Source: Oscillospiraceae bacterium (GTDB lineage Bacteria > Bacillota > Clostridia > Oscillospirales > Oscillospiraceae). From it: a stretch of 64,000 nucleotides of DNA. Each line of letters opens with the position of its first letter. Position 1 is the stretch's first letter. Below the pieces are notes generated by a model. That model worked only from the letters and a program-made list of their open reading frames with translations. It was not told the origin of the DNA and made no database searches. This document shows, piece after piece, positions 1-64,000 of the stretch. The translations under genes and the position numbers were made by a program. Where the stretch lies: NCBI GenBank assembly GCA_016292255.1, contig JAEEZZ010000139.1, positions 171 through 64,170 of the forward strand, given 5' to 3'.

Positions 1-9
1 TTGGTATGA

Positions 10-1725
10 CTATGCCGTGGGAGTTTTCGGGACGTATTCGACGGATACGCCTCGACGGGTGTCGGATCTCACGTTCTGCTTGTGCTTCGGCAGTTCCGGG
101 AGTTCAATGTACCCGACGAAGCGGTAGTAGATCGCGACGCGCTGCGTGCGGTTTTTGCCGACGCCTTCCGTCTCGAACACGTCAATATGATCGATCAGCT
201 CCTGGAGCAGCGGACGGGAAAGCGTCTGCACCTGAAGGAAGCGACGAACCGCATTCACAAACGACTGCTGGCCGAGTTTGAGCGCGTCTGCCTGGGAAAG
301 CTGCCTGCGGAGCTGACTGATTTTGTTCTTCAGTTCCAGCCGCTCTGCCTCGTATTTCTGCGACATGTGCATGAACCACTCTTCTGAAACCTTGTTCTCC
401 GCGTAATCCTCATAGAGCCTTTCGTACAAGCCGGAGACTCGCTCGTTTCTGGCAGCAGCCTTGTTGATCTCATCCTGCAAATACTTCTGCTCCTTGAGAA
501 TATCGCCGTTCGTCTTTTTCGTCAGAATCTCAATGAAGGCGTCCTCGTCGTCCTGCAAAAAAGCGGCCAGGCGGCGCAGCTCCAGCATCACGACCTGCTC
601 CATGGCGTCAGCTCGGACGTAGTGTCTTGTCGGGCAGGTGCCGCGATAGTCCGAGGCGTAATTGGAACACGCAAAATAGTGAATCTCCTTGTTGATCGTG
701 TTCGTGTGATACCAGAGCTTTTCGTGGCAGTCACCGCAGAACAGAAAACCGGAAAGCAGGTGCTTTTCGCCGTCGTCGTTCTTTGGCGCGCGGCGTTTGG
801 ATTGGGCTTTGATCTCCTGCACTCGTTCAAAAACCTCGCGTTCGATGATCGGCTCATGAACGTCTTTGAAAATCACCCAGTTTTCGGGATCGTTGGCAAT
901 CCTTTTCTTATTGCGAAAGTTCTTGGAGTAGGTCTTGAAGTTGATAATATCGCCACAGTACGCTTGGTTTTGCAGGATGGCCCAGACCGAAACACCTTTC
1001 CACTTGCACGGGTCGCTCGGCGGCTTTTTCCCGCCGCGTCCGCTCCCACGCTCCCGCCAGTATGACGTTGGATTTACAATCTTGCGCTCTGACAGAATCC
1101 GTGCGATTTTCTCGTTTCCGTTTCCTTCCATACACAGCTTGAAGATCTCGCGCACGACCTCCGCTGCGCCGGGCTCAATGATCCACTTTTTCTTGTTCAG
1201 CGGGTCCTTGATATACCCATAGGGCGGCTGACTGAGCGGCTCTCCGCAGTTCCCGCGAATACGATGTGCCGAGCGTACCTTCTTGCTGATGTCGCGGGCG
1301 TACATCTCGTTCATGACGTTTTTGAACGGAGCAATTTCGTTTTCACCGTCATTGCTGTCAACCATGTCGTTTACAGCGATAAAGCGGACGTCGTGTTCGG
1401 GGAAGTAGTTGTCCATGTACATTCCGACGGTCGGCGCGTATCTGCCGAGACGGGACAGGTCTTTCACCATCACGGTTGTGATATAGCCCGCCTCTATGTC
1501 GTCCAGCATTTGCTGAAAACCGGGACGGTTGAAGTTGGTGCCGGTATATCCGTCGTCCACATAGCACCGTGTATTGCTCAGCCCGTACTCCTTTGCTTTC
1601 TTTTCGAGCATCCGTTTTTGATTGGCAATGGAGTTGCTTTCCACCTCAGCGCCGTCGTCACGGGACAGACGGCAGTAGAGCGCGGTTGTACCAGCGATTT
1701 TATTCAGTTTTGATTTCGACTGCAT
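10..1725 (-). CDS. Large serine recombinase (resolvase/invertase catalytic domain plus recombinase and zinc-ribbon-like regions)
   Basis: 571-aa ORF. The N-terminus ALYCRLSRDD...NQ...GYTGTNFNRPGF...VKDLSRLGR is typical of the resolvase catalytic domain of TnpX/TndX/Ccr-type large serine recombinases. The C-terminal half contains Cys pairs (FCGDCHEKL...FACSNY...GTCP) and a coiled coil. GGAGG lies upstream of the ATG. Confidence 0.9.
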   Translation of the reverse strand: MQSKSKLNKIAGTTALYCRLSRDDGAEVESNSIANQKRMLEKKAKEYGLSNTRCYVDDGYTGTNFNRPGFQQMLDDIEAGYITTVMVKDLSRLGRYAPTVGMYMDNYFPEHDVRFIAVNDMVDSNDGENEIAPFKNVMNEMYARDISKKVRSAHRIRGNCGEPLSQPPYGYIKDPLNKKKWIIEPGAAEVVREIFKLCMEGNGNEKIARILSERKIVNPTSYWRERGSGRGGKKPPSDPCKWKGVSVWAILQNQAYCGDIINFKTYSKNFRNKKRIANDPENWVIFKDVHEPIIEREVFERVQEIKAQSKRRAPKNDDGEKHLLSGFLFCGDCHEKLWYHTNTINKEIHYFACSNYASDYRGTCPTRHYVRADAMEQVVMLELRRLAAFLQDDEDAFIEILTKKTNGDILKEQKYLQDEINKAAARNERVSGLYERLYEDYAENKVSEEWFMHMSQKYEAERLELKNKISQLRRQLSQADALKLGQQSFVNAVRRFLQVQTLSRPLLQELIDHIDVFETEGVGKNRTQRVAIYYRFVGYIELPELPKHKQNVRSDTRRGVSVEYVPKTPTA

Positions 1726-1958
1726 GCGTCCTCCTTCCCGGCAGCCGAACGTACATATTCAGTGTCAATTATATCCGGGCTTGGTTCTGCTGTCAAATCT
1801 GCAAAGTCACTTCCAATAAAGGATTTCATTTTGTCTGCGAGCGTCTGTCGGTGCTTGCTTCCCGGCTCTGCAAAGTGAGACGTTACGATATACGTTACGC
1901 TTCCAATCTGATATGAGTGTTCTCCCGCACCGAGACCGATGATCCAGTTTCCTCCCAT
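1704..1958 (-). CDS. Small transposon-associated protein, TnpW-like
   Basis: 84-aa ORF immediately upstream of the recombinase, overlapping it by 22 nt. The motif IGSVTYIVTSHFAE...QTLADKMKSFI resembles the IGxTTYxVxxHFS...K(E)TLxDK core that I recall for the TnpW family. GAGGT lies upstream of the ATG. Confidence 0.5.
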   Translation of the reverse strand: MGGNWIIGLGAGEHSYQIGSVTYIVTSHFAEPGSKHRQTLADKMKSFIGSDFADLTAEPSPDIIDTEYVRSAAGKEDACSRNQN

Positions 1959-1963
1959 CCTGC

Positions 1964-2989
1964 TTACCTCGCATTCATATCACGTTGACGTTCTTTCCTT
2001 TGGAGCTCCTGCTGTTTTTGCTTTTCGAGGGCTCCAAGGATAGCTTTGATGATCTGCTCCGGCGTGTAGGACGGCGGGAAGTACTTTGTCAGATCCTCCC
2101 GCCGGATCGACACCTTTTCGATCTGATTCGGCTTCTGCTCGTCCATGATTGCCGCAACGTCATCGTAAGAAATACTGCCGTCTTTTGCGACGATCTCACG
2201 GATGCGGCGCGTCTGCGCGTGGGACGGAAAGATCGTCTTGCCGCTGTCGTCGATTCGGTCAACGATACAGCGCTGGGTTTCTTCGTCGAGATAAGACATC
2301 TCGACGGCGGGGCGCATCCCGATCTTGCCCTCGTCAACGAACTGCAAAAGCTCGGAGACAAGATAGGTCAGACGAATATAGCGGTCAATCTGCGCTCTGC
2401 TCTCCCCAGCTTCTTTGGCGATGATTTCGCTCGAACGTTTTTGTGTCTCCACTGGAGACACATTTTCAGCGGGTTTTCTGCCGGGCATTCTTTTGATCGC
2501 GTCCATCTTCATTTTGTACGCAAACGCTTTCTCGGACGGGAGCAACTCGGTGCGCTGGCAGTTGGAGTCCACCATCATCACGGTTGCGGCGTCGCGGTCG
2601 ACGTAGTGGACGGTACACGGCACTTTCTTCATGCCGAGCTTCTGCGCGGCAAAGAAGCGCCGATGCCCGGAAATGATCTCATACCTGCCATCCTTGCTTT
2701 CCAGCGGACGGACAAGCAGCGGGTTCAAAATCCCGTGAACGCGGATGCTGTCGATCAGCTCGGTCATGCTGTCGTTCTCGATCACCTTGTACGGATGTTC
2801 CTTGAACGGCTCCAAATCCTCCAGCTTGATGATCAGCGACTTTGCTTTCGGCGCGGCAGCCTCCGGCTTTGCTTCGGCGACGTTGACCTTGATTTCGGTA
2901 TCGGTCACGGTAGCGTCTTTCTTGTCAATTACAACGCTGTCCTTCTTCTTTGCGGCCTTTTTGGCCGCTTCTTTGGTTTCCATCTTCAT
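1964..2989 (-). CDS. ParB/Srx-like nuclease-domain protein
   Basis: 341-aa ORF. LEDLEPFKEHPYKV...LIDSIRVHGILNPLLVRP...YEIISGHRRFFAAQKLG is a classic ParB N-terminal box. GGAGG lies 8 nt upstream of the ATG. This gene type is common in Clostridial mobilizable elements. Confidence 0.8.
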   Translation of the reverse strand: MKMETKEAAKKAAKKKDSVVIDKKDATVTDTEIKVNVAEAKPEAAAPKAKSLIIKLEDLEPFKEHPYKVIENDSMTELIDSIRVHGILNPLLVRPLESKDGRYEIISGHRRFFAAQKLGMKKVPCTVHYVDRDAATVMMVDSNCQRTELLPSEKAFAYKMKMDAIKRMPGRKPAENVSPVETQKRSSEIIAKEAGESRAQIDRYIRLTYLVSELLQFVDEGKIGMRPAVEMSYLDEETQRCIVDRIDDSGKTIFPSHAQTRRIREIVAKDGSISYDDVAAIMDEQKPNQIEKVSIRREDLTKYFPPSYTPEQIIKAILGALEKQKQQELQRKERQRDMNAR

Positions 2990-3083
2990 GGGAAAACCTC
3001 CTTCAAAACATATTTTTGCTGTTTTTACAGAGGTGCAGAAAAATATATGTCAGGCCAACAGCGGGCCGTAATTGTCACGTTGA

Positions 3084-4748
3084 TTATCGTTCAATGTCTT
3101 CTCTGTGCTTGATTAAAGTTGGTTGCCTGGATTTTTGCTTCGGGAATACGATCTGCGCGTCTGCTTCTTCGCCCAAAAGTGCCGCGGCGTTTTTCTGGCT
3201 GGCTTGGAGGCAATCCATATCGCAGATCCAGTGTTGCTTTTCAATGACGTCATACGCTTCCGCGTATTTCTCCGGGCGCAGCCGCAAGCGCTCGTTGCGC
3301 AGCTTCTCTTGATCGAGGGAAGCTGCCTCTTTTTCCTTTGCCTTGAAGGTTTCAACGGCTTCGTCGATTGCGTCGTCAAGCTGTTTGCTCAATGCTTCCA
3401 GTTGTCCCAAGCGCTCCTCCGCCGTTTTGATTCGCTGTTGTGCAAATGCAACGGAGCTGCCGGCAAGCTGGCTCAAACGGTCGTGTTCCGTCATCCACTC
3501 GGAAATCTCTTCTGTCAGGCCGAAAAGCTGTGTTTCAATTGCCTTACGCCGTTTCTTGAATAGGCCGGGCGTGTGTTGCAGTTCTTTTTCAAGGGCTGCC
3601 TTTTCGTTCTGCTTTTGGGCGAGCGTATCAATGGTCGGCTGGATATACGGAAGGGCTTTCTTCATTTTGGCGATCTCGTCCCGCTGCTCGTCTATTCTGA
3701 CCTTGTTGTATTTCCAGTCGTACAGGAGAACAAGCAGCCGCACACGAATTGTCTCCAACACGTTTGCGATTACGGGGATCAGAAGTACGACGGCTTTTGT
3801 CAGCAAGACGACCGTTTCCGCCCAATACGCCAGGGCGCTGTTGTCCTTGAAGATCCTGCGGTTCAGCTCGCAACGGTCAGACCGCCTGCCCTTGCGCTCC
3901 ATACGGATTGCAAATACGCCCTCATGGATCGTCGGCTGACGGTCAATTTCCTGATCCTTGAAGCTGCGGTGATCCACGCGAACGTCGAACCCGGCCAGCT
4001 CCAAATGCTTGTTGATCGCCTCCGCCCACGTTTTGCGCCAGACGGTCAATTGCTCCGGGCTGTTCCAGCGCCGGGAGATCGGATTCTGCCTGCCGCGTGG
4101 CGTGCTTTTGGGGTGCTTGGATAAGCGTTCGTATCCTGCGGCCTGCGAGGGCGGCAGATACCGACGCAGACCGCCGACGCGGTAAAGATACTGCTTTTCC
4201 CATCCGTCCTTTTGCACGGAGCGGTATTCTGCCGCGGTGAAGCCCTGTTCAATTCCGTCCTTCACACACAGGTATTCCTTTTCGGTCTTGGCCTGCCAGC
4301 TTCCGTTTTGGTTCAGCGGGCGGATCGTGAGAAGAATATGTGCGTGCGGATTATGGCTGTCACCGTCGTGAATACAGACGTCGGCACACATTCCGTCGGA
4401 GACGAACTGCGCTTGCACGTATTCTTCAAGCAGTCGGACGTTCTGCGAAAGGGTCAGTTCCATCGGAAGCGCCACAATGATCTCGCGGGCAAGGCGGCTG
4501 TCCCTGGTTTTCTCGGCTGCCTCGACGACGTTCCACAGTACCGCGCGATCCTTCCACGCGGGCGGCGCGTGCGCCGGGAGAAAGACGCGCTCGTATTTCA
4601 AGCCGCGCTTGCGAGAATAATCGTGCGGAAGGCCGTCATAGTCGTTGTAGATAAAAGAACAACTGATATAGGCTGCTGCCGCCACAACAGAGCGGCCTTC
4701 TCCTCTTGTGACAGGTTTTGCTTCTAAATGAAATATCGCGATAAACAT
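3084..4748 (-). CDS. MobA/MobL-family (MOBQ) conjugative relaxase
   Basis: 554-aa ORF. The N-terminus (A)IFHLEAKPVTRGEGRSVVAAAAYIS...REIIVALPMEL...NPHAHILLTIRP carries the catalytic Tyr region and the HxH histidine triad of MobA/MobL relaxases. The C-terminus is coiled-coil. Confidence 0.9.
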   Translation of the reverse strand: MFIAIFHLEAKPVTRGEGRSVVAAAAYISCSFIYNDYDGLPHDYSRKRGLKYERVFLPAHAPPAWKDRAVLWNVVEAAEKTRDSRLAREIIVALPMELTLSQNVRLLEEYVQAQFVSDGMCADVCIHDGDSHNPHAHILLTIRPLNQNGSWQAKTEKEYLCVKDGIEQGFTAAEYRSVQKDGWEKQYLYRVGGLRRYLPPSQAAGYERLSKHPKSTPRGRQNPISRRWNSPEQLTVWRKTWAEAINKHLELAGFDVRVDHRSFKDQEIDRQPTIHEGVFAIRMERKGRRSDRCELNRRIFKDNSALAYWAETVVLLTKAVVLLIPVIANVLETIRVRLLVLLYDWKYNKVRIDEQRDEIAKMKKALPYIQPTIDTLAQKQNEKAALEKELQHTPGLFKKRRKAIETQLFGLTEEISEWMTEHDRLSQLAGSSVAFAQQRIKTAEERLGQLEALSKQLDDAIDEAVETFKAKEKEAASLDQEKLRNERLRLRPEKYAEAYDVIEKQHWICDMDCLQASQKNAAALLGEEADAQIVFPKQKSRQPTLIKHREDIER

Positions 4749-4796
4749 TACCTCCGTTCGGGATCGCGATCATTGTTCCGGCTCTCCGCAGGAGCG

Positions 4797-4834
4797 CACG
4801 ACCGCCGCTTCGCGGTGGTGAGTAAGTGCGCCCT
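4797..4834 (+). other. Candidate oriT: imperfect inverted repeat followed by a MOBQ nic-core sequence
   Basis: Inverted repeat CACGACCGC (4797-4805) / GCGGTGGTG (4812-4820), 8 of 9 bases complementary. It is immediately followed by AGTAAGTGCGCCCT (4821-4834). TAAGTGCGCCCT is the conserved nic-region core of MOBQ oriTs (RSF1010/R1162 type and pIP501 type), recalled from the literature. It sits in the 100-bp gap between the DUF3847 gene and the relaxase gene. Confidence 0.7.
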
Positions 4835-4849
4835 TCGGGAAAAGCCTCG

Positions 4850-5065
4850 TCAGTCCTGCGTCGTTCTTCTGGAAATGGCGAACAGCTTTGCCTCCAGCTC
4901 CGCGAGATTATCCAGGCCTGCCGCCCAGGGAAAGACCTTCTCCAGGATGGCTCCCTCCTGGATCAGCCGCCGCGTCCGCGCCTTGTGTTCCTTCGAGCGA
5001 TTCCGCATCTGTGCTTCTTCCAACCTGTGTTTTGCCTGCAAGAGCTTCTTTTCTTCGTCTGTCAT
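4850..5065 (-). CDS. DUF3847-like small coiled-coil protein (relaxase accessory candidate)
   Basis: 71-aa ORF. MTDEEKKLL...KEHKARTRRLIQEGAILEKVFP matches the ...R(K)ERTRRLIERGAILE signature I recall for DUF3847, which is usually found directly upstream of MobA/MobL genes in Clostridia. AGGAGG lies 8 nt upstream of the ATG. Confidence 0.7.
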   Translation of the reverse strand: MTDEEKKLLQAKHRLEEAQMRNRSKEHKARTRRLIQEGAILEKVFPWAAGLDNLAELEAKLFAISRRTTQD

Positions 5066-5127
5066 TTCAGATTCCTCCTTTCTGCCTTTCGGCGTTTTTC
5101 AACATTCGGATCGGCCTGCAAAAAAGA

Positions 5128-5427
5128 TCCCCTCATAAGGTAGCCAGCGAAAAAGACCAAAAATCACCCGTTTTCCGAAATGTTTACAAAAAATTTACTT
5201 TTACCGATAAAAAGGAATCAGTCGAGAACGGCCACAACTAAGCTGTGAGAAAAAGTCTCCTCATAAGGTAGGCAGCGAGAATGGCTCATAATTAACCTTT
5301 TTCGTAATTGTTTTCAAAAAGTTTACATTTCTCAAAAAGATTTCTCTATAATGTAGCAATCGAAGAAGGGGAAAAAGGGCAACCTCAAAATAAAAATTGA
5401 AAACACTCCCTCAAAAGGTAGCCAGCA
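5128..5427 (+). repeat. Three dispersed imperfect direct repeats (about 22-bp box, each followed by a similar A/T-rich tract)
   Basis: TCCCCTCATAAGGTAGCCAGCGA (5128-5150), TCTCCTCATAAGGTAGGCAGCGA (5256-5278) and CTCCCTCAAAAGGTAGCCAGCA (5406-5427). Each is followed about 35-45 nt later by a related tract (TTCCGAAATGTTTACAAAAAATTTAC / TAATTGTTTTCAAAAAGTTTACAT / TTTCCAAAAACGTCAAAAAGTTATTC). Spacing is 128 and 150 bp. Confidence 0.7.
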
Positions 5428-5638
5428 CAAAAGGCAAAAAAGTATCATCTTTCCAAAAACGTCAAAAAGTTATTCGTCGCTTTATAGCAGAAAAGCCTCC
5501 CAATTATTCGGGAGGCAATGAGATATTTCGTCGCATTTCTGCAATTAAGAATTATCCTGCGTTGTCGATGATGGAAAACACTAAATAATGCATATTTGTC
5601 AGCTTTCGCTCCCGCTTGCAATTCGCACGAGCCAATTA

Positions 5639-6610
5639 TTAACGTTGCTTCTTAAGCGAACTCTTTGCAAATAATAATAAAGCAAATTTGATCAGCAGCC
5701 ACAGCAGAAGAATATTTGAAAGGGTTAAAATGCACTGCCAAGCACAGAGCTTTCGCTCTGCGAGGCGGGCGGCCTGCTCCCAGGGTGGGAAGGGCGGCGT
5801 CGCTTCCGGCGGTGCTTGAAAGAAGGACTTTGCTTTCTTCCATAGGCGGGACAGACGGAAGCGGCCCGTAGAGCTCGTGACAACCTGCCCCGTTGCGTTT
5901 TGGAGGCGCTGCGCGGCGTAGCCGCCGTAATACTCCGGCAGCACGGCTTCATAGAAGCTCACCTCTGCGTCCTCCGTAATCGGTAGATAGATTCGCGGCG
6001 TATTGCCGAAAGCGGATTTATTTGCCGCGTCGTCCGGCTCCTTCAGTACGGCGATCACGCGCCGCCCGGCATCGTTGATTTGCACGTACTCTCCAAGACA
6101 GTGAAAGGAGCCGAAGAGCGCATAGGCCGCCGCCTCGTTCAGGATTGCCTCGGTACCGTCGGAAGCGAAGCTCGCGGCGCCTCCCTCCGTCATGGGGAAG
6201 GAGTGCAGCGTAAAAAAATCCTTTGATACGTACCACAGCTCCGTCTCCGCTGTACGACGCTCGTAGGCGGCGAGACCGGAGCTTTTTGTACCCCAGGCTG
6301 TGACAAAGGGCGGGATTTCTTCCGTTGGGAAGGCAGCGCGGAGTTCAGTTGTCAACGTTTCTGCCTGGGAGACGTCCATTTCGCCCTCGTTCCAGAAGAC
6401 GGAAACCTGAGAATAGGTCTGCTCCGACGCCCCCCGCCAACGTTCTGCCTCGTATTGGAGCGTCTGGCTTGATAGGATGGCGTGAATGGAACGGATGGAG
6501 AAAAGGAGTACGACTGCGAGCAACAGCGTAACGACAATGCTTATTCTCTGCATCCCTGCGGCCGGTTCCTTGGGCGGGCGGCCGACCGCCCCTACAGTAC
6601 TGCTGCGCAT
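5639..6610 (-). CDS. MacB/FtsX-type ABC permease-like protein (N-terminal TM plus periplasmic core domain plus a single further TM). Apparently truncated.
   Basis: 323-aa ORF whose ATG is 3 nt after the HlyD stop. It has an N-terminal TM (ISIVVTLLLAVVLLF) and a MacB_PCD-like region (AILNEAAAYALFGSFHCLGEYVQINDAGRRVIAVLKEP...RIYLPI). Only one more TM follows, and the usual FtsX TM2-4 bundle is missing. The last 30 or so codons lie in AT-rich DNA continuous with the mobile-element tail. Confidence 0.6.
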   Translation of the reverse strand: MRSSTVGAVGRPPKEPAAGMQRISIVVTLLLAVVLLFSIRSIHAILSSQTLQYEAERWRGASEQTYSQVSVFWNEGEMDVSQAETLTTELRAAFPTEEIPPFVTAWGTKSSGLAAYERRTAETELWYVSKDFFTLHSFPMTEGGAASFASDGTEAILNEAAAYALFGSFHCLGEYVQINDAGRRVIAVLKEPDDAANKSAFGNTPRIYLPITEDAEVSFYEAVLPEYYGGYAAQRLQNATGQVVTSSTGRFRLSRLWKKAKSFFQAPPEATPPFPPWEQAARLAERKLCAWQCILTLSNILLLWLLIKFALLLFAKSSLKKQR

Positions 6611-6613
6611 GAC

Positions 6614-8227
6614 TCAATCTCCGAAGCGCACGGCCTGGCCGTCGGACAGCGGCACGCTGGACAGGATCACAACGTAGTCCCGTGCGGTCAACTCCCCGCT
6701 GATAGCGCTATAGCTGTCATCCTGCCGTATGAGCTCCACGTCCACGCGGCGTACCTTAGATCTGGAGCCGAGCGGCGTAGTTTTTGTTTCCACTGCGTAG
6801 ACGAATGACCCGATGGAATCCTTGTAGAGCGCTGCATTGGGGACGACCAGATCGTGCTTGGTGGTTTTCAGCGCCACAGTTAACGTCAGATACTGTCCCG
6901 GTGCCGCGTTTGACCCGGTGATCGCAAAACAGAGGGTCTTCCGATTCGCGGGATCCGTTTGATCCGCCTCAATCGCGGTCAAAACAGCCTTGCTTCCGCC
7001 GCCGGATTGGTTCGTGATCCGAGCCTCATCACCAACCGTCAGCAGCGCGGCGTCCACGAGCGGAACGGAGCAGCGCAGGGTGAAGGCCTCCGTGCTTTGC
7101 AGACAGGCGAGCGTTTCGCCTGCCTCAAACGAATCCGATTCAAGCAGACTGCCAATGATTCCGTCAGACGCAACGCATACGTCCGTTTCCCCGAGCTTCG
7201 CCTCCAGTTCGGCAAGCTCCTGCCGCGTCTTCCCGATCCGCGTTTCCAACTCCGCAAGCCGCGCTGCTGTCAGCTCATCCTGTATCGCCGCGTTCTGCTG
7301 CCGTTCATAATAGGCGGCAAGGGCGCTTTTAGCGGACAGCACCGCGTTCTCGCAGGCTGTTTCATCGGTACAGCCGACGTATTCCATTTCCAGCGCCGAA
7401 ATCTGCGCGTTCAAGGACTCCGCGTCCTGCTGCGCCGCGTCCAGCGCAGGCTTATGCTGTGATACGAGTTCTTGCAGAAGGGTATCCGCTTCGTAGCAAC
7501 GGTTCTGGGAGGCCAAGACCGCTGCGTTTGCGGCGTCCAGGGCTGCCCTTGCATCGGCGCAGGCCTCCGATTCTGGATTCACGGAAGCTTGATAGTTGTA
7601 ATTTGCCTGTGCGTTTTCCTGTTTCCGCTGTGCGGCAAGCAAATCCTCGCGTGCAGTATCAGCCTCCGCCGCAGCAGCATCCACGGCTGCGTGATAGGCG
7701 TCCTGCGCTTGCAACAGCGAATCATTCGCCGCGGAAAGCTGCTCGTTGAGCGCGTTCCGCTTTTCCGTGTATTCCTCGCAGCGAGCCTGCCGCTGCTTCG
7801 CGTCCTCCAGATTGTTCCGCATGATCTGATACTCCGTCCATGCGGAGGCGTCGGAGGTAAGAGACGCGTTCAGCACGGCCTCGGCATAGGCTTTTTCCTG
7901 CTGCTCCAGCTCGGCCTGCTTTGCTGCCAGGCTGCCGTCGTCCCGGTATTCCAGCTTCAGAATCACGTTCCCTGCTTTGACCGCTTCACCCGGCGCGGCA
8001 AATCGCGCAAGCACGGTGCCTTTGTGCTGTGCTGTTAATTCTGTCATGGCTCCGGCCTCCGTCAGACCGGCTCCGCTCACCACTGGGGTGATGGCGCCGG
8101 CGGTAACGGGCTTGGTCGTGACCTGCGGCAGGGTCCAATTTCGGATCGTGCCGGAAAAGAAGGTCAGGAGCAGCATCATGGCGAAAAACACAACGGCTGC
8201 TTTTTTCACCCAGGTTCGTTGTTTCAT
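6614..8227 (-). CDS. HlyD-family periplasmic adaptor / membrane-fusion protein with a very long coiled coil
   Basis: I used the internal start MKQRTWVKKAAVVFFAMMLLL (ATG at 8227), which forms an ATGA overlap with the upstream permease stop. The protein has an N-terminal TM, a lipoyl-like hairpin (VLARFAAPGEAVKAGNVILKLE), a roughly 280-aa Ala/Gln/Glu-rich coiled coil and a C-terminal beta-barrel-like region (DLVVPNAALYKD...). The 93-aa N-terminal extension in the track overlaps the permease gene and I rejected it. Confidence 0.8.
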   Translation of the reverse strand: MKQRTWVKKAAVVFFAMMLLLTFFSGTIRNWTLPQVTTKPVTAGAITPVVSGAGLTEAGAMTELTAQHKGTVLARFAAPGEAVKAGNVILKLEYRDDGSLAAKQAELEQQEKAYAEAVLNASLTSDASAWTEYQIMRNNLEDAKQRQARCEEYTEKRNALNEQLSAANDSLLQAQDAYHAAVDAAAAEADTAREDLLAAQRKQENAQANYNYQASVNPESEACADARAALDAANAAVLASQNRCYEADTLLQELVSQHKPALDAAQQDAESLNAQISALEMEYVGCTDETACENAVLSAKSALAAYYERQQNAAIQDELTAARLAELETRIGKTRQELAELEAKLGETDVCVASDGIIGSLLESDSFEAGETLACLQSTEAFTLRCSVPLVDAALLTVGDEARITNQSGGGSKAVLTAIEADQTDPANRKTLCFAITGSNAAPGQYLTLTVALKTTKHDLVVPNAALYKDSIGSFVYAVETKTTPLGSRSKVRRVDVELIRQDDSYSAISGELTARDYVVILSSVPLSDGQAVRFGD

Positions 8228-9084
8228 TTGACGCCTCCCGTTACGATCCCCTCTTCCAGGTGTTTTTCGCCATTGGCAAAGAGCAGCAGGCAGGGAATCA
8301 TGTAAATCGCAGCTGCGGCAAAGGCCAGTCCCAGCTCGCCTTGGTTGATTTTGCTCAGATAGAGGGAGAGGGGCTGCAAATCCTCGCTTTCCAGGAGCAC
8401 CATTGGCTGCTCGACCATGTTCCAGTAGTCGAAGAAAATCAGCATCCCCACAGCAAACAAGGCGCTTTTGCACTGGGGCAGGAAGATTCTGCGGAAGATT
8501 TGCCATTCATTGGCTCCGTCCAGCTGCGCAGCCTCCAGATATGCCTTTGGGATTCGCTGCATGTACTTCGTCAGTAGAAAAACGGCAAAGGGAGAGAAAA
8601 TGCCCGGCAACAGGATCGCCCAGATCGTATCATAGGTTTTCAGCCACTTGCTGCCCAGGTAATTCGGCACAAGGGTCACCTGATAGGGCATCAGGGTCAG
8701 CACCAAATACCCGAAGAAGATCGTCCGCCGCAGCCGGGATGGTTTTCGGCAAAAGCCGTAGGCCGCCAATGCGGAAATCAGCGTTTGCAGCACAGTGATG
8801 GGAACCGTGTACAGCACGGAATTCCAGAACTTTTGCAGGTACTCCGGGCTTTGCAGCAGGAAGGTCTTGTACTGCTCCCCTGTGACGATATCGGGCACCA
8901 GCTTCAGGATGATCCGCTCCTTCATGTACCCGCCGCTGCCCAGAGCGGCTCCGTAGCTGCGCTCGATCTCCGCGGCGGAAAGGAAGGAATTGACGACGGT
9001 CAGCACCGTCGGAAGGACGAACAGAATTGCAAGTATGACAAGCGCCAGCCAGAGGCAGCCGTCTTTCAATCGTTGTTTTTTCAT
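8224..9084 (-). CDS. Carbohydrate-type ABC transporter permease (MalG-like, BPD_transp_1)
   Basis: 286-aa ORF with six predicted TMs and an EAA-like loop EAAQLDGANEWQIFRRIFLPQ. Confidence 0.9.
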   Translation of the reverse strand: MKKQRLKDGCLWLALVILAILFVLPTVLTVVNSFLSAAEIERSYGAALGSGGYMKERIILKLVPDIVTGEQYKTFLLQSPEYLQKFWNSVLYTVPITVLQTLISALAAYGFCRKPSRLRRTIFFGYLVLTLMPYQVTLVPNYLGSKWLKTYDTIWAILLPGIFSPFAVFLLTKYMQRIPKAYLEAAQLDGANEWQIFRRIFLPQCKSALFAVGMLIFFDYWNMVEQPMVLLESEDLQPLSLYLSKINQGELGLAFAAAAIYMIPCLLLFANGEKHLEEGIVTGGVK

Positions 9085-9086
9085 GC

Positions 9087-9947
9087 TTATTCGTTTTCGG
9101 TGTCGCGGTCGAGCCGGGATTCCACGCCCAGCAGGACGGAGATCCCCGCACCCATGACGACGGCCAGCAGCAATGCAGCGGCGCTGAGCTTCTGGTAGTC
9201 CATGGCGCGGTAGGTGTTGTTCATAAAGTGCTGAAGCAGGTAGAGGGTCTCGTAGGGATAGGAGCCCGTCAGGAGCCAGACCTCCCGGAAGAGTTTCATG
9301 GAGGCAATCAGGCTCATCAGAACCACGAAAAAGATCGTCGGCGCGAGAAAATGGAGCTTGATCGCAAAGAACTGCCTGCTTCGACCCGCACCGTCCAAAT
9401 TTGCCATATCAATATACGCTTTTGGGATGGCCGCCAGCGCAGCCGTAAACAGGATCGTATGGTAGCCGACGTTCTTCCAAAGGAAAAGCAGCAGCACCAT
9501 GAGAATACTCCAGGGGGAATGGAACCAATTCAAACGGGTTCCTAAATAGGCGTTGAGGGTTCCGTTCTGATGAAACAGCACCTGCCAGACCAGAATGACG
9601 GAAGCGACGGGCACCAGCATGGGACTGAGAAAGGCCGTGCGAAGATGGCTTTTCATCGGGATCGCCCGTTCCAGCCAGAGCGCCAATCTCAAAGGCAGCA
9701 GCACCGCCAGAGGTACCGAGAGGCCGATCAGGATCGTGGTGTTCTTTGCGCCAAGCAGAAAAGCTCTGTTTTGCAGCAGGCTTTTGAAGTTTTGCAGCCC
9801 CACAAATTCCCCGTTCACAGGCCGGTTCACCAGGCTGTAATAAAGCACCATCCCAAAGGGCAGGACGAAGAAAAGCGCCACACCAAGAAGACTTGGAAGC
9901 AGGAAGAAGAATGTATGCGGTTTTTTTGCTGACAAACGCTTCTTCAT
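9087..9947 (-). CDS. Carbohydrate-type ABC transporter permease (MalF-like, BPD_transp_1)
   Basis: I used the internal start MKKRLSAKKPHTFFFLLPSLLG (ATG at 9947, 1 nt after the upstream stop). The EAA-like loop is DMANLDGAGRSRQFFAIKLHFLAP. Confidence 0.9.
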   Translation of the reverse strand: MKKRLSAKKPHTFFFLLPSLLGVALFFVLPFGMVLYYSLVNRPVNGEFVGLQNFKSLLQNRAFLLGAKNTTILIGLSVPLAVLLPLRLALWLERAIPMKSHLRTAFLSPMLVPVASVILVWQVLFHQNGTLNAYLGTRLNWFHSPWSILMVLLLFLWKNVGYHTILFTAALAAIPKAYIDMANLDGAGRSRQFFAIKLHFLAPTIFFVVLMSLIASMKLFREVWLLTGSYPYETLYLLQHFMNNTYRAMDYQKLSAAALLLAVVMGAGISVLLGVESRLDRDTENE

Positions 9948-9948
9948 A

Positions 9949-12015
9949 TCAACCTCGTTCAGCCAGATAGATCTCCACTCGGTTCTGGATACGCCGGGCA
10001 GCCTCCTCAGCGGTACAGTCGCCGTTAAAGAAAGCCTGGGCTTCCGAATAAACAAAATCCAAAGAAGTGCTCACGTTTAGGAATCGATTTGTTTCTTTTA
10101 GAAGGCAATCTACTGTCTCCATGGAAGCGAGAAAAATCACCTCAGCCTCCGGCACGATTACGGAACTGGACAGGTACTCCTCCGTTCGTTGTGTCTGGTC
10201 GGCTTCGGTCCATTCTCGATTGAGAAACACGGATTCAATTGCGTTTGAAAAGCTTGATTGCGTCCTAATGTATCGGTGCCATCCCTCGTCAAACAAAACC
10301 GTCTCCATAACAGCACGGACGGCACCCCCATCCGTATCCGCTGCGGCTGCCAGATAGAAGAATGCATCCAGGCGTATAGTGCTCAATTCTGGGAAAGGTA
10401 AACTAAAATACTGATAGTTGAAGGCTGCAGCATAAGAATACCGCAGTTGATGGTCAAGCTGAAAAAGAGTGTTTTCTGCTTCTGAATCCGATCCGTTTTT
10501 TTGAAAAGCCGAAGCTTCCTCCGGGGTCTGTGCACACTGGTTGCAGAATCGAAGCAACGCAATGAATTCCGAACTGTCAAAACAGGCAGTATGATTATCA
10601 AAATCGATCCAATGCTGTAAGGATGCCTCAAACCACCTGCTGAACATTGCTTCTTTTGTTGTCTCTCGAAGTGCCTCGGGTTCCTTCTCTTCCAAAAATA
10701 CAGTCAGAGCAGATAAACTATTAAATGTATCTGATTCGACGCAGTAACGGGAGGGCATCAAACTGACACATGGAACCAAAAGTCCTGGCAGACAATATAG
10801 CTTCCCATCTGTCTGAAGCCCATTGATCATATTCTGGTAAAGAGAATCGGACTGGATCATTTCAGGGGCTGAAATCGTATAATCCTGCAATAATCCCTTT
10901 TCCCCATAATTGTTCAGAAGCAGCAGGTCAGAGTCGCCAACGAAATCGATTTCACCGGTCAGGAGGCCGCGATTCAGCGCCTCAGCATCTGTATACACTT
11001 TTTTGTCAAACTTCCATTCCGTGTGGGTTCGGTTGAAATAGGAAATAAATTCCGAAAAGGTCGGGTATTCGCCGATTGTTCCAATCAGTAGTGTCTTCGA
11101 CTCCACCGGGTCGTGTTGCCCGGTTTCCGCTGCCTGTTCGCGGGAATCCAGCACCAAAAGGCTCCGCTTTTCCAGACAGAGGATCGTACTGAAGTCTGGC
11201 ATCAGCACCCGCAGAAGGTTGGCAGAATTCACACCGCAATGGTTCAAATCGGCCACAGGGGAAAAACAGTCGCCCGATAGACGCCACAGCTTCCCTGCTG
11301 AAACAATTAAACCGGTTTCTGGAGGGCAGCAGGATTTTGCATCCAAAAGTTCCGCAGGTAAGGCGAGTCCGTGCTCCGGAGTCAGAGATGTTTCCGTCCC
11401 ATCAAGGAGTAAAAGAACGCCAGAAATCGGTTTATAGCTCGCTGCATCTAAACGGCTTAGGCAAGCAAAAAGGCCGTCTTGTGTTTCAATCAGAGCACGG
11501 GCTTCCCAGTAGTAATCTGCGTCTCTCGGAAGTTCGAGCACGACCCCATTTCGATATAACGCGCTCCCATCGCAAAGCCAGATGGAGTTTGCTACTTGGA
11601 TGAGCTGGATTGGAGCTGATCCGATTCTTGATTTCACTGGAAAGATCGTGCCGTCTTTGGCCCGGATTTCATAGCCATCTTCACCGTCGACGATTTGAAG
11701 CCGTCCGTCTTTTCGGAGGGAAATCACGTATATTTGTTCCATATCGGACACATCAGTCCGGTGAAAGCTGTTGTCTATCCTGTATACGCCATACGATGTG
11801 CTTAGCAGGTATCCGTCGCCTTCCGGCCATATTTCATACAGGCTATCAGCGTCATAGCTGCACGTCTGCCCGTAATAGTCAGGAGTTTCTACAGACGCAA
11901 CGTGGAGAGTCTCTTCCACGGATTTAGAGGGCACAGTCTCATTCTTGCAGGCAGCAAGAAGCACAGCAAGAAAAACTGCCACGCAGAACAGCGTTGAATG
12001 AATGGCAGACTTCAT
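9949..12015 (-). CDS. Lipoprotein: unknown beta-rich N-terminal domain of about 290 aa fused to an ABC solute-binding-protein-like C-terminal half
   Basis: I used the start MKSAIHSTLFCVAVFLAVLLAACKN, which has a lipobox (LAAC). The C-terminal half (LLIGTIGEYPTFSEF...FDKKVYTDAEALNRGLLTGEIDFVGD...) resembles family-1 extracellular solute-binding proteins. The gene is visibly lower in GC than the permease genes to which it is translationally coupled. Confidence 0.65.
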   Translation of the reverse strand: MKSAIHSTLFCVAVFLAVLLAACKNETVPSKSVEETLHVASVETPDYYGQTCSYDADSLYEIWPEGDGYLLSTSYGVYRIDNSFHRTDVSDMEQIYVISLRKDGRLQIVDGEDGYEIRAKDGTIFPVKSRIGSAPIQLIQVANSIWLCDGSALYRNGVVLELPRDADYYWEARALIETQDGLFACLSRLDAASYKPISGVLLLLDGTETSLTPEHGLALPAELLDAKSCCPPETGLIVSAGKLWRLSGDCFSPVADLNHCGVNSANLLRVLMPDFSTILCLEKRSLLVLDSREQAAETGQHDPVESKTLLIGTIGEYPTFSEFISYFNRTHTEWKFDKKVYTDAEALNRGLLTGEIDFVGDSDLLLLNNYGEKGLLQDYTISAPEMIQSDSLYQNMINGLQTDGKLYCLPGLLVPCVSLMPSRYCVESDTFNSLSALTVFLEEKEPEALRETTKEAMFSRWFEASLQHWIDFDNHTACFDSSEFIALLRFCNQCAQTPEEASAFQKNGSDSEAENTLFQLDHQLRYSYAAAFNYQYFSLPFPELSTIRLDAFFYLAAAADTDGGAVRAVMETVLFDEGWHRYIRTQSSFSNAIESVFLNREWTEADQTQRTEEYLSSSVIVPEAEVIFLASMETVDCLLKETNRFLNVSTSLDFVYSEAQAFFNGDCTAEEAARRIQNRVEIYLAERG

Positions 12016-12115
12016 ATGGAACCTCCAGTCAAAACGCACCAATACCGGTTTTACAACAGAGGGACACCAGCTCATTTCTAAGAAACCGAGCAGTTGCCCC
12101 TCTGTTTTTACTTAC

Positions 12116-12604
12116 TCATGAGACATCTGCGCGAGTAACATACCCAGCTCCTCCATAATTACTCGAAGAAGCAATTTGCGCATATACTCGTGTGCCGCCA
12201 CCACTATATCCAGGAATGTACAGATATGTACCATAACTTAAACTATAGTTATAGCTACTGCCTGTCAGATTTGTGTAAAGGTAGGTGGACGATACTGTTA
12301 CATTATAACAATCATAAGTAGGACAAACATAGTTTGAAAGAACATACCCATAAGTTGATCCATAGTATACATAGATTGCAGTAGGATTTCCAAAAGTCCA
12401 TGTGCCTGAACTATAGGTAACCTTAGTGCCTGGAGAAAGAGTCGCAATAGGATTACCGCCTGAGTCAAAAAGATTAGTCGAGCGGCATACAGTATACCTA
12501 GCAGCAGGGCGCTCGCCGCCGGGCTCTTTGTCTTCCTTGCTTGTCGTTGCTTCAACCATTGGCATCATCTGAAAGAGTAAAAACACTACAAGAACAAGAG
12601 CCAT
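12116..12604 (-). CDS. Secreted Tyr/Ser/Gly-rich protein with two SH3b-like repeats (tentative)
   Basis: 162-aa ORF with a hydrophobic N-terminus ending VEA. Two repeats have the pattern Y(T/N)V...(T/S)xL(F/Y)...G..V...GYV(L/T). AAGGAGG sits 23 nt upstream of the ATG and at ideal spacing to an in-frame ATC, which would add IIKKA to the signal peptide, so the true start is uncertain. Confidence 0.45.
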   Translation of the reverse strand: MALVLVVFLLFQMMPMVEATTSKEDKEPGGERPAARYTVCRSTNLFDSGGNPIATLSPGTKVTYSSGTWTFGNPTAIYVYYGSTYGYVLSNYVCPTYDCYNVTVSSTYLYTNLTGSSYNYSLSYGTYLYIPGYSGGGTRVYAQIASSSNYGGAGYVTRADVS

Positions 12605-12809
12605 TGCTTTTTTTATGATACAAGATACCTCCTTTATGCGTGTATTGTTTTGCAGCCTGCGCTTCGCGATGCGTAGGCCAAACTACCGAATGACATCCCG
12701 GATGTCCTTGATTATTTTAGCACAATTTAATATATATGTCAATCCAATATATTGATTTTTTGTTTATATGTGATATAACTATAAATGAAAAAAGTTAGGA
12801 GGTGCAGCA

Positions 12810-13160
12810 GTGGTAGAGGCAAGCCATTCTTTTTCAGCATACTATAAGCGTGCGGTTAGTCCGCTGCTTGTACTGGCCATGCTGCGGGAGCGACCAATGT
12901 ATGGGTACGAGATTTCTTCCAGAATCTCGGCACAGAGCGGCGGGGCGCTGGCTCTGTCCGTTCTCTATCCGGTGTTGTTCCGGCTTCAGGAGCAGGAATT
13001 CATTGCGGAGGATTCCTGCGTCATTGTGGACGGAAGAGCGCGAAGCTATTATCGGATTACGGAAAGCGGCACGGAATACCTGAAAAAAACCTTGCGGGAA
13101 TACCGAGAGCTTGACCGATTGTTTTCAGACATTACGGGGGAACAAGACCATGAAAAATGA
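12810..13160 (+). CDS. PadR-family transcriptional regulator
   Basis: 116-aa ORF with a GTG start 7 nt after AGGAGG. LLVLAMLRERPMYGYEISSRI...VLYPVLFRLQEQEFI...RSYYRITESGTEYL is a canonical PadR winged helix. Confidence 0.9.
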   Translation: MVEASHSFSAYYKRAVSPLLVLAMLRERPMYGYEISSRISAQSGGALALSVLYPVLFRLQEQEFIAEDSCVIVDGRARSYYRITESGTEYLKKTLREYRELDRLFSDITGEQDHEK

Positions 13161-13563
13161 CAAGATTGTGCACTATTGCAAGCAAGTTGGACAGCGAATA
13201 CTATGCGGCAAAGAACACAGGAAAGCACTGCTTGCTGGGTTGAAGGACGAGTTGCTCGAGCGGGAATTGCCAGACACAATCTCCATGAAGGGGTTGTATG
13301 AGCAAATAGGCACCCCTGAAGTTGTCGCGGCGCAACTCCAGGCTTCCCTGGAGCCTGGAGAAATCCGAACTGAACAGAAGCGAAGAAAACGCAGACATGT
13401 GGTTGCTGCGGCAATCACGTTTGCAGTTCTTTGTGTTGCTTTTGCCCTTGCCGTTCATTTTATCAACTCCCATGAGCCGAAGTTTGTTAAGACTTATATT
13501 ATTTATGGAGATGATTATGATGACCCGAATACTACTTGGTATTCAACAGAACAAAAACCGTAG
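13150..13563 (+). CDS. Membrane protein downstream of PadR (DUF1700/HAAS-like position)
   Basis: I used the start MKNDKIVHYCKQVG (ATG at 13150, overlapping the PadR stop). It has a soluble helical N-terminus, a KRRKRR stop-transfer and one TM (VVAAAITFAVLCVAFALAV). The family assignment rests on position and architecture only. Confidence 0.55.
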   Translation: MKNDKIVHYCKQVGQRILCGKEHRKALLAGLKDELLERELPDTISMKGLYEQIGTPEVVAAQLQASLEPGEIRTEQKRRKRRHVVAAAITFAVLCVAFALAVHFINSHEPKFVKTYIIYGDDYDDPNTTWYSTEQKP

Positions 13564-13576
13564 GAGGATGCAAAAA

Positions 13577-14032
13577 ATGAAACGAATGTTGATTATCTTG
13601 GTTTGTATTAACTTGATTGTCAGTCTTTTCCCGACAAGCGTGAACGCAGAGACGCCGACTAATTCGGAAAGTGTTGCAATTACCTACTTTGAGGACGGGA
13701 GCTACTGTATTACAACGATTACTGTTGTGCAGCACATTTTGGACAGGGCGACAATTACTGGAACCAAAACAAATCAATACTACGATTCTAATGATGTAGC
13801 GCAATTTTCTGTCTCAGTTAAGGGAACATTCACTTATGACGGTACTACCGCAACAGCGACAACCGCTTACTACAGTTATCAAGTGTTCAATAGTTTTTGG
13901 CCTTTTGTATCAGGCAATGCTTCCTGCTCTGGTAATACAGCAACAGCATCCTGCACATTTGCTCTTTTGGGTGTCCTGAATCGGACGCTTTCTGTCTCTC
14001 TAACCTGCTCTCCAACAGGTGTTTTGAGCTGA
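13577..14032 (+). CDS. Small secreted Thr/Ser-rich beta protein of unknown function
   Basis: I used the start MKRMLIILVCINLIVSLFPTSVNA (ATG at 13577, 9 nt after AGGAGG). It has a clear signal peptide and Cys residues in the mature part. I recognise no family. Confidence 0.6.
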   Translation: MKRMLIILVCINLIVSLFPTSVNAETPTNSESVAITYFEDGSYCITTITVVQHILDRATITGTKTNQYYDSNDVAQFSVSVKGTFTYDGTTATATTAYYSYQVFNSFWPFVSGNASCSGNTATASCTFALLGVLNRTLSVSLTCSPTGVLS

Positions 14033-14058
14033 TTCAACTGCGGAACAATAAATAATAT

Positions 14059-14098
14059 GTTAGCGTCGGGTGAAAGGTTAGAATCACCCGACGCTAAC
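14059..14098. terminator. Strong hairpin between convergent genes (likely a bidirectional terminator)
   Basis: Perfect 15-bp stem GTTAGCGTCGGGTGA (14059-14073) / TCACCCGACGCTAAC (14084-14098). An A/T-rich tract on the left gives a U-run for minus-strand transcripts. Confidence 0.6.
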
Positions 14099-14152
14099 AG
14101 TACGGATCATTTACCGTTTACTCGTTGGGTTTTCACTTCATTTTATCTGTGT

Positions 14153-14452
14153 TTACGCGTTTACGAAATCACTCAAAACAAATTCTTCGACGCGGTTGCG
14201 GATAGAATTCATGCGGCGCGTCCATTCGAGGTTATCTGCTGCTTTGAGCGCTTCTGTGACGCCCTCGATCTCTGCGTACTGACGGACAAGCATCTCATAG
14301 CTTTCCTGCGCGTCGCGGTCAAGATCAGTCAGATACTGTTCCAGCGTTCCCTTTATTCGCATGACGTTGATAACAGCGGGGCTGTGCTTCTTCAGATAAT
14401 TGTAATGGCGCTGTCCCCAAACGCCGATCTTGCTGATGAATTCGTCTTTCAT
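14153..14452 (-). CDS. TnpV-family transposon-associated protein
   Basis: 99-aa ORF. IGVWGQRHYNYLKKHSP...GTLEQYLTDLDRDAQ...AEIEGVTEALKAADNLEWTRRMNSIRNRVEEFVL matches the TnpV pattern I recall (...GVTEALKAADQMxWVxxMNNIRxRAEE...). Confidence 0.8.
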   Translation of the reverse strand: MKDEFISKIGVWGQRHYNYLKKHSPAVINVMRIKGTLEQYLTDLDRDAQESYEMLVRQYAEIEGVTEALKAADNLEWTRRMNSIRNRVEEFVLSDFVNA

Positions 14453-14643
14453 TTTGAACCCTCCATAACCTTGATTTTCTTGGTCGGCGCTTCAATGAGC
14501 TTGAGCAGGATCTCATTGATGAAATCCACATATCCGCCCTCGTCGATGACCAACTTGCGGTATTCGTTGATCACGTTGACCAACTCTTTCCATTCGTAGT
14601 AGTCCAGAGCAAGGTACCGTTTTTCTTGCTTCTTGTATCTCAT
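14449..14643 (-). CDS. Small hypothetical protein upstream of TnpV
   Basis: 64 aa from the internal ATG at 14643, preceded by GGGAGG. It overlaps the tnpV start by 4 nt. The longer 120-aa version in the track has a Cys/His-rich, non-protein-like N-terminus. Confidence 0.5.
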   Translation of the reverse strand: MRYKKQEKRYLALDYYEWKELVNVINEYRKLVIDEGGYVDFINEILLKLIEAPTKKIKVMEGSK

Positions 14644-14876
14644 AGCGTCTCCGCCTCCCTTCGCCGTTACTGTATAACAGAACGGCGGAAAACAAAAATG
14701 TGCGTTTTGGCAGCAATGGTGCGATGAATATGTACATTCAGCTCCGTTAAAACAACGATTTATCAAGTCCGTTATCAATATTCGCACCACGTCGGAAGAA
14801 TGCTGCTCCATTCCGTTTCCGCAGATTCCTTACAGAACTGCGAAAACTCCATATCCGCAGCATCCCTCCTCCTTCT

Positions 14877-14922
14877 CCCCACGCGACCCGCTCCGCTGGG
14901 CTCGCGTGGGGTCCCCTTTTTC
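14877..14922 (+). terminator. Orphan terminator-like hairpin (plus orientation)
   Basis: CCCCACGCGA (14877-14886) / TCGCGTGGGG (14902-14911), followed by TCCCCTTTTTCC. No plus-strand gene ends just upstream. Confidence 0.4.
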
Positions 14923-15073
14923 CTGCGCTGACAGTTGGCAGCTTTTTCCACAACCTGTGCATATCGGGTATCCATGCTCAATGATATTTTTCCCGAAGAA
15001 ATAGCCTGCATTTTCCGGAAGATTTTGTAAAATAGAAAACGTCGCGCATTGAAGCTTACACTTTTTTCGGTGA

Positions 15074-15245
15074 GGAAATCACTGCGTGATCTCCAAGGAA
15101 TTTGAATGGGCTCTGTTCTTCGACCGGAACCAGGGCAGCTTTGGCCTGATTCCCTACAACACTGCGGATTACGACGACCTCAGATTCTCCTTCTGGCAGC
15201 CCAAGCCCTTTACCAACATCTACTTCACGGAGCTTCCCGAATGAG
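15074..15245 (+). pseudogene. GC-rich orphan 3-prime gene fragment (about 56 codons, no convincing start)
   Basis: The open frame ...VISKEFEWALFFDRNQGSFGLIPYNTADYDDLRFSFWQPKPFTNIYFTELPE ends at TGA (15243-15245). Its chromosome-like GC contrasts with the AT-rich DNA to its left. A stop lies in frame at 15071-15073. A canonical terminator follows about 40 bp downstream. Confidence 0.3.
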
Positions 15246-15283
15246 ACGGAATCGGGAATAAATTTCTATGCTATGCAAATAAA

Positions 15284-15320
15284 AGAAAATCGCCGGAAAC
15301 GGCGATTTTCTTTTATTTTC
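15284..15320 (+). terminator. Rho-independent terminator
   Basis: AGAAAATCGCCG (15284-15295), GAAA loop, CGGCGATTTTCT (15300-15311), then TTTTATTTTC. Confidence 0.65.
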
Positions 15321-15392
15321 TTCTTGAAAAAGCTTTGCTTTTGCATTTTTTTGTTATATAATAACAGAAGGATCATGATGGGAGGCAATTTC

Positions 15393-16049
15393 ATGGACTA
15401 CAAGCAGAGTGTGACGATGAATCCCTCCGGCTTTGTGGTGCTGGCGGATTTTGTGCCCAGCATCGTGCAGGAGATCCGTTATCATTCTTCCTACAATTTC
15501 ATCGGAGAGCGCATCGACGGCTACGAGGAACCCGTCGCGCTGCTGACGAAGGAGGCGGCCCGGGCGCTCAAATCCGTGGCCGGGGAGCTGATCGTCCAGG
15601 GCTACCGGCTCAAGGTGTTCGACGCCTACCGCCCGGCCTGCGCGGTGAAGCACTTCGTCCTCTGGGGCATCGAGGACCAGGACGTCCGCATGAAGCCCTA
15701 CTTCTATCCGGAGCTGGAGAAGCAGGAGCTGTTTGCAAAGGGCTATATCGCCAAGCAGTCCAGCCACAGCCGCGGCAGCGCGGTGGATCTGACGCTGCTG
15801 GATATGAAAACCGGCAAGGAAGTGGACATGGGCAGCCCCTTCGACCTGTTCAGCGAGGCCTCCCACCCGGATTACAGAGGCATCACCGACGAACAGTACG
15901 AGAACCGGATGCGCCTGCAGCGGGTGATGCTCCGCAACGGCTTTCAGCCCATCGATTGCGAGTGGTGGCACTTCGCCCTGGCCGACGAGCCCTACCCGGA
16001 CACCTACTTTGCCTTCCCGGTGTCCTCAGGATACCTTCGCAGATCCTGA
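15393..16049 (+). CDS. D-alanyl-D-alanine dipeptidase (VanX/DdpX family, peptidase M15D)
   Basis: I used the start MDYKQSV (ATG at 15393, after GGGAGG). The zinc-site motifs SSHSRGSAVDLTL and EWWHF are present, and the length is typical of VanX. Confidence 0.9.
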   Translation: MDYKQSVTMNPSGFVVLADFVPSIVQEIRYHSSYNFIGERIDGYEEPVALLTKEAARALKSVAGELIVQGYRLKVFDAYRPACAVKHFVLWGIEDQDVRMKPYFYPELEKQELFAKGYIAKQSSHSRGSAVDLTLLDMKTGKEVDMGSPFDLFSEASHPDYRGITDEQYENRMRLQRVMLRNGFQPIDCEWWHFALADEPYPDTYFAFPVSSGYLRRS

Positions 16050-16104
16050 ACAAGTGAAACAGATTCCGAGAAACAGAAAATACATTCAGAAGTGAGGAAA
16101 AGCT

Positions 16105-16404
16105 ATGCTGAACATCAACAAAACCGTGGAAAACAATACCGCCGCCGTTTCTCTGGAGGGACGGCTGGACACCGTCACCGCGCCGGAGCTGGAGAAGGCT
16201 CTGATGGAGCTCATACCCGATCTGACGGAGCTGAAGCTGGATTTTACCGACCTGGACTACATCTCCTCGGCCGGCCTGCGGGTGCTGCTGGCTGCCCAGA
16301 AGGCGATGAACAAGCAGGGCAGCATGACGCTGACCCATGTCAATGAGGCTGTGATGGAGATCCTGGAGGTCACCGGCTTTACCGACATTCTGACGATCCG
16401 ATGA
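16105..16404 (+). CDS. STAS-domain anti-sigma-factor antagonist (SpoIIAA/RsbV-like)
   Basis: 99-aa ORF. LDFTDLDYISSAGLRVLL carries the conserved phosphorylatable Ser context, and the C-terminus is EILEVTGFTDIL. Confidence 0.9.
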   Translation: MLNINKTVENNTAAVSLEGRLDTVTAPELEKALMELIPDLTELKLDFTDLDYISSAGLRVLLAAQKAMNKQGSMTLTHVNEAVMEILEVTGFTDILTIR

Positions 16405-18563
16405 AGATCATAAAGGGGATCAAGATCGGGGGCCTGCAGCAGAAGATATTCAATCTCATGCTGTTCTTCCTGATTGCGCTGATCGGCGCGTTCCTGGCCA
16501 TTTCCGCCTACCAGCAGAAGAATCTGACCCGCACGGTGCAGGACGCGAACGACAGGCAGCAGAAGTCCATCGAGGCTGTTTCCGAGGAGACGATGCTGGC
16601 GGTGCTGAACAGCACCATGACCCAGACCACCGAGCTGCAGGCCTATATCGCGGACGACCTGTTCTCCCAGGTCCGCTCCGATGTGCTGACGCTGCAGACC
16701 TTTGCCACGGAGCTGTTCACCCATTCGGAGAGCTTCAATGACCATCCCATCGAGCCTCCGTCGGCGCAAAACGACGGGACGCCCACAGCGCAGCTCATCC
16801 ATGAGCAGGGGGTGGATCCGTCCCAGTCTCAGACCCTGGGCCTGGTAGCCCATATGAGCGAGATCATGGTGGCCATGTATGAATCCACCAACACCATCAG
16901 CAGCGTCTACGTGGCCACTGCCGACGGGAACATGGTCCTTGTGAACGACCGCCCCGGCACCTTCATCGGGGACGACGGAGCGGTCCTGACGCTGGACATC
17001 CGTCATCGCCCCTGGTATACCCAGGCGGTGGAGGCCGGGGAGCTGATCTTCACAGGGGTGGAGATGGACGCCTATACCAGCACGCCCATGCTGGTCTGCG
17101 CTGCACCGGTCTATGACGGCGGGAAGCTTGTAGCTGTGGTCGCCGCGGATATCTACCTCACCTCGATCAACGATTACGTGGCCGGCAAGGCCTCCGAGGG
17201 CAGCTTCGTCTGCGTGATCAACGGCAGCGGGCAGATGCTGTTTTCTCCGAAGCAGGAGGGCAGCTTCCGCGTGGAGCTCGCCGCCGACGCCCCCGATCTG
17301 CGAGAGAGCAAAAACCAACAGCTTGCGGCCTTCGTCCGCTCTGCCATGGAGGCCAACACCGGGCTCCGCCTGGTGGAGGTGGACGGGGAATCCTATTATA
17401 TGTGCGGCGCGCCCATGAAGACAGTGGGCTGGACGGCCGTCTCGGTGGTGGATCGGGAGATCACCCGGCAGCCCACCACCGCGCTGCTGAGCAACTATGA
17501 CCGCATCAACGGGGAAGCCCTGTCCACGTTCGAGGACGGCGCGAAGAACTCGGTGCGGACGCTGGTGGTGCTGCTGTCCGTGATCTGCCTGCTGGCGATC
17601 GGCGCTGCGCTGCTGATCGCCTCCAAGGTGGTGCGGCCCATCGAGCATATGACGAAGCGCATCAACGCCCTGAGCGGCAGCGACGGGGTGTTTGAGATGG
17701 AGCCCATCTATCGCACGAAGGATGAGATCGAGGTGCTGGCCGAATCCTTTGCGACCCTGTCCAAGCGGACGAGGGACTACATCACCCAGATCACCCAGAT
17801 CACCGCCGAGAAGGAACGGATCAGCACGGAGCTTTCCCTGGCGACCAAGATCCAGGCGTCCATGCTGCCCAGCATATTCCCGCCCTATCCGGATCGCCCG
17901 GAGTTCGACCTCTTTGCCTCCATGGATCCTGCCAAGGAGGTGGGCGGCGACTTCTATGATTTCTTCCTGGTGGATGACGACCACCTCTGCGTCGTGATCG
18001 CCGACGTCTCCGGCAAGGGTGTTCCCGCGGCCCTGTTTATGATGGCCTCCAAGATCATCCTGCAGAGCTGCGCCATGCTGGGCCAGCAGCCGGCGGAGAT
18101 CCTGACGAAAACCAACGAGGCGATCTGCTCCAATAACCCGGAGAGTATGTTTGTGACGGCCTGGGTGGGCATTCTGGAGATCTCCACCGGCAAGCTGACT
18201 GCCGCCAACGCCGGCCACGAATACCCGATCCTCAAAGCGCCCAACGGCGATTTCGAGGTGTATAAAGACCGCCACGGCCTTGTGATCGGCGGCATGGCGG
18301 GGCTCAGATACCGCCAATATGAGCTGACCATGGAGCCGGGCTCCAAGCTCTTCCTCTACACGGACGGCGTCCCCGAGGCGACGGACGCAAAGCAGCAGCT
18401 TTTCGGCCTGGATCGAACCGTCGCAGCACTGAATGAAGCCAAAAACGAGACGCCCAGGCAGACGCTGAAAACAGTTCGCCGGAAGGTGGACGAGTTCGTG
18501 GAGGACGCCGAGCAGTTCGACGATCTCACCATGCTATGCCTGGAGTATAAGGGAAAGGAATAG
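16401..18563 (+). CDS. Membrane sensor PP2C phosphatase (TM, dCache-like domain, TM, HAMP, SpoIIE/RsbU-type PP2C)
   Basis: 720-aa ORF that overlaps the STAS stop by 4 nt. It has an extracytoplasmic Cache-like region (YVATADGNMVLVND...RPWYTQAVE...), a HAMP domain (VVRPIEHMTKRINALS...) and PP2C motifs (ELSLATKIQASMLP...VGGDFYDFF...VIADVSGKGVPAALFM...TDGVPEA). Confidence 0.9.
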   Translation: MKIIKGIKIGGLQQKIFNLMLFFLIALIGAFLAISAYQQKNLTRTVQDANDRQQKSIEAVSEETMLAVLNSTMTQTTELQAYIADDLFSQVRSDVLTLQTFATELFTHSESFNDHPIEPPSAQNDGTPTAQLIHEQGVDPSQSQTLGLVAHMSEIMVAMYESTNTISSVYVATADGNMVLVNDRPGTFIGDDGAVLTLDIRHRPWYTQAVEAGELIFTGVEMDAYTSTPMLVCAAPVYDGGKLVAVVAADIYLTSINDYVAGKASEGSFVCVINGSGQMLFSPKQEGSFRVELAADAPDLRESKNQQLAAFVRSAMEANTGLRLVEVDGESYYMCGAPMKTVGWTAVSVVDREITRQPTTALLSNYDRINGEALSTFEDGAKNSVRTLVVLLSVICLLAIGAALLIASKVVRPIEHMTKRINALSGSDGVFEMEPIYRTKDEIEVLAESFATLSKRTRDYITQITQITAEKERISTELSLATKIQASMLPSIFPPYPDRPEFDLFASMDPAKEVGGDFYDFFLVDDDHLCVVIADVSGKGVPAALFMMASKIILQSCAMLGQQPAEILTKTNEAICSNNPESMFVTAWVGILEISTGKLTAANAGHEYPILKAPNGDFEVYKDRHGLVIGGMAGLRYRQYELTMEPGSKLFLYTDGVPEATDAKQQLFGLDRTVAALNEAKNETPRQTLKTVRRKVDEFVEDAEQFDDLTMLCLEYKGKE

Positions 18564-18569
18564 AACGCT

Positions 18570-20117
18570 ATGACAGTTCAACTCAAGGGACGGATCGACT
18601 CCTCCAACGCGGCCCGGATGGAGCAGGAGCTCCTGCAGCAGGTGAACGGACAGAGCGAGGTCGTGCTGGACGCGGCGGAGCTCGCGTATATCTCCAGCGC
18701 CGGCCTGCGCGTCATTCTGCGGATCCGGAAGGATCACCCCACGCTGCGTATCGTCAACGTCAATGCCGACGTGTATGAGATCCTGGACATGACCGGCTTT
18801 ACCGACATGATGTCGGTGGAGAAGGCCTACCGGGTGGTCTCCGTAGAGGGCTGCGAGGAGATCGGCCACGGAGCCAACGGCACCATCTACCGCATCGACA
18901 GGGACAACGTGGTCAAGGTCTACAATAACCCCGAGGCGCTGGAGGATATCCAGCACGAGCGGGAGGTGGCCAAGCTGGCCCTGATCCTGGGGATCCCCAC
19001 GGCCATTTCCTACGACGTGGTCAAGGTGGGGGACAGCTACGGCTCCGTGTTTGAGCTGCTCAACGCCAGCTCCTTCGCCGAGATCCTGGCAAAGGAGCCG
19101 GAAAAGCTGGATTGGTGCGTGGCGGAATACGTGAAAATGCTCCGGCTGATCCACGATACGCCGGTTCCCGCCGGGAAGCTCCCGGACGTGAAGGAAACGG
19201 CGATGAGCTGGGTGACGTATTTGCAGAACTATTTGCCCCAGAGCGCCTGGGACAAGCTGGTGTCGCTGGTGGAGGCTGTGCCCCACGACGACCACATGAT
19301 CCACGGGGACTACCATACCAAGAACCTGGAGCTGCAAAACGGCGAGGTCCTGCTCATCGACATGGACACCCTTGCGGTGGGCAATCCCATCTTCGAGCTG
19401 GCGTCCATGTACAACTCCTTTGTGGGCTTCTATGAGATCGACCATGATGCCATCAAGCAATTCCAGGGCTATGACTGGGAGACCGGCCGGAGCTTCTGGC
19501 GCAAATCCCTTGCGGCCTATCTGGACACCCAATGCCAGGCAAAGATCAAAGAGGTGGAAGACAAGGCCCGCGTGCTGGGATATTCCCGTTTGCTCCGCCG
19601 CGCCATCCGCCTCGGCGGCCTGGACGACGAGAAGAAACGGGCAGAGATCGAGCTCTGGAGATCAGAGCTGCTGGAGCTGCTGGAAAAGACGGATACGCTG
19701 ATGTTCGACCGGAACGAGCTGGAGCTTGAGGCGGTCAAGGAGAATCTGGATGACGTGATCGCCTTTCTGGAGGAGCGGCTCGCAGGCACCAACTGTACCC
19801 CGAAGGCGCTGATGCAGATCAATCTGGCTGTGGAGGAGATCTTCGTCAACATTGCCAGCTACGCCTACAGGCCGGAGACCGGCAAGGCCACGGTGCGCTT
19901 CGAGGTCTCGGAGGAACCGGTCACAGTTACGATCACCTTCCTGGATCACGGGGTCCCCTATGACCCGCTGGCAAGGCAGGATCCGGACGTGACCCTCCCC
20001 GCGGAGGAGCGGGACATCGGCGGCCTGGGCATCTTCCTGACCAAGCAGATCATGGACGATGTGAGCTACGAATACTGCCGCGGGCAGAACATCCTGCGGA
20101 TCAAGAAAACCGTGTAA
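18570..20117 (+). CDS. Three-domain fusion: STAS domain, APH/choline-kinase-like phosphotransferase domain, and RsbW/SpoIIAB-like HATPase_c domain
   Basis: 515-aa ORF. The N-terminal STAS has AELAYISSAGLRVIL...YEILDMTGFTDMM. The middle has a kinase-fold Gly loop plus Lys (IGHGANGTIYRI...VVKVY) and a Brenner motif IHGDYHTKNL plus IDMD. The C-terminus has an N-box-like LAVEEIFVNIASYAY, a G1-like FLDHGVPYDP and a G2-like GGLGIFLTKQIMDDVSY. Confidence 0.85.
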   Translation: MTVQLKGRIDSSNAARMEQELLQQVNGQSEVVLDAAELAYISSAGLRVILRIRKDHPTLRIVNVNADVYEILDMTGFTDMMSVEKAYRVVSVEGCEEIGHGANGTIYRIDRDNVVKVYNNPEALEDIQHEREVAKLALILGIPTAISYDVVKVGDSYGSVFELLNASSFAEILAKEPEKLDWCVAEYVKMLRLIHDTPVPAGKLPDVKETAMSWVTYLQNYLPQSAWDKLVSLVEAVPHDDHMIHGDYHTKNLELQNGEVLLIDMDTLAVGNPIFELASMYNSFVGFYEIDHDAIKQFQGYDWETGRSFWRKSLAAYLDTQCQAKIKEVEDKARVLGYSRLLRRAIRLGGLDDEKKRAEIELWRSELLELLEKTDTLMFDRNELELEAVKENLDDVIAFLEERLAGTNCTPKALMQINLAVEEIFVNIASYAYRPETGKATVRFEVSEEPVTVTITFLDHGVPYDPLARQDPDVTLPAEERDIGGLGIFLTKQIMDDVSYEYCRGQNILRIKKTV

Positions 20118-20136
20118 TATCCGGGAGGCTGGGAGC

Positions 20137-21108
20137 ATGAAACACAAAACGCTGAAAACACTTCTTGTGGCGGGGATCATTTTGGCCTGGATGCTGAGCT
20201 TCGCCGCCTGCACGGACGCCAAAACAAGCGCCGAAACCACCAAGGCGACAAAGCACGAGGCATCGCCGTCGGAGACGGAAGCCCAGAAGCTCCAGGCGCA
20301 GCTTGCCCAGCTGGAGCGGGAGCTTTCCGACGTGAAGGCGGAGCGGGATACGCTCCAAACCCGGCTGCAGGAATGCGAGGGCAAGCTCACCCAGACCCAG
20401 AGCGACCTGGCGGAGGCCAATGCGGCCCTGGAGGAGCTGGCGGATACCGCCGTGACGATGGAGGAGCTGACCGCCGAATACAAGTGCTACAAGAACGTCA
20501 TTTCCCAGGAGGAGGTCAGGAAGACCCTGTTCGGCCAGCCCATCTCCGAGGAGCGCAGCGGCGAATACCGCATCGGCATCGAGACGGCCATCGACGGGGA
20601 TTTTCATGCCAAGCTGACGGTCTATCAGGCCCAGGGCGGCAAATACGTGGAGGTCTTCTCCTGCGATGCCGTGGTGGGCAAAAACGGCCCCGGCAAGCAG
20701 TCTGAGGGCGATACCAAAACGCCCCTCGGCACCTGGACGGTGGGCGAGGCCTATGGCATCAAGGAGGATCCGGGCAGCCTGCTGCCCTACACCCAGGTCA
20801 CCGACGATATGTACTGGTGCGCCACCGGCTCCAACGGCAAAAAGTATAATACCCTGATCTACAAGAGCGACGACCCGGACAACGACTACAGCGAGGACGA
20901 GCATCTGGCGGACTATACCGTTCCGTATGCCTACCTCCTGGATCTGGGATACAACGCTTCCTGCGCGCCGTACGCGGGCAACGCGATCTTCCTGCACTGC
21001 TGGAAGGGGCCGGACTACCCCACCGGCGGCTGTGTGGGTGTTTCCGAGGAAAGCATGATCAAGATCCTCCAGACCATCACTCCCGGCACCTCCGTGACGA
21101 TCTACTGA
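20137..21108 (+). CDS. Lipoprotein L,D-transpeptidase (YkuD/ErfK family) with an N-terminal coiled coil
   Basis: 323-aa ORF with a lipobox (LSFAAC). The coiled coil is roughly aa 45-110. The C-terminal catalytic region has GKNGPGKQSEGDTKTPLGTW...IFLHCWKGPDYPTGGCVGV (an H...GC motif). Confidence 0.8.
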   Translation: MKHKTLKTLLVAGIILAWMLSFAACTDAKTSAETTKATKHEASPSETEAQKLQAQLAQLERELSDVKAERDTLQTRLQECEGKLTQTQSDLAEANAALEELADTAVTMEELTAEYKCYKNVISQEEVRKTLFGQPISEERSGEYRIGIETAIDGDFHAKLTVYQAQGGKYVEVFSCDAVVGKNGPGKQSEGDTKTPLGTWTVGEAYGIKEDPGSLLPYTQVTDDMYWCATGSNGKKYNTLIYKSDDPDNDYSEDEHLADYTVPYAYLLDLGYNASCAPYAGNAIFLHCWKGPDYPTGGCVGVSEESMIKILQTITPGTSVTIY

Positions 21109-21137
21109 CGAGATAATACGAGATAAGAGGTAATACG

Positions 21138-22007
21138 GTGCGGATCCCGACTAAGATTGATTTGCATACCCATTCCACGGTCTCCGACGGCACCGATACG
21201 CCGGAGGCGCTGCTGCAGTGCGCCCGTGCGGCCGGGCTGGAGCTGTTTTCCCTCACCGACCATGACGCGATCAAGGGCTGTGAGCAGATCCAGGCGCTGC
21301 GGGGGGCGGACGATCCGCGCTTCCTCCCCGGCGTGGAGTTTTCCTGCAGGGATGAAGAAGGGAAATACCATATCCTCGGCTATGGGTATGACGCGAAAAC
21401 AGAGGCGATCCGATCCACGGTGGCCCACGGCCACAGCATCCGGATGCGTAAGCTCCGGATGCGGCTGGACTATCTGAAGACCCAGTTCGGCTTTGCCTTC
21501 CCGGAAGCGGAGCTGGAAGCGCTCCTGGCGCTGGACAATCCGGGCAAGCCCCACATCGGCAATCTGATGGTGAAGCACGGCTTTGCCCCCACGAAGGAGA
21601 TCGCCATCAAGGACTATCTGGATCAGCTTCGGATCCGTTCGGAGTACATCCGCCCCGAGGAGGCCATTGCCGGCATCCTGGGCAGCGGCGGTATCCCGGT
21701 GCTGGCCCACCCCTGCTACGGCAGCGGGGATGAGCTGATCCTCGGGCCGGCGCTGGAGGAGAGAGTCAAAAAGCTGATGGCCTTCGGCCTGCAGGGCGTG
21801 GAGGCGTTCTACTCCGGCTTTTCCGAAAAGCTCCGGGCGGAGCTGCTTGCCCTGGCGGAGCGCTGCGGGCTCTACGTCACCGCCGGCAGCGACTACCACG
21901 GCACGAATAAGCTCGTTCCCCTGGGCTTCACCGGCCTGGAACCGAAGATGGAGCTCGTAGACGGTATGCGCCGTTTTCTGGAGCGTGTGAGCGGCGCGCC
22001 GGGTTAG
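21138..22007 (+). CDS. PHP-domain metal-dependent phosphoesterase (TrpH/YciV-like)
   Basis: 289-aa ORF with a GTG start. IDLHTHSTVSDGTDTPEAL...LTDHDAIKG...GIPVLAHP...GSDYHG are PHP motifs. Confidence 0.85.
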   Translation: MRIPTKIDLHTHSTVSDGTDTPEALLQCARAAGLELFSLTDHDAIKGCEQIQALRGADDPRFLPGVEFSCRDEEGKYHILGYGYDAKTEAIRSTVAHGHSIRMRKLRMRLDYLKTQFGFAFPEAELEALLALDNPGKPHIGNLMVKHGFAPTKEIAIKDYLDQLRIRSEYIRPEEAIAGILGSGGIPVLAHPCYGSGDELILGPALEERVKKLMAFGLQGVEAFYSGFSEKLRAELLALAERCGLYVTAGSDYHGTNKLVPLGFTGLEPKMELVDGMRRFLERVSGAPG

Positions 22008-22074
22008 CCCTTCGCCGTCCCTCGCCGCTGCAGGCTTCCCCACGACACCGAACGACGCGCAGGAGGAGAGAACA

Positions 22075-23604
22075 ATGTTTGAAAGCATCTTGTCACGTTC
22101 CGATATGATCCGCTGTGTGCTCTGCCAGGACGCGCCCTGCAGCTCCGCCTGCACCCGGCTCGACCCTGCCGCGCTGCTGCGGGGCATCTGGTTTCGCAAT
22201 GACAAGACGGCGGCGCTCAGGCTCCCGGAGTCCGACTGCTGCCGGGGCTGTGACGCGCCCTGCGAGGCAGCCTGCGTCCGGCCCCATGAGGTTCCGATCC
22301 AAGGCTTGATGCTGCGGCTTCGGGAGGAACTGCGCCCCAGGCTGGAGCTGCCCCTTCCGGAGGACGAAGGTCTCCTTCGCACGGAGCTCTGCGGCGTTCC
22401 GCTGGAGAACCCCTTCCTGCTTTCCTCCTCGGTGGTTGCCAGCACCTACGATATGTGCGCCAGGGCCTTCGAGGCGGGCTGGGCAGGCGCTTGCTTCAAA
22501 ACCATTTGCTCCTTTGAGATCCATGAGGCTTCGCCGCGATTCTCCGCCATCACCGGGGACAACGGCAGCATCATCGGCTTCAAGAATATCGAGCAGCTCT
22601 CCGACCACAGCGTTGCGGAGAACATGATTATTTTCCGCCGTCTGAAGCAGAACTATCCCACCAAATTCATTCTGGCCTCCATTATGGGGCAGAACGACGC
22701 CGAGTGGGAGGAGCTGGCGCGCCAATGCGAACAAAGCGGCGCGGACGCCATTGAGCTGAACTTCTCCTGCCCCAATATGGCGGACGGGGGCCTGGGCTCG
22801 GATATCGGCCAGGTCCCGGAGCTGGTGGAGCGCTTCACCGCCGCAGCCCGGCGGGGGACAAAGCTGCCGATCCTTGCAAAGCTGACGCCAAACGTGGCCT
22901 CCATGCTCCCCGCAGGGGAGGCTGCCCGGCGCGGCGGCGCAGACGGGCTCGCGGCCATCAATACCATCAAAAGCATCACCGGGATCAATCCCCATACCTA
23001 CGTCTCCGCGCCTGCGGTGCACGGGATGTCAGCCGTGGGCGGCTACAGCGGAAACGCGGTGAAGCCCATTGCTCTGCGCTTTCTGGCGGAGCTGGGGCAG
23101 GATCCCGCCCTGGCCGGAATGCATATCAGCGGCATGGGCGGGGTGGAGACCTGGCGGGATGCCCTGGACTTCATTCTCCTGGGTGCGGGAAGCATCCAGG
23201 TCACCACGGCTGTCATGCAGTACGGCTACCGGATCATAGAGGATCTGAAGGCCGGCTTGAATTACTATCTGGCGGAGAAGGGCTTCCGAAGCGTAAAGGA
23301 GGCCGTGGGCCTGGCGCTGAGCACCGTCAGCGAGACGACGGACGTCCTGGAGCGGGATACCGTTGTTTTGCCGAAATTCCTGCGGGAAAAATGCGTCGGC
23401 TGCGGCCGCTGCGCCATCTCCTGCGCGGACGGCGGCCACCAGGCCATCCGTCTGAACGGGGAGCGGAGGCCGATGCTCAACGGCAAACGCTGCGTCGGCT
23501 GCCATCTGTGTGTGTTGGTGTGCCCCCAGAACGCGATCCGTCCCGGCAGAAAGCGGATCACAAAGCCGAAGACGGAAGAGAACTCTGACAGGGAAGTGAA
23601 CTGA
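22075..23604 (+). CDS. Dihydroorotate/dihydropyrimidine dehydrogenase-like flavoprotein (PreA-like) with a C-terminal 2x[4Fe-4S] ferredoxin domain and an extra N-terminal Cys-rich segment
   Basis: 509-aa ORF. It has a TIM-barrel core (LENPFLLSSSV...IELNFSCPNM...GGVETWRDALDFILLGA) and a C-terminal CxxCxxCxxxC motif twice (CVGCGRCAISC, CVGCHLCVLVCP). The N-terminus has CVLCQDAPCSSAC and CCRGCDAPCEAAC. Confidence 0.8.
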   Translation: MFESILSRSDMIRCVLCQDAPCSSACTRLDPAALLRGIWFRNDKTAALRLPESDCCRGCDAPCEAACVRPHEVPIQGLMLRLREELRPRLELPLPEDEGLLRTELCGVPLENPFLLSSSVVASTYDMCARAFEAGWAGACFKTICSFEIHEASPRFSAITGDNGSIIGFKNIEQLSDHSVAENMIIFRRLKQNYPTKFILASIMGQNDAEWEELARQCEQSGADAIELNFSCPNMADGGLGSDIGQVPELVERFTAAARRGTKLPILAKLTPNVASMLPAGEAARRGGADGLAAINTIKSITGINPHTYVSAPAVHGMSAVGGYSGNAVKPIALRFLAELGQDPALAGMHISGMGGVETWRDALDFILLGAGSIQVTTAVMQYGYRIIEDLKAGLNYYLAEKGFRSVKEAVGLALSTVSETTDVLERDTVVLPKFLREKCVGCGRCAISCADGGHQAIRLNGERRPMLNGKRCVGCHLCVLVCPQNAIRPGRKRITKPKTEENSDREVN

Positions 23605-23605
23605 G

Positions 23606-25360
23606 ATGATAAAAAAGCTGTTCCGGCAGATGCTGGTGACCCAGATCGTTTCCTCCATGACCGTGACCCTTTGTATGCTGATCGACAGTATCATGATCGG
23701 CCGCTTTCTCGGGGTGGATGCCATGAGCGCCTACGGGCTGGCAAGCCCGCTGCTGTTGGTCTTTGCCGCCTTCGGCAGTCTGATCTCCTCGGGCGTGCAG
23801 GTCATGTGCGGAAAGACCGTCGGCGCGGGGGACCGGGAGGCCACCGACGCCTGCTACACGGTGTCTGTGCTGCTGGCAGCCGGGATCTCCGCAGTGGGTC
23901 TGATCCTGGTGTTCCTGTTCCTGGGCCCGCTGACGAGCCTGCTGGGCGCGGGGGAGCCCGGCCCGAACAACCCGGTCTTCGGGCTGACCAAGGACTATAT
24001 CACCGGCTTTATCATCGGCGCGCCCGCATTCCTTTGCGCCCAGATCATGGTGCCCTATATGCAGCTGCTGGGCAGCCGTACCAGGCTTGTGGCGGCAGTG
24101 ATCGCCATGACCGCGGCGGACATCGCCCTGGATCTTCTGAACGTGTTCGTATTCGAGGGCGGGACGCTGGGCATGGGCCTGGCCTCCACCGTGAGCTATT
24201 ACATTGCCGTTGGGGTGGGCGCAGGCGTCTTCCTGCGTAAGGACTGTATGTTCCGCCTCCGGCCCCGGCTGTTTCAGCGGAAGGTATGTCGGGAGCTGGC
24301 CTCCTACGGCGTTCCCACGGTGGTGAATCAGATCAGCATGGTGTTCCTGGTATTCCTGCTGAACCGTCTGCTTCTGAGCGTGGAGGGGACGGTTGCGGTC
24401 GCCGCCTATTCCGTGATCTCCACAGTGGGCAATATCTGCTATTGCTTCGGCTCCGGCACGGGCTCGGTGGCCATGATGCTGGCGGCGATCTTCTATGCGG
24501 ATCGGGACAGAACCTCCATCCGGGAGCTGGTGCGGGTCATGACCCGCAGCGCCGTGGTGCTGGATGTGGCCGTTACGGTGGTGGGTCTGCTGGCCGCCAC
24601 GCCGCTGATCACCCTGTTCCTGGGCCAGGACGTGGGCGCGAAAGCCATCGCGGTCTTCGGTCTGCGGCTGTTTGTGCTGTCCATCCTGCCCTCCTCGCTG
24701 AACTCCACCTTCAAGAACTACTACCAGGGTGTCAACCGCCTGCGGCTCACGGAGCTGATTTCCGTCCTGCAGAACTTCGTCTACCCGGTGGCCTTTGCCT
24801 ATCTGCTCAGCCGTTTCCTCGGCGTGACCGGCATCTGGCTCGGCTTCGTCTGCGGCGAGACGGCCACGCTTCTCAGCTTCTCCGTCCTGGTCTGGCGGCA
24901 TCATGGCGGCTTCTCCCTGTCCGCCGATGCCTACAGTATGCTGGATCCGACCTTCGGCGCCGCGCCGGAGCAGTGCTTCGAGCGCACGATCCAGTCTGCG
25001 GAGGAGGCGGTAGAGGCCTCCGAGCAGATCTGCGCGTTCTGCAGATCCCGGGAGATCGACCGGAAAACCGCCATGCTGATCGGCCTGAGCGTGGAGGAAA
25101 TGACAGTCAACATCATTGAGCACGGCTTCACCAAGGACAGCCGGGAGCACAACGTAGACGTCCGCCTGGTGCTGGAGCAGGACAGCCGGGTCATCCGCAT
25201 CCGGGATAACTGCGTCAGCTTCGACCCGACCAAGTATCTGGAGCTGCATCATTCCGACGACCCTGCCGCCCACATCGGCCTGCGTATGGTGATGGGCATG
25301 ACGAAGGAAGCCTTTTATATCAACACCCTTGGCCTGAACAATCTGACGCTGACAATGTAA
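23606..25360 (+). CDS. MATE-family efflux transporter fused to a C-terminal RsbW/SpoIIAB-like HATPase_c domain (G1 box degenerate)
   Basis: 584-aa ORF whose ATG is 1 nt after the PreA-like stop. About 12 TMs with MATE-like repeats fill aa 1-435. The C-terminal 146 aa or so (24920-25357) has an N-box LSVEEMTVNIIEHGF, a G1 position reading IRDNCVSFDP (no Gly) and a G2-like HIGLRMVMGMTKEAFY. Confidence 0.8.
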   Translation: MIKKLFRQMLVTQIVSSMTVTLCMLIDSIMIGRFLGVDAMSAYGLASPLLLVFAAFGSLISSGVQVMCGKTVGAGDREATDACYTVSVLLAAGISAVGLILVFLFLGPLTSLLGAGEPGPNNPVFGLTKDYITGFIIGAPAFLCAQIMVPYMQLLGSRTRLVAAVIAMTAADIALDLLNVFVFEGGTLGMGLASTVSYYIAVGVGAGVFLRKDCMFRLRPRLFQRKVCRELASYGVPTVVNQISMVFLVFLLNRLLLSVEGTVAVAAYSVISTVGNICYCFGSGTGSVAMMLAAIFYADRDRTSIRELVRVMTRSAVVLDVAVTVVGLLAATPLITLFLGQDVGAKAIAVFGLRLFVLSILPSSLNSTFKNYYQGVNRLRLTELISVLQNFVYPVAFAYLLSRFLGVTGIWLGFVCGETATLLSFSVLVWRHHGGFSLSADAYSMLDPTFGAAPEQCFERTIQSAEEAVEASEQICAFCRSREIDRKTAMLIGLSVEEMTVNIIEHGFTKDSREHNVDVRLVLEQDSRVIRIRDNCVSFDPTKYLELHHSDDPAAHIGLRMVMGMTKEAFYINTLGLNNLTLTM

Positions 25361-25414
25361 GAAGCGGTCGGAACGCACCATCGAAAATAATCCGAAAGAA
25401 AGAGAGGGATCGGT

Positions 25415-27346
25415 ATGAAAGAGATCTATTTTCATATTTGCGCCATCCCTCTGTTCACTATGATCCTGATCGTCTGCTATTCCAGAAAGATGACCAAGGG
25501 AAACGCCAATCGCCTCTTCCTTGCGATGACCGTACTGTCGCTGATCAGCACTGTGGCGGATCTGATCATGGTGATTCTGTCCTATCAGCTGCCTTTGACC
25601 GACGCAGAGCGCTTGCTGGATGAGGTGCTGGGCTACGTCTACCTTTCCCTCCACAACCTTACAAACGTTGTAATCCTGCTGTTCCTTCTGTCTCTGACCC
25701 GCATGACCTCGCTGATCCAGAAAAAACGGATCAAGTTCGTCATCAGTCTGCCGTATGTTCTGATCGTCGCTTTTTTGATCCAGAACATCTTTACCCATAC
25801 CATTTTTTCCGTTACGTCTGAGGCAGGATATGCGCGGGGCGTGCTGATGCCGATGATCTACATCATGGCCGCGCTGTACGGCATCGGCGGCCTGGGCTAC
25901 TGCATCTATTCCAAGCGCTTTCTTGCGAAGAACAAGTGGGTTTCTCTGCTGTGTATGTATCTGCTGTCCTATTTCGCTGTTGCGGTCCAGTTTTTCAAGC
26001 CCAAGCTCCTGCTGGAAATGTTCTGCAACGGCCTTGGGATTATGGGCGTCATGCTGTCGGTGATGCGCCCGGAGGAGCGCATGGACAGCATGGTGGGCAT
26101 GGAAAGCTGGAAATCCTACCGGGAGGATCTCCGCAATATCCTTCGCTCCGGCGAGCAGGTGGCCATCGTCGTCATTCGGCTGCCGAATTCCCGGGAGATC
26201 CTCAGCTTCCTGGGGGAGCACAAGTACAACGATTATGTGTCCGAGATCGGAAATGCGCTGCGCGCCCTTCCCTGGAATCACCCGAACCACGTGGAGCTCT
26301 ACTTCGAACGTCCGGGCACGATCTATCTGATCGTGGACAAGGACGAGAAGGAGATGGAGTCGATCGGAGACCGCCTGTATGCGGAGCTTGGGATCCGGCT
26401 GCAGGAATACGCGGCCAACGGCGTTCGCTTCGAGCCGCAGGTGTGCCTGATCCGCTGCCCGGATGATCTGAAGAAGGCGGAGGACATCATCAGCCTGGGC
26501 CATATGTTCTATACCTTCGACAGCGGCAGGGAGAACACCTTCCAGGCAAAGGAGCTCGTTTCCTCCCGGGTCTTTGCCATCCGCTCGCACATGGAGGAGA
26601 TCCTCAAACGCGCCATCCAGGAACAGAATATCGTGATGCACTACCAGCCGATCTACGACGTCCGTACGGGCTGCTTCCACTCTGCGGAGGCCCTGGCCCG
26701 CATTGTGGATCCGGAATTCGGTCTGATCTCTCCCGGCATCTTTATTCCCGCGTCGGAGGAGCTGGGCCTGATCGTCCACATCGGCGACGAGGTGCTGGAG
26801 CAGGTGTTCCGCTTTATTTCCGAGCATGACCTGGAGGCCCTGGGGCTGGAATACATAGAGATCAACCTGTCCGTGGCCCAGTGTATGCAGAGCGTGCTTC
26901 CGGAAAAGATCCGTCATTTGCAGCAAAAATACAACGTAGATCCGCGCCATGTCAATCTGGAGATCACCGAAACGACCTTTGAGAACATCAGCGAGGTGGT
27001 GATGGAGAATGTCCATGAGCTGATCCGCATGGGCTATACCTTCGCGCTGGACGATTATGGCATTGGATATTCCAGCATCCAGCGGGTCAATCATTTCCCG
27101 CTGAAGCTGATCAAAATCGATAAGAGTATGCTGGACGAGGTCTCCTCCAGAAACGGGCGGATGATCCTGGAGCATACGGTGCATATGATGCGGAGCATTG
27201 AGAAGCAGCTCGTGGTGGAGGGCGCGGAGACCCGTGTCGCCGTGGATCTGCTGAAGAAAATGGACTGCGATTATATCCAGGGCTACTATTTCTCCCGGCC
27301 GCTTCCCGCAGAGGACTTTGTCCGCTTCCTGGAAGAACACAAATAA
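25415..27346 (+). CDS. Membrane EAL-domain protein (polytopic N-terminus, degenerate GGDEF-like linker domain, EAL c-di-GMP phosphodiesterase)
   Basis: 643-aa ORF with about 7 TMs at the N-terminus. EAL motifs are YQPIYD...SAEALARI...EITET...ALDDYGIGYSS...KIDKS...VVEGAETR...QGYYFSRP. No GGDEF signature occurs in the middle domain. Confidence 0.85.
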   Translation: MKEIYFHICAIPLFTMILIVCYSRKMTKGNANRLFLAMTVLSLISTVADLIMVILSYQLPLTDAERLLDEVLGYVYLSLHNLTNVVILLFLLSLTRMTSLIQKKRIKFVISLPYVLIVAFLIQNIFTHTIFSVTSEAGYARGVLMPMIYIMAALYGIGGLGYCIYSKRFLAKNKWVSLLCMYLLSYFAVAVQFFKPKLLLEMFCNGLGIMGVMLSVMRPEERMDSMVGMESWKSYREDLRNILRSGEQVAIVVIRLPNSREILSFLGEHKYNDYVSEIGNALRALPWNHPNHVELYFERPGTIYLIVDKDEKEMESIGDRLYAELGIRLQEYAANGVRFEPQVCLIRCPDDLKKAEDIISLGHMFYTFDSGRENTFQAKELVSSRVFAIRSHMEEILKRAIQEQNIVMHYQPIYDVRTGCFHSAEALARIVDPEFGLISPGIFIPASEELGLIVHIGDEVLEQVFRFISEHDLEALGLEYIEINLSVAQCMQSVLPEKIRHLQQKYNVDPRHVNLEITETTFENISEVVMENVHELIRMGYTFALDDYGIGYSSIQRVNHFPLKLIKIDKSMLDEVSSRNGRMILEHTVHMMRSIEKQLVVEGAETRVAVDLLKKMDCDYIQGYYFSRPLPAEDFVRFLEEHK

Positions 27347-27361
27347 GCGTCAAAGGGGCGC

Positions 27362-27399
27362 AAAAAACGGAGTCTGCGGCAGGCAGACTCCGTTTTCTT
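27362..27399. terminator. Bidirectional rho-independent terminator between convergent genes
   Basis: AAAAAACGGAGTCTGC ... GCAGACTCCGTTTTCTTG. An 11-bp stem (27367-27377 / 27383-27393) is flanked by an A-run and a T-run. Confidence 0.75.
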
Positions 27400-27424
27400 G
27401 CGCTTGTTCGCTGTTTCTTGTCGG

Positions 27425-28594
27425 TCAGATCCTGGCCACGCCGCTCTCCACGGCGGCCCGCTTCACGGCCTCGGCCACGGCAGGGCCCACACGGGGATCG
27501 AAGGCGGCCGGGATGATGTGCTCCGCGTCCAGCTCCCCGTCGGAGATCAGTCCGGCCAGGGCGTAGGAGGCGGCCTGCTTCATGGCCTCGTTGATCCGGC
27601 TGGCCCGCACGTCCAGAGCGCCGCGGAACAGGCCGGGGAAGACCAGCACATTGTTGATCTGGTTCGGCTGGTCGCTGCGTCCGGTCCCCACCACGGCAGC
27701 GCCCGCAGCCCGGGCAAGCTCCGGGGTGATCTCCGGAACGGGATTTGCCATGGGGAAGACCACGGGATCCTTGGCCATGGAGCGGATCATCTCCTGGGAG
27801 ACGACCCCCGGCGCGCTGACGCCGACGAACACGTCCGCGTCCCGCATGGCGTCCGCCAGCGTACCGCTCAGATGCTCAGGATTGGTCCTCTCGGCCATTT
27901 CCGCCTGGGCGGGGTTCATATCCGTGCCCTCGCAGAGGATGCCGCAGCGGTCCACCAGCTTCAAATGCCGCACGCCCAGGTTCAGCAGGTGCTTGCCGAT
28001 GGCAATGCCCGCGGAGCCTGCGCCGTTGATGACCACGTGTACCTGCTCCATCTGCTTGCCGACCACCTTCAGCGCGTTGATCAGCGCCGCGCCCACCACC
28101 ACGGCGGTGCCGTGCTGGTCGTCGTGGAAGATGGGAATATCGCAGAGCTCCTGGAGCTTCCGCTCGATCTCAAAGCAGCGGGGGGCGGCAATGTCCTCTA
28201 AGTTGACGCCGCCGAAGGAGCCGGAGAGCAGCCAGATCGTCCGCACGATCTCGTCCACGTCCTTGCTGCGGACGCAGAGGGGGATGGCGTCCACCCCGCC
28301 GAAGGCCTTGAAGAGGACGCATTTGCCCTCCATCACCGGCATACCTGCCTCGGGGCCGATGTCGCCCAGGCCCAGGATCGCGGTGCCGTCGGTGACCACG
28401 GCCACGGTGTTCCAGCGCCGGGTGAGCTCATAGCTCTTTTCCGGATGGCGCTGGATCTCCAGGCAGGGCTCCGCCACGCCGGGGGTGTAGGCCAGGCTGA
28501 GGGCCTCCTTGGAATCCACCTTCACCCGGGGGGTGATCTCCAGCTTTCCCCGCAGCTCCCCGTGCAGCCGCAGGGATTCTTTTGCATAGTCCAT
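27425..28594 (-). CDS. NAD(P)-dependent malic enzyme (short form, oxaloacetate-decarboxylating malate dehydrogenase)
   Basis: 389-aa ORF. LSLAYTPGVAEPC...VAVVTDGTAILGLGDIGPEAGMPVMEGKCVLFKAFGGVDA...INGAGSAG is a canonical malic enzyme. Confidence 0.9.
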   Translation of the reverse strand: MDYAKESLRLHGELRGKLEITPRVKVDSKEALSLAYTPGVAEPCLEIQRHPEKSYELTRRWNTVAVVTDGTAILGLGDIGPEAGMPVMEGKCVLFKAFGGVDAIPLCVRSKDVDEIVRTIWLLSGSFGGVNLEDIAAPRCFEIERKLQELCDIPIFHDDQHGTAVVVGAALINALKVVGKQMEQVHVVINGAGSAGIAIGKHLLNLGVRHLKLVDRCGILCEGTDMNPAQAEMAERTNPEHLSGTLADAMRDADVFVGVSAPGVVSQEMIRSMAKDPVVFPMANPVPEITPELARAAGAAVVGTGRSDQPNQINNVLVFPGLFRGALDVRASRINEAMKQAASYALAGLISDGELDAEHIIPAAFDPRVGPAVAEAVKRAAVESGVARI

Positions 28595-28699
28595 AGTGAT
28601 TCTCCTTTTCTGTCTATCTGTTCAGCAGTCCGTAGGGGCCGATGCCTACATCGGCCCTTTTGCCGTTTTTGGCCCGGAAGCTCCTTTTTGTTTCGAGAA

Positions 28700-30076
28700 T
28701 CATACCATCTGCTCCGGGCGGACGGCTTTGTCAAACTGCTCCGGGCTCAGAAAGCCCAGCGCGGCGCAGGCCTCCCGCAGGGAGATCCCCTGCGCCGAAG
28801 CAAGCTGTGCCACCCGTGCGGCGTTTTCGTATCCAATGTGGGGGGACAGGGCCGTTGCCAGCATCAGAGAGCGCTCCACGTTCTGCCCCATGCGGGCCCG
28901 ATCCGCCCGAATGCCGCTGACACAGCGTTCCGTAAAGGCCGCCATGGATTCCGCCAGCAGCCGGGCGGACTGCAGGAAGTTGTAGGCGCAGACCGGCAGG
29001 AAGGTGTTCAGCTCAAAATAGCCCTGGGAGGCCGCGAAGCCGATGGCCGCGTCGTTGCCCATGACCTGGACTGCCACCATCGTCACCTGCTCGCACTGGG
29101 TCGGATTGACCTTGCCCGGCATGATGGAGGAGCCGGGCTCGTTGTCCGGAATCGTGATCTCCCCCAGGCCGCAGCGGGGCCCGGAGGCCAGCAGGCGCAC
29201 GTCGTTGGCGATCTTCATCAGATCGGCTGCAAGGGCCTTCATGGCCCCGTGGGCGAACACCAGCTCGTCCAGGCTGGTCAGCGCGTGGAATTTGTTTGGC
29301 GCGGAGCTAAAGGCCATGCCGGTGAGCGCGGAGAGCTTCTCCGCCACCATGGCGTCAAAGCCTGCAGGCGCGTTCAGCCCGGTGCCCACGGCAGTGCCGC
29401 CCAGAGCAAGCTCCTTCAGCGGCGGCAGGGAAGCCGTCAGCATCCTGCGATCCTGCTCCAGGCTGGCCCGCCAGCCGGAGATCTCCTGGGAGAAGCGCAG
29501 CGGCGTGGCGTCCTGCAGATGGGTGCGGCCGATCTTGAGCACGTCCTCGTTTTCTGCCTCCAGGCGGCGCAGGGCGTCGATCAGTTCGTCCATAGCCGGG
29601 AGCAGCCTCTGCTCCACGGCCATCGCCGCCGCCACGTGCAGGGCGGTGGGGAAGGTGTCGTTGGAGGACTGGGAGCGGTTGACGTCGTCGTTGGGGTGCA
29701 GCAGCCGCTTGCCGGCCTGGGCGTTGCCCCGGTTGGCAATGACCTCGTTGACGTTCATGTTCGTCTGGGTGCCGGAGCCGGTCTGCCAGACCACCAACGG
29801 AAAATGCTCCGCCAGAGCGCCGTCCAGGATGGCGTCCGCCGCTTCGCAGATGGCGTCGCACTGCGCCTGGGTCATTTTTTCGGGCAGCAGGGCGCGGTTG
29901 GTTAGCGCGGCGGCCTTTTTGATCTGGGCAAAGGCGCGGATGATCTCAGTGGGCATCGTTTCCAGGCCGACGCCGATGGGGAAGTTGCGGCGGGAGCGCT
30001 CTGTCTGCGCCCCCCAGAGGGCCCAGGCGGGAACCTGCATCTCGCCCATGCTGTCGTGCTCGGTGCGGTAATCCAT
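28700..30076 (-). CDS. fumC: Class II fumarate hydratase
   Basis: 458-aa ORF. TEHDSMGEMQVP...LWGAQT...GSSIMPGKVNPTQCE signature. Confidence 0.95.
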   Translation of the reverse strand: MDYRTEHDSMGEMQVPAWALWGAQTERSRRNFPIGVGLETMPTEIIRAFAQIKKAAALTNRALLPEKMTQAQCDAICEAADAILDGALAEHFPLVVWQTGSGTQTNMNVNEVIANRGNAQAGKRLLHPNDDVNRSQSSNDTFPTALHVAAAMAVEQRLLPAMDELIDALRRLEAENEDVLKIGRTHLQDATPLRFSQEISGWRASLEQDRRMLTASLPPLKELALGGTAVGTGLNAPAGFDAMVAEKLSALTGMAFSSAPNKFHALTSLDELVFAHGAMKALAADLMKIANDVRLLASGPRCGLGEITIPDNEPGSSIMPGKVNPTQCEQVTMVAVQVMGNDAAIGFAASQGYFELNTFLPVCAYNFLQSARLLAESMAAFTERCVSGIRADRARMGQNVERSLMLATALSPHIGYENAARVAQLASAQGISLREACAALGFLSPEQFDKAVRPEQMV

Positions 30077-30089
30077 GCCTGCCGCCTCC

Positions 30090-31505
30090 CTACACGTTCA
30101 GCTCCGCGCTGCCGCCCTCTGCGGATTCAAAGACGCTGCGGTTGCGTGCCAGGAAGGCTTCCACCTGCTCCTTGCAGCGGCCGATATAGTTCTCCGGGGA
30201 GAGCAGCTCCAGCATTTCAGCCTCCGTCATGCCGAATTCACCGGTGGCTGCCAGGCGCTGGATCAGATCGGATGCTTCTCCGTTCTGCAGCTTCCGGGCG
30301 GCCTCCATGGAGCAGCGGCGGATGACTTCGTGGAGGGCCTGCCGGTCTCCGCCCCGCTTGACGGCCTCCATCATCAGATTTTCGGTGGCCAGGAAGGGAA
30401 GGTACTCCCGGATGGTCTTGTCCACGATGGCCTCGTTGACCCGCAGACCGTTCGTGATGTTTTGCGCCAGACGCAGGATCGCGTCGGCGCAGAGGAAGCC
30501 CTCCGGCATGGAGATCCGGCGGTTGGCCGAATCGTCCAGAGTGCGCTCCAGCCACTGGGTGGAGGCGGTCATGGGCGCGTTGGCGGCGTCCGCCATCAGA
30601 TAGCGGGCCAGGGAGCAAATGCGCTCGCTTCGCATGGGGTTGCGCTTATAGGGCATGGCGGAGGAGCCGATCTGGGTGCTCTCAAAGGGCTCCTGCAGCT
30701 GACGGTCATGCTGCAGCAGACGGATATCGTTGGCCATGCGGTAGCAGCTCTGGGCCACGGAGGACAGGGCGTTGAGGATCCGGCTGTCCAGCTTGCGGGG
30801 GTAGGTCTGGCCGCAGACGTCGAAGCAGCGGGTAAAGCCGAAGGCTGCCGCCAGCCGGCGGTTCAGCTCCTCCACCTTTTCCCCGTCTCCGTCGAACAGA
30901 TCCAGCAGGCTGGCCTCGGTGCCGGTGGCGCCCCGGCAGCCCAGGAAGCGGATGGCGTCGATGGCGAAATCCAGCTCCTCCACGTCGGAGATCAGATCCT
31001 GCATCCAAAGGGTGGCCCGCTTGCCCACGGTGGTGGGCTGGGCGGGCTGATAGTGGGTGTAGCCCAGGGTTGGGATGGCCTTGCAGCGTTCCGCAAAGTC
31101 TGCCAGATTGGAGATCACCTTCAGAAGCTCACCCCGCAGATAGCGCAGACCGTCCCGGTAGAGGATCAGGTCCGCGTTGTCGGTGACATAGCAGCTTGTA
31201 GCGCCCAGGTGGATGATGCCCGCGGCGCAGGGGGCCACCTGGCCGTAGGCGTACACATGGGCCATCACGTCGTGGCGCACCTTTTTCTCCTGGGCGGCCG
31301 CAACGTCAAAGTCGATGTCCGTGATATGCTCCCGCAGCGCCGTCACCTGCTCCTCGCTCACAGGCAGACCCAGGGCGTGCTCCGCCGCGGCCAGCTCTGT
31401 CCAAAGCTGCCGCCAGGTCTCGATGCGGGTCCGCTGGGAAAAGAGCCTCAGCATATAGTCGGACGCGTAGCGGGTGGATAAGGGGGATTCGTATTTGTCG
31501 TACAT
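30090..31505 (-). CDS. purB: Adenylosuccinate lyase
   Basis: 471-aa ORF. YESPLSTRYAS...MLRLFS... and SSAMPYKRNP signature. Confidence 0.95.
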   Translation of the reverse strand: MYDKYESPLSTRYASDYMLRLFSQRTRIETWRQLWTELAAAEHALGLPVSEEQVTALREHITDIDFDVAAAQEKKVRHDVMAHVYAYGQVAPCAAGIIHLGATSCYVTDNADLILYRDGLRYLRGELLKVISNLADFAERCKAIPTLGYTHYQPAQPTTVGKRATLWMQDLISDVEELDFAIDAIRFLGCRGATGTEASLLDLFDGDGEKVEELNRRLAAAFGFTRCFDVCGQTYPRKLDSRILNALSSVAQSCYRMANDIRLLQHDRQLQEPFESTQIGSSAMPYKRNPMRSERICSLARYLMADAANAPMTASTQWLERTLDDSANRRISMPEGFLCADAILRLAQNITNGLRVNEAIVDKTIREYLPFLATENLMMEAVKRGGDRQALHEVIRRCSMEAARKLQNGEASDLIQRLAATGEFGMTEAEMLELLSPENYIGRCKEQVEAFLARNRSVFESAEGGSAELNV

Positions 31506-31520
31506 GGTAGCCTCTCCTGT

Positions 31521-32963
31521 CTATTTTTCGTGGATGGGTCGTTCAAAGCGGGATTTGCTGCCGGGCTTCGGAATATCCGTGGGGTACTCCCCGCCGAAGC
31601 AGGCGGTGCAGAAGCCGCTGTCCTCGCCGGTCAGCAATCTGGCGTGGGTGAGGCTGAGGTAGCCCAGGGAGTCCGCGCCGATGTGCTTTGCGATCTCCGG
31701 TACGGTGTACTGATTGGCGATCAGGCCCTTTGCGCTGTCGATGTCGGTGCCGTAGTAGCACGGGGCAATGAAGGGGGGCGCGCTGATGCGCATATGGATC
31801 TCCTTTGCGCCGGCCCGCCGCAGCATCTCCACCGTGCGGCGGCAGGTGGTGCCCCGGACGATGGAGTCGTCGATCAGCACCACCCGCTTGCCCTCGATCA
31901 CGCTGCGGATGGGGTTGAGCTTGAGATTGACGCCCATTTCCCGCTCGCTCTGGGTGGGCGCAATGAAGGTGCGGCCGATGTATTTGTTCTTGGTCAGGCC
32001 GATGGCGTAGGGGATCCCGGAGGCGTGGGCGTAGCCGATGGCCGCGTCCAGCCCGGAGTCCGGCACGCCCACCACCACGTCGGCGTCCACGGGGTGCTCC
32101 TGGGCGAGGAACTCTCCCGCCCGCTGCCGGGCGAGGCAGACGCTTTTTCCGTCCAGCACCGAGTCCGGGCGGGCGAAATAGATGAATTCAAAGACGCACA
32201 TACTGCGCCGTACCTGGCCGCAGTGGCTCCGATCCGAATGCAGGCCGCGCTCGTCCACGGTCACCACCTCGCCGGGCTCCACGTCCCGCAGGAAGCTCGC
32301 GCCCACCGCGTCCAGCGCACAGCTTTCCGAGGCGGCCACGATGGAGCCGTCGGCCCGCTTGCCCAGGCAGAGCGGCCGGAAGCCGTGGGGATCCCGGGCC
32401 GCGATCAGCTTGGTGGGAGACCCGATCACCAGGGAATACGCGCCCTGGATCACGTCCATGGCGGCGGAGACGGCGGCCTCGATGCTGCCGCAGCGCAGCC
32501 GCTGCCCCACGATCACATAGGCGATGACCTCGGAGTCCGTGGTGGTGTGGAAGATAGAGCCCCGCTGCTCCAGCTCCGTGCGGAGCTCAAAGGCGTTGGT
32601 CAGGTTCCCGTTGTGGGCCAGGGCCATGCTGCCCTTGTGGTGGTTGATCAGCAGGGGCTGGACGTTGCGGAGCTTGTCCGCGCCGGTGGTGGCGTAGCGC
32701 ACGTGGGCCACTGCGATGTGGCCCTGCCCCAGAGCGTCCAGCTTTTCCCGGCTGAACACCTCGCTCACCAGACCCACGTCCCGGCAGGCCCGGAAGACGC
32801 CGTCGTTGTTCAGGGCGATCCCGGCGCTCTCCTGCCCCCGGTGCTGCAGGGCGTGCAGGCCGAAGCTGACCAGGGGCGCAAGATCCGCCAGGGCGGAGGA
32901 ATAGATCCCGAATACGCCGCATTCCTCGTGAATGCCGCGGTCTGTGACAGCCTTATTCATCAT
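31521..32963 (-). CDS. purF: Amidophosphoribosyltransferase
   Basis: I used the internal start MMNKAV.... ECGVFGIY is the N-terminal nucleophile Cys, a PRPP-binding loop [13 protein letters not shown] is present, and the C-terminus has Fe-S Cys residues. It overlaps the purC stop by about 11 nt. Confidence 0.95.
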
Positions 32964-33669
32964 GCTCACGCAGACGGCGCATGACCTCCGCGTAGGCATC
33001 CTCCACGCCGCCCAGGTCGCGGCGGAAGCGATCCTTGTCCAGCTTTTCCTTGGTCACGCTGTCCCAGAGGCGGCAGGTATCGGGGCTGATCTCGTCAGCC
33101 AGGATGATGGTGCCGTCGGCCAGCTTGCCGAATTCCAGCTTGAAGTCCACCAGGGTGATCCCGCAGGAGGCCCAGAATTCCCGCAGCAGCTCGTTGACCC
33201 GGAAGGCGTAGCGCCGGATGGTATCCAGCTCCTCCGCGGTGGCCAGATGCAGGGCCATGGCGTGGGTGGAATTGATCAGCGGATCGCCCAGCTCGTCGTT
33301 CTTGTAGGAAAATTCGATGGTGGGCTGGTCGAAGACGATGTCCTCCTCCACGCCGTAGCGCTTGGCGAAGGAGCCCGCGGAGATGTTTCGCACGATGACC
33401 TCCAGGGGGACGATCTTGACGCGCTTGACCAGGGTCTCCCGCTCGGAGAGCTCCTTGACGAAGTGGGTCGGCACGCCGCCCCGCGCCAGGCGCTGCATCA
33501 GGCGGTTGCTCATCTGGTTGTTGATGACGCCCTTGCCCACGATGGTTCCCTTTTTGACTCCGTTGAAGGCGGTGGCGTCGTCCTTGTAGTCCACGATCAG
33601 CAGCTCCGGATCGTCAGTGGCGTAGACCTTCTTCGCCTTGCCCTCGTACAGCATTTCCAGCTTTTCCAT
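32953..33669 (-). CDS. purC: SAICAR synthetase
   Basis: 238-aa [13 protein letters not shown]...[12 protein letters not shown]...PLEVIVRN...[14 protein letters not shown]. Confidence 0.95.
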
Positions 33670-33684
33670 GATAATACCTCCTGT

Positions 33685-34959
33685 TTATCGTTCGATGAAC
33701 GCGTTTCTTTCCGCGCCGACGGATACGTATTGAATGTGGCAGCCCACGGCCTGCTCGATGCGCAAAACGTAGGCCTTGGCCTGGGCGGGCAGCTCCTCCC
33801 AGCTGCGGACGGCTGAAATGTCACAGCCCCAGCCGTCCATGTATTCGATCACCGGCTTGGCGCTGCCCAGCGCAGCCGGGAATGGGAACTCGTCTGTCCG
33901 GACGCCGTCCAGCTCGTACTGAACGCACAGCGGGATCCGATCCAGATAGCTCAGCACGTCCAGCTTCGTCAGCGCAAGGGCGGTAGCGCCCTGCATCTGC
34001 ACGCCGTAGCGCGTGGCCACCAGGTCGATGGGCCCCACCCGGCGGGGACGTCCGGTCTTGGCGCCGTATTCGGCTCCTGCCTCCCGCAGGGCGTCCGCCT
34101 CCGGCCCAAACATCTCACAGGTGAAGGGGCCCTCGCCCACGCAGGTGGAATAGGCCTTGGCAATGCCCAGCACCTCGTCCACCTTCAGCCAGGGCGCGCC
34201 GGAGCCCACCGGTGCGTAGGCGGCCAGCGCGTGGGAGGAGGTGGTGAAGGGGTAGATGCCGCAGTCCAGATCCCGCAGCGCGCCCAGCTGGGCCTCAAAG
34301 AGGATGCGCTTGCCGGCGGCCTGGGCCTCCCGCAGCTCCACGGCTACGTTGCAGAGGTAGGGCTTGAGCTTCTCGCCGTAGTCCTCCAGCCAGCTCAAAA
34401 GGGACTCCCGGGTGAAGGGCTGCGCCCCATAGACGCCGGTGAGGATCAGATTCTTCCATTCCAGCAGCTCGTCCAGATGCTCCCGCAGATGGGCGGGGTA
34501 GCGCAGCTCCCCGGCGAGCAGGGTCTTCTTCTGGGCCTTGTCCGAGTAGAAGGGCGCGATGCCCTGCTTGGTGGAGCCGTATTTCTTGTCCTTGAGCCGG
34601 GCCTCCTCCAGGGCGTCCAGCTCCCGGTGCCAGGGCAGAAGGATCGAGGCACGCTCGCTGATCTTCAGATTCTGCGGCGTGATCTCCACCCCGGAGGCGC
34701 GCAGGGTCTCGATCTCGTTCCAAAGGTTTTCCAGATCCAGCGCCACGTCGTTGCCCAGGATGTTGACGACTCCGGCACGGAATACGCCGGACGGGAGCAG
34801 ATGCAGGGCAAATTTGCCCCGGTCGTTCACCACCGTGTGGCCGGCGTTGCCGCCGCCCTGATAGCGGACGACGTAATCATAGCGCTCGGTCAGCAGATCG
34901 ACCATGCGGCCCTTGCCCTCGTCGCCCCAGTTGATTCCTACGATTGCACAGCTTGCCAT
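33685..34959 (-). CDS. purA: Adenylosuccinate synthetase
   Basis: 424-aa ORF. INWGDEGKGRMVD...YQGGGNAGHTV...GTTKQGIAP-like motifs (GSTKQGIAPFY). Confidence 0.95.
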   Translation of the reverse strand: MASCAIVGINWGDEGKGRMVDLLTERYDYVVRYQGGGNAGHTVVNDRGKFALHLLPSGVFRAGVVNILGNDVALDLENLWNEIETLRASGVEITPQNLKISERASILLPWHRELDALEEARLKDKKYGSTKQGIAPFYSDKAQKKTLLAGELRYPAHLREHLDELLEWKNLILTGVYGAQPFTRESLLSWLEDYGEKLKPYLCNVAVELREAQAAGKRILFEAQLGALRDLDCGIYPFTTSSHALAAYAPVGSGAPWLKVDEVLGIAKAYSTCVGEGPFTCEMFGPEADALREAGAEYGAKTGRPRRVGPIDLVATRYGVQMQGATALALTKLDVLSYLDRIPLCVQYELDGVRTDEFPFPAALGSAKPVIEYMDGWGCDISAVRSWEELPAQAKAYVLRIEQAVGCHIQYVSVGAERNAFIER

Positions 34960-34981
34960 TTGATAACCCTCCAGATCCTGT

Positions 34982-36648
<1,667 letters not shown>

Positions 36649-36669
36649 ACGTCTTTGCTCAACGGGCAA

Positions 36670-36698
36670 ATCATACTACAAGATGCCTTGCTTGTCAA
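36670..36698 (-). promoter_or_regulatory. Sigma-A-type promoter for pyrG
   Basis: The minus strand reads TTGACA (36698-36693), a 17-nt spacer, then TATGAT (36675-36670). Confidence 0.6.
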
Positions 36699-36788
36699 TA
36701 GGACACAGCTATGTTTTCCGCAATTTTGCGTCATTTTTCCAGCCCTCCTTCTATGATCCTGCCCGGTTCTGTTCCTGCTCTGCCGCGC

Positions 36789-37973
36789 CTACGCGAAATA
36801 GGCGATCAGCCGCTCGGCCGCCTCGGCTGTGACCGCCGGGGTGCTGAAGCAGGAGAAGCGGAACCAGCCCTCTCCGCAGGCGCCGAAGCCGACGCCCGGG
36901 GTGCCTACCACGCCCGCGCGCTCCATCAGATCGTCAAAGAAGGCCCAGCTGTCCATGCCCTCGGGGCAGCGCAGCCAGAGATACGGCGCGTTCTGTCCGC
37001 CGAAATAGCGGACGCCGCAGCGATCCAGCGCGGCGGTGAGCAGCTCCGCGTTTTTCTGGTAGACGCCCAGGTTGGCCCGGCTCTGGCGCAGGCCCTCCTC
37101 CGTCAGGGCGGCTTCTCCCGCCCGCTGCAGCAGGTAGGACACGCCGTTGGTGCAGGTGCTCCGGTTACGCACCCACATCTGCTGCAGAGAGCGACCCTCC
37201 CGGATCAGCGCCTTCGGCACCACGGTATAGCCCAGACGGGTCCCGGTAAAGCCGGCGGATTTGGACAGGGAAAACATCTCAATGGCGCATTCCCGGGCGC
37301 CGGGCAGCTCATAGATGCTGTGGGGCACGTCGGGATCGGTGATAAAGGCCTCGTAGGCGGCGTCAAAGATAATGACCGCCTGCTGCTCGTTGGCCCAATC
37401 CACCCAGCGCTGCAGCTGGGCCTTGGAATAGGCCGCCCCGGTGGGGTTGTTCGGGGAGCAGAGATAGACCAGCTCCGCCTCCAGCTCCGGGGAGGGCAGG
37501 GGCAGGAAGCCGTTCTCCTCCGTGCCGGGGATCGGGACGATGGTCCGGCCGGACATGATATTTGTGTCGGCGTAGGCCGGATAGGCCGGCTCCACCACGG
37601 CCACCCGGTTTTCCCGGGCAAAGAGGCCGCCGATGGCCCCCAGGTCGTCTCCGATGCCGTAGCAGACAAAGACCTCCTCGGGATCCACCGTCACGCCGCG
37701 GCGGGCGTAGTTGGCAGCCGCGGCCTGCTTCATAAAGCCCATGCCAAGCTCCGGCATATAGCCGTGGAAGCTCTCCTGCCGCGCCTGCTCGTCCACGGCC
37801 TTGTGCAGCGCCTCGATCACCACGGGAGCCAGGGGCAGGGTCACGTCCCCGATGCCCAGCCGCAGCAGGCGGCGTTCGGGGTGGGCGGCCTCAAAGCGCT
37901 CGGCCCGCAGCTTGGTCTCGTAAAACAGATAGCTTTCCGTCAGCTTGGAATAATCGGAATTGATATGTGTCAC
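36789..37973 (-). CDS. dapL: LL-diaminopimelate aminotransferase
   Basis: 394-aa ORF with a GTG start in a GTGA overlap with the dapF stop. INSDYSKLTESYLFYE...LGIGDVTLPL... is the class I/II aminotransferase fold characteristic of DapL. It is adjacent to dapF. Confidence 0.85.
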   Translation of the reverse strand: MTHINSDYSKLTESYLFYETKLRAERFEAAHPERRLLRLGIGDVTLPLAPVVIEALHKAVDEQARQESFHGYMPELGMGFMKQAAAANYARRGVTVDPEEVFVCYGIGDDLGAIGGLFARENRVAVVEPAYPAYADTNIMSGRTIVPIPGTEENGFLPLPSPELEAELVYLCSPNNPTGAAYSKAQLQRWVDWANEQQAVIIFDAAYEAFITDPDVPHSIYELPGARECAIEMFSLSKSAGFTGTRLGYTVVPKALIREGRSLQQMWVRNRSTCTNGVSYLLQRAGEAALTEEGLRQSRANLGVYQKNAELLTAALDRCGVRYFGGQNAPYLWLRCPEGMDSWAFFDDLMERAGVVGTPGVGFGACGEGWFRFSCFSTPAVTAEAAERLIAYFA

Positions 37974-38728
37974 AGCTCGATCTCTCCCTCGAAAACCGTC
38001 TCGGCGGGGCCTTCCATATACAGCTCTCCCTGTTGGCCCACCGTGATCTGCAGCGCGCCGCCGTCCAGCAGCACCGTGATCGGCTCCATCGGCCGGCAGA
38101 GGCCGCGCCGGACTGCAGCGGCAGCCGAGGCGCAGGCGCCGGTGCCGCAGGCCAGGGTGATCCCGCTGCCCCGCTCCCAGACCCGCATCCGCAGGCGATC
38201 CGGGCCGAGCACCTGTACAAATTCCACGTTGATCCCCCCGGGAACAGAGGCGCAGAGCGCCGGGCCCAGGGTGCTCAAGGGCGCACCCTCCGCGTCGGAG
38301 ACGAAGCGTACCAGGTGGGGGTTGCCCACGTCCACAAGATCCCCCTCTGTGCCGGGGATCACCGCAGCGCGGCCCATCTCCGCCGTGACGGAGACAACCC
38401 TGCCGTTTTCGGGGCGGAGCCGGAGGCGGCGCAGACCTGCGCCGGTCTCGATCAGCAGCTCGGTTTTGTCGGTGAGGCCCCGGTCATAGACGTACTTGCC
38501 CACACAGCGGATGCCGTTGCCGCACATCTCCGCCTCGCTGCCGTCGGCGTTGAAGATCCGCATCCGGAAGTCCGCACAGTCGGAGGGAGAAATGAAGATG
38601 ATGCCGTCCGCGCCCGGCCCGAAGTGCCGGTCGGACAGGCGTCGGCTCAGCGCCGGAGCGTCCGCGGGAGCCTGCCCGTAGATATATAAATAATCGTTGC
38701 CGAGGCCCTGCATTTTCGTAAAGCGCAT
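37970..38728 (-). CDS. dapF: Diaminopimelate epimerase
   Basis: I used the start MRFTKMQGLGNDYLYIY (ATG at 38728, AGGAG upstream). The two catalytic Cys contexts are NADGSEAEMCGNG and ACGTGACA. Confidence 0.9.
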   Translation of the reverse strand: MRFTKMQGLGNDYLYIYGQAPADAPALSRRLSDRHFGPGADGIIFISPSDCADFRMRIFNADGSEAEMCGNGIRCVGKYVYDRGLTDKTELLIETGAGLRRLRLRPENGRVVSVTAEMGRAAVIPGTEGDLVDVGNPHLVRFVSDAEGAPLSTLGPALCASVPGGINVEFVQVLGPDRLRMRVWERGSGITLACGTGACASAAAAVRRGLCRPMEPITVLLDGGALQITVGQQGELYMEGPAETVFEGEIEL

Positions 38729-38755
38729 GGGAGCTCCTTTCCGCGATCGCAACGT

Positions 38756-38810
38756 AAAAAAGGCAACTTGGAGATGCGGGGGAATTGTCCCAAAGACTCC
38801 ATTGCCTTTT
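38756..38810. terminator. Long hairpin flanked by an A-run and a T-run between divergent dapF and glnA (terminator-like on both strands)
   Basis: AAAAAGGCAACTTGGAG (38756-38772) ... CTCCATTGCCTTTT (38797-38810). The stem is imperfect (one 2-nt bulge) with a 24-nt loop. It lies only about 27 nt upstream of the dapF ATG on the minus strand. Confidence 0.45.
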
Positions 38811-38852
38811 GACGACTTATTATATATAATGGAAAAAACAATGTCAACCCCC

Positions 38853-38881
38853 TTTTCAAATCTGTTGCGCTGGTGTATAAT
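38853..38881 (+). promoter_or_regulatory. Candidate promoter for glnA
   Basis: TTTTCA (38853-38858), a 17-nt spacer, then TATAAT (38876-38881) with GTG immediately upstream. This leaves a leader of about 20 nt before the SD GGAGGG. Confidence 0.4.
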
Positions 38882-38907
38882 ACGGAAAAATGATTGGAGG
38901 GACTTTT

Positions 38908-40116
38908 ATGCGCTACTCCTGGGAGGACGTTCAGACCTTTGTGCAGGAAGAAGACGTCCGATTCATCCATCTTGTGTTCTGCGACGTGTTCGGGCGGCAA
39001 AAGAATATCGCCATTCTGCCCGCCGAGCTCTCCCGGGCCGTCTCCTGCGGGATCGCCATCGACGCGTCCGCGATCTCCGGCTTCGGCGGCGCGGTGCATT
39101 CCGATCTGTTTCTGCATCCGATCCCGGACAGCCTCACCCTGCTGCCCTGGAGACCGGAGCAGGGCAAGCTGGTGGAGCTGCGCTGCTTTGTGACCTACCC
39201 GGACGGACGGCTGTTTGAAAATGACACCCGCTCCCTGCTGCGCGAGGCCGTTGCCAGAGCGGAGCAGGCCGGTCTGTCCTTCTCCTTCGGGCCGGAGCTG
39301 GAATTCTATCTCTTCCGGCTGGACGACGAGGGCGAGCCCACCCGGCGGCCCTATGACAACGCGTCCTATATGGACGCCGCCCCGGAGGACAAGGGGGAGG
39401 GGATCCGGCGGGAGATCTGCATGATGCTCCAGGCGCTGAACATCCAGCCCGAGGGGGCCCACCACGAGGAGGGCCCCGGCCAGAACGAGATCGACTTCCG
39501 CTACTCCGACGCCCTGACGGCTGCGGACAACGCGATGACCTTCCGCTCCGTGGTAAAGACCGTTGCCGCCCGGAACGGCCTGTACGCGGATTTCTCCCCC
39601 CGGCCCCTGAAGCACAGCCCTGGCAGCGGCCTGCATATCAACATTTCCGTCAAGGCGGAAAGCGGCGCGGATCTGCTGCCCCATGTGATCGCCGGCATCC
39701 TGGAGCACGTCCCCGAGATCACCGTGTTTCTCAACCCCACGGAGGGATCCTATGACCGTCTGGGCCGGGACAAGGCGCCCAGCTATGTCTCCTGGTCCAG
39801 CGAGAACCGCTCGCAGCTGGTGCGCGTGCCCGCTGCGGAGGGGGAGTTCCGCCGGGCGGAGCTGCGCTCTCCCGATCCCGGCGCGAATCCCTACCTGGCC
39901 TTCGCCCTGCTGATCCATGCCGCCCTGGACGGGATCGAGGCCGGGCTCTCTCTGCCCGAGCCTGCCGATCTGAACCTCTTCACCGCGGACGAGCAGACCC
40001 TGGCCCGGTTCAGACGGCTGCCCGCCAGCAGATCGGAGGCCGCGCGTCTGGCGCGGGACAGCGATTTTGTGCAAAAGCATCTGCCGCAAATGCTGATCGC
40101 CGCCTATTGCGGCTGA
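38908..40116 (+). CDS. glnA: Glutamine synthetase (short GlnA-family enzyme)
   Basis: I used the start MRYSWEDVQ (ATG at 38908). VRFIHLVFCDVFGRQK..., GPELEFYLF, HHEEGPGQNEIDF and NPYLAFA are GS catalytic motifs. Confidence 0.85.
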   Translation: MRYSWEDVQTFVQEEDVRFIHLVFCDVFGRQKNIAILPAELSRAVSCGIAIDASAISGFGGAVHSDLFLHPIPDSLTLLPWRPEQGKLVELRCFVTYPDGRLFENDTRSLLREAVARAEQAGLSFSFGPELEFYLFRLDDEGEPTRRPYDNASYMDAAPEDKGEGIRREICMMLQALNIQPEGAHHEEGPGQNEIDFRYSDALTAADNAMTFRSVVKTVAARNGLYADFSPRPLKHSPGSGLHINISVKAESGADLLPHVIAGILEHVPEITVFLNPTEGSYDRLGRDKAPSYVSWSSENRSQLVRVPAAEGEFRRAELRSPDPGANPYLAFALLIHAALDGIEAGLSLPEPADLNLFTADEQTLARFRRLPASRSEAARLARDSDFVQKHLPQMLIAAYCG

Positions 40117-40172
40117 GCAAGGCCACAGACAGCGGAAAACTGCTGCCGTAACGCGGAAAGGAGGGATGGCGC

Positions 40173-40778
40173 ATGGTCTTTTCCCAGCAATGCTTCAGCG
40201 TGCTGATCGTGTCGGACTCGGCCCGCTTCAACCAGGCGATCACCGAGCTGATGCCGGCCTCGGGCTATGCGCCCATCCGGATCGTTCCGTCCGTCAGCGC
40301 GGCCAAACGGGCCGCCCTGGAGCGGGTCTATGATTTCGTGGTGCTCAACACGCCCCTGCCCGACGACTTCGGCACGGCCTTCGCCGCGGCCCAGAGCGGC
40401 AATCGGCAGACCGTGGTGCTGATGCTTGTGCGGGCATCCCTGCAGGAGCAGATCCAGAGCCAGGTGACAGACCGGGGCGTCTTCACCCTGCCCAAGCCTA
40501 CCACCCGGCAGGCGCTGCAAACGGCCCTGCAATGGATGGGCGCGGCCCGGGAGCGGCTCCGCAGAATGGAGGAGGCCGACCGGAGCGTGGAGGACAGGAT
40601 GCGGGAGATCCATCGGATGAACCGGGCCAAATGGCTGCTGATCGAGCGTCGCGGCATGAGCGAGTCCGAGGCGCATCATTACCTGGAGCAGCAGGCCATG
40701 GCGCAGTGCGTCAGTAAGCGCGCCATCGTCGATGAGATCCTCTCCGGGCTGGAAGCCCTGCCGCCCACGGAGGGGTAA
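40173..40778 (+). CDS. ANTAR-domain RNA-binding antiterminator with a pseudo-receiver domain
   Basis: 201-aa ORF. The C-terminal ANTAR has REIHRMNRAKWLLIERRGMSESEAHHYLEQQAMAQCVSKRAIVDEIL. The N-terminal receiver-like fold lacks the acidic pocket (VLIVSDS) and has Asn where the phospho-Asp is expected (FVVLNTPLP). Confidence 0.85.
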   Translation: MVFSQQCFSVLIVSDSARFNQAITELMPASGYAPIRIVPSVSAAKRAALERVYDFVVLNTPLPDDFGTAFAAAQSGNRQTVVLMLVRASLQEQIQSQVTDRGVFTLPKPTTRQALQTALQWMGAARERLRRMEEADRSVEDRMREIHRMNRAKWLLIERRGMSESEAHHYLEQQAMAQCVSKRAIVDEILSGLEALPPTEG

Positions 40779-40852
40779 GCCCACCAAAGCCCCCGGAGCC
40801 CCCCAAAGCCCCCGGCGTTTGCCCGCCGTACAAGTGAAAAGGAACAGAAAAA

Positions 40853-40886
40853 CTCCCGGCATCGCAAGGATGCCGGGAGCTTTTTT
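40853..40886. terminator. Bidirectional rho-independent terminator
   Basis: AAAAACTCCCGGCATC-GCAAG-GATGCCGGGAGCTTTTTT, an 11-bp perfect stem between convergent genes. Confidence 0.8.
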
Positions 40887-40894
40887 GCATAAGA

Positions 40895-42217
40895 TCAGTC
40901 GATCACAGTGGTGTAGTAGGTGGTGGTCGTGCCGCCGGTGGTGGTCTGCTTCCAGAAGTACAGGCCGGTGGGAGCGGAGGAGTTCACCATGAAGTACTTG
41001 TTGGAGGAGAAGGCCAGGTAGGGATAGCGGCTGCTGGCGCTGTTGGCAGCGGTCACGTTGCTGCCGCTGATGGACAGGCTCCACTGGCAGTAGCTGGAGG
41101 AGTAGCTGGAGCGGCTGTAGAGGTAGCTGCTGTAGCTGCCCAGGTAGGTGTTGGTGGAGGCGTTCCGGATGCTGTACTTGGAGCCGGTGGAGGCCACGTT
41201 GAACACGTAGGCGTCGGTGGCGCCGGTCAGCACGTCGCCGGAGCAGGTCATGCCGGTGTTGGCAATGGCCACAGCGCCGCCCGCGGAAGCGGATTCATAC
41301 TTGGTGTTGCCGGACAGGCCCTTCAGCACGTACATACTGCCGGTGTTGGTGCCGTAGGTGATGACGTAGCTGCCGGTCCAGTCGGAGGGAGCGGAGCTCA
41401 GCTTCTGGTAGCCTGTGCCGCTGCTGCCGGAGGTGGAGGTGTAGGAGTACAGAGCCCGCAGCGTCACGTTGCCGGTGACCCGGTAGGAGCCGGTGAGGAT
41501 GTTGCCGGGCTGGGTGGTGGAGTTGTTCACCGCAGCGGTGACCCAACCCAGGAAGGTGTAGCCGGCGGGAGCCGCAGCGGTGGGCAGGGTGACGGTGCTG
41601 CCCGCAGTCACGGTCTGGCTGGCGGGAGCGGTGACGCCGTTGGGCACGGAGTAGCTCACCGTGTAGGTGGTCTCAGGCTCGGGGGTGGAGGCGCTGGGGC
41701 TGGTGGTGTAGTAGGTGGTGCCGGTGGCAGTCGCCTTCCACAGCCGGAGCACGTTGGCGTTGTTGGTGCTGGCGGACCAGAAGTACTTGTTGCTGGTGGA
41801 GAAGCCGAAGTAGGGGTAGCTGCCGTTGGCGTAGTTCTTCAGCTGAGCAGCGCCGCTGGAGTTGACCGCAGGCGTCCATCTGCAGTAGGAGGAGTTGTAG
41901 CTGGTGTAGCCGGCCAGGTAGGAGCTGGAGTTCATGCCCATGTAGACGCCGGTAGAAGCGCTCTGCAGGGTGTAGTAGCTGCCGGTGGCGGCCAGGGTGA
42001 AGACGTAAGCGTCGGAGACGTTGGACAGGGTGTTGTTGGACAGGCTCATGCCGGTGGAGGCGTAGGTGGAGGCATTGTTGCTGTTTTCAATCTGGCTGCC
42101 GTTGGAGCTGGGGGTGACGCCCTTCAGCACGTACATATTGGTGGAGTTGCCGTTGGTGATGACGTAGTTGCCGGCCCAGGTGGAGGGCGTGGAGCTCACC
42201 AGCTGGTAGACGTTCTC
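40895..42217 (-). repeat. Copy 1 of a direct repeat of about 1.3 kb shared by the two protease genes (3-prime stalk region)
   Basis: Long runs are identical by eye to 44352-45653, e.g. CAGGTAGGGATAGCGGCTGCTGGCGCTGTTGGC and GATGGACAGGCTCCACTGGCAGTAGCTGGAGGAGTAGCTGGAGCGGCTGTA. The encoded modules look roughly 85-90 percent identical by eye, which I have not computed. Confidence 0.8.
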
Positions 42218-44224
42218 GCCGCCGTTGCCCTCGGTGCGGGCGTAAACGGCGTACAGCGTGACGTTGCCGCTGGGGGTGTAGGAGCCGCTCAGAACAGCGG
42301 GACGGGTGGTGGTCTCGGCGACGGTGTTGGCAGCCCAGCCCACGAAGCTGTAGCCGCTCACAGCGGTGGCCGTGGTGGGCAGCGTCACAGATTCGCCCTG
42401 GTAGCAGCTCAGGGTGTTGTAGGTGGCGCCGTTGGCCTTCAGGGTCACGGTGTACTGGGTCTTGGCGGCGAAGTTGATGCGAACCGTGCAGTCAGAGGAG
42501 GGGTTCACCGTGAAGGTGTTGCCGTTCTGGGTGACGGTGGCGGTGCCGCTGGTGACGGTGTAGCCCGCCGCGTAGTAGCCGGTCTTCGGGCTGGCGGTGA
42601 TCACGTTGCCGCTGATGGAAACGGTGCCGTAGCCGGTGTTGTTGGAGACGGCGGTCACCGTGTAGGTGGGCGCGGGCGTGGAGTTGACCTTGATGCCGAA
42701 GTATCTGAGGCTGGAGCTGGCGCCGGAGGGAGGATTGTAGACGCCGTTCACGGGCTTGACGGTGATGGAGCCGCCGCCCTTGATGGAGCAGCTGGAGCCG
42801 GTGAAGACCACGGGAGCCAGCAGGTCGTAGGGGCTCTGAACGTCATGATACTTGCTGGGATCGTAGCCGTTCTGCACCTTGAAGCCGTAGATGCCGTTGT
42901 AGTCGCTCTGGGCCGCGTTGGCGGTGACAGCGATGCGGAAATCCCGAACCAGATCGGCGCAGCTCACGCCGGTGGCGTTGGTGATGGCGGAGACGTCGCT
43001 GGAGGAGAACTTGTTGGAGATCTGTCTGTAGATGGTGTTGCCGAATCTGGAGTACAGATACTGGGCGAAGAAGGAGACCTGGGAGTAGAGCGCCAGGATA
43101 TCGCTCAGGTTGTTGTTCCAGGCGTACATGGAGTAGCCGTTGTGCAGGTTGTAGCTGGACTGATACTTGAACTCGGAGGGAGGATTCAGCCAGTCGTTGT
43201 TGTCGGCGTAGTAGTAGTTTTCCCAGGACTGGATGCGGCTGACAAGGGAGCTGCCGGGATAGCAGATCTCCTCGGCCGCGGCGGAGAAGCACTCGTTGAG
43301 CCAGGTGCTCATGCCGCTGGTGTTGGAGTAGTTGATCAGGTGCTGATACTCATGGACCATGGTGTTGTAGGTGGTGTCCATGCTCTTGTATTCAGTGCCG
43401 CTGGAATTCTTGTAGTAGACGCCGGGGTAGGTGTCGATGTTCAGGATGGGCAGGCCGTTGTTGGAGATGTCCACCTGGTAGAAGAAGCCGGCGATGTAAC
43501 CCTGGCCGGGCTGCCAGCCGTCGTTGATGTTGTAGTACAGCATATGCAGCTTGCCGTCGCCGGAGGAGCCGTTGGTGTGGTTGCCGAAGGAGGACTGCAT
43601 CAGGCTGAACTTGGAGTCGAACTCATCGGCGGCCTTCTTGGCGAAGCTGGAGTCGATGGTATCCAGGGGGTAGGTGTTGTTGGCGGAAGAGCTGGGGGTC
43701 CAGATGTAGCAGTGCTGGCCCACGTACAGGCACTTGAACTGCACGCTGCCGCTGCCGGTGGGGGAGTAGGTGGAGTAGATGTTGAAGGTCTTGGTGGAGC
43801 CAACGTTATAGGAAGCTCTGGTGGGGACGGGCTCCTTGATGACCGCGGTCTTGGCTTCCTCAGCCATCAGCGGATCCACGTCGAGCTTGAAGGGACGGGC
43901 TTCGTCCCGGGCGGCCCGGAGGAGCTCGGCGTTGGCGTTTGCGTTGGTGTTGACGGTGGTCTCAATGAGGCCGGTCATGGTGCCGGTGGAGGCGGAGCTG
44001 CTGGAGCTGGTGGAGGGGTTGTAGATCACAACGTAGTCGCCCTCGTAGCCGCCGGCGGCGTCAGAGTCTACTACGATCCCGGAGTATACGGCGCGTACCT
44101 GGGAGCTGACGGCCTCGGCGCGTTCACCCGTCTGTGCGCCCACAGCGGGAACCATCAGGCTTCCCATCAAAGCGAGGATCAAAAACAGAGAGAGCAGATG
44201 ACGAAATGTATGGTGATGCAGCAT
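40895..44224 (-). CDS. Giant secreted HExxH zinc metalloprotease (possibly M30/hyicolysin-like head) with InlB-B-like and Listeria-Bacteroides repeats and two copies of an unknown module of about 160 aa
   Basis: I used the start MLHHHTFRHLLSLFLILALMGSLMVPAVGA (ATG at 44224, AAAGGAG 7 nt upstream; the track start is a TTG inside the SD). The zinc motif TMVHEYQHLINY is at 43340-43354. The stalk has YTVTAVSNNTGYGTVS..., two Flg_new-type repeats (...GYSFVGWA..., ...GYTFLGWV...) and two W.G.YVIT...LWK modules. There is no LPXTG, SLH or choline-binding tail. Confidence 0.8.
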   Translation of the reverse strand: MLHHHTFRHLLSLFLILALMGSLMVPAVGAQTGERAEAVSSQVRAVYSGIVVDSDAAGGYEGDYVVIYNPSTSSSSSASTGTMTGLIETTVNTNANANAELLRAARDEARPFKLDVDPLMAEEAKTAVIKEPVPTRASYNVGSTKTFNIYSTYSPTGSGSVQFKCLYVGQHCYIWTPSSSANNTYPLDTIDSSFAKKAADEFDSKFSLMQSSFGNHTNGSSGDGKLHMLYYNINDGWQPGQGYIAGFFYQVDISNNGLPILNIDTYPGVYYKNSSGTEYKSMDTTYNTMVHEYQHLINYSNTSGMSTWLNECFSAAAEEICYPGSSLVSRIQSWENYYYADNNDWLNPPSEFKYQSSYNLHNGYSMYAWNNNLSDILALYSQVSFFAQYLYSRFGNTIYRQISNKFSSSDVSAITNATGVSCADLVRDFRIAVTANAAQSDYNGIYGFKVQNGYDPSKYHDVQSPYDLLAPVVFTGSSCSIKGGGSITVKPVNGVYNPPSGASSSLRYFGIKVNSTPAPTYTVTAVSNNTGYGTVSISGNVITASPKTGYYAAGYTVTSGTATVTQNGNTFTVNPSSDCTVRINFAAKTQYTVTLKANGATYNTLSCYQGESVTLPTTATAVSGYSFVGWAANTVAETTTRPAVLSGSYTPSGNVTLYAVYARTEGNGGENVYQLVSSTPSTWAGNYVITNGNSTNMYVLKGVTPSSNGSQIENSNNASTYASTGMSLSNNTLSNVSDAYVFTLAATGSYYTLQSASTGVYMGMNSSSYLAGYTSYNSSYCRWTPAVNSSGAAQLKNYANGSYPYFGFSTSNKYFWSASTNNANVLRLWKATATGTTYYTTSPSASTPEPETTYTVSYSVPNGVTAPASQTVTAGSTVTLPTAAAPAGYTFLGWVTAAVNNSTTQPGNILTGSYRVTGNVTLRALYSYTSTSGSSGTGYQKLSSAPSDWTGSYVITYGTNTGSMYVLKGLSGNTKYESASAGGAVAIANTGMTCSGDVLTGATDAYVFNVASTGSKYSIRNASTNTYLGSYSSYLYSRSSYSSSYCQWSLSISGSNVTAANSASSRYPYLAFSSNKYFMVNSSAPTGLYFWKQTTTGGTTTTYYTTVID

Positions 44225-44303
44225 ATAGATACTCCTTTTCAAATTTCAGATTGGTTTTTCTATTGAATTGCGCTGCGTAGGACGTTTCGTTCGTCTGGGA
44301 AAG

Positions 44304-44335
44304 GGATGCCCACCATCTTGCGGTGGTGGGCATCC
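44304..44335 (-). terminator. Hairpin downstream of the C1 protease gene (weak T-tract)
   Basis: GGATGCCCACCA (44304-44315) / TGGTGGGCATCC (44324-44335), a 12-bp perfect stem. The minus-strand downstream sequence is CTTTCCC, so it may terminate only partially. Confidence 0.45.
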
Positions 44336-44351
44336 TGCGAGTGTCAGGGGA

Positions 44352-45653
44352 TCAGGTGGTGTAGTAGGTGGTGGAGCTGCCGCCGGTGGTCTGCTTCCAG
44401 AAGTACAGGCCGGTGGGCACAGAGGAGCTCACCATGAAGTAGTTGCTGGAGGCGAAGGCCAGGTAGGGATAGCGGCTGCTGGCGCTGTTGGCGGCGGTCA
44501 CGTTGCCGCTGCTGATGGACAGGCTCCACTGGCAGTAGCTGGAGGAGTAGCTGGAGCGGCTGTACAGGTAGGAGTTGTAGCTGCCCAGGTAGGTGCCGGT
44601 GGACTTGTTGCGGATGGTGTACTTGGAGCCGGTGGAGGCGATCTCGAACACGTAGGCGTCGGTGACGTCAGTGAGCTTGCCGTCGGCGTAGGTCATGCCG
44701 GTGTTGCTGTACAGGACAGCGCCGCCCGCGGAGGCGGACTCATACTTGGTGTTGCCGGACAGGCCCTTCAGCATATAGAGGCTGCTGGTGTTGGTGCCGT
44801 AGGTGATGACGTAGTTGCCGGCCCAATCGGTGGGCGCGGAATCCAGAAGCTCATAGGCGGTGCCTTCGCCGGAGGTGGAGGTGTAGGAATACAGAGCCCG
44901 CAGCGTCACGTTGCCGGTGACCTTGTAGGAGCCGGTGAGGATGTTGCCGGGCTGCGTGGTGGAGTTGTTCACCGCGGCGGTGACCCAGCCCAGGAAGGTG
45001 TAGCCGGCGGGAGCGGCGGCAGTGGGCAGGGTGATGTAGCTGTTGGCGGCAGCCGTCTGGCTGGCGGGAGCAGTGATACCGCTGGGAACGGAGAAGCTGA
45101 CGGTGTAGTTGGTTACGGGAGCGGCAGAGCCGATCTCGGTGGTGTAGTAGGTGGTGCCGCCGGCGGTCTGCTTCCACAGACGGAGCACGTTGGCGTTGTT
45201 GGTGCTGGCAGACCAGAAGTACTTGCTGCTGGTGTTGAAGCCGAAGTACGGATAGCTGCCGTTGGCGTAGTTCTTCAGCTGAGCAGCGCCGCTGGAGTTG
45301 ACAGCGGGGGTCCATCTGCAGTAGCTGGAGTTGTAGCTGGTGTAGCCGGCCAGGTAGGAGCTGGAGTTCATGCCCATGTAGGTGCCGGTGGCAGCGCTCT
45401 TCACGGTGTAGTAGCTGCCGGTGGCATCCAGGGTGAAGACGTAGGCGTCCGCCACGTTGGTCAGAGCGTTGTTGGACAGGCTCATGCCGGTGGAGGCGTA
45501 AGCGGTGGCATTGGAGCTGGCCTCGATCTCAGCGCCGTTGGAGCTGGGGGTCACGCCCGTCAGCACGTACATACTGGTGGAGTTGCCGTTGGTGATGACG
45601 TAGTTGCCGGCCCAGGAGGAAGGCGTGGAGCTCACCAGCTGGTAGGCGGAAGC
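44352..45653 (-). repeat. Copy 2 of the direct repeat of about 1.3 kb shared by the two protease genes
   Basis: See copy 1. The off-frame shadow ORFs of the two regions in the track are also near-identical (MEPVHQRQQRDRCQQRQQPLSLPG vs MEPVHQQRQRDRRQQRQQPLSLPG). Confidence 0.8.
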
Positions 45654-48600
45654 GCCGCCCTCGGTGTAGGAGTAGAGCGCCTTGAGGGTGATGTTGGCGG
45701 TGGGCTTGTAGGAGCCGGTCAGAACGGTGGGCAGGGTGGTGGCGTTGTTGACCGTGGTGCTGACCCAGCCCAGGAAGGTGTAACCCGCGGGAGCCGCGGC
45801 GGTGGGCAGGGTGACGGAGTTGCCGGAAGCCACAGTCTGGCTGGCGGGAGCGGTCACGCCCTCGGGCACGGAGAAGCTCACCGTGTAGTAGGTGGTAGCG
45901 CCGGTGGCGGGCAGGGTGGTGTGCTCGCGGCTCAGCTCGGCGTTGCAGCGGGTGCAGTAGACCACGGTGTCGTAGCCGCCGTCGGTGGTGGCAGTGGGAG
46001 CAACGTAGTTCTCCTGGACGGAGGCGCCGGGGTTGTGGCCAAGAGCGGCCACGGTCTTGTGGCTGCGGCTCATTTCCTCACCGCAGGTGGCGCAGTAGAC
46101 GACCTCGTCATAGCTGCCGGCAGCGGTGCAGGTGGGGGCGACCACGTTCTCCTGAACGGCGGCCGCGGCGGTGTGGGTGTGGGTCTGGGCGCTGGGGTTG
46201 GTGTTGTAGTAGACGGTGGAGGCGGTGGTCTGCTTCCACAGCTGGGTCTTGTTGGTGGTGTAGCCGGTGTTGACCACGAAGTACTTGTTGGAGCCGACGA
46301 CCAGGTAGGTGTACTGGGTGCTGCCCACGTTGGAGATCTTCATGCAGATGTTATAGGTATCATACTCGATATTCCAGTCGGAGTAGCTGGACTGATAGCT
46401 CTGCATGTTGTGCAGGTAGGTGCTCTGGGTGCCGATCCAGTAGTTGGTGGGGCTCTTGATGGTGTAGGTGGAGCCGTTCTTCGCGATGGTGAACACGTAG
46501 TTGGCGGGGACGTTCTTCAGAACGGTGCCGTCCAGGGTCATGCCGGTGCTGGCGTAGGCCACGGAGGCGCCGCAGGTCGAATTCTCCAGACGCTGGTCGG
46601 AGCTGACGCCCTTGAAGGCGATCAGGCTCGTGTCCTTGCCGCTGGTGATCACGTACTTGCCGGTCCAATCGGTGATGGGCTCGGCCACGATCTCGTAGAT
46701 GATCTCGCTGCTGCCCTCGGTGCGGGTGTACAGGGCGTAGAGGGTGGCGTTGGCGGTGACGGTGTACTCCGCGCCGGGCGCGTAGTAGCTGGGCTTGGTG
46801 GTGGTCTCAGCGACCTGGGAGGCAGCCCAACCCACGAAGCTGTAGCCGTTGACGGCGGTGGCAGTGGTGGGCAGGGTGATGGTGTCGTTGATATAGGCGG
46901 TCTGGCTGCCGGCGGAAGCGCCGCAGGCCATGAAGTTGACGGTCAGCTGGGGCTTCACCGCAAAGATGACCTTGACGGTGCAGTCGGAGGAAGGATTGAC
47001 CGTGATGATGTTGCCGTTGATGGAAACCGTGGCGGTGCCGGAGGTCACCTGGGCGTCGGAGACATAGTAGCCTGCCTTGGGCGTGGCGGTGATCTTGTTT
47101 CCGTTGACGGAAACCGTACCGTAGGAGGTGTTGTTGGAGACGGCGGTCACAGTGTAGCTGGCGTCGTCGGTGTAAGCCTTGATGCGGAAGTCGCCGTTGT
47201 TGGGCACGTCAGTCCAGGAGCCGTTGGCTTCCTTGTAGAAGGAAGTGTTGCCGCGGTTGGCGTGGGTCCACTTGCACCAGGAGATGCTGGCGGTGGCGTC
47301 GTAGGGGATGTGGACGTACTTGCCGTCGTCGGGATCGGCGGAGGGGGTGCTCAGGGTGAAGACCACGGCAAACTTATCGCCGGCGGAGAGGGCGACGGGG
47401 TTGTTCAGCTCGATGGTGTAGTAGCCGGCGTAGGGCATCGTGCCGGTCTGGCTGGTCATCAGCGTGCCGGAGCTGGGGTTGGTGGCGCTGGTGGGGTTCT
47501 TGTAGATGCTCAGGGTGTAGGAGGTCGCCTCGTCCCAGGGAGAGATGGCGACAGCCTTCAGCGTCTCGGAGCCGTTGGCGGTGAAGATGTTGGCAACCTG
47601 GCAGTTGTTGTTCATGGACTGGTAGCTGGCCAGGTTGGTGGTGCCGTCGTACTGATAGCAGTTGGCGTAGTTGCCAACGTTGCTCATCTTGTAGAAGTAG
47701 ACGGAGTCGTTGAGAGAAGCGGAGTCCTCGTAGGAGAGGTAGAAGTAACCGCTCTTGCCCCAGGAGGTGCCCCAGGAGTTCTTGATGATCCAGGCGCCGT
47801 TGCTGCTGGGTCCGTAGGAGGACTTGAAGTTGGACTTGGAGTAGTTGTCGTCCCAGCCGACGACGGTGACGGCATGGTTGCCGTACTGGTAGTTGTTGGA
47901 GCCGTAGGCAGCGCTCTGCTTGAAGCAGTAGCCGCCGGTGCTGGAATTATAATAGGAGTCGTTGTGGTAGTAGCTGATGGTGCCCGCGCCGTACTCCATG
48001 ATGGCTTCCTTGATCGCCTGCATATTGGAGACGGGGATCCACTCAACGCTTTCTACGTGAGCAACGTCATAGTCGTAAGCATATTGAGAGTTGAGGCCGG
48101 AGGTGGAAACATTGCTGTATTTCAGCGCGGAGGTCTTCTCGGAGGCGGGGCCTTCCCAGCGCATCAGCGTGTAGGTGGCCATGGCGCCGTTGCCGCCCAT
48201 ATCCAGGTAGGAGCTGGCGCCGGAAGCGGAGAGCACAGGGCTGGAGCTGTCGCCGGAGAGCATGCCCAGCTTATCGTAAGCATTGGTGTAGTTGAACCAA
48301 GCAAGATGAGATTCAGAAAGATCCATGCTGGTGGTGGCCGCAGCGCCGGTATCGTTGTTGATGATGCCGTGCTTGATCATGTAGGCCTCGACGGAGGCCA
48401 TGGTGCCGAAGGCCCAGCAGGTGCCGTAGGGGTTCTGGTTTTTGACGGAGGTGATGTAGTTGTAGTTGCGGGAGTCATAGCTGGAAGGGAGGGTCGCACG
48501 GGTGCCGTTGGTTTCGTCCGCACCGCTTAGATAGCGTTCTGTCAGGGCGCGGCTGCCGTGGTAGATCATGGGGATGTAACCGGAAATGATCTCTGCGGGT

Positions 48601-48713
48601 TCGTTTGCTTTGCCCTGACCGATCCCGACTGCGAATGCCGCTGTCGGAAGCAGGCCAATGATCAGGAGTACGGTCAAACAGATTGCGAGTAGCTTTTTGC
48701 CGGTTCGTCTCAT
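44352..48713 (-). CDS. Giant secreted papain-like (C1A) cysteine protease with the same repeat stalk, three copies of the unknown module of about 160 aa, and a duplicated Cys-rich insert
   Basis: I used the start MRRTGKKLLAICLTVLLIIGLLPTAAFA (ATG at 48713, GAGGAG upstream). Catalytic motifs are NQNPYGTCWAFG (Cys codon 48417-48419), NHAVTVVGWDD and NSWGTSWG. The stalk is as in the neighbouring gene, and the protein ends ...YFWKQTTGGSSTTYYTT with no recognisable anchor. Confidence 0.85.
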   Translation of the reverse strand: MRRTGKKLLAICLTVLLIIGLLPTAAFAVGIGQGKANEPAEIISGYIPMIYHGSRALTERYLSGADETNGTRATLPSSYDSRNYNYITSVKNQNPYGTCWAFGTMASVEAYMIKHGIINNDTGAAATTSMDLSESHLAWFNYTNAYDKLGMLSGDSSSPVLSASGASSYLDMGGNGAMATYTLMRWEGPASEKTSALKYSNVSTSGLNSQYAYDYDVAHVESVEWIPVSNMQAIKEAIMEYGAGTISYYHNDSYYNSSTGGYCFKQSAAYGSNNYQYGNHAVTVVGWDDNYSKSNFKSSYGPSSNGAWIIKNSWGTSWGKSGYFYLSYEDSASLNDSVYFYKMSNVGNYANCYQYDGTTNLASYQSMNNNCQVANIFTANGSETLKAVAISPWDEATSYTLSIYKNPTSATNPSSGTLMTSQTGTMPYAGYYTIELNNPVALSAGDKFAVVFTLSTPSADPDDGKYVHIPYDATASISWCKWTHANRGNTSFYKEANGSWTDVPNNGDFRIKAYTDDASYTVTAVSNNTSYGTVSVNGNKITATPKAGYYVSDAQVTSGTATVSINGNIITVNPSSDCTVKVIFAVKPQLTVNFMACGASAGSQTAYINDTITLPTTATAVNGYSFVGWAASQVAETTTKPSYYAPGAEYTVTANATLYALYTRTEGSSEIIYEIVAEPITDWTGKYVITSGKDTSLIAFKGVSSDQRLENSTCGASVAYASTGMTLDGTVLKNVPANYVFTIAKNGSTYTIKSPTNYWIGTQSTYLHNMQSYQSSYSDWNIEYDTYNICMKISNVGSTQYTYLVVGSNKYFVVNTGYTTNKTQLWKQTTASTVYYNTNPSAQTHTHTAAAAVQENVVAPTCTAAGSYDEVVYCATCGEEMSRSHKTVAALGHNPGASVQENYVAPTATTDGGYDTVVYCTRCNAELSREHTTLPATGATTYYTVSFSVPEGVTAPASQTVASGNSVTLPTAAAPAGYTFLGWVSTTVNNATTLPTVLTGSYKPTANITLKALYSYTEGGASAYQLVSSTPSSWAGNYVITNGNSTSMYVLTGVTPSSNGAEIEASSNATAYASTGMSLSNNALTNVADAYVFTLDATGSYYTVKSAATGTYMGMNSSSYLAGYTSYNSSYCRWTPAVNSSGAAQLKNYANGSYPYFGFNTSSKYFWSASTNNANVLRLWKQTAGGTTYYTTEIGSAAPVTNYTVSFSVPSGITAPASQTAAANSYITLPTAAAPAGYTFLGWVTAAVNNSTTQPGNILTGSYKVTGNVTLRALYSYTSTSGEGTAYELLDSAPTDWAGNYVITYGTNTSSLYMLKGLSGNTKYESASAGGAVLYSNTGMTYADGKLTDVTDAYVFEIASTGSKYTIRNKSTGTYLGSYNSYLYSRSSYSSSYCQWSLSISSGNVTAANSASSRYPYLAFASSNYFMVSSSVPTGLYFWKQTTGGSSTTYYTT

Positions 48714-49049
48714 GGGGTAGGTCTCCTCTTTCATAAAAATTTTTGCTGTGCGTCTTCCGGACGCCAGCGTAGCAATCATAGCACTAAGATCGAAAAAAGT
48801 CCACAGATTATACATAAATTTTCGTAAAATATTCAGTATTTTTTTGTTCAATATGCCGAATATTAAAAAACGGAGCAGAGTTTTAAAAATGTTTTAACGC
48901 TATGTGTTTTTGTTGTGGAGACAAGGAAAAAATGTGTTTTTTGTGTGAAGATTTCAGAGCTGCAAAAATGAATAGAAACAGGAAGCCGCAGCTTCCGAGG
49001 ATCCAAAAAATGAATACTGTTTTTTTGCCTGCGGAGCCCCCATGGCCGC

Positions 49050-49078
49050 TTGCATTTTTGCGGGCTTTCCTCTATAAT
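49050..49078 (+). promoter_or_regulatory. Sigma-A-type promoter for the MBL-fold gene
   Basis: TTGCAT (49050-49055), a 17-nt spacer, then TATAAT (49073-49078). Confidence 0.55.
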
Positions 49079-49136
49079 GGAGTGGTCAAACAGAAACACC
49101 GGCGGGAAGGCCGGCGTCAGATCGGAGGAGGATCGG

Positions 49137-49784
49137 ATGGAACGCAAAATCGACACGGAGCATTGGATCACAGTCAACAAGCACAGCAGCGTGTGCATCG
49201 CGGCGGAGGGGAAGCTGCTCTACGTGGATCCCTTTGAGCTGCCGGCGGACGCGGCGCCCGCGGACGTCATTTTTCTGACCCATTCCCATTTTGACCATTT
49301 TTCGCCCCAGGACATCGGGAAGATCTGCAAGCCGGATACCCTGTTTGTCCTGCCCGCGTCCATGGCCCGGGAGGCCGCTCAGACGACGGCAGGCCACCGG
49401 GTCGCGGCAGTCGCCCCCGGAGAGCGCGGGGAGGCCGCCGGGATCCCCTTTGAGGCGGTTCCGGCCTACAACCCCAACAAGCCCTTCCATCCCCGGGAGA
49501 ACAACTGGGTGGGCTACCTGCTGCAGGTGAACGGCCTGCGGGTCTATATCGCCGGCGACACCGACGCCACCCAGGAGGCCGCCGCAGTGCGCTGTGACAT
49601 CGCCATGCTGCCCATCGGCGGGAAATACACCATGGACGGGCCGGAGGCAGCCGCTCTGACGGATCGGATCCGGCCCCGGGTCGTCATTCCGATCCACTAC
49701 GGCTCCGTGGCGGGCAGCCCCCAGGACTTTGACCGCTTCGCAGCCAAGGTCGATCCGTCCGTCACGGTACGGCGGGTCATATAG
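49137..49784 (+). CDS. MBL-fold metallo-hydrolase
   Basis: I used the start MERKIDTEHW (ATG at 49137, GGAGGAGG upstream). The HxHxDH motif is FLTHSHFDHF, and later IAGDTD and PIHYG are present. Confidence 0.85.
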   Translation: MERKIDTEHWITVNKHSSVCIAAEGKLLYVDPFELPADAAPADVIFLTHSHFDHFSPQDIGKICKPDTLFVLPASMAREAAQTTAGHRVAAVAPGERGEAAGIPFEAVPAYNPNKPFHPRENNWVGYLLQVNGLRVYIAGDTDATQEAAAVRCDIAMLPIGGKYTMDGPEAAALTDRIRPRVVIPIHYGSVAGSPQDFDRFAAKVDPSVTVRRVI

Positions 49785-49788
49785 CAAC

Positions 49789-49830
49789 AAAAAAGGATGA
49801 CCGCGACAGGTTCGCGGTCATCCTTTTTTT
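49789..49830. terminator. Bidirectional rho-independent terminator
   Basis: AAAAAAGGATGACCGCGA-CAGGT-TCGCGGTCATCCTTTTTTT, a 14-bp perfect stem between convergent genes. Confidence 0.85.
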
Positions 49831-49837
49831 AACGGCA

Positions 49838-51472
49838 TCACACATTCAGAGGGAACTCCAGGGTGATGGAGGTCCCGCGCTCGGGGATGCTGTGGAGCGA
49901 AAGCTTCGCGTTGTGGAGCATCGCGCCGTGCTTGACGATGGAAAGCCCCAGGCCGGTGCCGCCCACGCGCTTGGAGTGGCTCTTGTCCACCCGGTAGAAA
50001 CGCTCGAAGATCTGATTCTGATCCGCGGCCGGGATGCCGATGCCGGTGTCCGCCACCGTGAGCTGCACGGCAGTCGGGAGCTTTTTCACGGTCACCGTGA
50101 CACTTCCGCCGGGACGGTTGTACTTGATGGCGTTGTCGCAGAGGTTGTAGACCATCTCATGCAGCAGCTGCCAGATGCCCATGATCTCCCCGCGCTCTCC
50201 CTCCAGGGAGAGATGCACGTCCTGCCGGGCGGCGATGGCGCTCAGACTGTCCAGCACGTCCCGGGAGACTGTGTACAGATCCACCGGCTCCTTTTCCGGC
50301 AGGCTGGCGTTTTCGTCCAGCTTGGAGAGCTTCAGAATATCCTCAATCAAGGCGATCAGACGCTGGGCCTCCCGGTGGATGTCGGAGGAGAACTCCCGCA
50401 CCTTGTCCGGCGGGACGCTGCCCTGGGCCATCAGCTCGGCAAAGCCGGAGATGGAGGTCAGGGGCGTTTTCAGCTCGTGAGAGACGTTGGCGGAGAACTC
50501 CTGCCGCAGCCGTTCCCGCTGGGTGCGTTCGGTGACGTCCATCCAGAGCAGCACCGCACCCACGATGGCGCCGCGGGATCGGACAGGGCTTGCGATCAGC
50601 TGCCAGCTGCGGCCGTTGATCTGCAGCTCCGTCTCCTTGTGGCTGCCGCTGAGGGCGGTCTCTGCGGCGGTCTTTGCCTGCTCGTCGGTGAGCTCCGCGT
50701 CGTCCTGGTCCAGATCCGGCAGCAGCTGCCTGGCGCAGGCGTTGGCGCTGAGCACCTTGCCGCTCTTGTCCATCAGCAGGAAGCCCTCGCTCATACTGTC
50801 GGTCAGAGCGGTGAATTCCTTTTGCTGCCGGTGCAGGGCCTCCATCTGCTCGTCGTTGGTCAGACGCAGCTCCTGCAGGCGGGAGACCAGGGGAGAGAGC
50901 TCCGAGTACACCGGCGTCTCCTCCGGGTGATCCAGGTTCAGCTGGTTGATGGGCTGGACAATCTGCTTCGCGGCCCGGGAGGACAGCAGACCGGCCATGG
51001 TCAGCACCAGCACGAAGACCCACAGCACAGGGGTCAGCGTCACCAGGGCTGTGTGGACTGCGCTGACGGGGGTGGACAGGCGCACCACGGAGCCGTCCTT
51101 TGCGCGCAGGGCGTAGAAGATGCTGGAGCCCGACTCTCCTTCGGATCTGCGGAGCACCTGGCCCTCTCCGTCCCGGAGGGCGGCCTGCACCTCCTCCAGA
51201 TCCTTCTGGTTGGGGAGATCTGCGTCCTGGGTGTCGTAGCGGACGTTCCCGTCCCCGTCGATCCAGGTGATACGCACGTCGGATTCCAGATTCTCGAAAT
51301 AATCGATCCCGCTTTGCTCCAGGCCGTGGGCGATCAGACGGGATTCCTGCTTCAGCGTGTCATAGGCGTCGTCCATGATCAGCCGGTATTGCAGCCCGAA
51401 GAACACGGCCGCGCAGAGCAGCAGCGCCAGCGCGCCCACGAGAAAGCAATAGTTGAATATCTTCTTTGTCAT
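49838..51472 (-). CDS. Sensor histidine kinase (PhoR-like: two TMs, extracytoplasmic loop, PAS, HisKA, HATPase_c)
   Basis: 544-aa ORF. The H-box is FSANVSHELKTPLTSI, the N-box is LCDNAIKYN, and the G-boxes are DTGIGIP and GGTGLGLSIV. It overlaps the response regulator stop by 4 nt. Confidence 0.9.
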   Translation of the reverse strand: MTKKIFNYCFLVGALALLLCAAVFFGLQYRLIMDDAYDTLKQESRLIAHGLEQSGIDYFENLESDVRITWIDGDGNVRYDTQDADLPNQKDLEEVQAALRDGEGQVLRRSEGESGSSIFYALRAKDGSVVRLSTPVSAVHTALVTLTPVLWVFVLVLTMAGLLSSRAAKQIVQPINQLNLDHPEETPVYSELSPLVSRLQELRLTNDEQMEALHRQQKEFTALTDSMSEGFLLMDKSGKVLSANACARQLLPDLDQDDAELTDEQAKTAAETALSGSHKETELQINGRSWQLIASPVRSRGAIVGAVLLWMDVTERTQRERLRQEFSANVSHELKTPLTSISGFAELMAQGSVPPDKVREFSSDIHREAQRLIALIEDILKLSKLDENASLPEKEPVDLYTVSRDVLDSLSAIAARQDVHLSLEGERGEIMGIWQLLHEMVYNLCDNAIKYNRPGGSVTVTVKKLPTAVQLTVADTGIGIPAADQNQIFERFYRVDKSHSKRVGGTGLGLSIVKHGAMLHNAKLSLHSIPERGTSITLEFPLNV

Positions 51473-52146
51473 GGCGTTTCCTCATGCAGGCGATATCCCA
51501 CGCCCCGGACGGTCTCCACCAGGCTGCCTGCGGTCCCGAGCTTGGCCCGGAGGGTACGGATGTGGACGTCCAGCGTCCGGTTCTCCCGCTCCGCCGTCTG
51601 ATCCCAGATCCGATCCATCAGGATCTCCCGGGTCAGCACCTTGCCCCGGGCCTCCAGCAGCATCCGAAGCAGCTCGTATTCCTTGAAGGTCAGGGGAACG
51701 GAGGAGCCGTCCACGCGAACCTCCCGCCGGGCGGGGAGCATCTGCAGATTCCCGATGCGGTATTCCGTCTCCCGGCTGGGCCGCTCGGCCCGGCGCAGGA
51801 CGGCCCGCACTCTGGCGGTGAGCTCCATCATGCCGAAGGGCTTTGTGATGTAGTCGTCCGCGCCCAGATCCAGCCCGTAGGCCTTGTCGTATTCCGTGTT
51901 CTTGGCGGTCAGCATCACCACGGGCAGATCGGCGGTCTGGTCATTCTTCCGGAGCTTGGAGAGGACGGAGAGCCCGTCCTCCTGGGGCAGCATGATATCC
52001 AGCACCACCAGATCCGGAATGGCGTGGCGCAGCGCGTCCCAGAATTCGGACGGCAGGGAGAAGCCCTCCGCCGTGTAGCCCTGGCTTTCCAGCGCGTAAA
52101 CGACCAGCTTGCGAATGCTGTCGTCGTCTTCCAGAATATAAATCAT
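51469..52146 (-). CDS. OmpR/PhoB-family response regulator
   Basis: 225-aa ORF. The receiver has YILEDDD...DLVVLDIMLP...LTAK, and a winged-helix C-terminus is present (LTFKEYELL...VHIRTLRAKL...VRGVGY). Confidence 0.9.
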   Translation of the reverse strand: MIYILEDDDSIRKLVVYALESQGYTAEGFSLPSEFWDALRHAIPDLVVLDIMLPQEDGLSVLSKLRKNDQTADLPVVMLTAKNTEYDKAYGLDLGADDYITKPFGMMELTARVRAVLRRAERPSRETEYRIGNLQMLPARREVRVDGSSVPLTFKEYELLRMLLEARGKVLTREILMDRIWDQTAERENRTLDVHIRTLRAKLGTAGSLVETVRGVGYRLHEETP

Positions 52147-52171
52147 CGAATCACCTCTGTTTGAGATTATT

Positions 52172-52199
52172 GTAACACATTTCTTACAGAAATGACAAC
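52172..52199. promoter_or_regulatory. Pho-box-like direct hexamer repeats at 11-bp phasing
   Basis: GTAACA (52172-52177), N5, CTTACA (52183-52188), N5, GACAAC (52194-52199). The Bacillus PhoP box is TT(A/T/C)ACA repeated with 5-nt spacers. The site lies in the divergent region between the response regulator gene and the Na/Pi cotransporter gene. Confidence 0.45.
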
Positions 52200-52292
52200 T
52201 GTTATCCGGAAAATTTTACGAAAATTTAATGCGTTTCTGGGCGCGGATTTAACCTTATTATGATATCGTTATTGCAGAGAGAGGTGGATTGA

Positions 52293-54044
52293 ATGGATAT
52301 CTCTGAGATCATTTCCCTTTTCAGCGGGATCGCGCTGTTTTTATTTGGTATGACCCTTATGGGCGATGGGCTCAAGCGCGTAGCCGGCAACCGGCTGGAG
52401 CTTGTGCTCTATCGTCTTTCCAGCACTACACTGCGCAGCGTCCTGCTGGGCACCGGCGTCACAGGCGTGATTCAGTCCTCCTGTGCCACCTCGGTGATGG
52501 TGGTCGGCTTTGTCAACGCAAACATGATGAAGCGCCGCCAGGCCATCGGCGTCATCCTGGGCGCCATTCTGGGCACCTCCGTCACCGGCTGGGTCGTCAG
52601 CCTGAGCTACCTGGAGGGCAGCGGCGATTGGCAGCAGCTGCTTTCCACCAACACGCTGACAGGCCTTGTGGCTGTGACCGGTGTCATCCTGCGGGTGTTC
52701 TCCAAGGATCAGACCAGGCATCACATCGGCGATATCCTCATGGGCTTTGCCGTGCTGATGTTCGGTATGCATACCATGAGCGGTGCTGTTTCCGGCCTGA
52801 AGGAGCAGCCCTGGTTCACAAAGGTCCTGTCCTCTCTTTCCAACCCGGTCCTGGGCATTCTGGTAGGCACCGTGTTCACCGCGATCCTCCAGTCCGCCTC
52901 TGCGGCTGTGGGTATCGTTCAGGCCCTGTCCGCCTCCGGCGCCATGGCCATGGAGACGGCGCTGCCGCTTTTGATGGGCGTTGCCATCGGCGCGTCCTTC
53001 CCGGTGCTGCTCTCTGCCCTGGGCGCGAACACCGACGGCAAGCGCACAGCGTGGATCTATCTGGTGGCCTCCACCATCGGCGTGCTGGTATGCGCGTCCA
53101 TCTTCTATCTGGCGGATACCATCTTCCGCTTTGAATTCCTGCTCAAAACCATGAACCCCTTCTCTCTGGCGCTGGTCAATTCCGTGCTGCGCCTTGTGAT
53201 GGTGCTGCTCCTGCTGCCCTTCATCGACGCGCTGGACGCGCTGGTGTGTATGATCGTGCGGGATGAAAGACCCGGCGAGGAGGATCCGGCCATGCGGCTG
53301 GAGGATCGCTTCCTGGCCCACCCGTCCCTGGCTGTGGAGCAGAGCCGTCTGACCGTCAACGATATGGCCGAGCGGGCCAGAGAGGCCATCTCCTCCGCGC
53401 TGGCGCTGACGGCGAACTTCAGCAAGGTGGGCTTTGAGGCGGTCAAGCGGATGGAAAACGACTGCGACCGCTATGAGGACGCCCTGGGAAGCTATCTGGT
53501 GAAGCTGACCGGCCGGGAAATGACCCGCCGCCAGAACGAAGACGTCTCCAAATATCTGCACACCATCTCAGATTTTGAGCGCATTTCGGATCACGCCCGG
53601 AATATCGCCGAGAGCGCCGCTGAGATCCACAATAAGAAAATGGACTTCTCCTTCGACGCCACCCGGGAGCTTGCCACCATCAGCGCTGCTGTCCGGGAGA
53701 TCGTCCGGCTGACGGTGGAGGCCTTTATCGAGAACGATCTGACGGAGGCCACCCGGGTGGAGCCCCTGGAGGAGGTCATCGACCGGCTCTGCGACGAGGC
53801 CAAGAGCCACCACGTAGAGCGCCTGCAGCACGGCCTTTGCACCATCCAGCAGGGCTTCGTGTTCAACGACCTGCTGACCGGCATGGAGCGCGTGGGCGAC
53901 CACTGCTCCAATATCGCTCTGGCGATGCTGGAGCTGGCGGAGGACGCCTTCGACACCCACGCCTCCCAGCACCGGATGACCAGCGAGCAGTCCCAGGACT
54001 TCCAGACGGCCTTCGAGGACTATTCCGCCCGCTTCGCACTTTGA
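52293..54044 (+). CDS. Na/Pi-cotransporter family protein with C-terminal PhoU-like repeats
   Basis: 583-aa ORF. LFLFGMTLMGDGLKR...GTGVTGVIQSSCATSVMVVGF is the Na_Pi_cotrans signature (duplicated). The C-terminal part is helical and PhoU-like (ERISDHARNIAE..., MERVGDHCSNIA). Confidence 0.9.
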   Translation: MDISEIISLFSGIALFLFGMTLMGDGLKRVAGNRLELVLYRLSSTTLRSVLLGTGVTGVIQSSCATSVMVVGFVNANMMKRRQAIGVILGAILGTSVTGWVVSLSYLEGSGDWQQLLSTNTLTGLVAVTGVILRVFSKDQTRHHIGDILMGFAVLMFGMHTMSGAVSGLKEQPWFTKVLSSLSNPVLGILVGTVFTAILQSASAAVGIVQALSASGAMAMETALPLLMGVAIGASFPVLLSALGANTDGKRTAWIYLVASTIGVLVCASIFYLADTIFRFEFLLKTMNPFSLALVNSVLRLVMVLLLLPFIDALDALVCMIVRDERPGEEDPAMRLEDRFLAHPSLAVEQSRLTVNDMAERAREAISSALALTANFSKVGFEAVKRMENDCDRYEDALGSYLVKLTGREMTRRQNEDVSKYLHTISDFERISDHARNIAESAAEIHNKKMDFSFDATRELATISAAVREIVRLTVEAFIENDLTEATRVEPLEEVIDRLCDEAKSHHVERLQHGLCTIQQGFVFNDLLTGMERVGDHCSNIALAMLELAEDAFDTHASQHRMTSEQSQDFQTAFEDYSARFAL

Positions 54045-54112
54045 TCCATACAGATACAGGAAACCCAGGCATCGCGGACAGCTTCCGCTTTGCCTGGGCT
54101 TTCCATTTTCGC

Positions 54113-55195
54113 TCAGCCGGCGATGGGGCTTTGGGAGATCCCGGGCTCCAGCGCCAGATCCGGATTCATCGCCCGAGCCAGCCAGCAGATGAAGACGCTG
54201 CGGGGCAGGGGATCGGAGGGACGGAACAGGAAATCGCTGCCCCGTTCCAGAATGCCCTTGGAGCAGCCCCAGTTGACAGCCTTGTAGTAATACTGATCGG
54301 GGCCGACGTCGGTATATGCCTGGGGCAGGCCCGTGGCGTCGCCCTTCATGGCCTTGAAGAGCACGGCGGCCACCTGGTCCCGGGTCATGGAATTGTTGGG
54401 ATTGAACAGGCCTTCCCCCGAGCCGGAGACAAGATGGATGCTGTAGGCCCAGAGGACAGCGGGATAGCAGCTGTCGGAGGCGGTAATATCCGTGAAGGGC
54501 ATTTCCGTCTGCAGGGGAGCCGGTCTGCCGAAGACCTTCCAAAGCAGCTCCATGACCTCGCCCCGGGTGAGGATCTGATCGCCGTTCAGCCGATCGCCGG
54601 ATATGACGCCGTTGGTGTAGGCCCAGAGGTACTCGTTGTAGCAGGGGTCGTCCTCGCTCACGTCCAGGAACGGATTGCCGGGGGCGGCCTCGGTGGCCGG
54701 GGCGGTAGGCGCTTCCGTGGCAGTGGCGACAGTCACAGGGGGCTGGGTAGCCGGTACGGTGGCGATGGTTTCCGGAGCGGTGGGCGCTTCCGTGGCATTG
54801 GCCGTGGCTGTGGTTGGCGCAGGCTCCTGCTTGTCGTTGAGGAAGCCGGGCCACACAAAGCAGGCCACAGCTCCCAGCCCGGCCAGAAGCAGAACGACCA
54901 GGCCTATGATCAGACCGGCCTTGCTCTTTTTCGGCGCCGGCTGCTGCCAGTTCTGATTCGGCTGCTTCCAGCCCTGATCCTGCTGCCAGCCCTGATCCTG
55001 CTGCTGCCAGCCTTGATCCTGCTGCTGCCAGCCTTGATCCTGCTGATAAGAATATTGGTTCTGGAATTGCTCCTGGGGAGCTTGGTACGCCTCATCCTGC
55101 GAGGCGGACTCCGTGTTGATCTCCTGCCCGCATTTCGGGCAGAATCTGCCGAAATCCGGAAGCGGATTGCCGCAGTTGGGACAGAAGCTTGCCAT
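54113..55195 (-). CDS. Zinc-ribbon, Gln/Trp-repeat, TM, Thr/Ala/Pro linker, 3x SLH-like domain protein
   Basis: I used the start MASFCPNCGNPLPDFGRFCPKCG (ATG at 55195, AAGGAGGG upstream). QDQGW repeats are followed by a TM (GLIIGLVVLLLAGLGAVACFVW) and three repeats of the type F.D(V/I)....(C)Y..(V)LWAY...(I/V)SG...F.P....TR.(E/Q)V..(L)(L/F)(W/K). Confidence 0.75.
   Translation of the reverse strand: MASFCPNCGNPLPDFGRFCPKCGQEINTESASQDEAYQAPQEQFQNQYSYQQDQGWQQQDQGWQQQDQGWQQDQGWKQPNQNWQQPAPKKSKAGLIIGLVVLLLAGLGAVACFVWPGFLNDKQEPAPTTATANATEAPTAPETIATVPATQPPVTVATATEAPTAPATEAAPGNPFLDVSEDDPCYNEYLWAYTNGVISGDRLNGDQILTRGEVMELLWKVFGRPAPLQTEMPFTDITASDSCYPAVLWAYSIHLVSGSGEGLFNPNNSMTRDQVAAVLFKAMKGDATGLPQAYTDVGPDQYYYKAVNWGCSKGILERGSDFLFRPSDPLPRSVFICWLARAMNPDLALEPGISQSPIAG
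54968..55045 (-). repeat. In-frame 18/21-nt tandem repeats (encode the QDQGWQQ(Q) units)
   Basis: On the plus strand: CCAGCCCTGATCCTGCTG / CCAGCCCTGATCCTGCTGCTG / CCAGCCTTGATCCTGCTGCTG / CCAGCCTTGATCCTGCTG. Confidence 0.85.
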
Positions 55196-55334
55196 GATGA
55201 CCCTCCTTATCGATTGATTTGCATTCATCATACTACAGATCCGTTCATTTCGCAAGACCATTTCCGTCAAACAGAGGATTTCTATTAAAAAATTATATTT
55301 ATGCAAAAAATAACTATACTTTTTCAGATAAATC

Positions 55335-55343
55335 TGATATAAT
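55335..55343 (+). promoter_or_regulatory. Extended -10 element upstream of the large SLH protein gene
   Basis: TGATATAAT matches TGnTATAAT. It lies about 45 nt upstream of the start codon in an AT-rich divergent intergenic region. Confidence 0.4.
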
Positions 55344-55389
55344 GAAACCGGGATTACTCGCGATGACAGGATAAAAAGGAGGTAAACTC

Positions 55390-58300
55390 GTGATGAAACG
55401 GAAGCTGATAACATTTCTGGTGATTCTTTGTATGCTGGCCTCACTGGTTCCTGCAATTCCTGCGGCGCAGGCGGCGGGGTCAAATATGATTCGTGTCTGC
55501 TATGACACCGGCTTTGGCTGTGTGTTCTGGTCAAAGGGCAACACGAATCCCACGGACAGCGCAGACGACTTTGCCTGCGACAACGAGCCGTTCTCTGTGA
55601 ACAGCACCACGCAGATCCGCCTGTGGATCGATCCCACCCGGGCAGTAGATCGCTGGCGCTGGGAGGAGGACAACGAGCTGGTGTTCATGGAGCCCATTTA
55701 TGCGGAGGATCGCAACATCTACGTCCGCGTGCGCTATCCCATGAGCAACGGCGACTGGTACGACGAATTGGTCGTGGATAAGGGCGTGGCCGTCAAAACC
55801 GGCTACACCTTCAAAAACAACATTCTGAGCTTCAAGGCGACGGAGGCCGACGGATCGGTGGACGTCGACATCTACTGGACGGATTCCGACTTTGCCTACA
55901 TGAGCTTCTGGCCCGAGGACGGCGAGATCATGGTAGACTACGGCTGGAACGGCGTGGAGCAACCGGTGCTGGCGGAGGAAGCCGCCGTGACCCGGGAGAT
56001 GTCCCAGCCGGATCGCTGCCGGCGTCGGGTGATCGTGCCCGCTTCCACCCAGAGCGTGAGCTTCAGCTGGAACAGCCATCTGCAGCGCATCTGGGGTGAC
56101 AACGTCAACCACGACGATCAGTGGGGCGATCTGACCCATCTTCCCGACAACGAGTTCACCCTCTACCTGGACGGCACCGACGGCGGGGAGCACCCCAGAA
56201 ACTGCTACAACATCGGCTTTGACTTTGCCCAGGACTGGAACTATCTCTTCTCCGTGGACTACGACATGAACGGCGGCCTGGTGTTCCAGACCGTGGGCGG
56301 CGGCACTCCCACTGCCACGGCGGACTGCTTCCTGCCCCGGCGGGGAGACGAGCGGGAGTCCTGGCCCTCTGAGCGCAGCTTTGCCGGCGCCGACGGAGCG
56401 GAGACCATCCGCCTGCTCTTTGACGAAACCAAGGCGATCGATTGGGAGGCCTGGGACAGAGAAGAGCCGGAGCTGCAATTCGTGGAGCCCTGGCACAACG
56501 ACGACCGGGTCATTTCCGTGATCGCCCGCTACAACGACGACGACGGCTGGAAAGAGGAAGCTCTGGTGGAGTATGGCGTGCCGGTGACAGGGGTCAGCTT
56601 TGCGGACAATGTCCTGAGCTATACCCCCGCAAGCGGCTTCGACGTGGAATTTTCCGTCTTCTGGACGCGGGACGACTATGAATTCTACCACTTCGTCGGC
56701 ACCGAGGAAAAGCCGGTGATGGTAGAGGTGAACTGGTGGGGAGACGGAGCCGTCAATCTGACGGACCCCATCGACCCGGCGGATACGATGATCCGCGACG
56801 GCCGTATGCGGATCCGGGTGGCGGAGGACGTGGAAAGCCTCACCTTCACCTGGAACGAGGACGACGAGCTGCGGCAAATCAATGTGGACGGCCTGGGCGA
56901 GGGCGGCCAGTGGCTCAGCATTATGCACCCCGAAGGCAACAGCTATACCCTGCAGCTGGACCAGACCTGGGACGACGGCCAACCGAAGGACTGGTACAAC
57001 ATCCAGTTCGAGTTTGAGGGCGGCGGCGAGTCCATGGCCATGGCCTTCTATGACCAGAACAAGGGCAGCATCTTCTGGGCGCTGGGGGACGATACCCCCG
57101 CGGCTGACGCCGCACACTACCTGAACTTCGGCTTTGACGGCGCGATCTGCTTCAAGCAGGACGGCCAGCTCCTGCCCATCCATCTGCTCTTTGACGGCAG
57201 CAAGGGCCTGGATTTTGACTACTACGATCAGCATAACGGCGCGATTCGCTTTGTGGATTCCACCGTGCCGGAGGAAGACCGGATCGTGGGCGTCTACGCG
57301 GTGAGCAGCTGGTGCGAGGGCCCTGTGTTCTGGGACGGCGAAGTCACCGAAAACGGCGCAGCGCAGGGAGTCAGCTATGAAAACGGCGTCCTGAGCTTCC
57401 AGCCCACAAACAGCAGCGACCTGATGCTCCACGTCTATTGGACCCAGGCGGACGCGGACTACGACGGCTTCCAGGGCACAGAGGAATGCCCGGTGATCGT
57501 GGAGTACCGCTGGTGGAACAACGGGGAGATCCCCATTCCCGAGGGCGTCTCTGAGGAGAATTATACCGCCTATTCGGGCGGCGGCATGGCCCGGGTCCGT
57601 GTGCCCCTGGAGCAGGAAAGCATCACCTTTACCTGGGCGGAGGAGTACGGCGTCCACCGGATCGGCTATTCCGTCCGCAGCGAGGAGGGGGAGGATTGGA
57701 TCGACTTTGAAGTGGATCAGTCCCAGCCCCACAGCTTCACCCTGGAGCTGAACCAGACGGAGATGTTCGACGGCCACGTGGAGCCCTGCACCTGGTACCA
57801 GGTGGAGTTTGAATTCTTTGAAGACAGCAGATACCAGCTCTGGATCAACTGGCGGGAGTCCGAGGGCAACGTCTACTTCGGCCTGAACGAGGCGCCTCCC
57901 CCGGTGGAGGACAGCGCCACCTACGATCTGGAGCGCTACTACGCCCACAGCAACGGCCAAGCCCCGATTTTTGCCACTCTGGATGAGAACGGCGACCCCG
58001 AGATCGGCAAGGTCTACCTGCGGCTGGATCCCACCCACAGCGTCAACTACTTCAACGATGCGCTCACCATGTACGATCTGGGCGCCTGGGAGGGCTACTC
58101 CCCCACGATCTATATGGAATACCCCCTGGAGGGAGCGCTGGGAGAATGGTTCGAGGGCCCCGTGGTGGTGGACGGCCGGGCCGTGTCCGACTTCGTCACC
58201 TTCGAAGACGACGTGCTTTCCTTCACCCCCATCAACGAGCAGCCGGTCATCATCCATATCCTCTGGAGCCATGAGGACGAGGCCTTCTGGGACTTCGATA

Positions 58301-59193
58301 CCACCCCGGAGAAGCCTGTGATGGTGGAGCTGATGCTGGGCGCTCGCGTCCCGGTGCAGCTTCCCGCGGATCTTCCCGCCGAGGACGTCCATATCTGGCA
58401 CGCGGCGGAGCACGACTACGTCCGGATCCGCGTCCCCGCCGACCGGGAGAGCGTGAAGATCACCTGGCCGAGAGTCGGCATCGTGGCCCTGATCGAGGAG
58501 GACGGCGCCGGAGAGAACGGCGAGCCCCTGCGTGTCAACTTCCCCACGGAGCGCGCCTATGAGATCCGCTTGAATCAGCAGAATTGGGACGGCAGCCCCC
58601 GGGAGTTCTACTCCGCCGTGTTCTGGGGCTATGGCTGGCAGGAGAATCCCTTCGAGGACGTAGCGGATAACGCGTGGTATCACGAGGCAGTCTGCTTCGC
58701 GGTGAGCATGGGCATCACCTCCGGCACCTCTCCCACGACCTTCTCGCCGGATAATACCCTGAAGCGCTGCGAGTTTATCACCTTCCTCTGGGCCGCCGCG
58801 GGCCGTCCGGAGCCGACCATTACCGAATGTCCCTTCGAGGACGTAGCGGACAACGCCTGGTATCGGAGGCCTGTCCTCTGGGCGCTGGAGAACCACATTA
58901 CCAGCGGCACCTCGGCCACCACCTTCGGCTCTGACGATCCCTGCACCCGCGCCCAGGTGATGATGCTTCTGTGGCGGGTCGGCGGCTCCCAGGAGCCCGA
59001 AAGCCAGGACTGCCCCTTTGACGACGTTAAGGACGGCATCTGGTACAGGAAGGCAGTCTGCTGGGCAGTGGAGCAGGGGATCACCGCCGGCACCACAGCC
59101 AACACCTTCAGCCCGGACGCCTCCTGCACCCGCGCCATGGCGGTGATGTTCCTCTTCCGTCAGACGCTGAACACCTGGCGCGACGGCGAATAA
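55390..59193 (+). CDS. Large acidic Trp-rich cell-wall protein: signal peptide, four tandem copies of an unknown module of about 265 aa, and three C-terminal SLH domains
   Basis: 1267-aa ORF. The start is GTG at 55390 or ATG at 55393, after AAGGAGG. The signal peptide is KLITFLVILCMLASLVPAIPAAQA. Modules are approximately 55486-56235, 56236-57027, 57028-57825 and 57826-58638. The SLH region (58645-59169) has three repeats of F(E/D)DV.D..WY...V.WA...GIT(S/A)GT....F.P. Confidence 0.85.
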   Translation: MMKRKLITFLVILCMLASLVPAIPAAQAAGSNMIRVCYDTGFGCVFWSKGNTNPTDSADDFACDNEPFSVNSTTQIRLWIDPTRAVDRWRWEEDNELVFMEPIYAEDRNIYVRVRYPMSNGDWYDELVVDKGVAVKTGYTFKNNILSFKATEADGSVDVDIYWTDSDFAYMSFWPEDGEIMVDYGWNGVEQPVLAEEAAVTREMSQPDRCRRRVIVPASTQSVSFSWNSHLQRIWGDNVNHDDQWGDLTHLPDNEFTLYLDGTDGGEHPRNCYNIGFDFAQDWNYLFSVDYDMNGGLVFQTVGGGTPTATADCFLPRRGDERESWPSERSFAGADGAETIRLLFDETKAIDWEAWDREEPELQFVEPWHNDDRVISVIARYNDDDGWKEEALVEYGVPVTGVSFADNVLSYTPASGFDVEFSVFWTRDDYEFYHFVGTEEKPVMVEVNWWGDGAVNLTDPIDPADTMIRDGRMRIRVAEDVESLTFTWNEDDELRQINVDGLGEGGQWLSIMHPEGNSYTLQLDQTWDDGQPKDWYNIQFEFEGGGESMAMAFYDQNKGSIFWALGDDTPAADAAHYLNFGFDGAICFKQDGQLLPIHLLFDGSKGLDFDYYDQHNGAIRFVDSTVPEEDRIVGVYAVSSWCEGPVFWDGEVTENGAAQGVSYENGVLSFQPTNSSDLMLHVYWTQADADYDGFQGTEECPVIVEYRWWNNGEIPIPEGVSEENYTAYSGGGMARVRVPLEQESITFTWAEEYGVHRIGYSVRSEEGEDWIDFEVDQSQPHSFTLELNQTEMFDGHVEPCTWYQVEFEFFEDSRYQLWINWRESEGNVYFGLNEAPPPVEDSATYDLERYYAHSNGQAPIFATLDENGDPEIGKVYLRLDPTHSVNYFNDALTMYDLGAWEGYSPTIYMEYPLEGALGEWFEGPVVVDGRAVSDFVTFEDDVLSFTPINEQPVIIHILWSHEDEAFWDFDTTPEKPVMVELMLGARVPVQLPADLPAEDVHIWHAAEHDYVRIRVPADRESVKITWPRVGIVALIEEDGAGENGEPLRVNFPTERAYEIRLNQQNWDGSPREFYSAVFWGYGWQENPFEDVADNAWYHEAVCFAVSMGITSGTSPTTFSPDNTLKRCEFITFLWAAAGRPEPTITECPFEDVADNAWYRRPVLWALENHITSGTSATTFGSDDPCTRAQVMMLLWRVGGSQEPESQDCPFDDVKDGIWYRKAVCWAVEQGITAGTTANTFSPDASCTRAMAVMFLFRQTLNTWRDGE

Positions 59194-59229
59194 ACGCCGC
59201 GCTGAAACGGCAGTAACTTGAAACCTAAC

Positions 59230-59267
59230 AAAACCCCCAAAAATCAGCTTTGATTTTTGGGGGTTTT
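59230..59267 (+). terminator. Rho-independent terminator
   Basis: AAAACCCCCAAAAATCA-GCTT-TGATTTTTGGGGGTTTT, a 17-bp perfect stem. Confidence 0.85.
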
Positions 59268-59344
59268 GAACATGGAAAAGCAATAAAAAATTTTGTATAA
59301 TCTTACTATTATCCTTGGAATACGGAACGAAAGGGGAGTGCGCC

Positions 59345-60703
59345 ATGTATATCCTTGCCAATGGCAGACTGATCACCCGGGATCCTGCGCTGGGCTATCT
59401 CAAGGACGGCGGCGTCGTCATCCGGGGCCGGAGCATTCTGGATCGGGGCACCACTACCGCGCTGCGAGCCAAATATCCCGAGGCGGAGTTCCTGGACGCC
59501 CGGGGCGGCGTCATCATGCCCGCCTTTATCAACGCTCACACCCATATCTATTCCGCCCTGGCCCGGGGCCTTTCCATCAAGGGCTGCAACGCTTCGAATT
59601 TCTATGAGGTGCTGGACGGCCTGTGGTGGGCCATCGACCGGAAGCTGACGCTGGAGGGCACGAAGGCCTCCGCCGACGCGCTGATGATCGACTGCATCAA
59701 GCAGGGCGTCACCACGATCTTTGATCACCACGCCTCCTACGGGGAGATCCCCGGCAGTCTGCATACCATCGCGGCGTCCGCCAGGCGCTTCGGCCTCCGG
59801 GCCTGCCTCTGCTATGAGGTCTCCGACCGGGACGGGGAGGAGAAAGCCCTCCAGGCGGTGCAGGAGAACGCCGACTTTATCAGCGAATGTGAGCGGGAGA
59901 AGGATCCCATGCTGGCTGCCATGTTCGGCGGCCACGCCCTGTTCACCATCTCCGATAAGACCTTCGACCGGATGGTGGCCGCCAACAACGGCAGGACCGG
60001 CTACCATATCCACGTCTCCGAGGGGATGAACGACGTGTACGACAGCCTGCAAAGCTATGGCCGCCGTCCGGTGCAGCGCCTCCACGACCACGGCATCCTG
60101 GGCCCCAAGACCATTCTGGGCCACTGCATCCACGTCAATTCCGCCGAGATCGAGCTGATCCAAAACACCGATACCATGGTGGTCAACAACCCCGAGTCCA
60201 ACATGGGCAACGCCGTGGGCACCTGCCCGGTGCTCCAGCTCTACAAAAACGGCGTGCTTCTGGGCCTGGGCACCGACGCCTATACCAACGATATGCTGGA
60301 GTCCGTCAAGGCTGCCCTCTGCGCCCAGCGGCAGAACGCCTGCCTGCCCAACGTGGGCTGGTGCGAGGTCACGGATATGCTCTTCCGCAACAACGCCAAA
60401 ATCGGGGCCAGGTATTTCCCGGACGAGCTGGGCGTGCTGAAGCCGGGGGCTGCCGCCGACGTGATCGTCATGGACTACAAGCCCTTCACCCCCTTCTCCG
60501 ACGCCAACATCGACGGCCACATCCTCTTCGGCATGACGGGCCGCCAGTGCCAGACCACCATTGCCGCAGGTCGGATCCTGATGAAGGACCGGGAGCTGGT
60601 AGGGATCGACGAGGAGGCCGAGAACGCCCATATCCTCGAAGCGTCCCGCAAGCTCTGGGGGGATCTGAACGGCTGCGCCTACAACGCGGAGGGCGAACGG
60701 TAG
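59345..60703 (+). CDS. ssnA: SsnA-type amidohydrolase (chlorohydrolase/aminohydrolase family)
   Basis: I used the start MYILANGRLITRD (ATG at 59345). PAFINAHTHIYSALARG...DGLWWAID...IFDHHAS...HVSEG...LGHCIH...LGTDA are motifs of the amidohydrolase superfamily. The gene is adjacent to ygfK, as in E. coli ygfK-ssnA. Confidence 0.8.
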   Translation: MYILANGRLITRDPALGYLKDGGVVIRGRSILDRGTTTALRAKYPEAEFLDARGGVIMPAFINAHTHIYSALARGLSIKGCNASNFYEVLDGLWWAIDRKLTLEGTKASADALMIDCIKQGVTTIFDHHASYGEIPGSLHTIAASARRFGLRACLCYEVSDRDGEEKALQAVQENADFISECEREKDPMLAAMFGGHALFTISDKTFDRMVAANNGRTGYHIHVSEGMNDVYDSLQSYGRRPVQRLHDHGILGPKTILGHCIHVNSAEIELIQNTDTMVVNNPESNMGNAVGTCPVLQLYKNGVLLGLGTDAYTNDMLESVKAALCAQRQNACLPNVGWCEVTDMLFRNNAKIGARYFPDELGVLKPGAAADVIVMDYKPFTPFSDANIDGHILFGMTGRQCQTTIAAGRILMKDRELVGIDEEAENAHILEASRKLWGDLNGCAYNAEGER

Positions 60704-60734
60704 GGGGCGGCGTCCCCGACGCCCCGTCTGTCAA

Positions 60735-60952
60735 AAAGTTGAAAGTTGAAACTGGAAAGTTGAAAGTGGAGGTATCGTTCAAATTGCGATTTGAACGATG
60801 AATGGATAAACGGATGATTTCAGAATACTTTTTCGTTGATTTGAAAATAGCTTGCCCATTCGCGTGAGCTTCTCCTATATCCGTCGTTTCATTTCTGTTT
60901 TTCAAATGGCAATTTGAAAAACTCCACCATTTTCAACTTTCAACTTTCAATT
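60735..60952. repeat. AT-rich palindromic insert (MITE-like or large structured element) between ssnA and ygfK
   Basis: The left arm is AAGTTGAAAGTTGAAACTGGAAAGTTGAAAGTGGAGGTATCGTTCAAATTGCGATTTGAACG. The reverse complement of the right arm is AATTGAAAGTTGAAAGTTGAAAATGGTGGAGTTTTTCAAATTGCCATTTGAAAA. Each arm carries its own perfect 9-bp hairpin (60776-60797 and 60899-20). The composition contrasts sharply with the flanking GC-rich genes. Confidence 0.55.
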
Positions 60953-61034
60953 ATCAATTCGATTGATTCCGCAGTCAGCGATGCGACTTTGCCGCACCCT
61001 TACTCCCCCAATCACATGGACAGGAGGAATCCCT

Positions 61035-64000
61035 ATGTCAGAAAAAATGTACCCCATTCCCTTTGACCGGCTCATGAACTGGGCCCTGGAGGAATATAAA
61101 CGGGAGGGAACTGTTTTCGGCGTCCGTCGCCATTACAGGGCCGACCCGGACAAGACGCTTCCCATCTTCGGCGAACGCATCGAGACCCCCTTCGGCCCCG
61201 CTGCCGGGCCGAACAGCCAGCTTGCCCAGAACCTCATCGCGGCCTACGTTGCCGGGGCGAGGTTCTTTGAGCTGAAGACTGTCCAGAAAATGGACGGCGA
61301 GGAGCTGGCCCGCTGCGTGCCCCGGCCCTGTATCCTGGCCGAGGACGAGGGCTACAATCAGGAATGGTCCACGGAGCTCACCGTGGAGCAGGCCCGGGAC
61401 GAGTATATCAAGGCCTGGTGCGCCCTCAAGGTCCTCTCGGGCCTCTGGGGCCTGGGGGATCCCAACGGCTTCGTTTTCAATATGTCCGTGGGCTACGACC
61501 TGGAGGGGATCCGGGGACCCAAGGTGGACGGCTTCATCGAGGCCATGAAGGATGCCTCTCATACGGCCCAGTTTGCGGAGTGCAGGCGGGTGCTGAAGGC
61601 CCTGCTTCCGGGGCATGAGAGCTGGATCGACGGCATTTCGCCCCGCGTTTCCCGCTCCGTCACCCTCTCCACCCTCCACGGCTGCCCGCCGGAGGAGATC
61701 GAGCGGATCGCAAGCTATCTGATCAACGAAAAGGGCCTGCACACCTTTGTCAAGTGCAACCCCACCATCTTAGGCTACCGCACCGCCCGGGATACCCTGG
61801 ATCAAATGGGCTACGACTACGTGGTCTTCGACGAGCACCACTTCAACGAGGACCTCCAATGGGCCGACGCAGTGCCCATGTTCGAGCGCCTGCGAAAGCT
61901 GGCAGGGGAGAAGGGCCTGGAATTCGGCCTCAAGCTCTCCAACACCTTCCCCGTGGACACCACCCGGGGGGAGCTGCCCAACGACGAGATGTATATGTCC
62001 GGCCGGGCCCTCTTCCCGCTGACCATCGAGATGTGCAGCCGCTTTTCCCGGCAGTTCGGCGGCAGCCTGCGGCTCTCCTACGCCGGGGGCGCGGACTGGT
62101 TCAACTGCGACAAGCTCTTCTCCGCCGGGATCTGGCCCATCACCGTGGCCACCACGATCCTCAAGCCCGGCGGCTACAACCGGCTGGCCCAGCTCTGCGA
62201 GAAGACGGAGGCCCTGCCCTTCGCCCCCTTCACCGGCACGGATACGGCGGCCATTGCGGCCCTCAGTGGGGCCTGCCGCTTCGATCCGCGCCACGTCAAG
62301 CCCGTCAAGCCTCTGCCCAGCCGGAAGTCCGAGGAGCCGGTGCCCTGGTTCAACTGCTTCTCCGCCCCCTGCGAGGGCGGCTGCCCCATCCGCCAGGATA
62401 TCCCCGAATACCTGGTCCTGTGTGAGCAGGGGCGCTATGAGGAGGCCCTGCGGCTGATCGTGGAGAAGAACCCCCTGCCCTTCATCACGGGCACGATCTG
62501 CGCCCACCGCTGCATGACCAAGTGCTCCCGCGGCTTCTACGAGGATCCGGTGCATATCCGGGCCGTGAAGCTGCTGGCCGCGGAGCGGGGCTGCGACGCC
62601 CTGCTGCGCTCCATTCGGCGCCCTGCCCCCGTCCCCGGGAAGCGGGTCGCCATCGTGGGTGGCGGCCCCACGGGCATGGCCGCGGCCTTCTTCCTGAGCC
62701 GGGCCGGGATCGCCTGCACCGTCTTTGAGCGGGAGGCCAAGCTGGGCGGCATCGTCCGCCAGGTCATACCCGGCTTCCGCATCCCGGAGGAGACCATCGA
62801 CAACGACGCGATCCTGATCGCCGCCTACGGCGCGGAGATCCGCACCAACACCGAGGCCCCCACCGTCGAGGCGTTGAAGGCGCAGGGCTACACCCACGTC
62901 TTCTACGCCGTGGGCGCCTGGAAGCCCGGCCGCCTGGAGCTGCCCGGAGCCGTCAAGCCGGTCATCCCCTGGATGAAGGCCCGGAAATCCGGCGCGGATC
63001 AGACAGTCCTGGGGAACGTGGCCGTGATCGGCGGCGGCAACACCGCCATGGACGCGGCGCGGCTTGCCGTCCGGGAGGGCGCAAGCTCCGTCACCCTGGT
63101 CTACCGCCGCACCAAGCGCTATATGCCTGCCGACGCCCGGGAGCTGGAGCTGGCCATGGCGGACGGCGTCTGCTTCCTGGAGCTGGCCGCCCCGGTGAAG
63201 CAAGAGGGCGGAACGCTGATCTGTGAGAGGATGCAGCTGGGCAGGCCGGACGCCTCCGGCCGCCGCAGCCCCGTTCCCACCGGAGAACTGCTGGAGATCC
63301 CCTGCGACCTGGTGATCTCCGCCGTGGGCGAGCAGGTGGATCCCGCCCCCTTTACCGCCTCCGGCATTGCGCTGGACGCCAAGGGCCGCCCCGCCTTCCG
63401 CACCAATCTGGAGAACGTCTACGCCGGCGGCGACGCCCTGCGGGGCCCTGCCACCGTGGTGGAGGGCATTGCCGATGCGGCCCGCTTTGCCGAGGCTGTG
63501 ATCGGGGAGTCCCACAGCTTCCGGCTGCCGGAAGCCGCCCGGATCACCTTGGGAGAGGCCGCAGCCCGGAAGGGCGTGCTGGCCCCGGCCGGAGGGGCTG
63601 AGCGGGAGGGCAGGCGCTGCCTGCACTGCAATACCCTCTGCGAAAACTGCGTGGACGTCTGCCCCAACCGGGCCAACGTACCCGTCACCCTGCCCGACGG
63701 CTCCGTCCAGATCCTGCACCTGGACGCCCTGTGCAACGAGTGCGGCAACTGCACCGCCTTCTGCCCCTATGCCTCTCAGCCCTGCAGGGACAAGCTGACC
63801 CTGTTCCATACGGCGGAGGCCTTCGCGGATTCCGCCAACTGCGGCTTCTGCTTCCTGCCGGAGGGCCGGGTCCGGGTCCGGCTGCAGGACGGCGTCCGGG
63901 ATCTGGACGCCTCGGGCCTGGCATCCCTGCCCGAGATGCTGGGGGAGATGATCGAAACTGTCCGCGACCGCTACCCCTGGCTCCGGACGGACACAACACT
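61035..64000 (+). CDS. ygfK: YgfK-type putative selenate-reductase / oxidoreductase subunit (DPD-like TIM barrel, Fe-S, GltD-like FAD/NAD domain, ferredoxin). 3-prime end is beyond the window.
   Basis: This ORF is not in the supplied track because it runs off the window end. I translated it by hand. The ATG at 61035 follows AGGAGG: MSEKMYPIPFDRLMNWALEEYKREGTVFGV...FGPAAGPNSQLAQN.... The same frame checks out at 61752 (KCNPTILGY...), 62340 (VPWFNCFSAPCEGGCPIRQDIPEY...VAIVGGGPTGMAAAFFL) and 63621 (LHCNTLCENCVDVCPNRA...CNECGNCTAFCP). Confidence 0.8.
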   Translation, partial: MSEKMYPIPFDRLMNWALEEYKREGTVFGVRRHYRADPDKTLPIFGERIETPFGPAAGPNSQLAQNLIAAYVAGARFFELKTVQKMDGEELARCVPRPCILAEDEGYNQEWSTELTVEQARDEYIKAWCALKVLSGLWGLGDPNGFVFNMSVGYDLEGIRGPKVDGFIEAMKDASHTAQFAECRRVLKALLPGHESWIDGISPRVSRSVTLSTLHGCPPEEIERIASYLINEKGLHTFVKCNPTILGYRTARDTLDQMGYDYVVFDEHHFNEDLQWADAVPMFERLRKLAGEKGLEFGLKLSNTFPVDTTRGELPNDEMYMSGRALFPLTIEMCSRFSRQFGGSLRLSYAGGADWFNCDKLFSAGIWPITVATTILKPGGYNRLAQLCEKTEALPFAPFTGTDTAAIAALSGACRFDPRHVKPVKPLPSRKSEEPVPWFNCFSAPCEGGCPIRQDIPEYLVLCEQGRYEEALRLIVEKNPLPFITGTICAHRCMTKCSRGFYEDPVHIRAVKLLAAERGCDALLRSIRRPAPVPGKRVAIVGGGPTGMAAAFFLSRAGIACTVFEREAKLGGIVRQVIPGFRIPEETIDNDAILIAAYGAEIRTNTEAPTVEALKAQGYTHVFYAVGAWKPGRLELPGAVKPVIPWMKARKSGADQTVLGNVAVIGGGNTAMDAARLAVREGASSVTLVYRRTKRYMPADARELELAMADGVCFLELAAPVKQEGGTLICERMQLGRPDASGRRSPVPTGELLEIPCDLVISAVGEQVDPAPFTASGIALDAKGRPAFRTNLENVYAGGDALRGPATVVEGIADAARFAEAVIGESHSFRLPEAARITLGEAAARKGVLAPAGGAEREGRRCLHCNTLCENCVDVCPNRANVPVTLPDGSVQILHLDALCNECGNCTAFCPYASQPCRDKLTLFHTAEAFADSANCGFCFLPEGRVRVRLQDGVRDLDASGLASLPEMLGEMIETVRDRYPWLRTDTT

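Follow-up and report, generated by a model that had tools for sequence, protein, structure and literature searches.

All4160, a STAS-glycosyltransferase of Anabaena, is switched by a PP2C, HenR, and by a serine kinase, Alr3423, which was identified among five candidate serine kinases of the Anabaena PCC 7120 genome, and the STAS-sugar-transferase architecture was called cyanobacteria-specific by the authors (PMC13555669). The combination of STAS, serine kinase and PP2C is likewise used in SypA/SypE, BtrU/V/W and RbaV/W, none of which has a linked sigma factor as its output (PMC8256260).

A locus in the 64-kb stretch of clostridial DNA analysed here (the window; Table 1) resembles each of these systems, as well as the SpoIIAA/SpoIIAB/SpoIIE and RsbV/RsbW/RsbU systems of Bacillus. 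It shares with the Bacillus systems the three protein families, the position of the phospho-serine and the tight packing of the genes, but has no sigma factor, has RsbW as a domain of a larger enzyme and has two STAS paralogues. The non-canonical logic of Vibrio fischeri SypA/SypE, Bordetella BtrU/V/W and Rhodobacter RbaV/W is similar; in those systems, unlike the arrangement proposed here, the free STAS is itself the output and its target, where known, is transcriptional, and there is no APH-family kinase, PHP/SAH partner or transporter-RsbW fusion. The Anabaena module is matched in the N-terminal joining of STAS to an enzyme and, as we propose, in the action of a SpoIIE-type PP2C and a serine kinase on the conserved STAS serine, with enzyme activity and no sigma factor as the output. 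However, the enzyme is an APH-family kinase instead of a sugar transferase, the serine kinase forms one polypeptide with its proposed target, there is an extra free STAS paralogue, the phosphatase carries a dCache sensor of the transmembrane kind where HenR has a receiver domain, conservation extends to a phosphohydrolase gene, and the host lineage is Clostridia. We propose, with a probability of about 0.55, that the locus encodes a partner-switching module which works independently of sigma factors and regulates an enzyme, on which the PP2C/RsbW switch acts directly.

Gene and domain composition of the locus

The initial annotation had described a partner-switching set (STAS, PP2C and RsbW-like) made up of a STAS protein, a Cache-PP2C phosphatase and a fusion kinase in overlapping or tightly spaced genes. 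This gene set is real: the domains are confirmed by HMM, the STAS and PP2C genes overlap by 4 nt, and a 6-nt gap separates the PP2C gene from the fusion gene. The terminator-like hairpin closes the upstream mobile-element region and is the 5' border of the operon.

Table 1. Features of the locus, in window coordinates
Position	Strand	Feature	Evidence
15277..15318	+	Strong terminator-like hairpin	19-bp stem, then T-run; scan and sequence
15336..15363	+	Promoter-like TTGCTT-16 nt-TATAAT, directly upstream of first gene	Read by eye; not called by scanner, for which the -35 is too weak
15375..16049	+	VanX-like D-Ala-D-Ala dipeptidase (Peptidase_M15), first in co-directional cluster	NF033115 2.2e-60, score under equivalog cut-off
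16105..16404	+	Free STAS protein, 99 aa	Pfam STAS 1e-15; TIGR00377 3.6e-21
16401..18563	+	Membrane sensor phosphatase, dCache-HAMP-PP2C	dCache_1 1.8e-19; SpoIIE/PP2C 1.9e-51
16878..17444		dCache_1 of phosphatase, aa 160-348	
17613..17774		HAMP of phosphatase	5.8e-4, under Pfam's cut-off
17973..18548		PP2C/SpoIIE of phosphatase, aa 525-716	
18570..20117	+	Fusion protein, STAS + APH-family kinase + RsbW-like kinase, 515 aa	Pfam domains
18573..18821	+	N-terminal STAS of fusion	STAS 2.6e-12; Ser43 in invariant YISSAGLR
18852..19430	+	APH-family (protein-kinase-like) kinase core of fusion	APH match 1.8e-14
19731..20108	+	C-terminal RsbW-like GHKL Ser-kinase domain of fusion	HATPase_c_2 3e-24; RsbW 6m36 7e-5
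20137..21108	+	Membrane-anchored coiled-coil YkuD L,D-transpeptidase	Domain and hydrophobicity evidence
21138..22007	+	TrpH/YciV-like PHP phosphoesterase	3e0f 1e-30; 2yb1 1.7e-19
22075..23604	+	PreA-like DHO_dh + 2x[4Fe-4S] oxidoreductase	Domain matches
23606..25360	+	MATE/MOP-family transporter with cytoplasmic C-terminal RsbW-like domain	HATPase_c_2 1.1e-9
~25001-25354		RsbW-like domain of MATE transporter, aa 466-583	
25415..27346	+	Multi-TM EAL phosphodiesterase, final gene of cluster	Domain and TM evidence

Ser55 of the free STAS protein (in DYISSAGLRV) aligns with Ser56 of RsbV and Ser58 of SpoIIAA. The PP2C motifs GGDFYD, DVSGKG, TDG and DD are all present in the phosphatase, and since its hydrophobic segments (TM1, aa 12-39; TM2, aa 381-414) lie on either side of the Cache domain, the sensor is predicted to be extracytoplasmic, as had been claimed. 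The dCache sensor is lineage-specific, and the PP2C proteins of relatives are shorter (541 aa with HAMP only in locus L006, for example); thus the external small-molecule signal that had been implied is plausible here, but is not a trait of the family.

The RsbW-like C-terminus that had been noted in the fusion kinase is borne out, but its N-terminal STAS and APH-family kinase had been missed. The tethered and free STAS domains are 40% identical and have the phospho-site motif YISSAGLRV in common. The full APH-family domain extends over approximately aa 88-380, and its invariant features are a Gly-rich loop (GxGANG), Lys116, Glu130, HGDYHTKN (Asp247, Asn252) and IDMD (Asp264, Asp266); to judge from these motifs, the kinase is catalytically intact. 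The RsbW-like domain has an N box (E422, E423, N427), a G1 box (D459-H-G461) and a G2 box (G484-G-L-G487). The catalytic motifs of the fusion are invariant across 80 homologues and across both subfamilies, and the AF2 model of the protein is compact and confident (pLDDT 87.6, pTM 0.80).

The kinase core is nearest to small-molecule kinases, namely APH(2''), APH(4), AmiN, Cph, choline-kinase-like proteins and MTR kinase, and it matches the APH/choline-kinase-like kinases (PF01636; TIGR02172 paralogues) in fold and in all catalytic residues. It scores 90 bits against TIGR02172, for which the cut-off is 228, and is 12-17% identical to solved APH and antibiotic kinases. Unlike the small-molecule kinases of PF01636, the domain shares one polypeptide with STAS and RsbW domains, and the residues of its putative substrate helix, a conserved helix in the C-terminal part of the domain (K332, R340, R343, R344, R347), are basic and not acidic. 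APH-fold enzymes include protein kinases too, such as YihE/SrkA.

Conservation of the module and its phosphohydrolase neighbours

The fusion occurs in at least 568 species-level genomes, and thousands of protein clusters have its architecture; thus the architecture of the locus is not a chance product. We surveyed the neighbourhood of the three-domain fusion in 83 related loci, and found a free STAS gene within 4 kb in 62, PHP in 49, PP2C in 42 (mostly directly upstream of the fusion), DUF218 in 20 and MatE-RsbW in 16. The phosphohydrolase partner had been overlooked in the initial annotation. Apart from STAS, PHP is the gene most often kept near the fusion. The gene directly downstream, which could be evaluated in 79 loci, is PHP in 37, HD_4 in five, HAD in one and Metallophos in one, and the slot after the fusion is held by a phosphohydrolase of varying fold. 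No phosphohydrolase was found beside the fusion in nine Mogibacterium/Anaerovoracaceae-type loci, with the gene order U32-S-F-c18. The PreA-like oxidoreductase is in the operon of the window's lineage only (1/83), and the EAL phosphodiesterase is not kept with the module (1/83).

The wider family comprises 809 clusters at 50% identity (E ≤ 1e-30), and most of its members are STAS-APH proteins of ~390 aa that have no RsbW domain. Next to these two-domain genes, RsbW, PP2C and free STAS are repeatedly found as genes of their own, in orders such as STAS-PP2C-RsbW-HD4-[STAS-APH] and [STAS-APH]-RsbW-PHP-DUF218, although there are no partner genes nearby in 5 of 24 well-flanked two-domain loci (about a fifth). 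In the 515-aa fusion, two genes that are neighbours in relatives are joined, one for a STAS-APH kinase and one for an RsbW-like Ser kinase. Of the 59 two-domain loci that could be evaluated, 18 have an HD_4 gene directly upstream of the two-domain gene, whose start codon it often overlaps. The HD_4 product resembles small alarmone hydrolases (Mesh1/SAH), with matches to SAH structures (7qoe, 2e-30) and to hydrolase domains of Rel.

The PHP protein of the window resembles the TrpH/YciV phosphoesterases and has a complete set of metal ligands (DLHTHS, DHD, E67, H78, H191, D252-x-H254). Among NCBIfam models, it is matched best by that for 3',5'-nucleoside bisphosphate phosphatase, an enzyme of which 2yb1 is the solved example; both PHP and HD_4 score under the NCBIfam equivalog cut-offs. 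Enzymes of the PHP/TrpH type can have housekeeping roles (pAp phosphatase, 5'-3' nanoRNase), and PHP might be linked to the fusion for a reason other than undoing the kinase reaction. Our literature search returned no report that connects PHP or SAH with a STAS-APH kinase or with a set of partner-switching genes.

Proposed mechanism and alternative readings

The sequences show the domain content, the catalytic motifs, the gene order with its conservation and the lack of a linked sigma factor. From these we infer the following scheme, in which the phosphorylation partners, the way in which regulation runs and the substrate are proposals. The RsbW-like domain would bind and phosphorylate the STAS serine (Ser43 when tethered, Ser55 when free), and the dCache-HAMP-PP2C protein would strip this phosphate once its extracytoplasmic sensor is triggered. 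The tethered and free STAS domains would contest a single RsbW domain. The phosphorylation and binding state of the tethered STAS would then determine how active the central APH-family kinase is, and this kinase would phosphorylate a small molecule, probably anionic. The co-transcribed phosphohydrolase may reverse this reaction, the TrpH-like PHP here and the small-alarmone-hydrolase homologue HD_4 in many relatives. The free STAS of the window's lineage may, in addition, bind the MATE transporter at its RsbW-like tail, which is degenerate.

That tail is central to an alternative we consider rather unlikely, in which the module is a hub: one free STAS would toggle among the RsbW-like domains on the fusion and the MATE pump, with an SDF symporter as a further partner in some relatives, and transport and enzyme activities would be controlled in parallel. 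The second RsbW-like domain, reported initially, is a true homologue of the fusion C-terminus (hhalign 97.6%, E 4e-12), and the MatE+HATPase_c_2 architecture is itself conserved: each of the 120 best-matching clusters, which reach down to 60% identity, has both domains. Moreover, three SDF symporters encoded between PP2C and fusion bear an N-terminal domain of ~150 aa that aligns full length with RsbW (E 5e-4), but at an hhalign probability of just 30%. Regulation of transporters by STAS proteins has precedent, for example in MlaB-MlaF (PMC7367683). However, the MATE gene adjoins the fusion in 16 of the 83 loci and is missing from the 67 others, which keep STAS and fusion. In addition, its RsbW-like domain keeps the N box (EEMxxNIxxHG) but has lost the ATP-lid glycines of G1 (DNCVxFDP) and G2 (HIGLRM), so that its kinase activity is doubtful. 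The hub would also leave the much stronger PHP/HD_4 linkage unexplained, likewise the tethered STAS. The MATE-RsbW-like pump does exist, but as an accessory to the module, and the hub of one STAS and several RsbW partners put forward initially did not hold up as a conserved feature.

Were the module an ordinary anti-sigma system, its cognate sigma factor would be encoded in another part of the genome and sequestered by the RsbW domain, with the STAS proteins in the role of classical antagonists. The intact N, G1-Asp and G2 boxes of the RsbW-like domain are consistent with this, as is the closeness of both STAS domains to SpoIIAA/RsbV, and contig-level data leave room for unlinked sigma factors. 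However, in agreement with the initial annotation, there is no Sigma70 domain in the precomputed Pfam calls over the whole window, and jackhmmer, seeded with five sigma factor sequences, found no sigma factor in its six-frame translation. A linked sigma factor in relatives, which the initial annotation had set against its own reading, was also looked for: a sigma-70-type ORF lies within 10 kb in just two of the 83 related loci (one of them, L077, has a SigA/SigF-like ORF 1.6 kb downstream of the fusion), and 81 are without one. Furthermore, the RsbW domain is covalently joined to a STAS-APH enzyme, and the RsbW of relatives is wedged between PP2C and HD_4/STAS-APH, the normal place of the sigma gene. 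We therefore regard an anti-sigma role as very unlikely; the output is very probably not transcriptional.

Equally improbable is a cell-envelope or antibiotic-stress operon in which APH, as an antibiotic or cell-wall-precursor kinase, works with the VanX-like dipeptidase, the L,D-transpeptidase, the DUF218 protein and the MATE efflux pump, and STAS/PP2C/RsbW only tune it: antibiotic kinases are the best structural matches, Peptidase_M15 and DUF218 genes lie near the module (14/83 and 20/83, with the lineage-specific YkuD in 2/83, the window and one other), and a weak Polysacc_synt match places the MATE protein in the MOP flippase superfamily, but the low identity to antibiotic kinases, the basic helix residues (aminoglycoside kinases use acidic pockets), the occurrence of each envelope gene in at most a quarter of loci where PHP/HD_4 is more constant, and the 65-76% identity of the fusion across families, unusual for a resistance gene, argue against it.

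The reading that we favour remains a partner switch acting directly on an enzyme. This proposed STAS-gated kinase system, hitherto unstudied, is widespread in rumen and gut Clostridia.

The gene cluster and its partner-switching components

Nine co-directional genes on the plus strand (~15375-27346), with contents assigned by Pfam and NCBIfam, enclose the genes for a free STAS protein, a sensor phosphatase (PP2C) and a three-domain fusion of STAS, an APH-family kinase and an RsbW-like domain. The cluster is preceded by a strong hairpin terminator and by a promoter-like element, read by eye, whose -35 box is weak; its 3' border is a convergent malic-enzyme gene. The STAS and PP2C genes overlap by 4 nt, and 6 nt separate the PP2C gene from the fusion gene. 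The contig is of metagenomic origin (JGI 3300041006; GCA_016295045.1). Longest-ORF calling, misled by the GC-rich DNA, favoured a 1260-aa antisense ORF at the expense of the MATE and EAL genes; we rejected it and turned to codon-score calling and then to clustering of six-frame ORFs. There was no Rfam match to a riboswitch or RNA leader at the gathering threshold across the window. PADLOC contained no model matched by the fusion, the STAS, PP2C, PHP, MATE and HD_4 proteins, the two-domain STAS-APH relatives or the stand-alone RsbW, and we rejected a defence or toxin-antitoxin system on that basis.

Features of the window, domains of the fusion (in residues) and genes of individual related loci (L-numbers, in the coordinates of each locus)
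Feature	Position	Strand
Strong hairpin terminator	15277-15318	
Promoter-like TTGCTT-16-TATAAT	15336-15363	
VanX-like Peptidase_M15	15375-16049	+
STAS protein, 99 aa	16105-16404	+
dCache_1-HAMP-SpoIIE/PP2C protein, 720 aa	16401-18563	+
Fusion, 515 aa	18570-20117	+
Coiled-coil YkuD L,D-transpeptidase	20137-21108	+
PHP phosphoesterase	21138-22007	+
PreA-like flavin/FeS oxidoreductase	22075-23604	+
MatE transporter, C-terminal HATPase_c_2	23606-25360	+
Multi-TM EAL protein	25415-27346	+
Fusion: STAS domain	aa 2-84	
Fusion: APH-family kinase	aa 95-287 by Pfam; entire domain ~88-380	
Fusion: RsbW-like HATPase_c_2	aa 388-513	
Serine recombinase	10-1725	-
ParB_N protein	1964-2989	
MobA/MobL relaxase	3084-4748	
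Two giant secreted proteins (~1109, ~1460 aa), Flg_new repeats	40895-48851	-
1266-aa protein, weak SLH domain	55390-59193	
SDF symporters between PP2C and fusion	L020:8325-9971; L023:8248-9933; L028:8295-9941	
Cof-type HAD phosphatase at PHP position	L006:11631-12413	
Calcineurin-like phosphoesterase (Metallophos) at PHP position	L042:2669-3856	
GMP synthase or PNP_UDP_1 nucleoside phosphorylase directly after fusion	L015:4967-6592; L025:1816-2655	
c44 protein	L027:8484-9071; L057:2486-3121; L061:4159-4731; L068:8514-9116; L080:4389-5003; L085:11571-12092	

The initial annotation had read this region as a partner-switching set of STAS protein, RsbW-like kinase and PP2C phosphatase, and both the domain scores (Pfam and NCBIfam HMMs) and the catalytic motifs seen in alignments bear this out. 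The free STAS protein matches TIGR00377 above its cut-off (3.6e-21). It is a paralogue of the STAS domain tethered in the fusion (40% identity, E 5e-21), with which it has in common the DYISSAGLRV and C-terminal TGFTD motifs. The phospho-acceptor serines, Ser55 of the free and Ser43 of the tethered STAS, both lie in YISSAGLRV, and alignment to structures of the RsbV/SpoIIAA family places them at the position of SpoIIAA S58 and RsbV S56. The PP2C protein matches SpoIIE at 1.9e-51 with its GGDFYD, DVSGKG, TDG and DD motifs all present, and, judging from hydrophobic stretches at aa 12-39 and 381-414, its Cache domain lies outside the cell, as had been proposed for a dCache-like sensor. The RsbW-like domain that had been noted in the 515-aa protein is also upheld (HATPase_c_2, 3e-24), and the protein goes beyond that description in having STAS and APH kinase domains as well. 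Among 80 fusion homologues with 70-84% identity, the N box (E422, E423, N427), the G1 motif D459-x-G461 and the G2 motif G484-G487 (GGLG) of this domain are invariant, as is the tethered STAS motif YISSAGLR with Ser43.

In RsbV/RsbW/RsbU-type modules the kinase sequesters a cognate sigma factor that is normally encoded in the same operon. We find no Sigma70 domain in the precomputed Pfam assignments of the called genes across the whole 64-kb window. Similarly, a jackhmmer search with approximate seed sequences of SigF, SigB, SigA, RpoE and SigW, run against every six-frame ORF in the window and in 83 related loci with the three-domain fusion, detected no sigma-like ORF in the window. Sigma-like ORFs were present in only 2 of the 83 loci (1.6 kb downstream in L077, and an ECF sigma 6.9 kb away in L078), counts that concern linked genes on MAG contigs rather than unlinked sigma factors. 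Thus the earlier claim that no sigma factor surrounds the module holds for all 64 kb, and sigma-factor linkage in relatives, which would have refuted that reading, is confined to these two loci.

The kinase domain of the fusion scores 54.5 bits against PF01636 (cut-off 23.2), and each kinase feature that we sought is present: HxDxxxxN, the Mg-binding Asp of IDxD, the beta3 Lys/alphaC Glu pair and the Gly-rich loop. Across the same 80 homologues the APH site is invariant in its GxGANG loop, K116, E130, HGDYHTKN (D247, N252) and IDMD (D264, D266). The score against TIGR02172 is 90.1 bits, compared to a curated cut-off of 228.2, and the kinase thus appears to be related to that family without being a member. 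An AlphaFold2 model of the fusion is compact and confident (pLDDT 87.6, pTM 0.80), and a Foldseek search of the PDB with the kinase core returned small-molecule kinases as nearest neighbours: APH(2'') (E 1e-9), APH(4), amicoumacin kinase, capreomycin kinase, a choline-kinase-like protein and MTR kinase. No closely related kinase has been characterised; identity to the solved kinases is 12-17%, and hygromycin-B kinase alone among them is matched at the sequence level. The residues of the C-terminal helix that are conserved across both subfamilies are basic (K332, R340, R343, R344 and R347), a pattern that fits an anionic substrate better than an aminoglycoside-like one, although the position of the helix at the active site is putative and the argument is not decisive.

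Several other features of the window were noted. Positions 1-15250 are lower in GC (0.44-0.55 versus ~0.62) and carry, besides the recombinase, ParB_N and relaxase genes, DUF3847, MacB/YknX and BPD_transp ABC genes, PadR and TnpV; this stretch looks like an integrated mobilisable element that ends at the hairpin just 5' of the operon. The EAL protein has ~6-7 N-terminal TM segments; its residues 222-390 align with the portion that precedes EAL in DosP-type proteins and possibly form a degenerate GGDEF domain. Only the lineage of the window has an EAL gene in this operon, and two loci (L007 and L008) have a GGDEF gene a few kb 3' of the fusion. One of the two giant Flg_new proteins also has Peptidase_C1 and lectin-like domains, and these two genes account for the strong GC skew of +0.26 in their region. 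The 1266-aa protein, whose sole match is a weak one to the SLH domain, neighbours a Na/Pi cotransporter-PhoU fusion and a HisKA/response-regulator pair.

Relatives of the fusion and their gene neighbourhoods

Representatives at 50% identity, searched exhaustively, yielded at least 809 clusters at E<=1e-30, comprising the fusion, STAS-APH proteins and relatives. Most of these are ~390 aa long and match residues 1-379 only, that is, STAS and APH without RsbW, and no architecture is more frequent than this two-domain one among the 150 representatives listed as best. The two-domain proteins fill >5000 clusters at 90% identity. The three-domain architecture accounts for all of the best 120 matches among >8000 scored 90%-identity clusters, and at least 568 species-representative genomes carry the fusion. 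Rumen or gut MAGs make up nearly all of the carriers listed, with identities of 65-76%; among them are Oscillospiraceae, Ruminococcaceae, Lachnospiraceae, Mogibacterium/Anaerovoracaceae, Solobacterium and one Spirochaetales bin. Fusions in bins labelled Spirochaetales, Solobacterium and Mogibacterium (L037, L085, L065/L074/L075/L082 and others) are 65-70% identical to that of the window, which is unusually high for such distances and suggests very strong constraint, horizontal spread among rumen organisms or mis-binning.

To describe the neighbourhood we clustered six-frame ORFs with shadow filtering across the 83 fusion loci (up to 10 kb of flank per side), a procedure that can miss divergent neighbours. 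A free STAS gene lies within 4 kb of the fusion in 62 of the 83 loci, either adjacent or with the PP2C gene between. The PHP phosphoesterase is present in 49 loci and is directly downstream of the fusion in 37 of 79 evaluable ones, while PP2C is present in 42, mostly directly upstream. Less frequent neighbours are a TM-DUF218 protein (20/83), the MatE-RsbW-like transporter (MatE-W; 16/83), Peptidase_M15 (14/83) and a sodium:dicarboxylate-family (SDF) symporter (8/83); YkuD (2/83), PreA (1/83) and EAL (1/83) are peculiar to the lineage of the window. The consensus order is STAS-[PP2C]-[MatE-W or SDF]-fusion-PHP-[DUF218]-[MatE-W]-[M15]. Six loci also have, within the module, a ~200-aa protein without a Pfam match (cluster c44, motif LHLRLLTEEM); we rejected it as an RsbW-like domain (hhalign probability 1-6%).

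The two-domain proteins keep similar company. We retrieved 80 metagenome loci with a two-domain profile and annotated them with the HMMs from the first locus set. Three gene orders recur: STAS-PP2C-RsbW-HD4-[STAS-APH], STAS-PP2C-RsbW-[STAS-APH] and [STAS-APH]-RsbW-PHP-DUF218, the last of which is the unfused precursor of the fusion gene in the window. The gene directly upstream of STAS-APH, in 59 evaluable loci, is HD_4 in 18, RsbW in 6, PP2C in 6 and STAS in 3. Where both flanks reach at least 2.5 kb (24 loci), RsbW is found in 14, free STAS in 13, PP2C in 10, HD_4 or PHP in 10 and none of these in 5. In three independent contexts the HD_4 gene is directly upstream and overlaps the STAS-APH start by 8 nt; a stand-alone HATPase_c_2 gene (135 aa) is also present in one of these contexts, and a free STAS in another. 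Some metagenome contigs (L128, L148 and L149) carry tandem or nearby pairs of STAS-APH paralogues.

Phosphohydrolase partners and transporters with RsbW-like domains

The HD_4 partner is a member of the RelA/SpoT-hydrolase (small alarmone hydrolase, SAH) family, with matches to 7qoe (2e-30), Rel hydrolase domains (~1e-20) and Mesh1 (2e-18) and an HDTVEDT motif. The PHP protein of the window is TrpH/YciV-like: all metal ligands are present, and it matches 3e0f (1e-30), 2yb1 (1.7e-19), the solved example of a 3',5'-nucleoside bisphosphate phosphatase, and the 5'-3' exoribonuclease 7ug9 (1.6e-13). Its best NCBIfam match is a model for 3',5'-nucleoside bisphosphate phosphatase, below cut-off, and it scores 112.6 bits against NF041577, for which the cut-off is 400. 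HD_4 takes the usual PHP position in five fusion loci (L041, L056, L061, L083 and L086), all of which lack PHP, and single loci have a Cof-type HAD phosphatase or a calcineurin-like phosphoesterase there. The phosphohydrolases that occupy this position are non-homologous to one another. The paper on the Treponema SAH mentions no neighbouring kinase. In single loci the gene directly after the fusion encodes a GMP synthase or a nucleoside phosphorylase, an anecdotal link to nucleotide metabolism.

The MATE protein is multi-TM to ~aa 430 and matches Pfam MatE in two stretches above the cut-off (6e-28); its score against TIGR00797 is 130 bits, below the cut-off of 147.4, and there is a weak Polysacc_synt match. 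The initial annotation had described its C-terminus as RsbW-like and had made it one of several partners of a common STAS protein. The first part stands, as this domain is truly homologous to the RsbW domain of the fusion (hhalign 97.6%, E 4e-12), and the MatE+HATPase_c_2 architecture recurs in at least 120 clusters, to 60% identity. The second part does not extend to a conserved hub, since the pump, found in only 16 of the 83 loci, is an accessory, lineage-variable component. In 15 of 15 copies examined, the tail keeps the N box and has glycine-poor G1 (DNCVxFDP) and G2 (HIGLRM) motifs; because of these alterations it may be able to bind STAS and yet not phosphorylate it. Three SDF symporters whose genes lie between those for PP2C and the fusion have an extra ~150-aa N-terminal cytoplasmic domain that aligns full-length with RsbW (hhalign E 5e-4, probability 30%), which is suggestive only, and possibly represents a second kind of transporter-RsbW fusion. 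Such fusions suggest a general wiring of STAS proteins to membrane transport.

A proposed enzyme-directed partner switch

Partner switching is textbook sigma-factor control, and to our knowledge direct control of an enzyme by its parts has been shown only recently, for one cyanobacterial glycosyltransferase. The components established here are a complete set of STAS, RsbW-like kinase and PP2C, two paralogous STAS domains with an acceptor Ser, an intact APH-type active site and a conserved phosphohydrolase partner, with no sigma factor. We propose that the RsbW domain would bind and phosphorylate the STAS serines, that the sensor PP2C would undo this phosphorylation, and that free and tethered STAS would vie for the RsbW domain. 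The state of the tethered STAS would in turn set APH activity, and PHP or SAH would undo the APH reaction.

In Anabaena, the Ser kinase Alr3423 inhibits the STAS-glycosyltransferase All4160 by phosphorylating its Ser74, and HenR, a SpoIIE-type phosphatase, restores activity; in the authors' view this switch acts directly on a biosynthetic enzyme (PMC13555669). STAS-APH proteins likewise carry a STAS domain with a conserved Ser covalently N-terminal to a catalytic domain. The All4160 logic is a direct experimental precedent for the proposed module. STAS systems without a sigma factor are also known already, among them SypA/SypE, BtrUVW and RbaVW (PMC8256260), and MlaB (PMC7367683) is a further one. 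Because of these systems and the STAS-fused enzyme switch, the principle is not new. The features that we regard as new, none of which appeared in the literature that we searched, are the STAS-APH kinase family, its fusion in cis to RsbW, a second STAS that is free, a conserved partner of SAH or PHP type and the transporter-RsbW tails. That literature likewise contained nothing on TIGR02172 and no relevant link between small alarmone hydrolases and STAS.

The constant company of an SAH homologue or a 3'-phosphatase-like PHP leads us to hypothesise that kinase and phosphohydrolase form a regulated pair with a single metabolite, possibly a nucleotide, as their common target. The partner position can be filled by any of several hydrolase folds, two of which act on 3'-(pyro)phosphorylated nucleotides; together with the occasional GMP-synthase and nucleoside-phosphorylase neighbours, this points to a nucleotide substrate for the APH kinase, though not decisively. 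In the most specific form of this idea, to which we give a probability of only about 0.15, STAS-APH proteins would be an unrecognised class of synthases of signalling nucleotides or phospho-metabolites. The APH domain would phosphorylate a nucleotide ribose hydroxyl, an HD_4 SAH-type pyrophosphohydrolase or TrpH-like 3'-phosphatase would remove the product, and a partner switch on membrane sensors would gate synthesis. The interchange of HD_4 and PHP at one gene position and the overlap of the HD_4 and STAS-APH frames are compatible with this, as are the GMP synthase and nucleoside phosphorylase neighbours and the basic helix in the C-terminal subdomain of the kinase. If true, gut and rumen Firmicutes would commonly possess a new second-messenger circuit of alarmone-like kind.

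The family is very large and unstudied, and in rumen and gut Clostridia it attaches partner-switch logic to a kinase. If the proposal of a regulated kinase/phosphohydrolase pair is correct, it would add a signalling output, perhaps a messenger, to these abundant, poorly studied anaerobes.

Follow-up and report, generated by a model that had tools for sequence, protein, structure and literature searches.

Partner switching is the textbook mode of sigma-factor control, and we know of few cases in which it acts directly on an enzyme. The locus analyzed here lies in a stretch of 64,000 nucleotides from an Oscillospiraceae bacterium (contig JAEEZZ010000139.1, positions 171 to 64,170; hereafter the window), where a single gene encodes a STAS domain, a kinase domain of the APH/choline-kinase fold and an RsbW-like ATPase domain on one polypeptide. 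Does this protein operate as a self-contained, auto-regulated switch, as the initial annotation of the sequence proposed, or is it one component of a larger system, and what might its central kinase phosphorylate?

An intact three-domain gene

Pfam searches bear out all three domain assignments of the initial annotation (Table 1), the APH profile PF01636 matching residues 95-287 (E 1.8e-14; 54.5 bits, cutoff 23.2) and the C-terminal domain being alignable with Bacillus subtilis RsbW and matching the RsbW structure 6m36 (E 7e-5). The AlphaFold2 model of the 515-aa protein (mean pLDDT 88.9, pTM 0.81) predicts a three-domain arrangement with a linker free of disorder. Direct translation places YISSAGLRV of the STAS domain at 18687-18713, HGDYHTKN...IDMD of the APH domain at 19302-19367 and EEIFVNIASYAY, also among the motifs quoted initially, at 19833-19868. 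The putative phospho-acceptor, S43 (codon 18696-18698), lies within the first of these motifs, and it aligns with Ser58, the phospho-acceptor of B. subtilis SpoIIAA.

Table 1. Coordinates in the window of the fusion gene, its domains and the neighbouring genes.
Feature	Position	Strand	Evidence
VanX-like D-Ala-D-Ala dipeptidase (Peptidase_M15)	15273..16049	+	NCBIfam VanX E 2.2e-60, below cutoff
Free STAS protein, RsbV-like, 99 aa	16105..16404	+	Pfam STAS E 1e-15; TIGR00377 above cutoff
Membrane sensor phosphatase, 720 aa	16401..18563	+	Pfam SpoIIE E 1.9e-51; dCache_1 E 1.8e-19; HAMP
STAS-APH-HATPase_c_2 fusion gene, 515 aa	18570..20117	+	ORF, ATG start; Pfam; same architecture in top matches
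Fusion: N-terminal STAS domain, residues 2-84	18573..18821	+	Pfam STAS E 2.6e-12; PDB 4hyl E 1.4e-7
Fusion: APH/choline-kinase-fold domain with helical C-terminal subdomain, residues 95 to about 380	18852..19709	+	Pfam APH PF01636
Fusion: C-terminal RsbW-type GHKL Ser-kinase domain, residues 388-513	19731..20108	+	HATPase_c_2 PF13581 E 3e-24
Lipoprotein-like coiled coil with YkuD L,D-transpeptidase	20137..21108	+	Pfam YkuD E 1.7e-11
TrpH/YciV-like PHP phosphoesterase, 289 aa	21138..22007	+	Pfam PHP
MATE transporter with C-terminal RsbW-like HATPase_c_2	23606..25360	+	MatE E 6e-28; HATPase_c_2 E 1.1e-9

Every motif singled out in the initial annotation is present, intact and invariant in an alignment of 73 three-domain proteins (48-80% identical), and the risk it had raised that key catalytic residues might prove misaligned or absent does not materialize. 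The invariant positions are S42, S43, A44, G45, L46 and R47 in the STAS domain; G99 and G101 of the glycine loop, K116, E130, E132, H245, D247 and N252 (HGDYHTKN, 245-252) and D264 and D266 (IDMD, 263-266) in the APH domain; and the N box (E422, E423, N427), G1 box (D459, G461) and G2 box (G484-G487) of the HATPase domain. In a second alignment, built on two-domain STAS-APH proteins and comprising 117 sequences at 33-55% identity, K116, H245, N252 and D264 are again invariant, as is S43. Such invariance of the APH catalytic residues favours catalysis over a passive role for this domain.

The gene is real and intact, and it belongs to a large family. Over its entire length it shares 99% identity with one database protein, each of the best 120 database matches has the three-domain architecture, and 142-143 distinct three-domain genes from rumen and gut Clostridia were counted in the loci fetched. 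Relatives range from 515 to 527 aa and come from many independent assemblies. The initial annotation had also allowed for a sequencing-derived fusion of separate genes; since the same frame recurs at more than 140 distinct loci, this is refuted, and the chance that an assembly or sequencing artefact joined separate genes is practically nil. We found no point in favour of such an artefact, and the absence of a disordered linker in the model also speaks against it. Nearly all of these loci are contigs of metagenome-assembled genomes from rumen and gut, so that the phylogenetic sampling is narrow.

A conserved cassette around the fusion gene

Upstream of the fusion gene, the window encodes a free STAS protein with the same YISSAGLRV motif as the fused one and a phosphatase in which a transmembrane segment, a dCache_1 domain, a second transmembrane segment, a HAMP domain and a PP2C (SpoIIE) domain follow one another. 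The phosphatase gene has a 4-nt overlap with the stop of the free STAS gene, and 6 nt separate its end from the fusion gene. The PHP protein encoded downstream has as its best NCBIfam match the 3',5'-nucleoside bisphosphate phosphatase family (E 1.9e-32, below cutoff), and it matches the structures 3e0f (E 1e-30), 2yb1 and 7ug9, the last a 5'-3' exoribonuclease. Further downstream, the MATE transporter carries an HATPase_c_2 tail whose G1 and G2 boxes are degenerate in the alignment, and it is probably a second receiver of the free STAS protein. The YkuD gene, which separates the fusion and PHP genes here, does not adjoin the fusion gene in relatives; it is peripheral and lies outside the conserved core. 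The VanX-like gene probably starts near 15375-15393; a hairpin lies at 15277-15318.

A scan of the cluster for promoters and terminators gave no excess over shuffled sequences and no internal terminator of note, and no Rfam family was found in the window. PADLOC returned no match at E <= 0.01 for the fusion, STAS, PP2C, PHP, MATE-HATPase or HD_4 proteins, and matches in PLSDB were confined to the HATPase domain, none covering the full-length fusion.

The main neighbourhood census covered 71 loci flanked on each side by 3 kb of sequence or more, and counted partner genes within 3 kb. A free STAS gene was present in 56/71 loci, PHP in 54/71 and PP2C in 37/71, so that no more than about half have a PP2C nearby; one or more partner-switch genes were found in 66/71. 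With a different detection procedure and no 3-kb limit, a free STAS gene was counted in 66/73 loci. The ORF directly upstream of the fusion gene encodes PP2C in 50 of 115 cases and a free STAS protein in 29, and the one directly downstream encodes PHP in 66 of 109, an HD or HD_4 protein in 5-6 and an HD_3 or YfbR-like protein in 2. The share of loci that have a PHP or HD gene close by is thus no higher than some two thirds to three quarters (66-74/109 directly downstream, 54/71 within 3 kb). Other neighbours recur less often. A MATE domain was found within 3 kb in 17/71 loci, and tblastn located a MATE gene with the HATPase tail in 20/73. The VanX-like M15 gene, present in 13/73 loci, is recurrent and non-core, and VanY, DUF218 and YkuD also recur; the MATE, VanX-like, DUF218 and YkuD neighbours would equally suit a role connected with the cell envelope or with antibiotics.

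Sigma-factor domains are missing from the 25 families listed as most frequent for the ORFs immediately flanking the fusion gene, and over 6-8 kb the annotated loci contain no sigma-factor gene, though one may be encoded at a distance. The census nonetheless answers the first part of our question. A conserved cassette supplies a separate STAS protein, a sensor phosphatase of the PP2C type and a hydrolase of the PHP (or HD) type, and hence the fusion protein is not the self-contained, auto-regulated switch that had been envisaged.

Two-domain relatives and independent fusions

The two-domain STAS-APH protein (about 390 aa) is the ancestral form and represents a much larger family. The architecture is not rare, being found in thousands of database sequences, and proteins that combine STAS and APH number more than 8000 clusters at 90% identity. 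The conserved unit is STAS-APH, the RsbW-like domain having been added in a late, lineage-specific fusion. In relatives, the RsbW-type kinase is either a separate gene or fused to PP2C. One two-domain neighbourhood runs STAS, free HATPase_c_2, HD_4 and STAS-APH; others contain SpoIIE-HATPase_c_2 fusions or adjoining PHP or HD_4 genes. The free HATPase_c_2 protein beside one two-domain relative (locus L085; 135 aa) shares 56% identity with the domain in the fusion.

Independent fusions join the same partners in other ways: HD_4-STAS-APH arose twice, and HD-CE-STAS-APH, HATPase_c_2-STAS-APH and STAS-APH-PHP (protein P0126) were also observed. Because the kinase has been joined independently to HATPase_c_2, to HD_4 and to PHP, these fusions map its partners, and the hypotheses put forward below can be tested directly in vitro. 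When metagenomes were scanned with the two-domain alignment, most of the matches were close three-domain relatives, and for this reason the census of distant two-domain contexts comprises only about 15 loci. Among the two-domain loci flanked on each side by 3 kb or more, 3/7 have no partner-switch gene, and therefore no RsbW-like gene, within 3 kb; RsbW-like genes do accompany the two-domain relatives that have long annotated flanks.

Comparison with known systems

Literature searches on this architecture and on related partner-switching topics found no report of a STAS-APH-HATPase_c_2 protein, in line with the initial remark that no characterized example was known. Neither a solved structure nor a characterized homologue of the whole fusion was found, PDB matches being to single domains. 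The parts do have precedents, both for STAS and an RsbW-type kinase on one chain and for a STAS-fused enzyme under a partner switch.

With the RsbV-RsbW-RsbU/P and SpoIIAA-SpoIIAB-SpoIIE modules of B. subtilis, the cassette shares a phosphorylatable STAS serine, a GHKL kinase that has the N, G1 and G2 boxes, a co-encoded PP2C phosphatase whose N-terminal part is a sensor, and tight operon linkage. It differs from them in that the classical sigma-factor output is missing from the 25 commonest families listed for the adjacent ORFs and from 6-8 kb of the annotated loci, in that the output protein itself contains the RsbW-like kinase and a second STAS domain is fused to the output enzyme, and in that scores against the RsbW, SpoIIAB and SpoIIAA equivalogs fall far under their cutoffs. 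What we rate as novel is a partner switch with an enzyme as its putative output, combining an intact kinase of small-molecule type with a dedicated phosphohydrolase.

The nearest parallel to a STAS domain joined directly to an enzyme is All4160 of Anabaena, a STAS-glycosyltransferase that works with the HenR phosphatase and the Alr3423 kinase and for which the authors report that STAS, phosphorylated by RsbW-like kinases and dephosphorylated by a phosphatase, controls the enzyme and not a sigma factor (bioRxiv 10.64898/2026.04.08.717354). In both proteins the STAS domain is N-terminal; in All4160, however, the output is a glycosyltransferase instead of a kinase, the kinase is unfused, an eraser hydrolase is lacking and the phylum is different. 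Mycobacterium tuberculosis Rv1364c (PAS-PP2C-kinase-STAS) likewise carries an RsbW-type kinase and a STAS domain on one polypeptide and is described, in literature reviewed in PMC9138534, as undergoing intramolecular phosphorylation and phosphorylation-dependent domain switching. Rv1364c contains its own phosphatase, regulates SigF, has another domain order and has no enzyme domain between kinase and STAS; the 515-aa protein, in contrast, has no PP2C domain, the PP2C being encoded by the upstream gene.

The central domain shows the predicted hallmarks of PF01636 (glycine loop and lysine, HxDxxxxN, Mg-binding aspartate and, in the model, a bilobal fold), which it has in common with APH(2''), APH(4), capreomycin, amicoumacin and methylthioribose kinases and with CcrZ. 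It is set apart from these by a structural identity of only 12-17%, by the STAS and HATPase_c_2 domains that flank it and by its score against TIGR02172, the Fibrobacter paralogous APH-like family (90.1 bits, E 1.8e-25, against a cutoff of 228.2). By analogy only, the pairing of a putative phosphoryl writer with an HD_4 eraser, which some relatives carry as an N-terminal fusion, recalls Rel/SpoT and the toxic alarmone synthetase/small alarmone hydrolase pairs (PMC9765508), since HD_4 is the hydrolase family of Rel/SpoT and small alarmone hydrolases too. Here the writer would be an APH-fold kinase and not a synthetase of the nucleotidyltransferase fold, and the eraser in the window would be the PHP protein.

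Function of the cassette

We propose that the fusion protein is the output protein of a sigma-less partner-switching cassette, in which the state of STAS gates the central kinase and the PHP or HD hydrolase erases its product; to this reading we assign a probability of roughly 0.55. As to who phosphorylates whom, in which direction regulation runs and what the substrate is, we infer the following scheme. The RsbW-like domain would bind STAS domains and phosphorylate their conserved serine, its targets being either S43 of the same protein or the free STAS product of the upstream gene, and perhaps both. The dCache-HAMP-PP2C protein would strip this phosphate upon sensing an extracytoplasmic ligand, and the central kinase would be gated by the phosphorylation state and the binding partner of STAS, so that the switch may consist in free and fused STAS domains competing for the RsbW-like domain. 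Once active, the kinase would phosphorylate a hydroxyl on a small substrate, and the PHP phosphoesterase, or the SpoT-type HD_4 hydrolase encoded in relatives, would probably take the phosphate off again.

Three other explanations must be weighed against this scheme, and the classical one is a very improbable candidate. It holds that the C-terminal domain sequesters a sigma factor encoded at a distance, the STAS domains serving as antagonists and the APH domain as a sensory or accessory element. The domain homology to RsbW and SpoIIAB and the database label of anti-sigma factor antagonist are consistent with it. However, the low equivalog scores (36 bits against a cutoff of 145 for RsbW, 19.4 against 135 for SpoIIAB), the lack of sigma genes within 6-8 kb in the annotated loci or among the 25 commonest adjacent families listed, and the invariant catalytic residues of the APH domain all weigh against it. 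APH-fold kinases of the CotS/YihE type phosphorylate proteins, and the APH domain might similarly act on the STAS serine or on another protein, leaving HATPase_c_2 mainly as a binding partner. The invariance of S43 in two-domain relatives, the 3/7 well-flanked loci that have no RsbW-like gene within 3 kb and weak side matches in Pfam and NCBIfam to Pkinase, Bud32 and CotS would agree with this. Yet HATPase_c_2 has invariant N, G1 and G2 boxes, as expected of an active kinase, RsbW-like genes lie beside those two-domain relatives whose annotated flanks are long, every fold match is to a small-molecule kinase with a helical substrate subdomain, and the PHP and HD partners would be left unexplained; we thus consider a protein kinase improbable.

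A switched defence against antibiotics or xenobiotics has more to draw on. Here the dCache-PP2C protein would sense the compound, and dephosphorylated STAS would activate a detoxifying kinase together with the MATE exporter. In structure the kinase comes closest to antibiotic kinases (capreomycin, APH(2''), amicoumacin, hygromycin), and the dCache sensor of the phosphatase is extracytoplasmic. A MATE-HATPase_c_2 gene belongs to the cluster of the window and is found near 17-20 of some 72 relatives, and VanX-like M15, VanY, DUF218 and YkuD genes recur nearby. Against this, identity to the antibiotic-kinase structures amounts to merely 12-17%, MATE and M15 genes occur in only 18-29% of loci as opposed to about 75% for PHP, and a cytoplasmic PHP or HD_4 hydrolase that is co-conserved with the kinase, and at times fused to it, would reverse the detoxifying phosphorylation. 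We therefore regard a defence role as rather unlikely.

The initial view of the central domain as resembling a small-molecule kinase is borne out by Foldseek and by the bilobal APH fold with its helical substrate subdomain. Foldseek matched the APH domain only (E about 5e-9, TMt 0.5-0.62, identity 12-17%), with capreomycin, APH(2''), amicoumacin, hygromycin and methylthioribose kinases as the best matches. Our leading guess is that the substrate might be the ribose 2' or 3' hydroxyl of a nucleotide or of an RNA end, a suggestion drawn from the usual activities of the partner hydrolase families and from nothing else. The nearest solved relatives of both hydrolases act on ribose phosphates, namely the nucleoside bisphosphate phosphatase family and the 5'-3' exoribonuclease for PHP, and Rel/SpoT hydrolases, MESH1 and small alarmone hydrolases for HD_4. 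Ribose is also the substrate of CcrZ, an APH/choline-kinase-fold regulator in Firmicutes. That the closest Foldseek structures are antibiotic kinases and not nucleotide kinases counts against the ribose guess.

If that guess holds, kinase and hydrolase would form a regulated pair of writer and eraser. This leads to a broader reading, which we advance only tentatively and as a whole, of STAS-APH with PHP or HD_4 as a previously unrecognized partner-switched writer/eraser system. Its elements, taken jointly, would be that the product is a ribose-phosphorylated nucleotide (a new alarmone or second messenger) or a reversibly phosphorylated RNA or tRNA end, that an extracellular signal turns synthesis on or off through the dCache-PP2C protein, and that HATPase_c_2 serves as a portable receiver of STAS on effectors such as the kinase and the MATE transporter.

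The identity of the substrate could point to a regulated metabolite or a nucleotide signal that is new, or to a new, post-translationally induced form of resistance, in the Firmicutes of rumen and gut, which matter ecologically but have been little studied and in which the family is thousands strong. Working out its function would also correct the misleading labels of anti-sigma factor antagonist or ATP-binding protein that relatives have received automatically. Relatives are labelled as members of the TIGR02172 family by JGI, in spite of the sub-cutoff score of the fusion protein.

Architecture of the fusion protein

The initial annotation described a single polypeptide uniting STAS, APH-fold and RsbW-like domains, and this description holds at every point: one open reading frame encodes all three, each with a Pfam score far over its gathering cutoff (see table), and translation of the DNA yields the quoted motifs (YISSAGLRV, HGDYHTKN...IDMD and EEIFVNIASYAY). 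NCBIfam gave weak matches to RsbW, SpoIIAB and SpoIIAA, and the kinase core matched TIGR02172 below its threshold; PDB relatives were recovered per domain only (a STAS protein, RsbW and a hygromycin kinase). In an alignment with SpoIIAA, S43 pairs with the phospho-acceptor Ser58. Across 73 aligned three-domain proteins (48-80% identity), no variation occurs in the phospho-serine motif of the STAS domain (S42-R47), in G99, G101, K116, E130, E132, H245, D247, N252, D264 and D266 of the kinase, or in the GHKL boxes (E422/E423/N427, D459/G461, G484-G487). One chain carries a phosphorylatable STAS domain together with RsbW-type and APH-fold kinase domains, both intact as read from their motifs.

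An AlphaFold2 model based on the same 73 sequences (mean pLDDT 88.9, pTM 0.81) contains no disordered linker, and hence the protein is predicted to be a compact, rigid three-domain body. Foldseek searches of the PDB with this model returned matches for the central domain alone, all to small-molecule APH-fold kinases acting on capreomycin, amicoumacin, hygromycin, methylthioribose and choline/ethanolamine, or of the APH(2'') type (E ~5e-9, TMt up to 0.62, identity 12-17%).

Features of the fusion protein and of its gene cluster
Feature	Position	Strand	Remark
Fusion gene	18570..20117	+	ATG-initiated ORF, 515 aa
STAS	fusion protein residues 2-84		Pfam E 2.6e-12
APH (PF01636)	fusion protein residues 95-287		Pfam E 1.8e-14
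HATPase_c_2 (PF13581)	fusion protein residues 388-513		Pfam E 3e-24
Free STAS	16105..16404	+	
TM-dCache-TM-HAMP-PP2C	16401..18563	+	
YkuD lipoprotein	20137..21108	+	lipoprotein-like coiled-coil + L,D-transpeptidase
TrpH-like PHP phosphoesterase	21138..22007	+	
PreA-like dehydrogenase	22075..23604	+	dihydropyrimidine dehydrogenase subunit
MATE transporter	23606..25360	+	C-terminal HATPase_c_2
EAL protein	25415..27346	+	c-di-GMP phosphodiesterase; final gene of same-strand cluster

Distribution and gene neighborhood

A search of 5.8 billion proteins gave at least 8000 candidates. Each of the best 120 is full length, shares 70-99% identity and has the three Pfam domains of the query, and a repeat search starting from a relative of 51% identity led to the same picture. 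A fusion created by sequencing or assembly is ruled out by these relatives sharing the same frame; the initial annotation had named a sequencing-derived fusion as a possible refutation. Scanning one genome per species yielded 190 relatives; the best 80 share 64-77% identity from end to end, and nearly all come from rumen or gut MAGs assigned to Clostridia or Erysipelotrichia. The architecture is therefore not rare. Each of its domains is ordinary, and sequence databases already list the combination under generic names; our literature search found no publication on it.

The fusion gene lies in a plus-strand cluster with intergenic distances of -4 to 67 nt, and is part of a conserved cassette. 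Among 142-143 distinct relatives in fetched loci, the ORF directly downstream is in most cases a PHP gene (66/109), with HD or HD_4 in 5-6/109 and other HD-type nucleotidases in 2/109, while the ORF directly upstream encodes a PP2C phosphatase (50/115; 20 of these with dCache_1 and 11 with HAMP) or a free STAS protein (29/115). In the 71 loci flanked on both sides by 3 kb or more, free STAS (56), PP2C (37), PHP (54) and MATE (17) genes occur within 3 kb, and 66 loci contain at least one partner-switch gene at that distance. No sigma factor appears among the 25 commonest families listed for directly adjoining ORFs, nor within 6-8 kb in the annotated loci, and PADLOC returned no defence-system match for the cassette.

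Origin of the three-domain form

When 50%-identity representatives were searched exhaustively with HMMER, 809 clusters were recovered (E <= 1e-30); few of the top matches are three-domain, and most are proteins of ~390 aa covering query residues 1-379 (STAS and APH). S43, G101, K116, H245, N252 and D264 are invariant in 117 sequences of this two-domain type (33-55% identity), and a profile search with the family gave at least 8000 candidates, all 120 among the matches listed being two-domain. In a neighbor-joining tree of the STAS-APH region, 25 non-redundant three-domain proteins form a single clade nested among 142 two-domain ones. These comparisons indicate that STAS-APH is the conserved unit and that the HATPase domain was a late fusion.

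Annotated loci of two-domain genes show several arrangements. In locus L085 the order is STAS, free HATPase_c_2 (135 aa), HD_4 and STAS-APH, and the C-terminal domain of the fusion protein is 56% identical to this free HATPase_c_2, versus 26% to B. subtilis RsbW. Elsewhere, a 5TMR_LYT-SpoIIE-HATPase_c_2 gene lies ~2 kb upstream of HD_4, STAS-APH and STAS, or the order is STAS, SpoIIE-HATPase_c_2, STAS-APH; in further short loci PHP or HD_4 adjoins STAS-APH. Independent fusions also tie the parts together: a permuted HATPase_c_2-STAS-APH (P0127), HD_4-STAS-APH (P0254, P0265) and STAS-APH-PHP (P0126). Further putative fusions are HD-CE-STAS-APH (P0206), STAS-APH with a PolyA_pol nucleotidyltransferase head (P0245), a Na+/H+ exchanger-STAS-APH (P0221) and a YezG-like domain fused to STAS-APH (P0153), each a single representative on a short metagenome contig.

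Proposed mechanism and substrate

The proposal of an auto-regulated switch is supported in part, and must be widened to include the cassette and the two-domain ancestry. The fusion protein is encoded with a second STAS and a sensor PP2C, and a phosphohydrolase of either of two unrelated families (PHP or HD_4) is co-conserved with the kinase and sometimes fused to it. We suggest that the RsbW-like domain would phosphorylate and bind the fused STAS (at S43), its free counterpart, or the two together; that ligand sensing by the extracytoplasmic dCache would lead PP2C to reverse this phosphorylation; that the state of the STAS would gate the APH-fold kinase; and that the PHP or HD enzyme, as an eraser, would take off the phosphate added by that kinase. 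The L085 order matches rsbV-rsbW-sigB with an enzyme pair in place of the sigma factor, and by this analogy suggests that it is through the fused STAS that the RsbW-like module keeps hold of its output. The closest functional precedent is Anabaena All4160, a STAS-fused glycosyltransferase controlled by a partner-switch-like kinase and phosphatase pair (bioRxiv 10.64898/2026.04.08.717354), and Rv1364c shows that one chain can carry a working kinase and STAS (literature summarised in PMC9138534). The cassette is best classed as partner switching with an enzyme output, which is joined to its RsbW-like kinase and accompanied by a dedicated eraser hydrolase.

Our leading, still tentative, guess for the substrate is a hydroxyl on the ribose of a nucleotide or RNA end (probability about 0.3), because the closest characterized relatives of the PHP partner include the 3',5'-nucleoside bisphosphate phosphatase family and a 5'-3' exoribonuclease, the HD_4 partner falls in the Rel/SpoT, MESH1 and small-alarmone-hydrolase group (PMC9765508), and CcrZ, an APH/choline-kinase-fold regulator, phosphorylates ribose. 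The chief alternative, an antibiotic or xenobiotic kinase under switch control that works with the MATE exporter, is supported by the antibiotic kinases matched by the central fold and by recurring VanX-like, DUF218 and YkuD neighbors; against it, a cytoplasmic eraser is co-conserved. About one relative in four has a MATE transporter with an RsbW-like tail close to the fusion gene, and in the window this tail retains its N box, with degenerate G1/G2 boxes (DNC; HIGLRM, not GGLGxF); the tail may serve only to bind that free STAS, as a second receiver. The STAS-APH family is large and testable, and may plausibly lead to a new regulated small-molecule or nucleotide modification.

Additional observations

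Only in this window does a YkuD gene stand between the fusion and PHP genes; in most relatives PHP comes straight after the fusion gene. The PreA-like gene, with an additional Cys-rich N-terminal ~100 aa, recurs in cassettes of the closest relatives (L001 10509..12014, L005 4541..6037, and L066), a hint of a nucleotide or pyrimidine theme. The N-terminal ~390 aa of the EAL protein have no Pfam match. In three loci with 78% identical relatives (L001 7589..7991, L002, L003), only fragments and a 73-aa ORF are left of the PP2C gene between free STAS and fusion gene; the phosphatase seems to have been lost in this lineage, with STAS, fusion gene and PHP retained. In loci L005-L084 the fusion protein is 64-77% identical across MAGs, nearly all from ruminants, labelled Oscillospiraceae, Lachnospiraceae, Anaerovoracaceae/Mogibacterium, Erysipelotrichaceae/Solobacterium and, once, Spirochaetales, a pattern that points to horizontal transfer among rumen bacteria or to mis-binning.

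Upstream of the cluster, a hairpin (19-bp stem followed by a T-run, 15277..15318, plus strand) falls inside the VanX-like dipeptidase gene if this is read as its longest ORF (15273..16049). Translation probably begins near 15375-15393, and the preceding unit probably terminates at the hairpin. Further downstream, the minus strand encodes two very large proteins predicted to be at the surface (1115 aa, 40895..44242; 1499 aa, 44352..48851), the larger with papain-like Peptidase_C1, lectin-like and Listeria-Bacteroides repeat domains, in a region that coincides with a strong plus-strand GC skew of ~+0.25.

Follow-up and report, generated by a model that had tools for sequence, protein, structure and literature searches.

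Why should an efflux pump of the MATE family end in a domain of the kind known from the anti-sigma kinases RsbW and SpoIIAB, and what would such a domain do there? This question is raised by a gene at positions 23606..25360 of the window, the 64,000-nucleotide stretch of DNA that we analysed from a rumen bacterium of the Oscillospiraceae (Clostridia); all features described below lie on its plus strand unless stated otherwise. The gene encodes 584 aa plus a stop codon, and the ORF list and Pfam searches placed both MatE and HATPase_c_2 in this one reading frame. Over 100 homologues of full length, about 584 aa each, have both domains, and the N-terminus of the fusion protein, MIKKLFRQML, is kept in homologues. 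Independent gene calling on a public contig that is 99% identical (L081) returned the same nine genes. A long antisense ORF (23558-27340, minus strand) lies opposite the real fusion gene and was rejected as an artefact of high-GC DNA.

The MATE core (23606..24898, aa 1-431) is DinF/PfMATE-like and has 12 TM helices, as judged from hydropathy and from the AF2 model of the fusion protein. MatE was matched at 98 bits (cut-off 24.9, E 6e-28), while TIGR00797 scored 130 bits, under its strict cut-off of 147.4, and searches of PDB sequences with the core retrieved DinF-BH and PfMATE at E 1e-15. In Foldseek, the full-length AF2 model (pLDDT 82, pTM 0.85) superposed on PfMATE 3wbn/3vvn with a TM score of 0.86 and an rmsd of 2.4 Å over ~430 columns. 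The solved MATE chains matched here have 406-510 residues, cover only the first ~430-530 residues of the model, and include none with a regulatory domain. A conserved acidic residue in TM1 of MATE transporters serves cation coupling. In the fusion protein the TM1 Asp is kept as D27, which aligns with D35 of VcmN and with the TM1 Asp of DinF-BH and is invariant in 53 homologues; from this residue and the superposition on PfMATE, the core looks functional. Segments rich in K/R were found at the N-terminus and in the TM6-7 loop, suggesting that both termini, and hence the extra domain, are cytoplasmic. Cell-wall genes nearby and weak Polysacc_synt matches had prompted the idea of a lipid-II or polysaccharide flippase (MurJ/Wzx), which was rejected because true MATE pumps match the core better than MurJ or WzxE.

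The C-terminal tail (24989..25357, aa 462-584, about 125 aa) was assigned to the RsbW/SpoIIAB-like (HATPase_c_2) domains by Pfam, Foldseek and hhalign. HATPase_c_2 covers aa 466-583 with 38.8 bits against a gathering cut-off of 27.4 (E 1.1e-9). An AF2 model of the tail alone (pLDDT 81.4, pTM 0.75) found its best PDB matches in SpoIIAB (1tid, 1th8, 1til and 1l0o, E 2e-7 to 1e-6) and also matched RsbW 6m37 (TM 0.76), UsfX 8ih8 and SiaB 6kko; several of the top structural matches are chains from complexes with STAS antagonists. In hhalign, the tail was related to companion canonical domains with 95% probability. A single-sequence search of PDB sequences with the tail gave no meaningful match, and a profile search of the PDB reached SpoIIAB at E 0.3 only; because these searches were weak, the assignment of the fold rests on Pfam and structure. 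On the evidence of profile match and predicted structure, a GHKL (Bergerat) fold of the single-domain anti-sigma kinase type is confirmed for the tail. The original prediction, that this MATE protein ends in an RsbW/SpoIIAB-like domain, is thus borne out by HATPase_c_2 and by the structural matches to SpoIIAB, RsbW and UsfX; it would have had to be given up if the tail bore no similarity to the GHKL fold, and the tail model has that fold.

The same prediction had named three motifs, EEMTVNIIEHG, RDNCVSF and a G2-like segment, and had described the ATP motifs as degenerate. All three are present, and relative to the canonical paralogous domain Gly is replaced by Cys at G1 and GG by AH at G2. 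The N-box EEMTVNIIEHG (25094..25126, aa 497-507) keeps its Glu and Asn. It aligns with SpoIIAB VSEAVTNAIIHGY, VEEMTVN standing opposite VSEAVTN; E497, E498 and N502 are invariant in the 53-homologue alignment, and the N-box is kept in 134 of 147 diverse representatives of the fusion family. In RsbW/SpoIIAB kinases, the N-box Glu and Asn serve as contact to the substrate Ser and as Mg2+ ligand, respectively. The G1 position, RDNCVSFDP (25202..25228, aa 533-541), aligns with SpoIIAB RDEGV and keeps the Asp, with Cys536 in place of Gly; in the profile-profile alignment (hhalign), DNCVSFDP of the tail lies opposite DHGVPYDP of the canonical domain encoded in the same operon. D[ND]C was found at G1 in 73 of 83 locus copies of the tail, and among the 147 representatives the third position of G1 is Cys in 118 and Gly in 13. 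In the G2-like segment, AHIGLRMV (25268..25291, aa 555-562), only the last Gly remains of GGxG, and His556 is a conserved residue. The canonical IGGLGIF maps to AAHIGLR of the tail in hhalign, the lid of the tail is 4 residues shorter, and the tail lacks the Arg found before G2 in every canonical companion. H[IVM]G occupies G2 in about 72 of the 83 locus copies, and the first position of G2 is N in 59, H in 41 and G in 16 of the 147 representatives. Some family members carry Gly at G1 and/or G2. The canonical companion domains (n=31), by comparison, have D-x-G in all cases and an invariant GGLG; the tail shares 21% identity with the canonical domain of its own operon and scores 38.8 bits with HATPase_c_2 against 85.9 for that companion. 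Four conserved Cys/His residues, C479, C536, H548 and H556, lie in or close to the former nucleotide pocket. The conservation of the G1 and G2 substitutions across the family argues that they were selected and are not decay, and we infer from the sequence that the tail is kinase-impaired or has lost kinase activity.

Core and tail are joined by a linker (24899..24988, aa 432-461) with the motif SLSADAYSML, conserved among closer homologues. A strict, mis-specified pattern for this motif matched 0 of 73 full-length members among the diverse representatives; SLSADAYSML-like sequences, for example LSSNAFAFL, are present in diverse full-length representatives. The pLDDT of the linker was 52-61 with the domain modelled alone versus 84-92 in the full-length AF2 model, and this gain suggests that the linker packs on the transporter core. 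Together with the pTM of 0.85, it fits a tail that is coupled to the core.

The fusion gene belongs to a compact cluster: the genes from ~15.4 to 27.3 kb are all on the plus strand with gaps of at most 67 nt, and a strong terminator-like hairpin of 19 pairs found in a terminator scan (15277..15318) probably delimits the operon on its upstream side. An Rfam scan of the window at gathering thresholds found no RNA family. A stand-alone STAS protein of 99 aa (16105..16404) was identified by phmmer and iterated HMM searches, and Pfam STAS was called on the identical gene in L081. It carries YISSAGLRV with a phosphorylatable Ser, as does the STAS domain of a 515-aa protein encoded further downstream. 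The next gene (16401..18563) encodes a membrane sensor phosphatase with Pfam dCache_1, HAMP and SpoIIE (PP2C) domains, the SpoIIE profile being covered in full (E 1.9e-51). The 515-aa protein (18570..20117) combines a STAS domain, an APH-family kinase and a canonical RsbW-like kinase domain (Pfam STAS, APH and HATPase_c_2); its C-terminal domain matched RsbW 6m36 at E 1e-5 and has DHG and GGLG intact. Further genes encode a PHP-domain phosphoesterase (21138..22007, Pfam PHP), a recurrent partner of the STAS-APH gene, and a PreA-like Fe-S flavoprotein (22075..23604, NCBIfam PreA, 519.7 bits against a cut-off of 335); a gene for a membrane EAL protein comes after the pump. The nearest partner-switch gene lies 3.5 kb from the pump here, with three unrelated genes in between.

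By its domain content, the cluster holds a complete partner-switch set of PP2C, STAS and canonical RsbW-type kinase. Partner-switch genes upstream of the pump had been predicted, and they are found as the 99-aa STAS gene followed by the SpoIIE phosphatase and STAS-APH-HATPase_c_2 genes; the canonical kinase domain fused to STAS and APH had gone unmentioned, and its presence makes a division of labour between kinase and receptor plausible. Among the STAS domains of the related loci, Tyr-x-x-Ser is kept in every one (n=53), and the Ser aligns with S58 of SpoIIAA in 53/53, in an alignment whose reference sequences serve for orientation only. In RsbV, the Tyr-x-x-Ser motif touches K44/S48 and E49 of RsbW (PMC7340262), and E49 has its counterpart in the invariant E497/E498 of the tail.

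To place the window in context, we considered the family as a whole. When clustered at 90% identity, the fusion sequences fall into no fewer than 764 groups, most of them of rumen Clostridia; at 50% identity the number of clusters is between 148 and about 1,200, with rumen and gut Clostridia as the main sources. The co-occurrence figures cover 80 related loci, which were selected by two C-domain peptide patterns and whose neighbours were counted from HMM-assigned ORFs. A STAS, PP2C (SpoIIE) or canonical RsbW-kinase gene lies within 10 kb in 35 of the 80 loci, so that the survey of co-occurrence proposed with the original prediction turned out positive, and within 500 bp in 23 of the 80. Unbiased clustering of neighbours ranked STAS, SpoIIE, STAS-APH-RsbW and PHP first. 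STAS genes number 24.7 per 100 kb at distances up to 500 bp from the fusion vs 1.1 per 100 kb at 5-10 kb. STAS is also the commonest immediate upstream same-strand neighbour (9 loci), and STAS followed by the fusion gene is the classic rsbV-rsbW order. Four-base overlaps of the fusion with partner-switch genes were observed in L003, L008, L017 and L074, and the linkage is spread over several separate clades of the family tree. In clusters of the L039 type, the canonical kinase domain is found on the PP2C protein and is absent from the STAS-APH protein, with the MATE tail retained. PHP occurs in 14 of the 80 loci, each time together with the APH protein; in the L039-type clusters it is replaced by an HD_4 protein, not a flavoprotein, encoded between the pump and STAS-APH. 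The prediction fared less well on the PreA-like gene. Its stop codon (TGA, 23602-23604) does end one base before the ATG of the MATE gene at 23606, giving the junction TGAgATG that had been described, whereas the linked substrate read from this junction found little support: the adjacency (within 150 nt) is kept in 4 of the 80 loci, L001, L002, L006 and L031, which are the nearest relatives, and no more than 3 loci have a Flavodoxin_2 gene downstream at up to about 2 kb, in L063 and L072 as the very next gene. The idea of a substrate link to the flavoprotein was set aside for these reasons.

Because of the adjacency of STAS genes, the parts set that stays constant while being shuffled, and the lack of a recurrent sigma gene, we favour an output other than a sigma factor, and the pump is probably what this sigma-less partner switch controls. 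The proposed sequence of events is as follows. The fusion would be a working H+-coupled exporter of the DinF type with a cytoplasmic RsbW/SpoIIAB-type tail, which has kept the fold and the STAS-facing Glu of the N-box and lost the glycines of the G1/G2 ATP boxes. The tail would most likely receive the STAS protein or proteins of the same cluster in their unphosphorylated state, without phosphorylating them. The dCache-HAMP-PP2C phosphatase would sense something extracellular and dephosphorylate STAS, and the canonical RsbW-type kinase domain, located on STAS-APH here and on PP2C in other lineages, would re-phosphorylate it. Free STAS could then dock on the tail of the pump, altering the transport cycle and/or being retained at the membrane. 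STAS binding by the tail and control of efflux are what we infer, chiefly from the conserved adjacency of the genes, and we give an even chance to the proposal that a partner switch without a sigma factor has the pump as its output, or as a sink at the membrane, by virtue of a kinase-impaired STAS receptor. A more elaborate version, which we think improbable as it stands, is a fast post-translational module for xenobiotic or envelope stress, in which dCache-PP2C would act through STAS on both the pump and the STAS-APH kinase with its PHP/HD phosphoesterase, and in which the Cys/His pocket of the kinase-dead receptor may bind metal or sense redox.

The neighbourhood data suit both directions of signalling, and the pump might instead be the input. 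The transport state of the MATE core would then act via the linker, so that STAS or the canonical kinase is bound or let go by the tail; on the whole we regard this as unlikely. The outputs would be the APH-family kinase, the PHP/HD phosphoesterase or the EAL protein, making the pump a 'trigger transporter' or transceptor, an assignment that is likewise doubtful. Such a direction would make use of the linker, which is conserved in closer homologues and predicted to pack on the core, and of the enzymatic APH domain, which is fused to STAS and recurs with PHP or HD partners; an EAL protein, encoded after the pump here, also occurs no more than 10 kb away from the fusion in about 5 further loci. 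However, the cluster already has a dedicated sensor in the extracellular dCache domain of the PP2C protein, and in the minimal clusters L054, L068, L080 and L064, which are without APH or PHP, the pump is the sole obvious effector.

The remaining readings keep the pump and take a different view of the tail. First, the tail may form a heterodimer of kinase and pseudokinase with the canonical RsbW-like domain, or else a homodimer, so that the kinase is tethered or inhibited, or the pump dimerised, and STAS is not bound; we consider this very unlikely. Tail-type and canonical domains occur together in 30 of the 80 loci, RsbW and SpoIIAB are obligate dimers via helix 1 and strand 1 (PMC7340262), and RsbW3 of M. 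smegmatis binds and antagonises RsbW1 (PMC7693655). Against such pairing, the commonest immediate upstream neighbour is STAS and not a canonical RsbW domain, and the identity between the two domain types is low, at the 21% given above. Second, the tail could be independent of the partner switch, as a sensor of metal, redox or a small ligand built on the former ATP pocket or as a structural appendage, with the neighbourhood reflecting co-regulation only. In 45 of the 80 loci there is no partner-switch gene in the available DNA and the tail is equally conserved; in these loci, either the partners are encoded elsewhere or the tail functions without them. This and the conserved Cys and His residues at or near the pocket speak for independence, but the steep distance gradient, the translational overlap with partner-switch genes and a parts list that stays constant despite domain shuffling do not, and in L011 a remnant tail whose pump core is deleted still adjoins partner-switch genes, so that we give this reading only a slim chance. 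Third, the tail might be an active Ser kinase with an unusual Cys/His nucleotide pocket, and STAS would be its substrate at the membrane. It may still bind nucleotide to some extent, or even be catalytic, because the Glu and Asn of the N-box, the Asp of G1 and the last Gly of G2 are kept, and these Glu/Asn and Asp residues have been described as the most conserved of the HATPase domain (PMC9137472). Nevertheless, the loss of the G1 Gly, of two of the three G2 Gly and of the Arg before G2, the shortened lid and the lower Pfam score all argue against it, a canonical kinase domain, which always accompanies the partner-switch genes, would make a second kinase redundant, and there is little probability that this reading is right. 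Finally, an anti-sigma factor holding a co-encoded sigma factor was rejected, since no sigma factor gene recurs in the linked loci: in the loci linked to partner-switch genes, the sigma-70 family is absent among the Pfam families matched by at least 2 of the 133 other neighbours at up to 3.5 kb. This covers co-encoded sigma factors; the tail may still hold one that is encoded elsewhere.

Sigma-factor regulation is what partner switches are mainly known for, and examples with other outputs are increasing in number. In the literature searched, there was no description of a MATE protein fused to an RsbW-like domain, nor of a regulated C-terminal domain in a MATE protein; here, a large family has the machinery of the switch joined directly to a transporter. 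If docking of STAS on the tail is true, efflux would be controlled within seconds and without transcription, by a new route, and the family would offer a natural transition from kinase to pseudokinase, for which the operon itself supplies the active paralogue as control. It would also bear on how rumen bacteria deal with plant toxins or antibiotics. If the broader module for xenobiotic or envelope stress is true, the fusion would be the first MATE transporter that has a signalling domain of its own, and the switch the first to end on a transporter. Family members are carried by the cultured Ruminococcaceae bacterium FB2012 and Lachnospiraceae bacterium AD3010, so that the idea of a switch-controlled pump is open to experiment.

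The preferred reading, a pump with a STAS receptor as its tail, can be compared with several known systems. Like RsbW/SpoIIAB with RsbV/SpoIIAA, the fusion has a Bergerat fold with N-box Glu and Asn, the gene order of STAS followed by an RsbW-like gene (9 loci), a co-encoded STAS with Tyr-x-x-Ser and a PP2C phosphatase in the cluster; unlike them, its domain sits on a 12-TM transporter, has Cys for the G1 Gly, AHxG at G2 and a short lid, and lacks a recurrent sigma factor gene in its neighbourhood. Of the M. smegmatis paralogues, RsbW2 is the kinase and RsbW1 is devoid of kinase activity (PMC7693655). Our prediction for the fusion resembles mycobacterial UsfX/RsbW1 beside RsbW2, in that a STAS-binding RsbW paralogue that does not phosphorylate would coexist with a separate canonical kinase; UsfX/RsbW1 are soluble and sequester SigF, whereas the tail is attached to a pump, with no sign of a sigma factor. 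Partner switches with outputs other than sigma factors include SypA/SypE, HsbA/HsbR, SiaABCD and All4160/HenR of Anabaena. The target of the STAS switch in Anabaena is a biosynthetic enzyme (bioRxiv 10.64898/2026.04.08.717354). The fusion would share with these four systems (see also the review PMC8256260) a phospho-controlled STAS acting directly on a non-transcriptional target, and SiaB 6kko is among the structural matches of the tail, but they have neither a transporter partner nor an RsbW-like module on the target. As a transporter, the fusion is like DinF-BH, PfMATE and VcmN in its 12 TM helices, its TM1 Asp and its TM score of 0.86 to PfMATE, and unlike them it continues into a conserved linker and a signalling domain of 125 aa. 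SLC26/SulP transporters bear a C-terminal STAS domain, and in GlnK-AmtB and EIIA-Glc a small signalling protein acts at the cytoplasmic face of a transporter. By analogy, the fusion may belong with these, as a transporter linked to a modification-controlled signalling partner with the genes conserved as a pair. The tail has no homology to PII (GlnK) or PTS (EIIA-Glc) proteins, and the logic of the switch, an analogy of our own, would be comparable to GlnK-AmtB or to inducer exclusion by EIIA-Glc. With respect to SulP, which carries the STAS domain itself, the fusion transporter carries the putative STAS-binding partner and, if docking is true, would be its mirror image.

The gene at 23606-25360 (+) is an ORF encoding a 584-aa protein, the first ~430 aa of which match the Pfam family MatE at E 6e-28. 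Hydropathy and AF2 secondary structure revealed 12 TM helices, and together with the K/R-rich segments at the N-terminus and in the TM6-7 loop this indicates that both termini, and hence the tail (aa 462-584), should lie on the cytoplasmic side. Against PDB sequences, the core matched DinF-BH and PfMATE at E 1e-15. In a structure search, the full-length AF2 model (pLDDT 82, pTM 0.85) fitted PfMATE with a TM of 0.86 and an rmsd of 2.4 A, and it was closer to outward-facing structures than to the inward-facing 6fhz (TM 0.69). MurJ and WzxE were rejected as matches of the core, their structural fit being poorer than that of true MATE pumps. Residue D27, which aligns with D35 of VcmN and with the TM1 Asp of DinF-BH, is invariant in 53 homologues. 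The protein is a MATE family member, and every MATE feature open to testing was found in it. The linker motif SLSADAYSML is kept among the closer homologues, and the linker pLDDT, 52-61 with the tail modelled on its own, was 84-92 in the model of the whole protein, which suggests that the linker packs on the transporter core.

Pfam assigned aa 466-583 to HATPase_c_2, the RsbW/SpoIIAB-type 'histidine kinase-like ATPase' family (38.8 bits; curated cut-off 27.4). The tail sequence alone gave zero matches to PDB sequences, and with a family profile SpoIIAB was found at no better than E 0.3, the N-box and G1 regions being correctly aligned. An AF2 model of the tail built from 66 homologues (pLDDT 81.4, pTM 0.75) had as its top PDB matches the SpoIIAB structures 1tid, 1th8, 1til and 1l0o (E 2e-7 to 1e-6; TM 0.6-0.7); RsbW 6m37 (TM 0.76) and mycobacterial UsfX 8ih8 were also among the best, and SiaB and histidine-kinase ATP-binding domains ranked lower. 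Because the model matches SpoIIAB, RsbW and UsfX, the objection that the extension lacks the GHKL fold fails, and the RsbW/SpoIIAB-like domain of the original prediction is borne out. We regard the fusion and the identities of its domains as virtually certain.

A full-length search returned at least 764 clusters (90% identity) at E <=1e-20. Both Pfam domains were present in 119 of the best 120 of these, nearly all ~565-600 aa long, the exception being one 495-aa protein with MatE only. When 1.84 billion representatives were searched with the tail profile, 148 clusters (50% identity) were found at E <=1e-30 and 1,215 at E <=1e-10. Among the matches listed, the domain lay at the extreme C-terminus in 150 of 150; 73 of these were 573-628 aa long, and the others are apparently fragments truncated at the N-terminus, being shorter. 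The homologues carry automatic names only ('Na+-driven multidrug efflux pump/anti-sigma regulatory factor' at JGI; 'ATP-binding protein' or 'MATE family efflux transporter' at NCBI), and no description of a MATE and RsbW-like fusion was found in the literature searched. A scan with one genome per species identified 161 relatives, 80 of which were kept as comparison loci (the L numbers below). Nearly all are rumen or gut Clostridia MAGs, with two cultured carriers, Ruminococcaceae bacterium FB2012 and Lachnospiraceae bacterium AD3010. Some genomes contain two paralogous fusions (L014, 8606-10468 and 14328-16178; L056, 8717-10468 and 14547-16406; FB2012, L073 and L078), just 4 kb apart in two cases; the second copies are divergent, with RDYNQAFDP or RDNCIAFNP at G1, and those of L014 and L015 have G-x-G restored at G2. 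At L011 (9965-10468, +) the MATE core is deleted, leaving the last TM residues, linker and tail; this remnant, VWRRHGGFALSTDAYSMLEP plus the tail (140 aa), still adjoins STAS and PP2C-RsbW genes. Other pump-less tails are the proteins P0005, P0014, in which the tail directly follows the first 39 MATE residues, and P0028, in which a dUTPase is joined to it. All of these could be real deletions or fusions, or assembly artefacts or chimeras.

In the window, the gene order is VanX-like dipeptidase, STAS, dCache-HAMP-PP2C, STAS-APH-RsbW, YkuD L,D-transpeptidase, PHP, PreA-like flavoprotein, MATE with RsbW-like tail and membrane EAL protein, and independent gene calls on a 99%-identical public contig (L081, NCBI GCA_024712465.1) give the same nine genes. 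Past a terminator-like hairpin of 19 pairs (15277-15318), every gene to 27346 has + orientation and no gap exceeds 67 nt, and a terminator scan of this stretch found no convincing internal terminator. The listed start of the VanX-like D-Ala-D-Ala dipeptidase gene (15273-16049, +) overlaps this strong hairpin; the real start therefore probably lies further downstream. VanX-like (7 loci, window included), YkuD (20137-21108, +; ~6-7 loci) and DUF218 membrane protein genes (e.g. L012:11901-13133; 5-8 loci) recur as a cell-wall theme round the cluster. The 99-aa STAS gene of the original prediction was located at 16105-16404 (+), and the nearest partner-switch gene is 3.5 kb from the pump. In relatives with 66-72% tail identity, partner-switch genes directly flank the pump, as in L003 (STAS, PP2C, pump, STAS-APH-RsbW, PHP). 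The predicted close junction with the PreA-like gene is present, one base separating its TGA (23602-23604) from the pump ATG; however, PreA adjoins the pump only in L001, L002, L006 and L031, so the linked substrate read from it is but weakly indicated. The PreA-like protein scores above the NCBIfam PreA cut-off and has an extra ~100-aa N-terminal extension (22075-22375, +) that contains two motifs rich in Cys, CVLCQDAPCSSAC and CCRGCDAPCEAAC; a gene for a PreT-like partner was not seen in its vicinity. The gene for the membrane EAL protein (25415-27346, +), which has its c-di-GMP phosphodiesterase domain at the C-terminus, begins 54 nt 3' of the pump gene, and similar proteins occur within 10 kb in ~5 other loci (L027, L036, L037, L063, L072). 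Elsewhere in the window, Listeria-Bacteroides repeats occur in two very large secreted proteins, one of them also bearing papain-like protease and lectin-like domains, and a 1267-aa SLH-domain protein is encoded beyond them (40895-48851, -; 55390-59193, +); at 40-48 kb, where GC skew is strongly positive, the skew coincides with these genes.

When neighbours were clustered without prior labels, the most recurrent families were, in order, ~100-aa STAS, SpoIIE-type PP2C, STAS-APH-RsbW and PHP phosphoesterase. With iterated HMMs, 35 of 80 loci had one or more STAS, PP2C or canonical RsbW genes within 10 kb, 33 had them within 3 kb and 23 within 500 bp; where >=5 kb of DNA was available on both sides, 24 of 47 loci had one within 5 kb. 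STAS genes numbered 24.7 per 100 kb at <=500 bp from the pump gene and 1.1 at 5-10 kb. The immediate same-strand upstream neighbour was STAS in 9 loci, PP2C in 5, STAS-APH-RsbW in 3 and stand-alone canonical RsbW in 2, while STAS-APH with or without RsbW was immediately downstream in 6. In the classic rsbV-rsbW and spoIIAA-spoIIAB arrangement, too, the STAS gene comes before the RsbW-like one. In L003, L008, L017 and L074, the pump gene overlaps partner-switch genes by four bases, and loci with the linkage are spread over several distinct clades of the family tree. The expected co-occurrence of the fusion with STAS and PP2C genes is therefore found. Five loci (L039, L040, L048, L051, L059) have the canonical kinase domain on PP2C and a STAS-APH protein without it, in the order PP2C-RsbW, STAS, pump, HD_4 protein, STAS-APH, and minimal clusters (L054, L064, L068, L080) are reduced to the pump plus STAS, PP2C and a canonical RsbW domain. 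The parts list persists through domain shuffling. Apart from a sigma output, the cluster holds the parts of a partner switch. Among the Pfam families matched by >=2 of 133 other neighbours (<=3.5 kb, partner-switch-linked loci), none was a sigma-70 family. A ~200-aa protein without a Pfam match that adjoins the STAS gene in L072 (7935-8531, +), L047, L054, L061, L063 and L080 could be a further divergent component. Overall, a functional link of the pump to the partner switch is likely.

In the 515-aa protein at 18570-20117 (+), which recurs in 23 of 80 loci, STAS is fused to an APH-family kinase that looks intact, with the motifs HGDYHTKN and IDMD, and to a canonical kinase domain of the RsbW type. 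Beside it stands a phosphoesterase: PHP in 14 loci (21138-22007, +, in the window) and, in the four clusters of the L039 type that were examined (L039, L048, L051, L059), an HD_4 protein; the coordinates of this set include L039:10487-11050. The pairing points to a cycle in which a putative substrate is phosphorylated and dephosphorylated under control of the switch. The pump might be the sensor, with APH, PHP or EAL proteins as the outputs, a reading we consider unlikely.

The motifs quoted in the original prediction were all found in the tail (EEMTVNIIEHG, aa 497-507; RDNCVSFDP, aa 533-541; AHIGLRMV, aa 555-562). As an in-operon control, the C-terminus of the 515-aa protein scored 85.9 bits to HATPase_c_2 and matched RsbW 6m36 at E 1e-5. 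Profile-profile alignment of the pump tails with 31 such companion domains (95% probability, E 2e-8) revealed a common N-box, VEExxxN, a tail lid four residues shorter, D-N-C-V-S-F-D-P at G1 where companions have D-H-G-V-P-Y-D-P, and D-P-A-A-H-I-G at G2 where they have R-x-I-G-G-L-G. By this mapping, the tail lacks the G1 Gly, two of the three G2 Gly and the Arg invariant in companions. D[ND]C occurs at G1 in 73 of 83 pump tails of the loci and H[IVM]G at G2 in ~72; of 147 diverse representatives, 118 have Cys at the G1 position and 13 have Gly, the first G2 position is occupied by N (59), H (41) or G (16), and 134 retain the N-box. The substitutions are conserved rather than random; judged from the motifs, ATP binding and phosphotransfer are probably impaired. 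The N-box Asn and G1 Asp are both still present; in a paper on another HATPase protein, they are described as the only two positions that HATPase domains conserve absolutely (PMC9137472). A tail that is still a kinase is nevertheless improbable. The tail has the fold of active RsbW/SpoIIAB kinases and is missing their G1 and G2 features; we therefore call it RsbW-like rather than an RsbW kinase. Pairing of the tail with the canonical kinase domain, or dimerisation of the pump through it, is equally improbable. A tail function independent of the switch would fit the 45 of 80 loci without partner-switch neighbours and the conserved C479, C536, H548 and H556 lining the old pocket region; set against the linkage in the other loci, we hold this to be just as improbable.

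All 53 STAS domains of the loci contain YISSAGLRV, whose Ser aligns with SpoIIAA S58 (reference sequences used for orientation only). In the RsbV-RsbW crystal structure, Tyr53 and Ser56 of RsbV touch K44/S48 and E49 of RsbW (PMC7340262), and E49 is the counterpart of the invariant E497/E498 in the pump tail. The docking-and-gating model, for which we infer STAS binding to the tail, has about an even chance of being correct. In this model, unphosphorylated STAS would be received by the tail, an RsbW-type domain with impaired kinase function; the dCache-PP2C would set the STAS phosphorylation state on an outside signal, the canonical kinase domain would reset it, and docked STAS would alter the transport cycle, be parked at the membrane, or both. 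The fusion family is large, unstudied and experimentally tractable.

In M. smegmatis, kinase activity resides in RsbW2, while RsbW1 lacks it and binds the sigma factor, and RsbW1 is itself bound by RsbW3 (PMC7693655); this set is a direct precedent for a split of roles among RsbW paralogues. STAS switches with non-sigma outputs are increasingly documented (bioRxiv 10.64898/2026.04.08.717354). A partner switch with an RsbW-like element on a transporter is new relative to what is known, and the proposed mechanism, with its inferred STAS contact, would be new for MATE pumps as well as for partner switches. SulP/SLC26 transporters carry a STAS domain, whereas this pump carries the RsbW-like element, as their mirror image.
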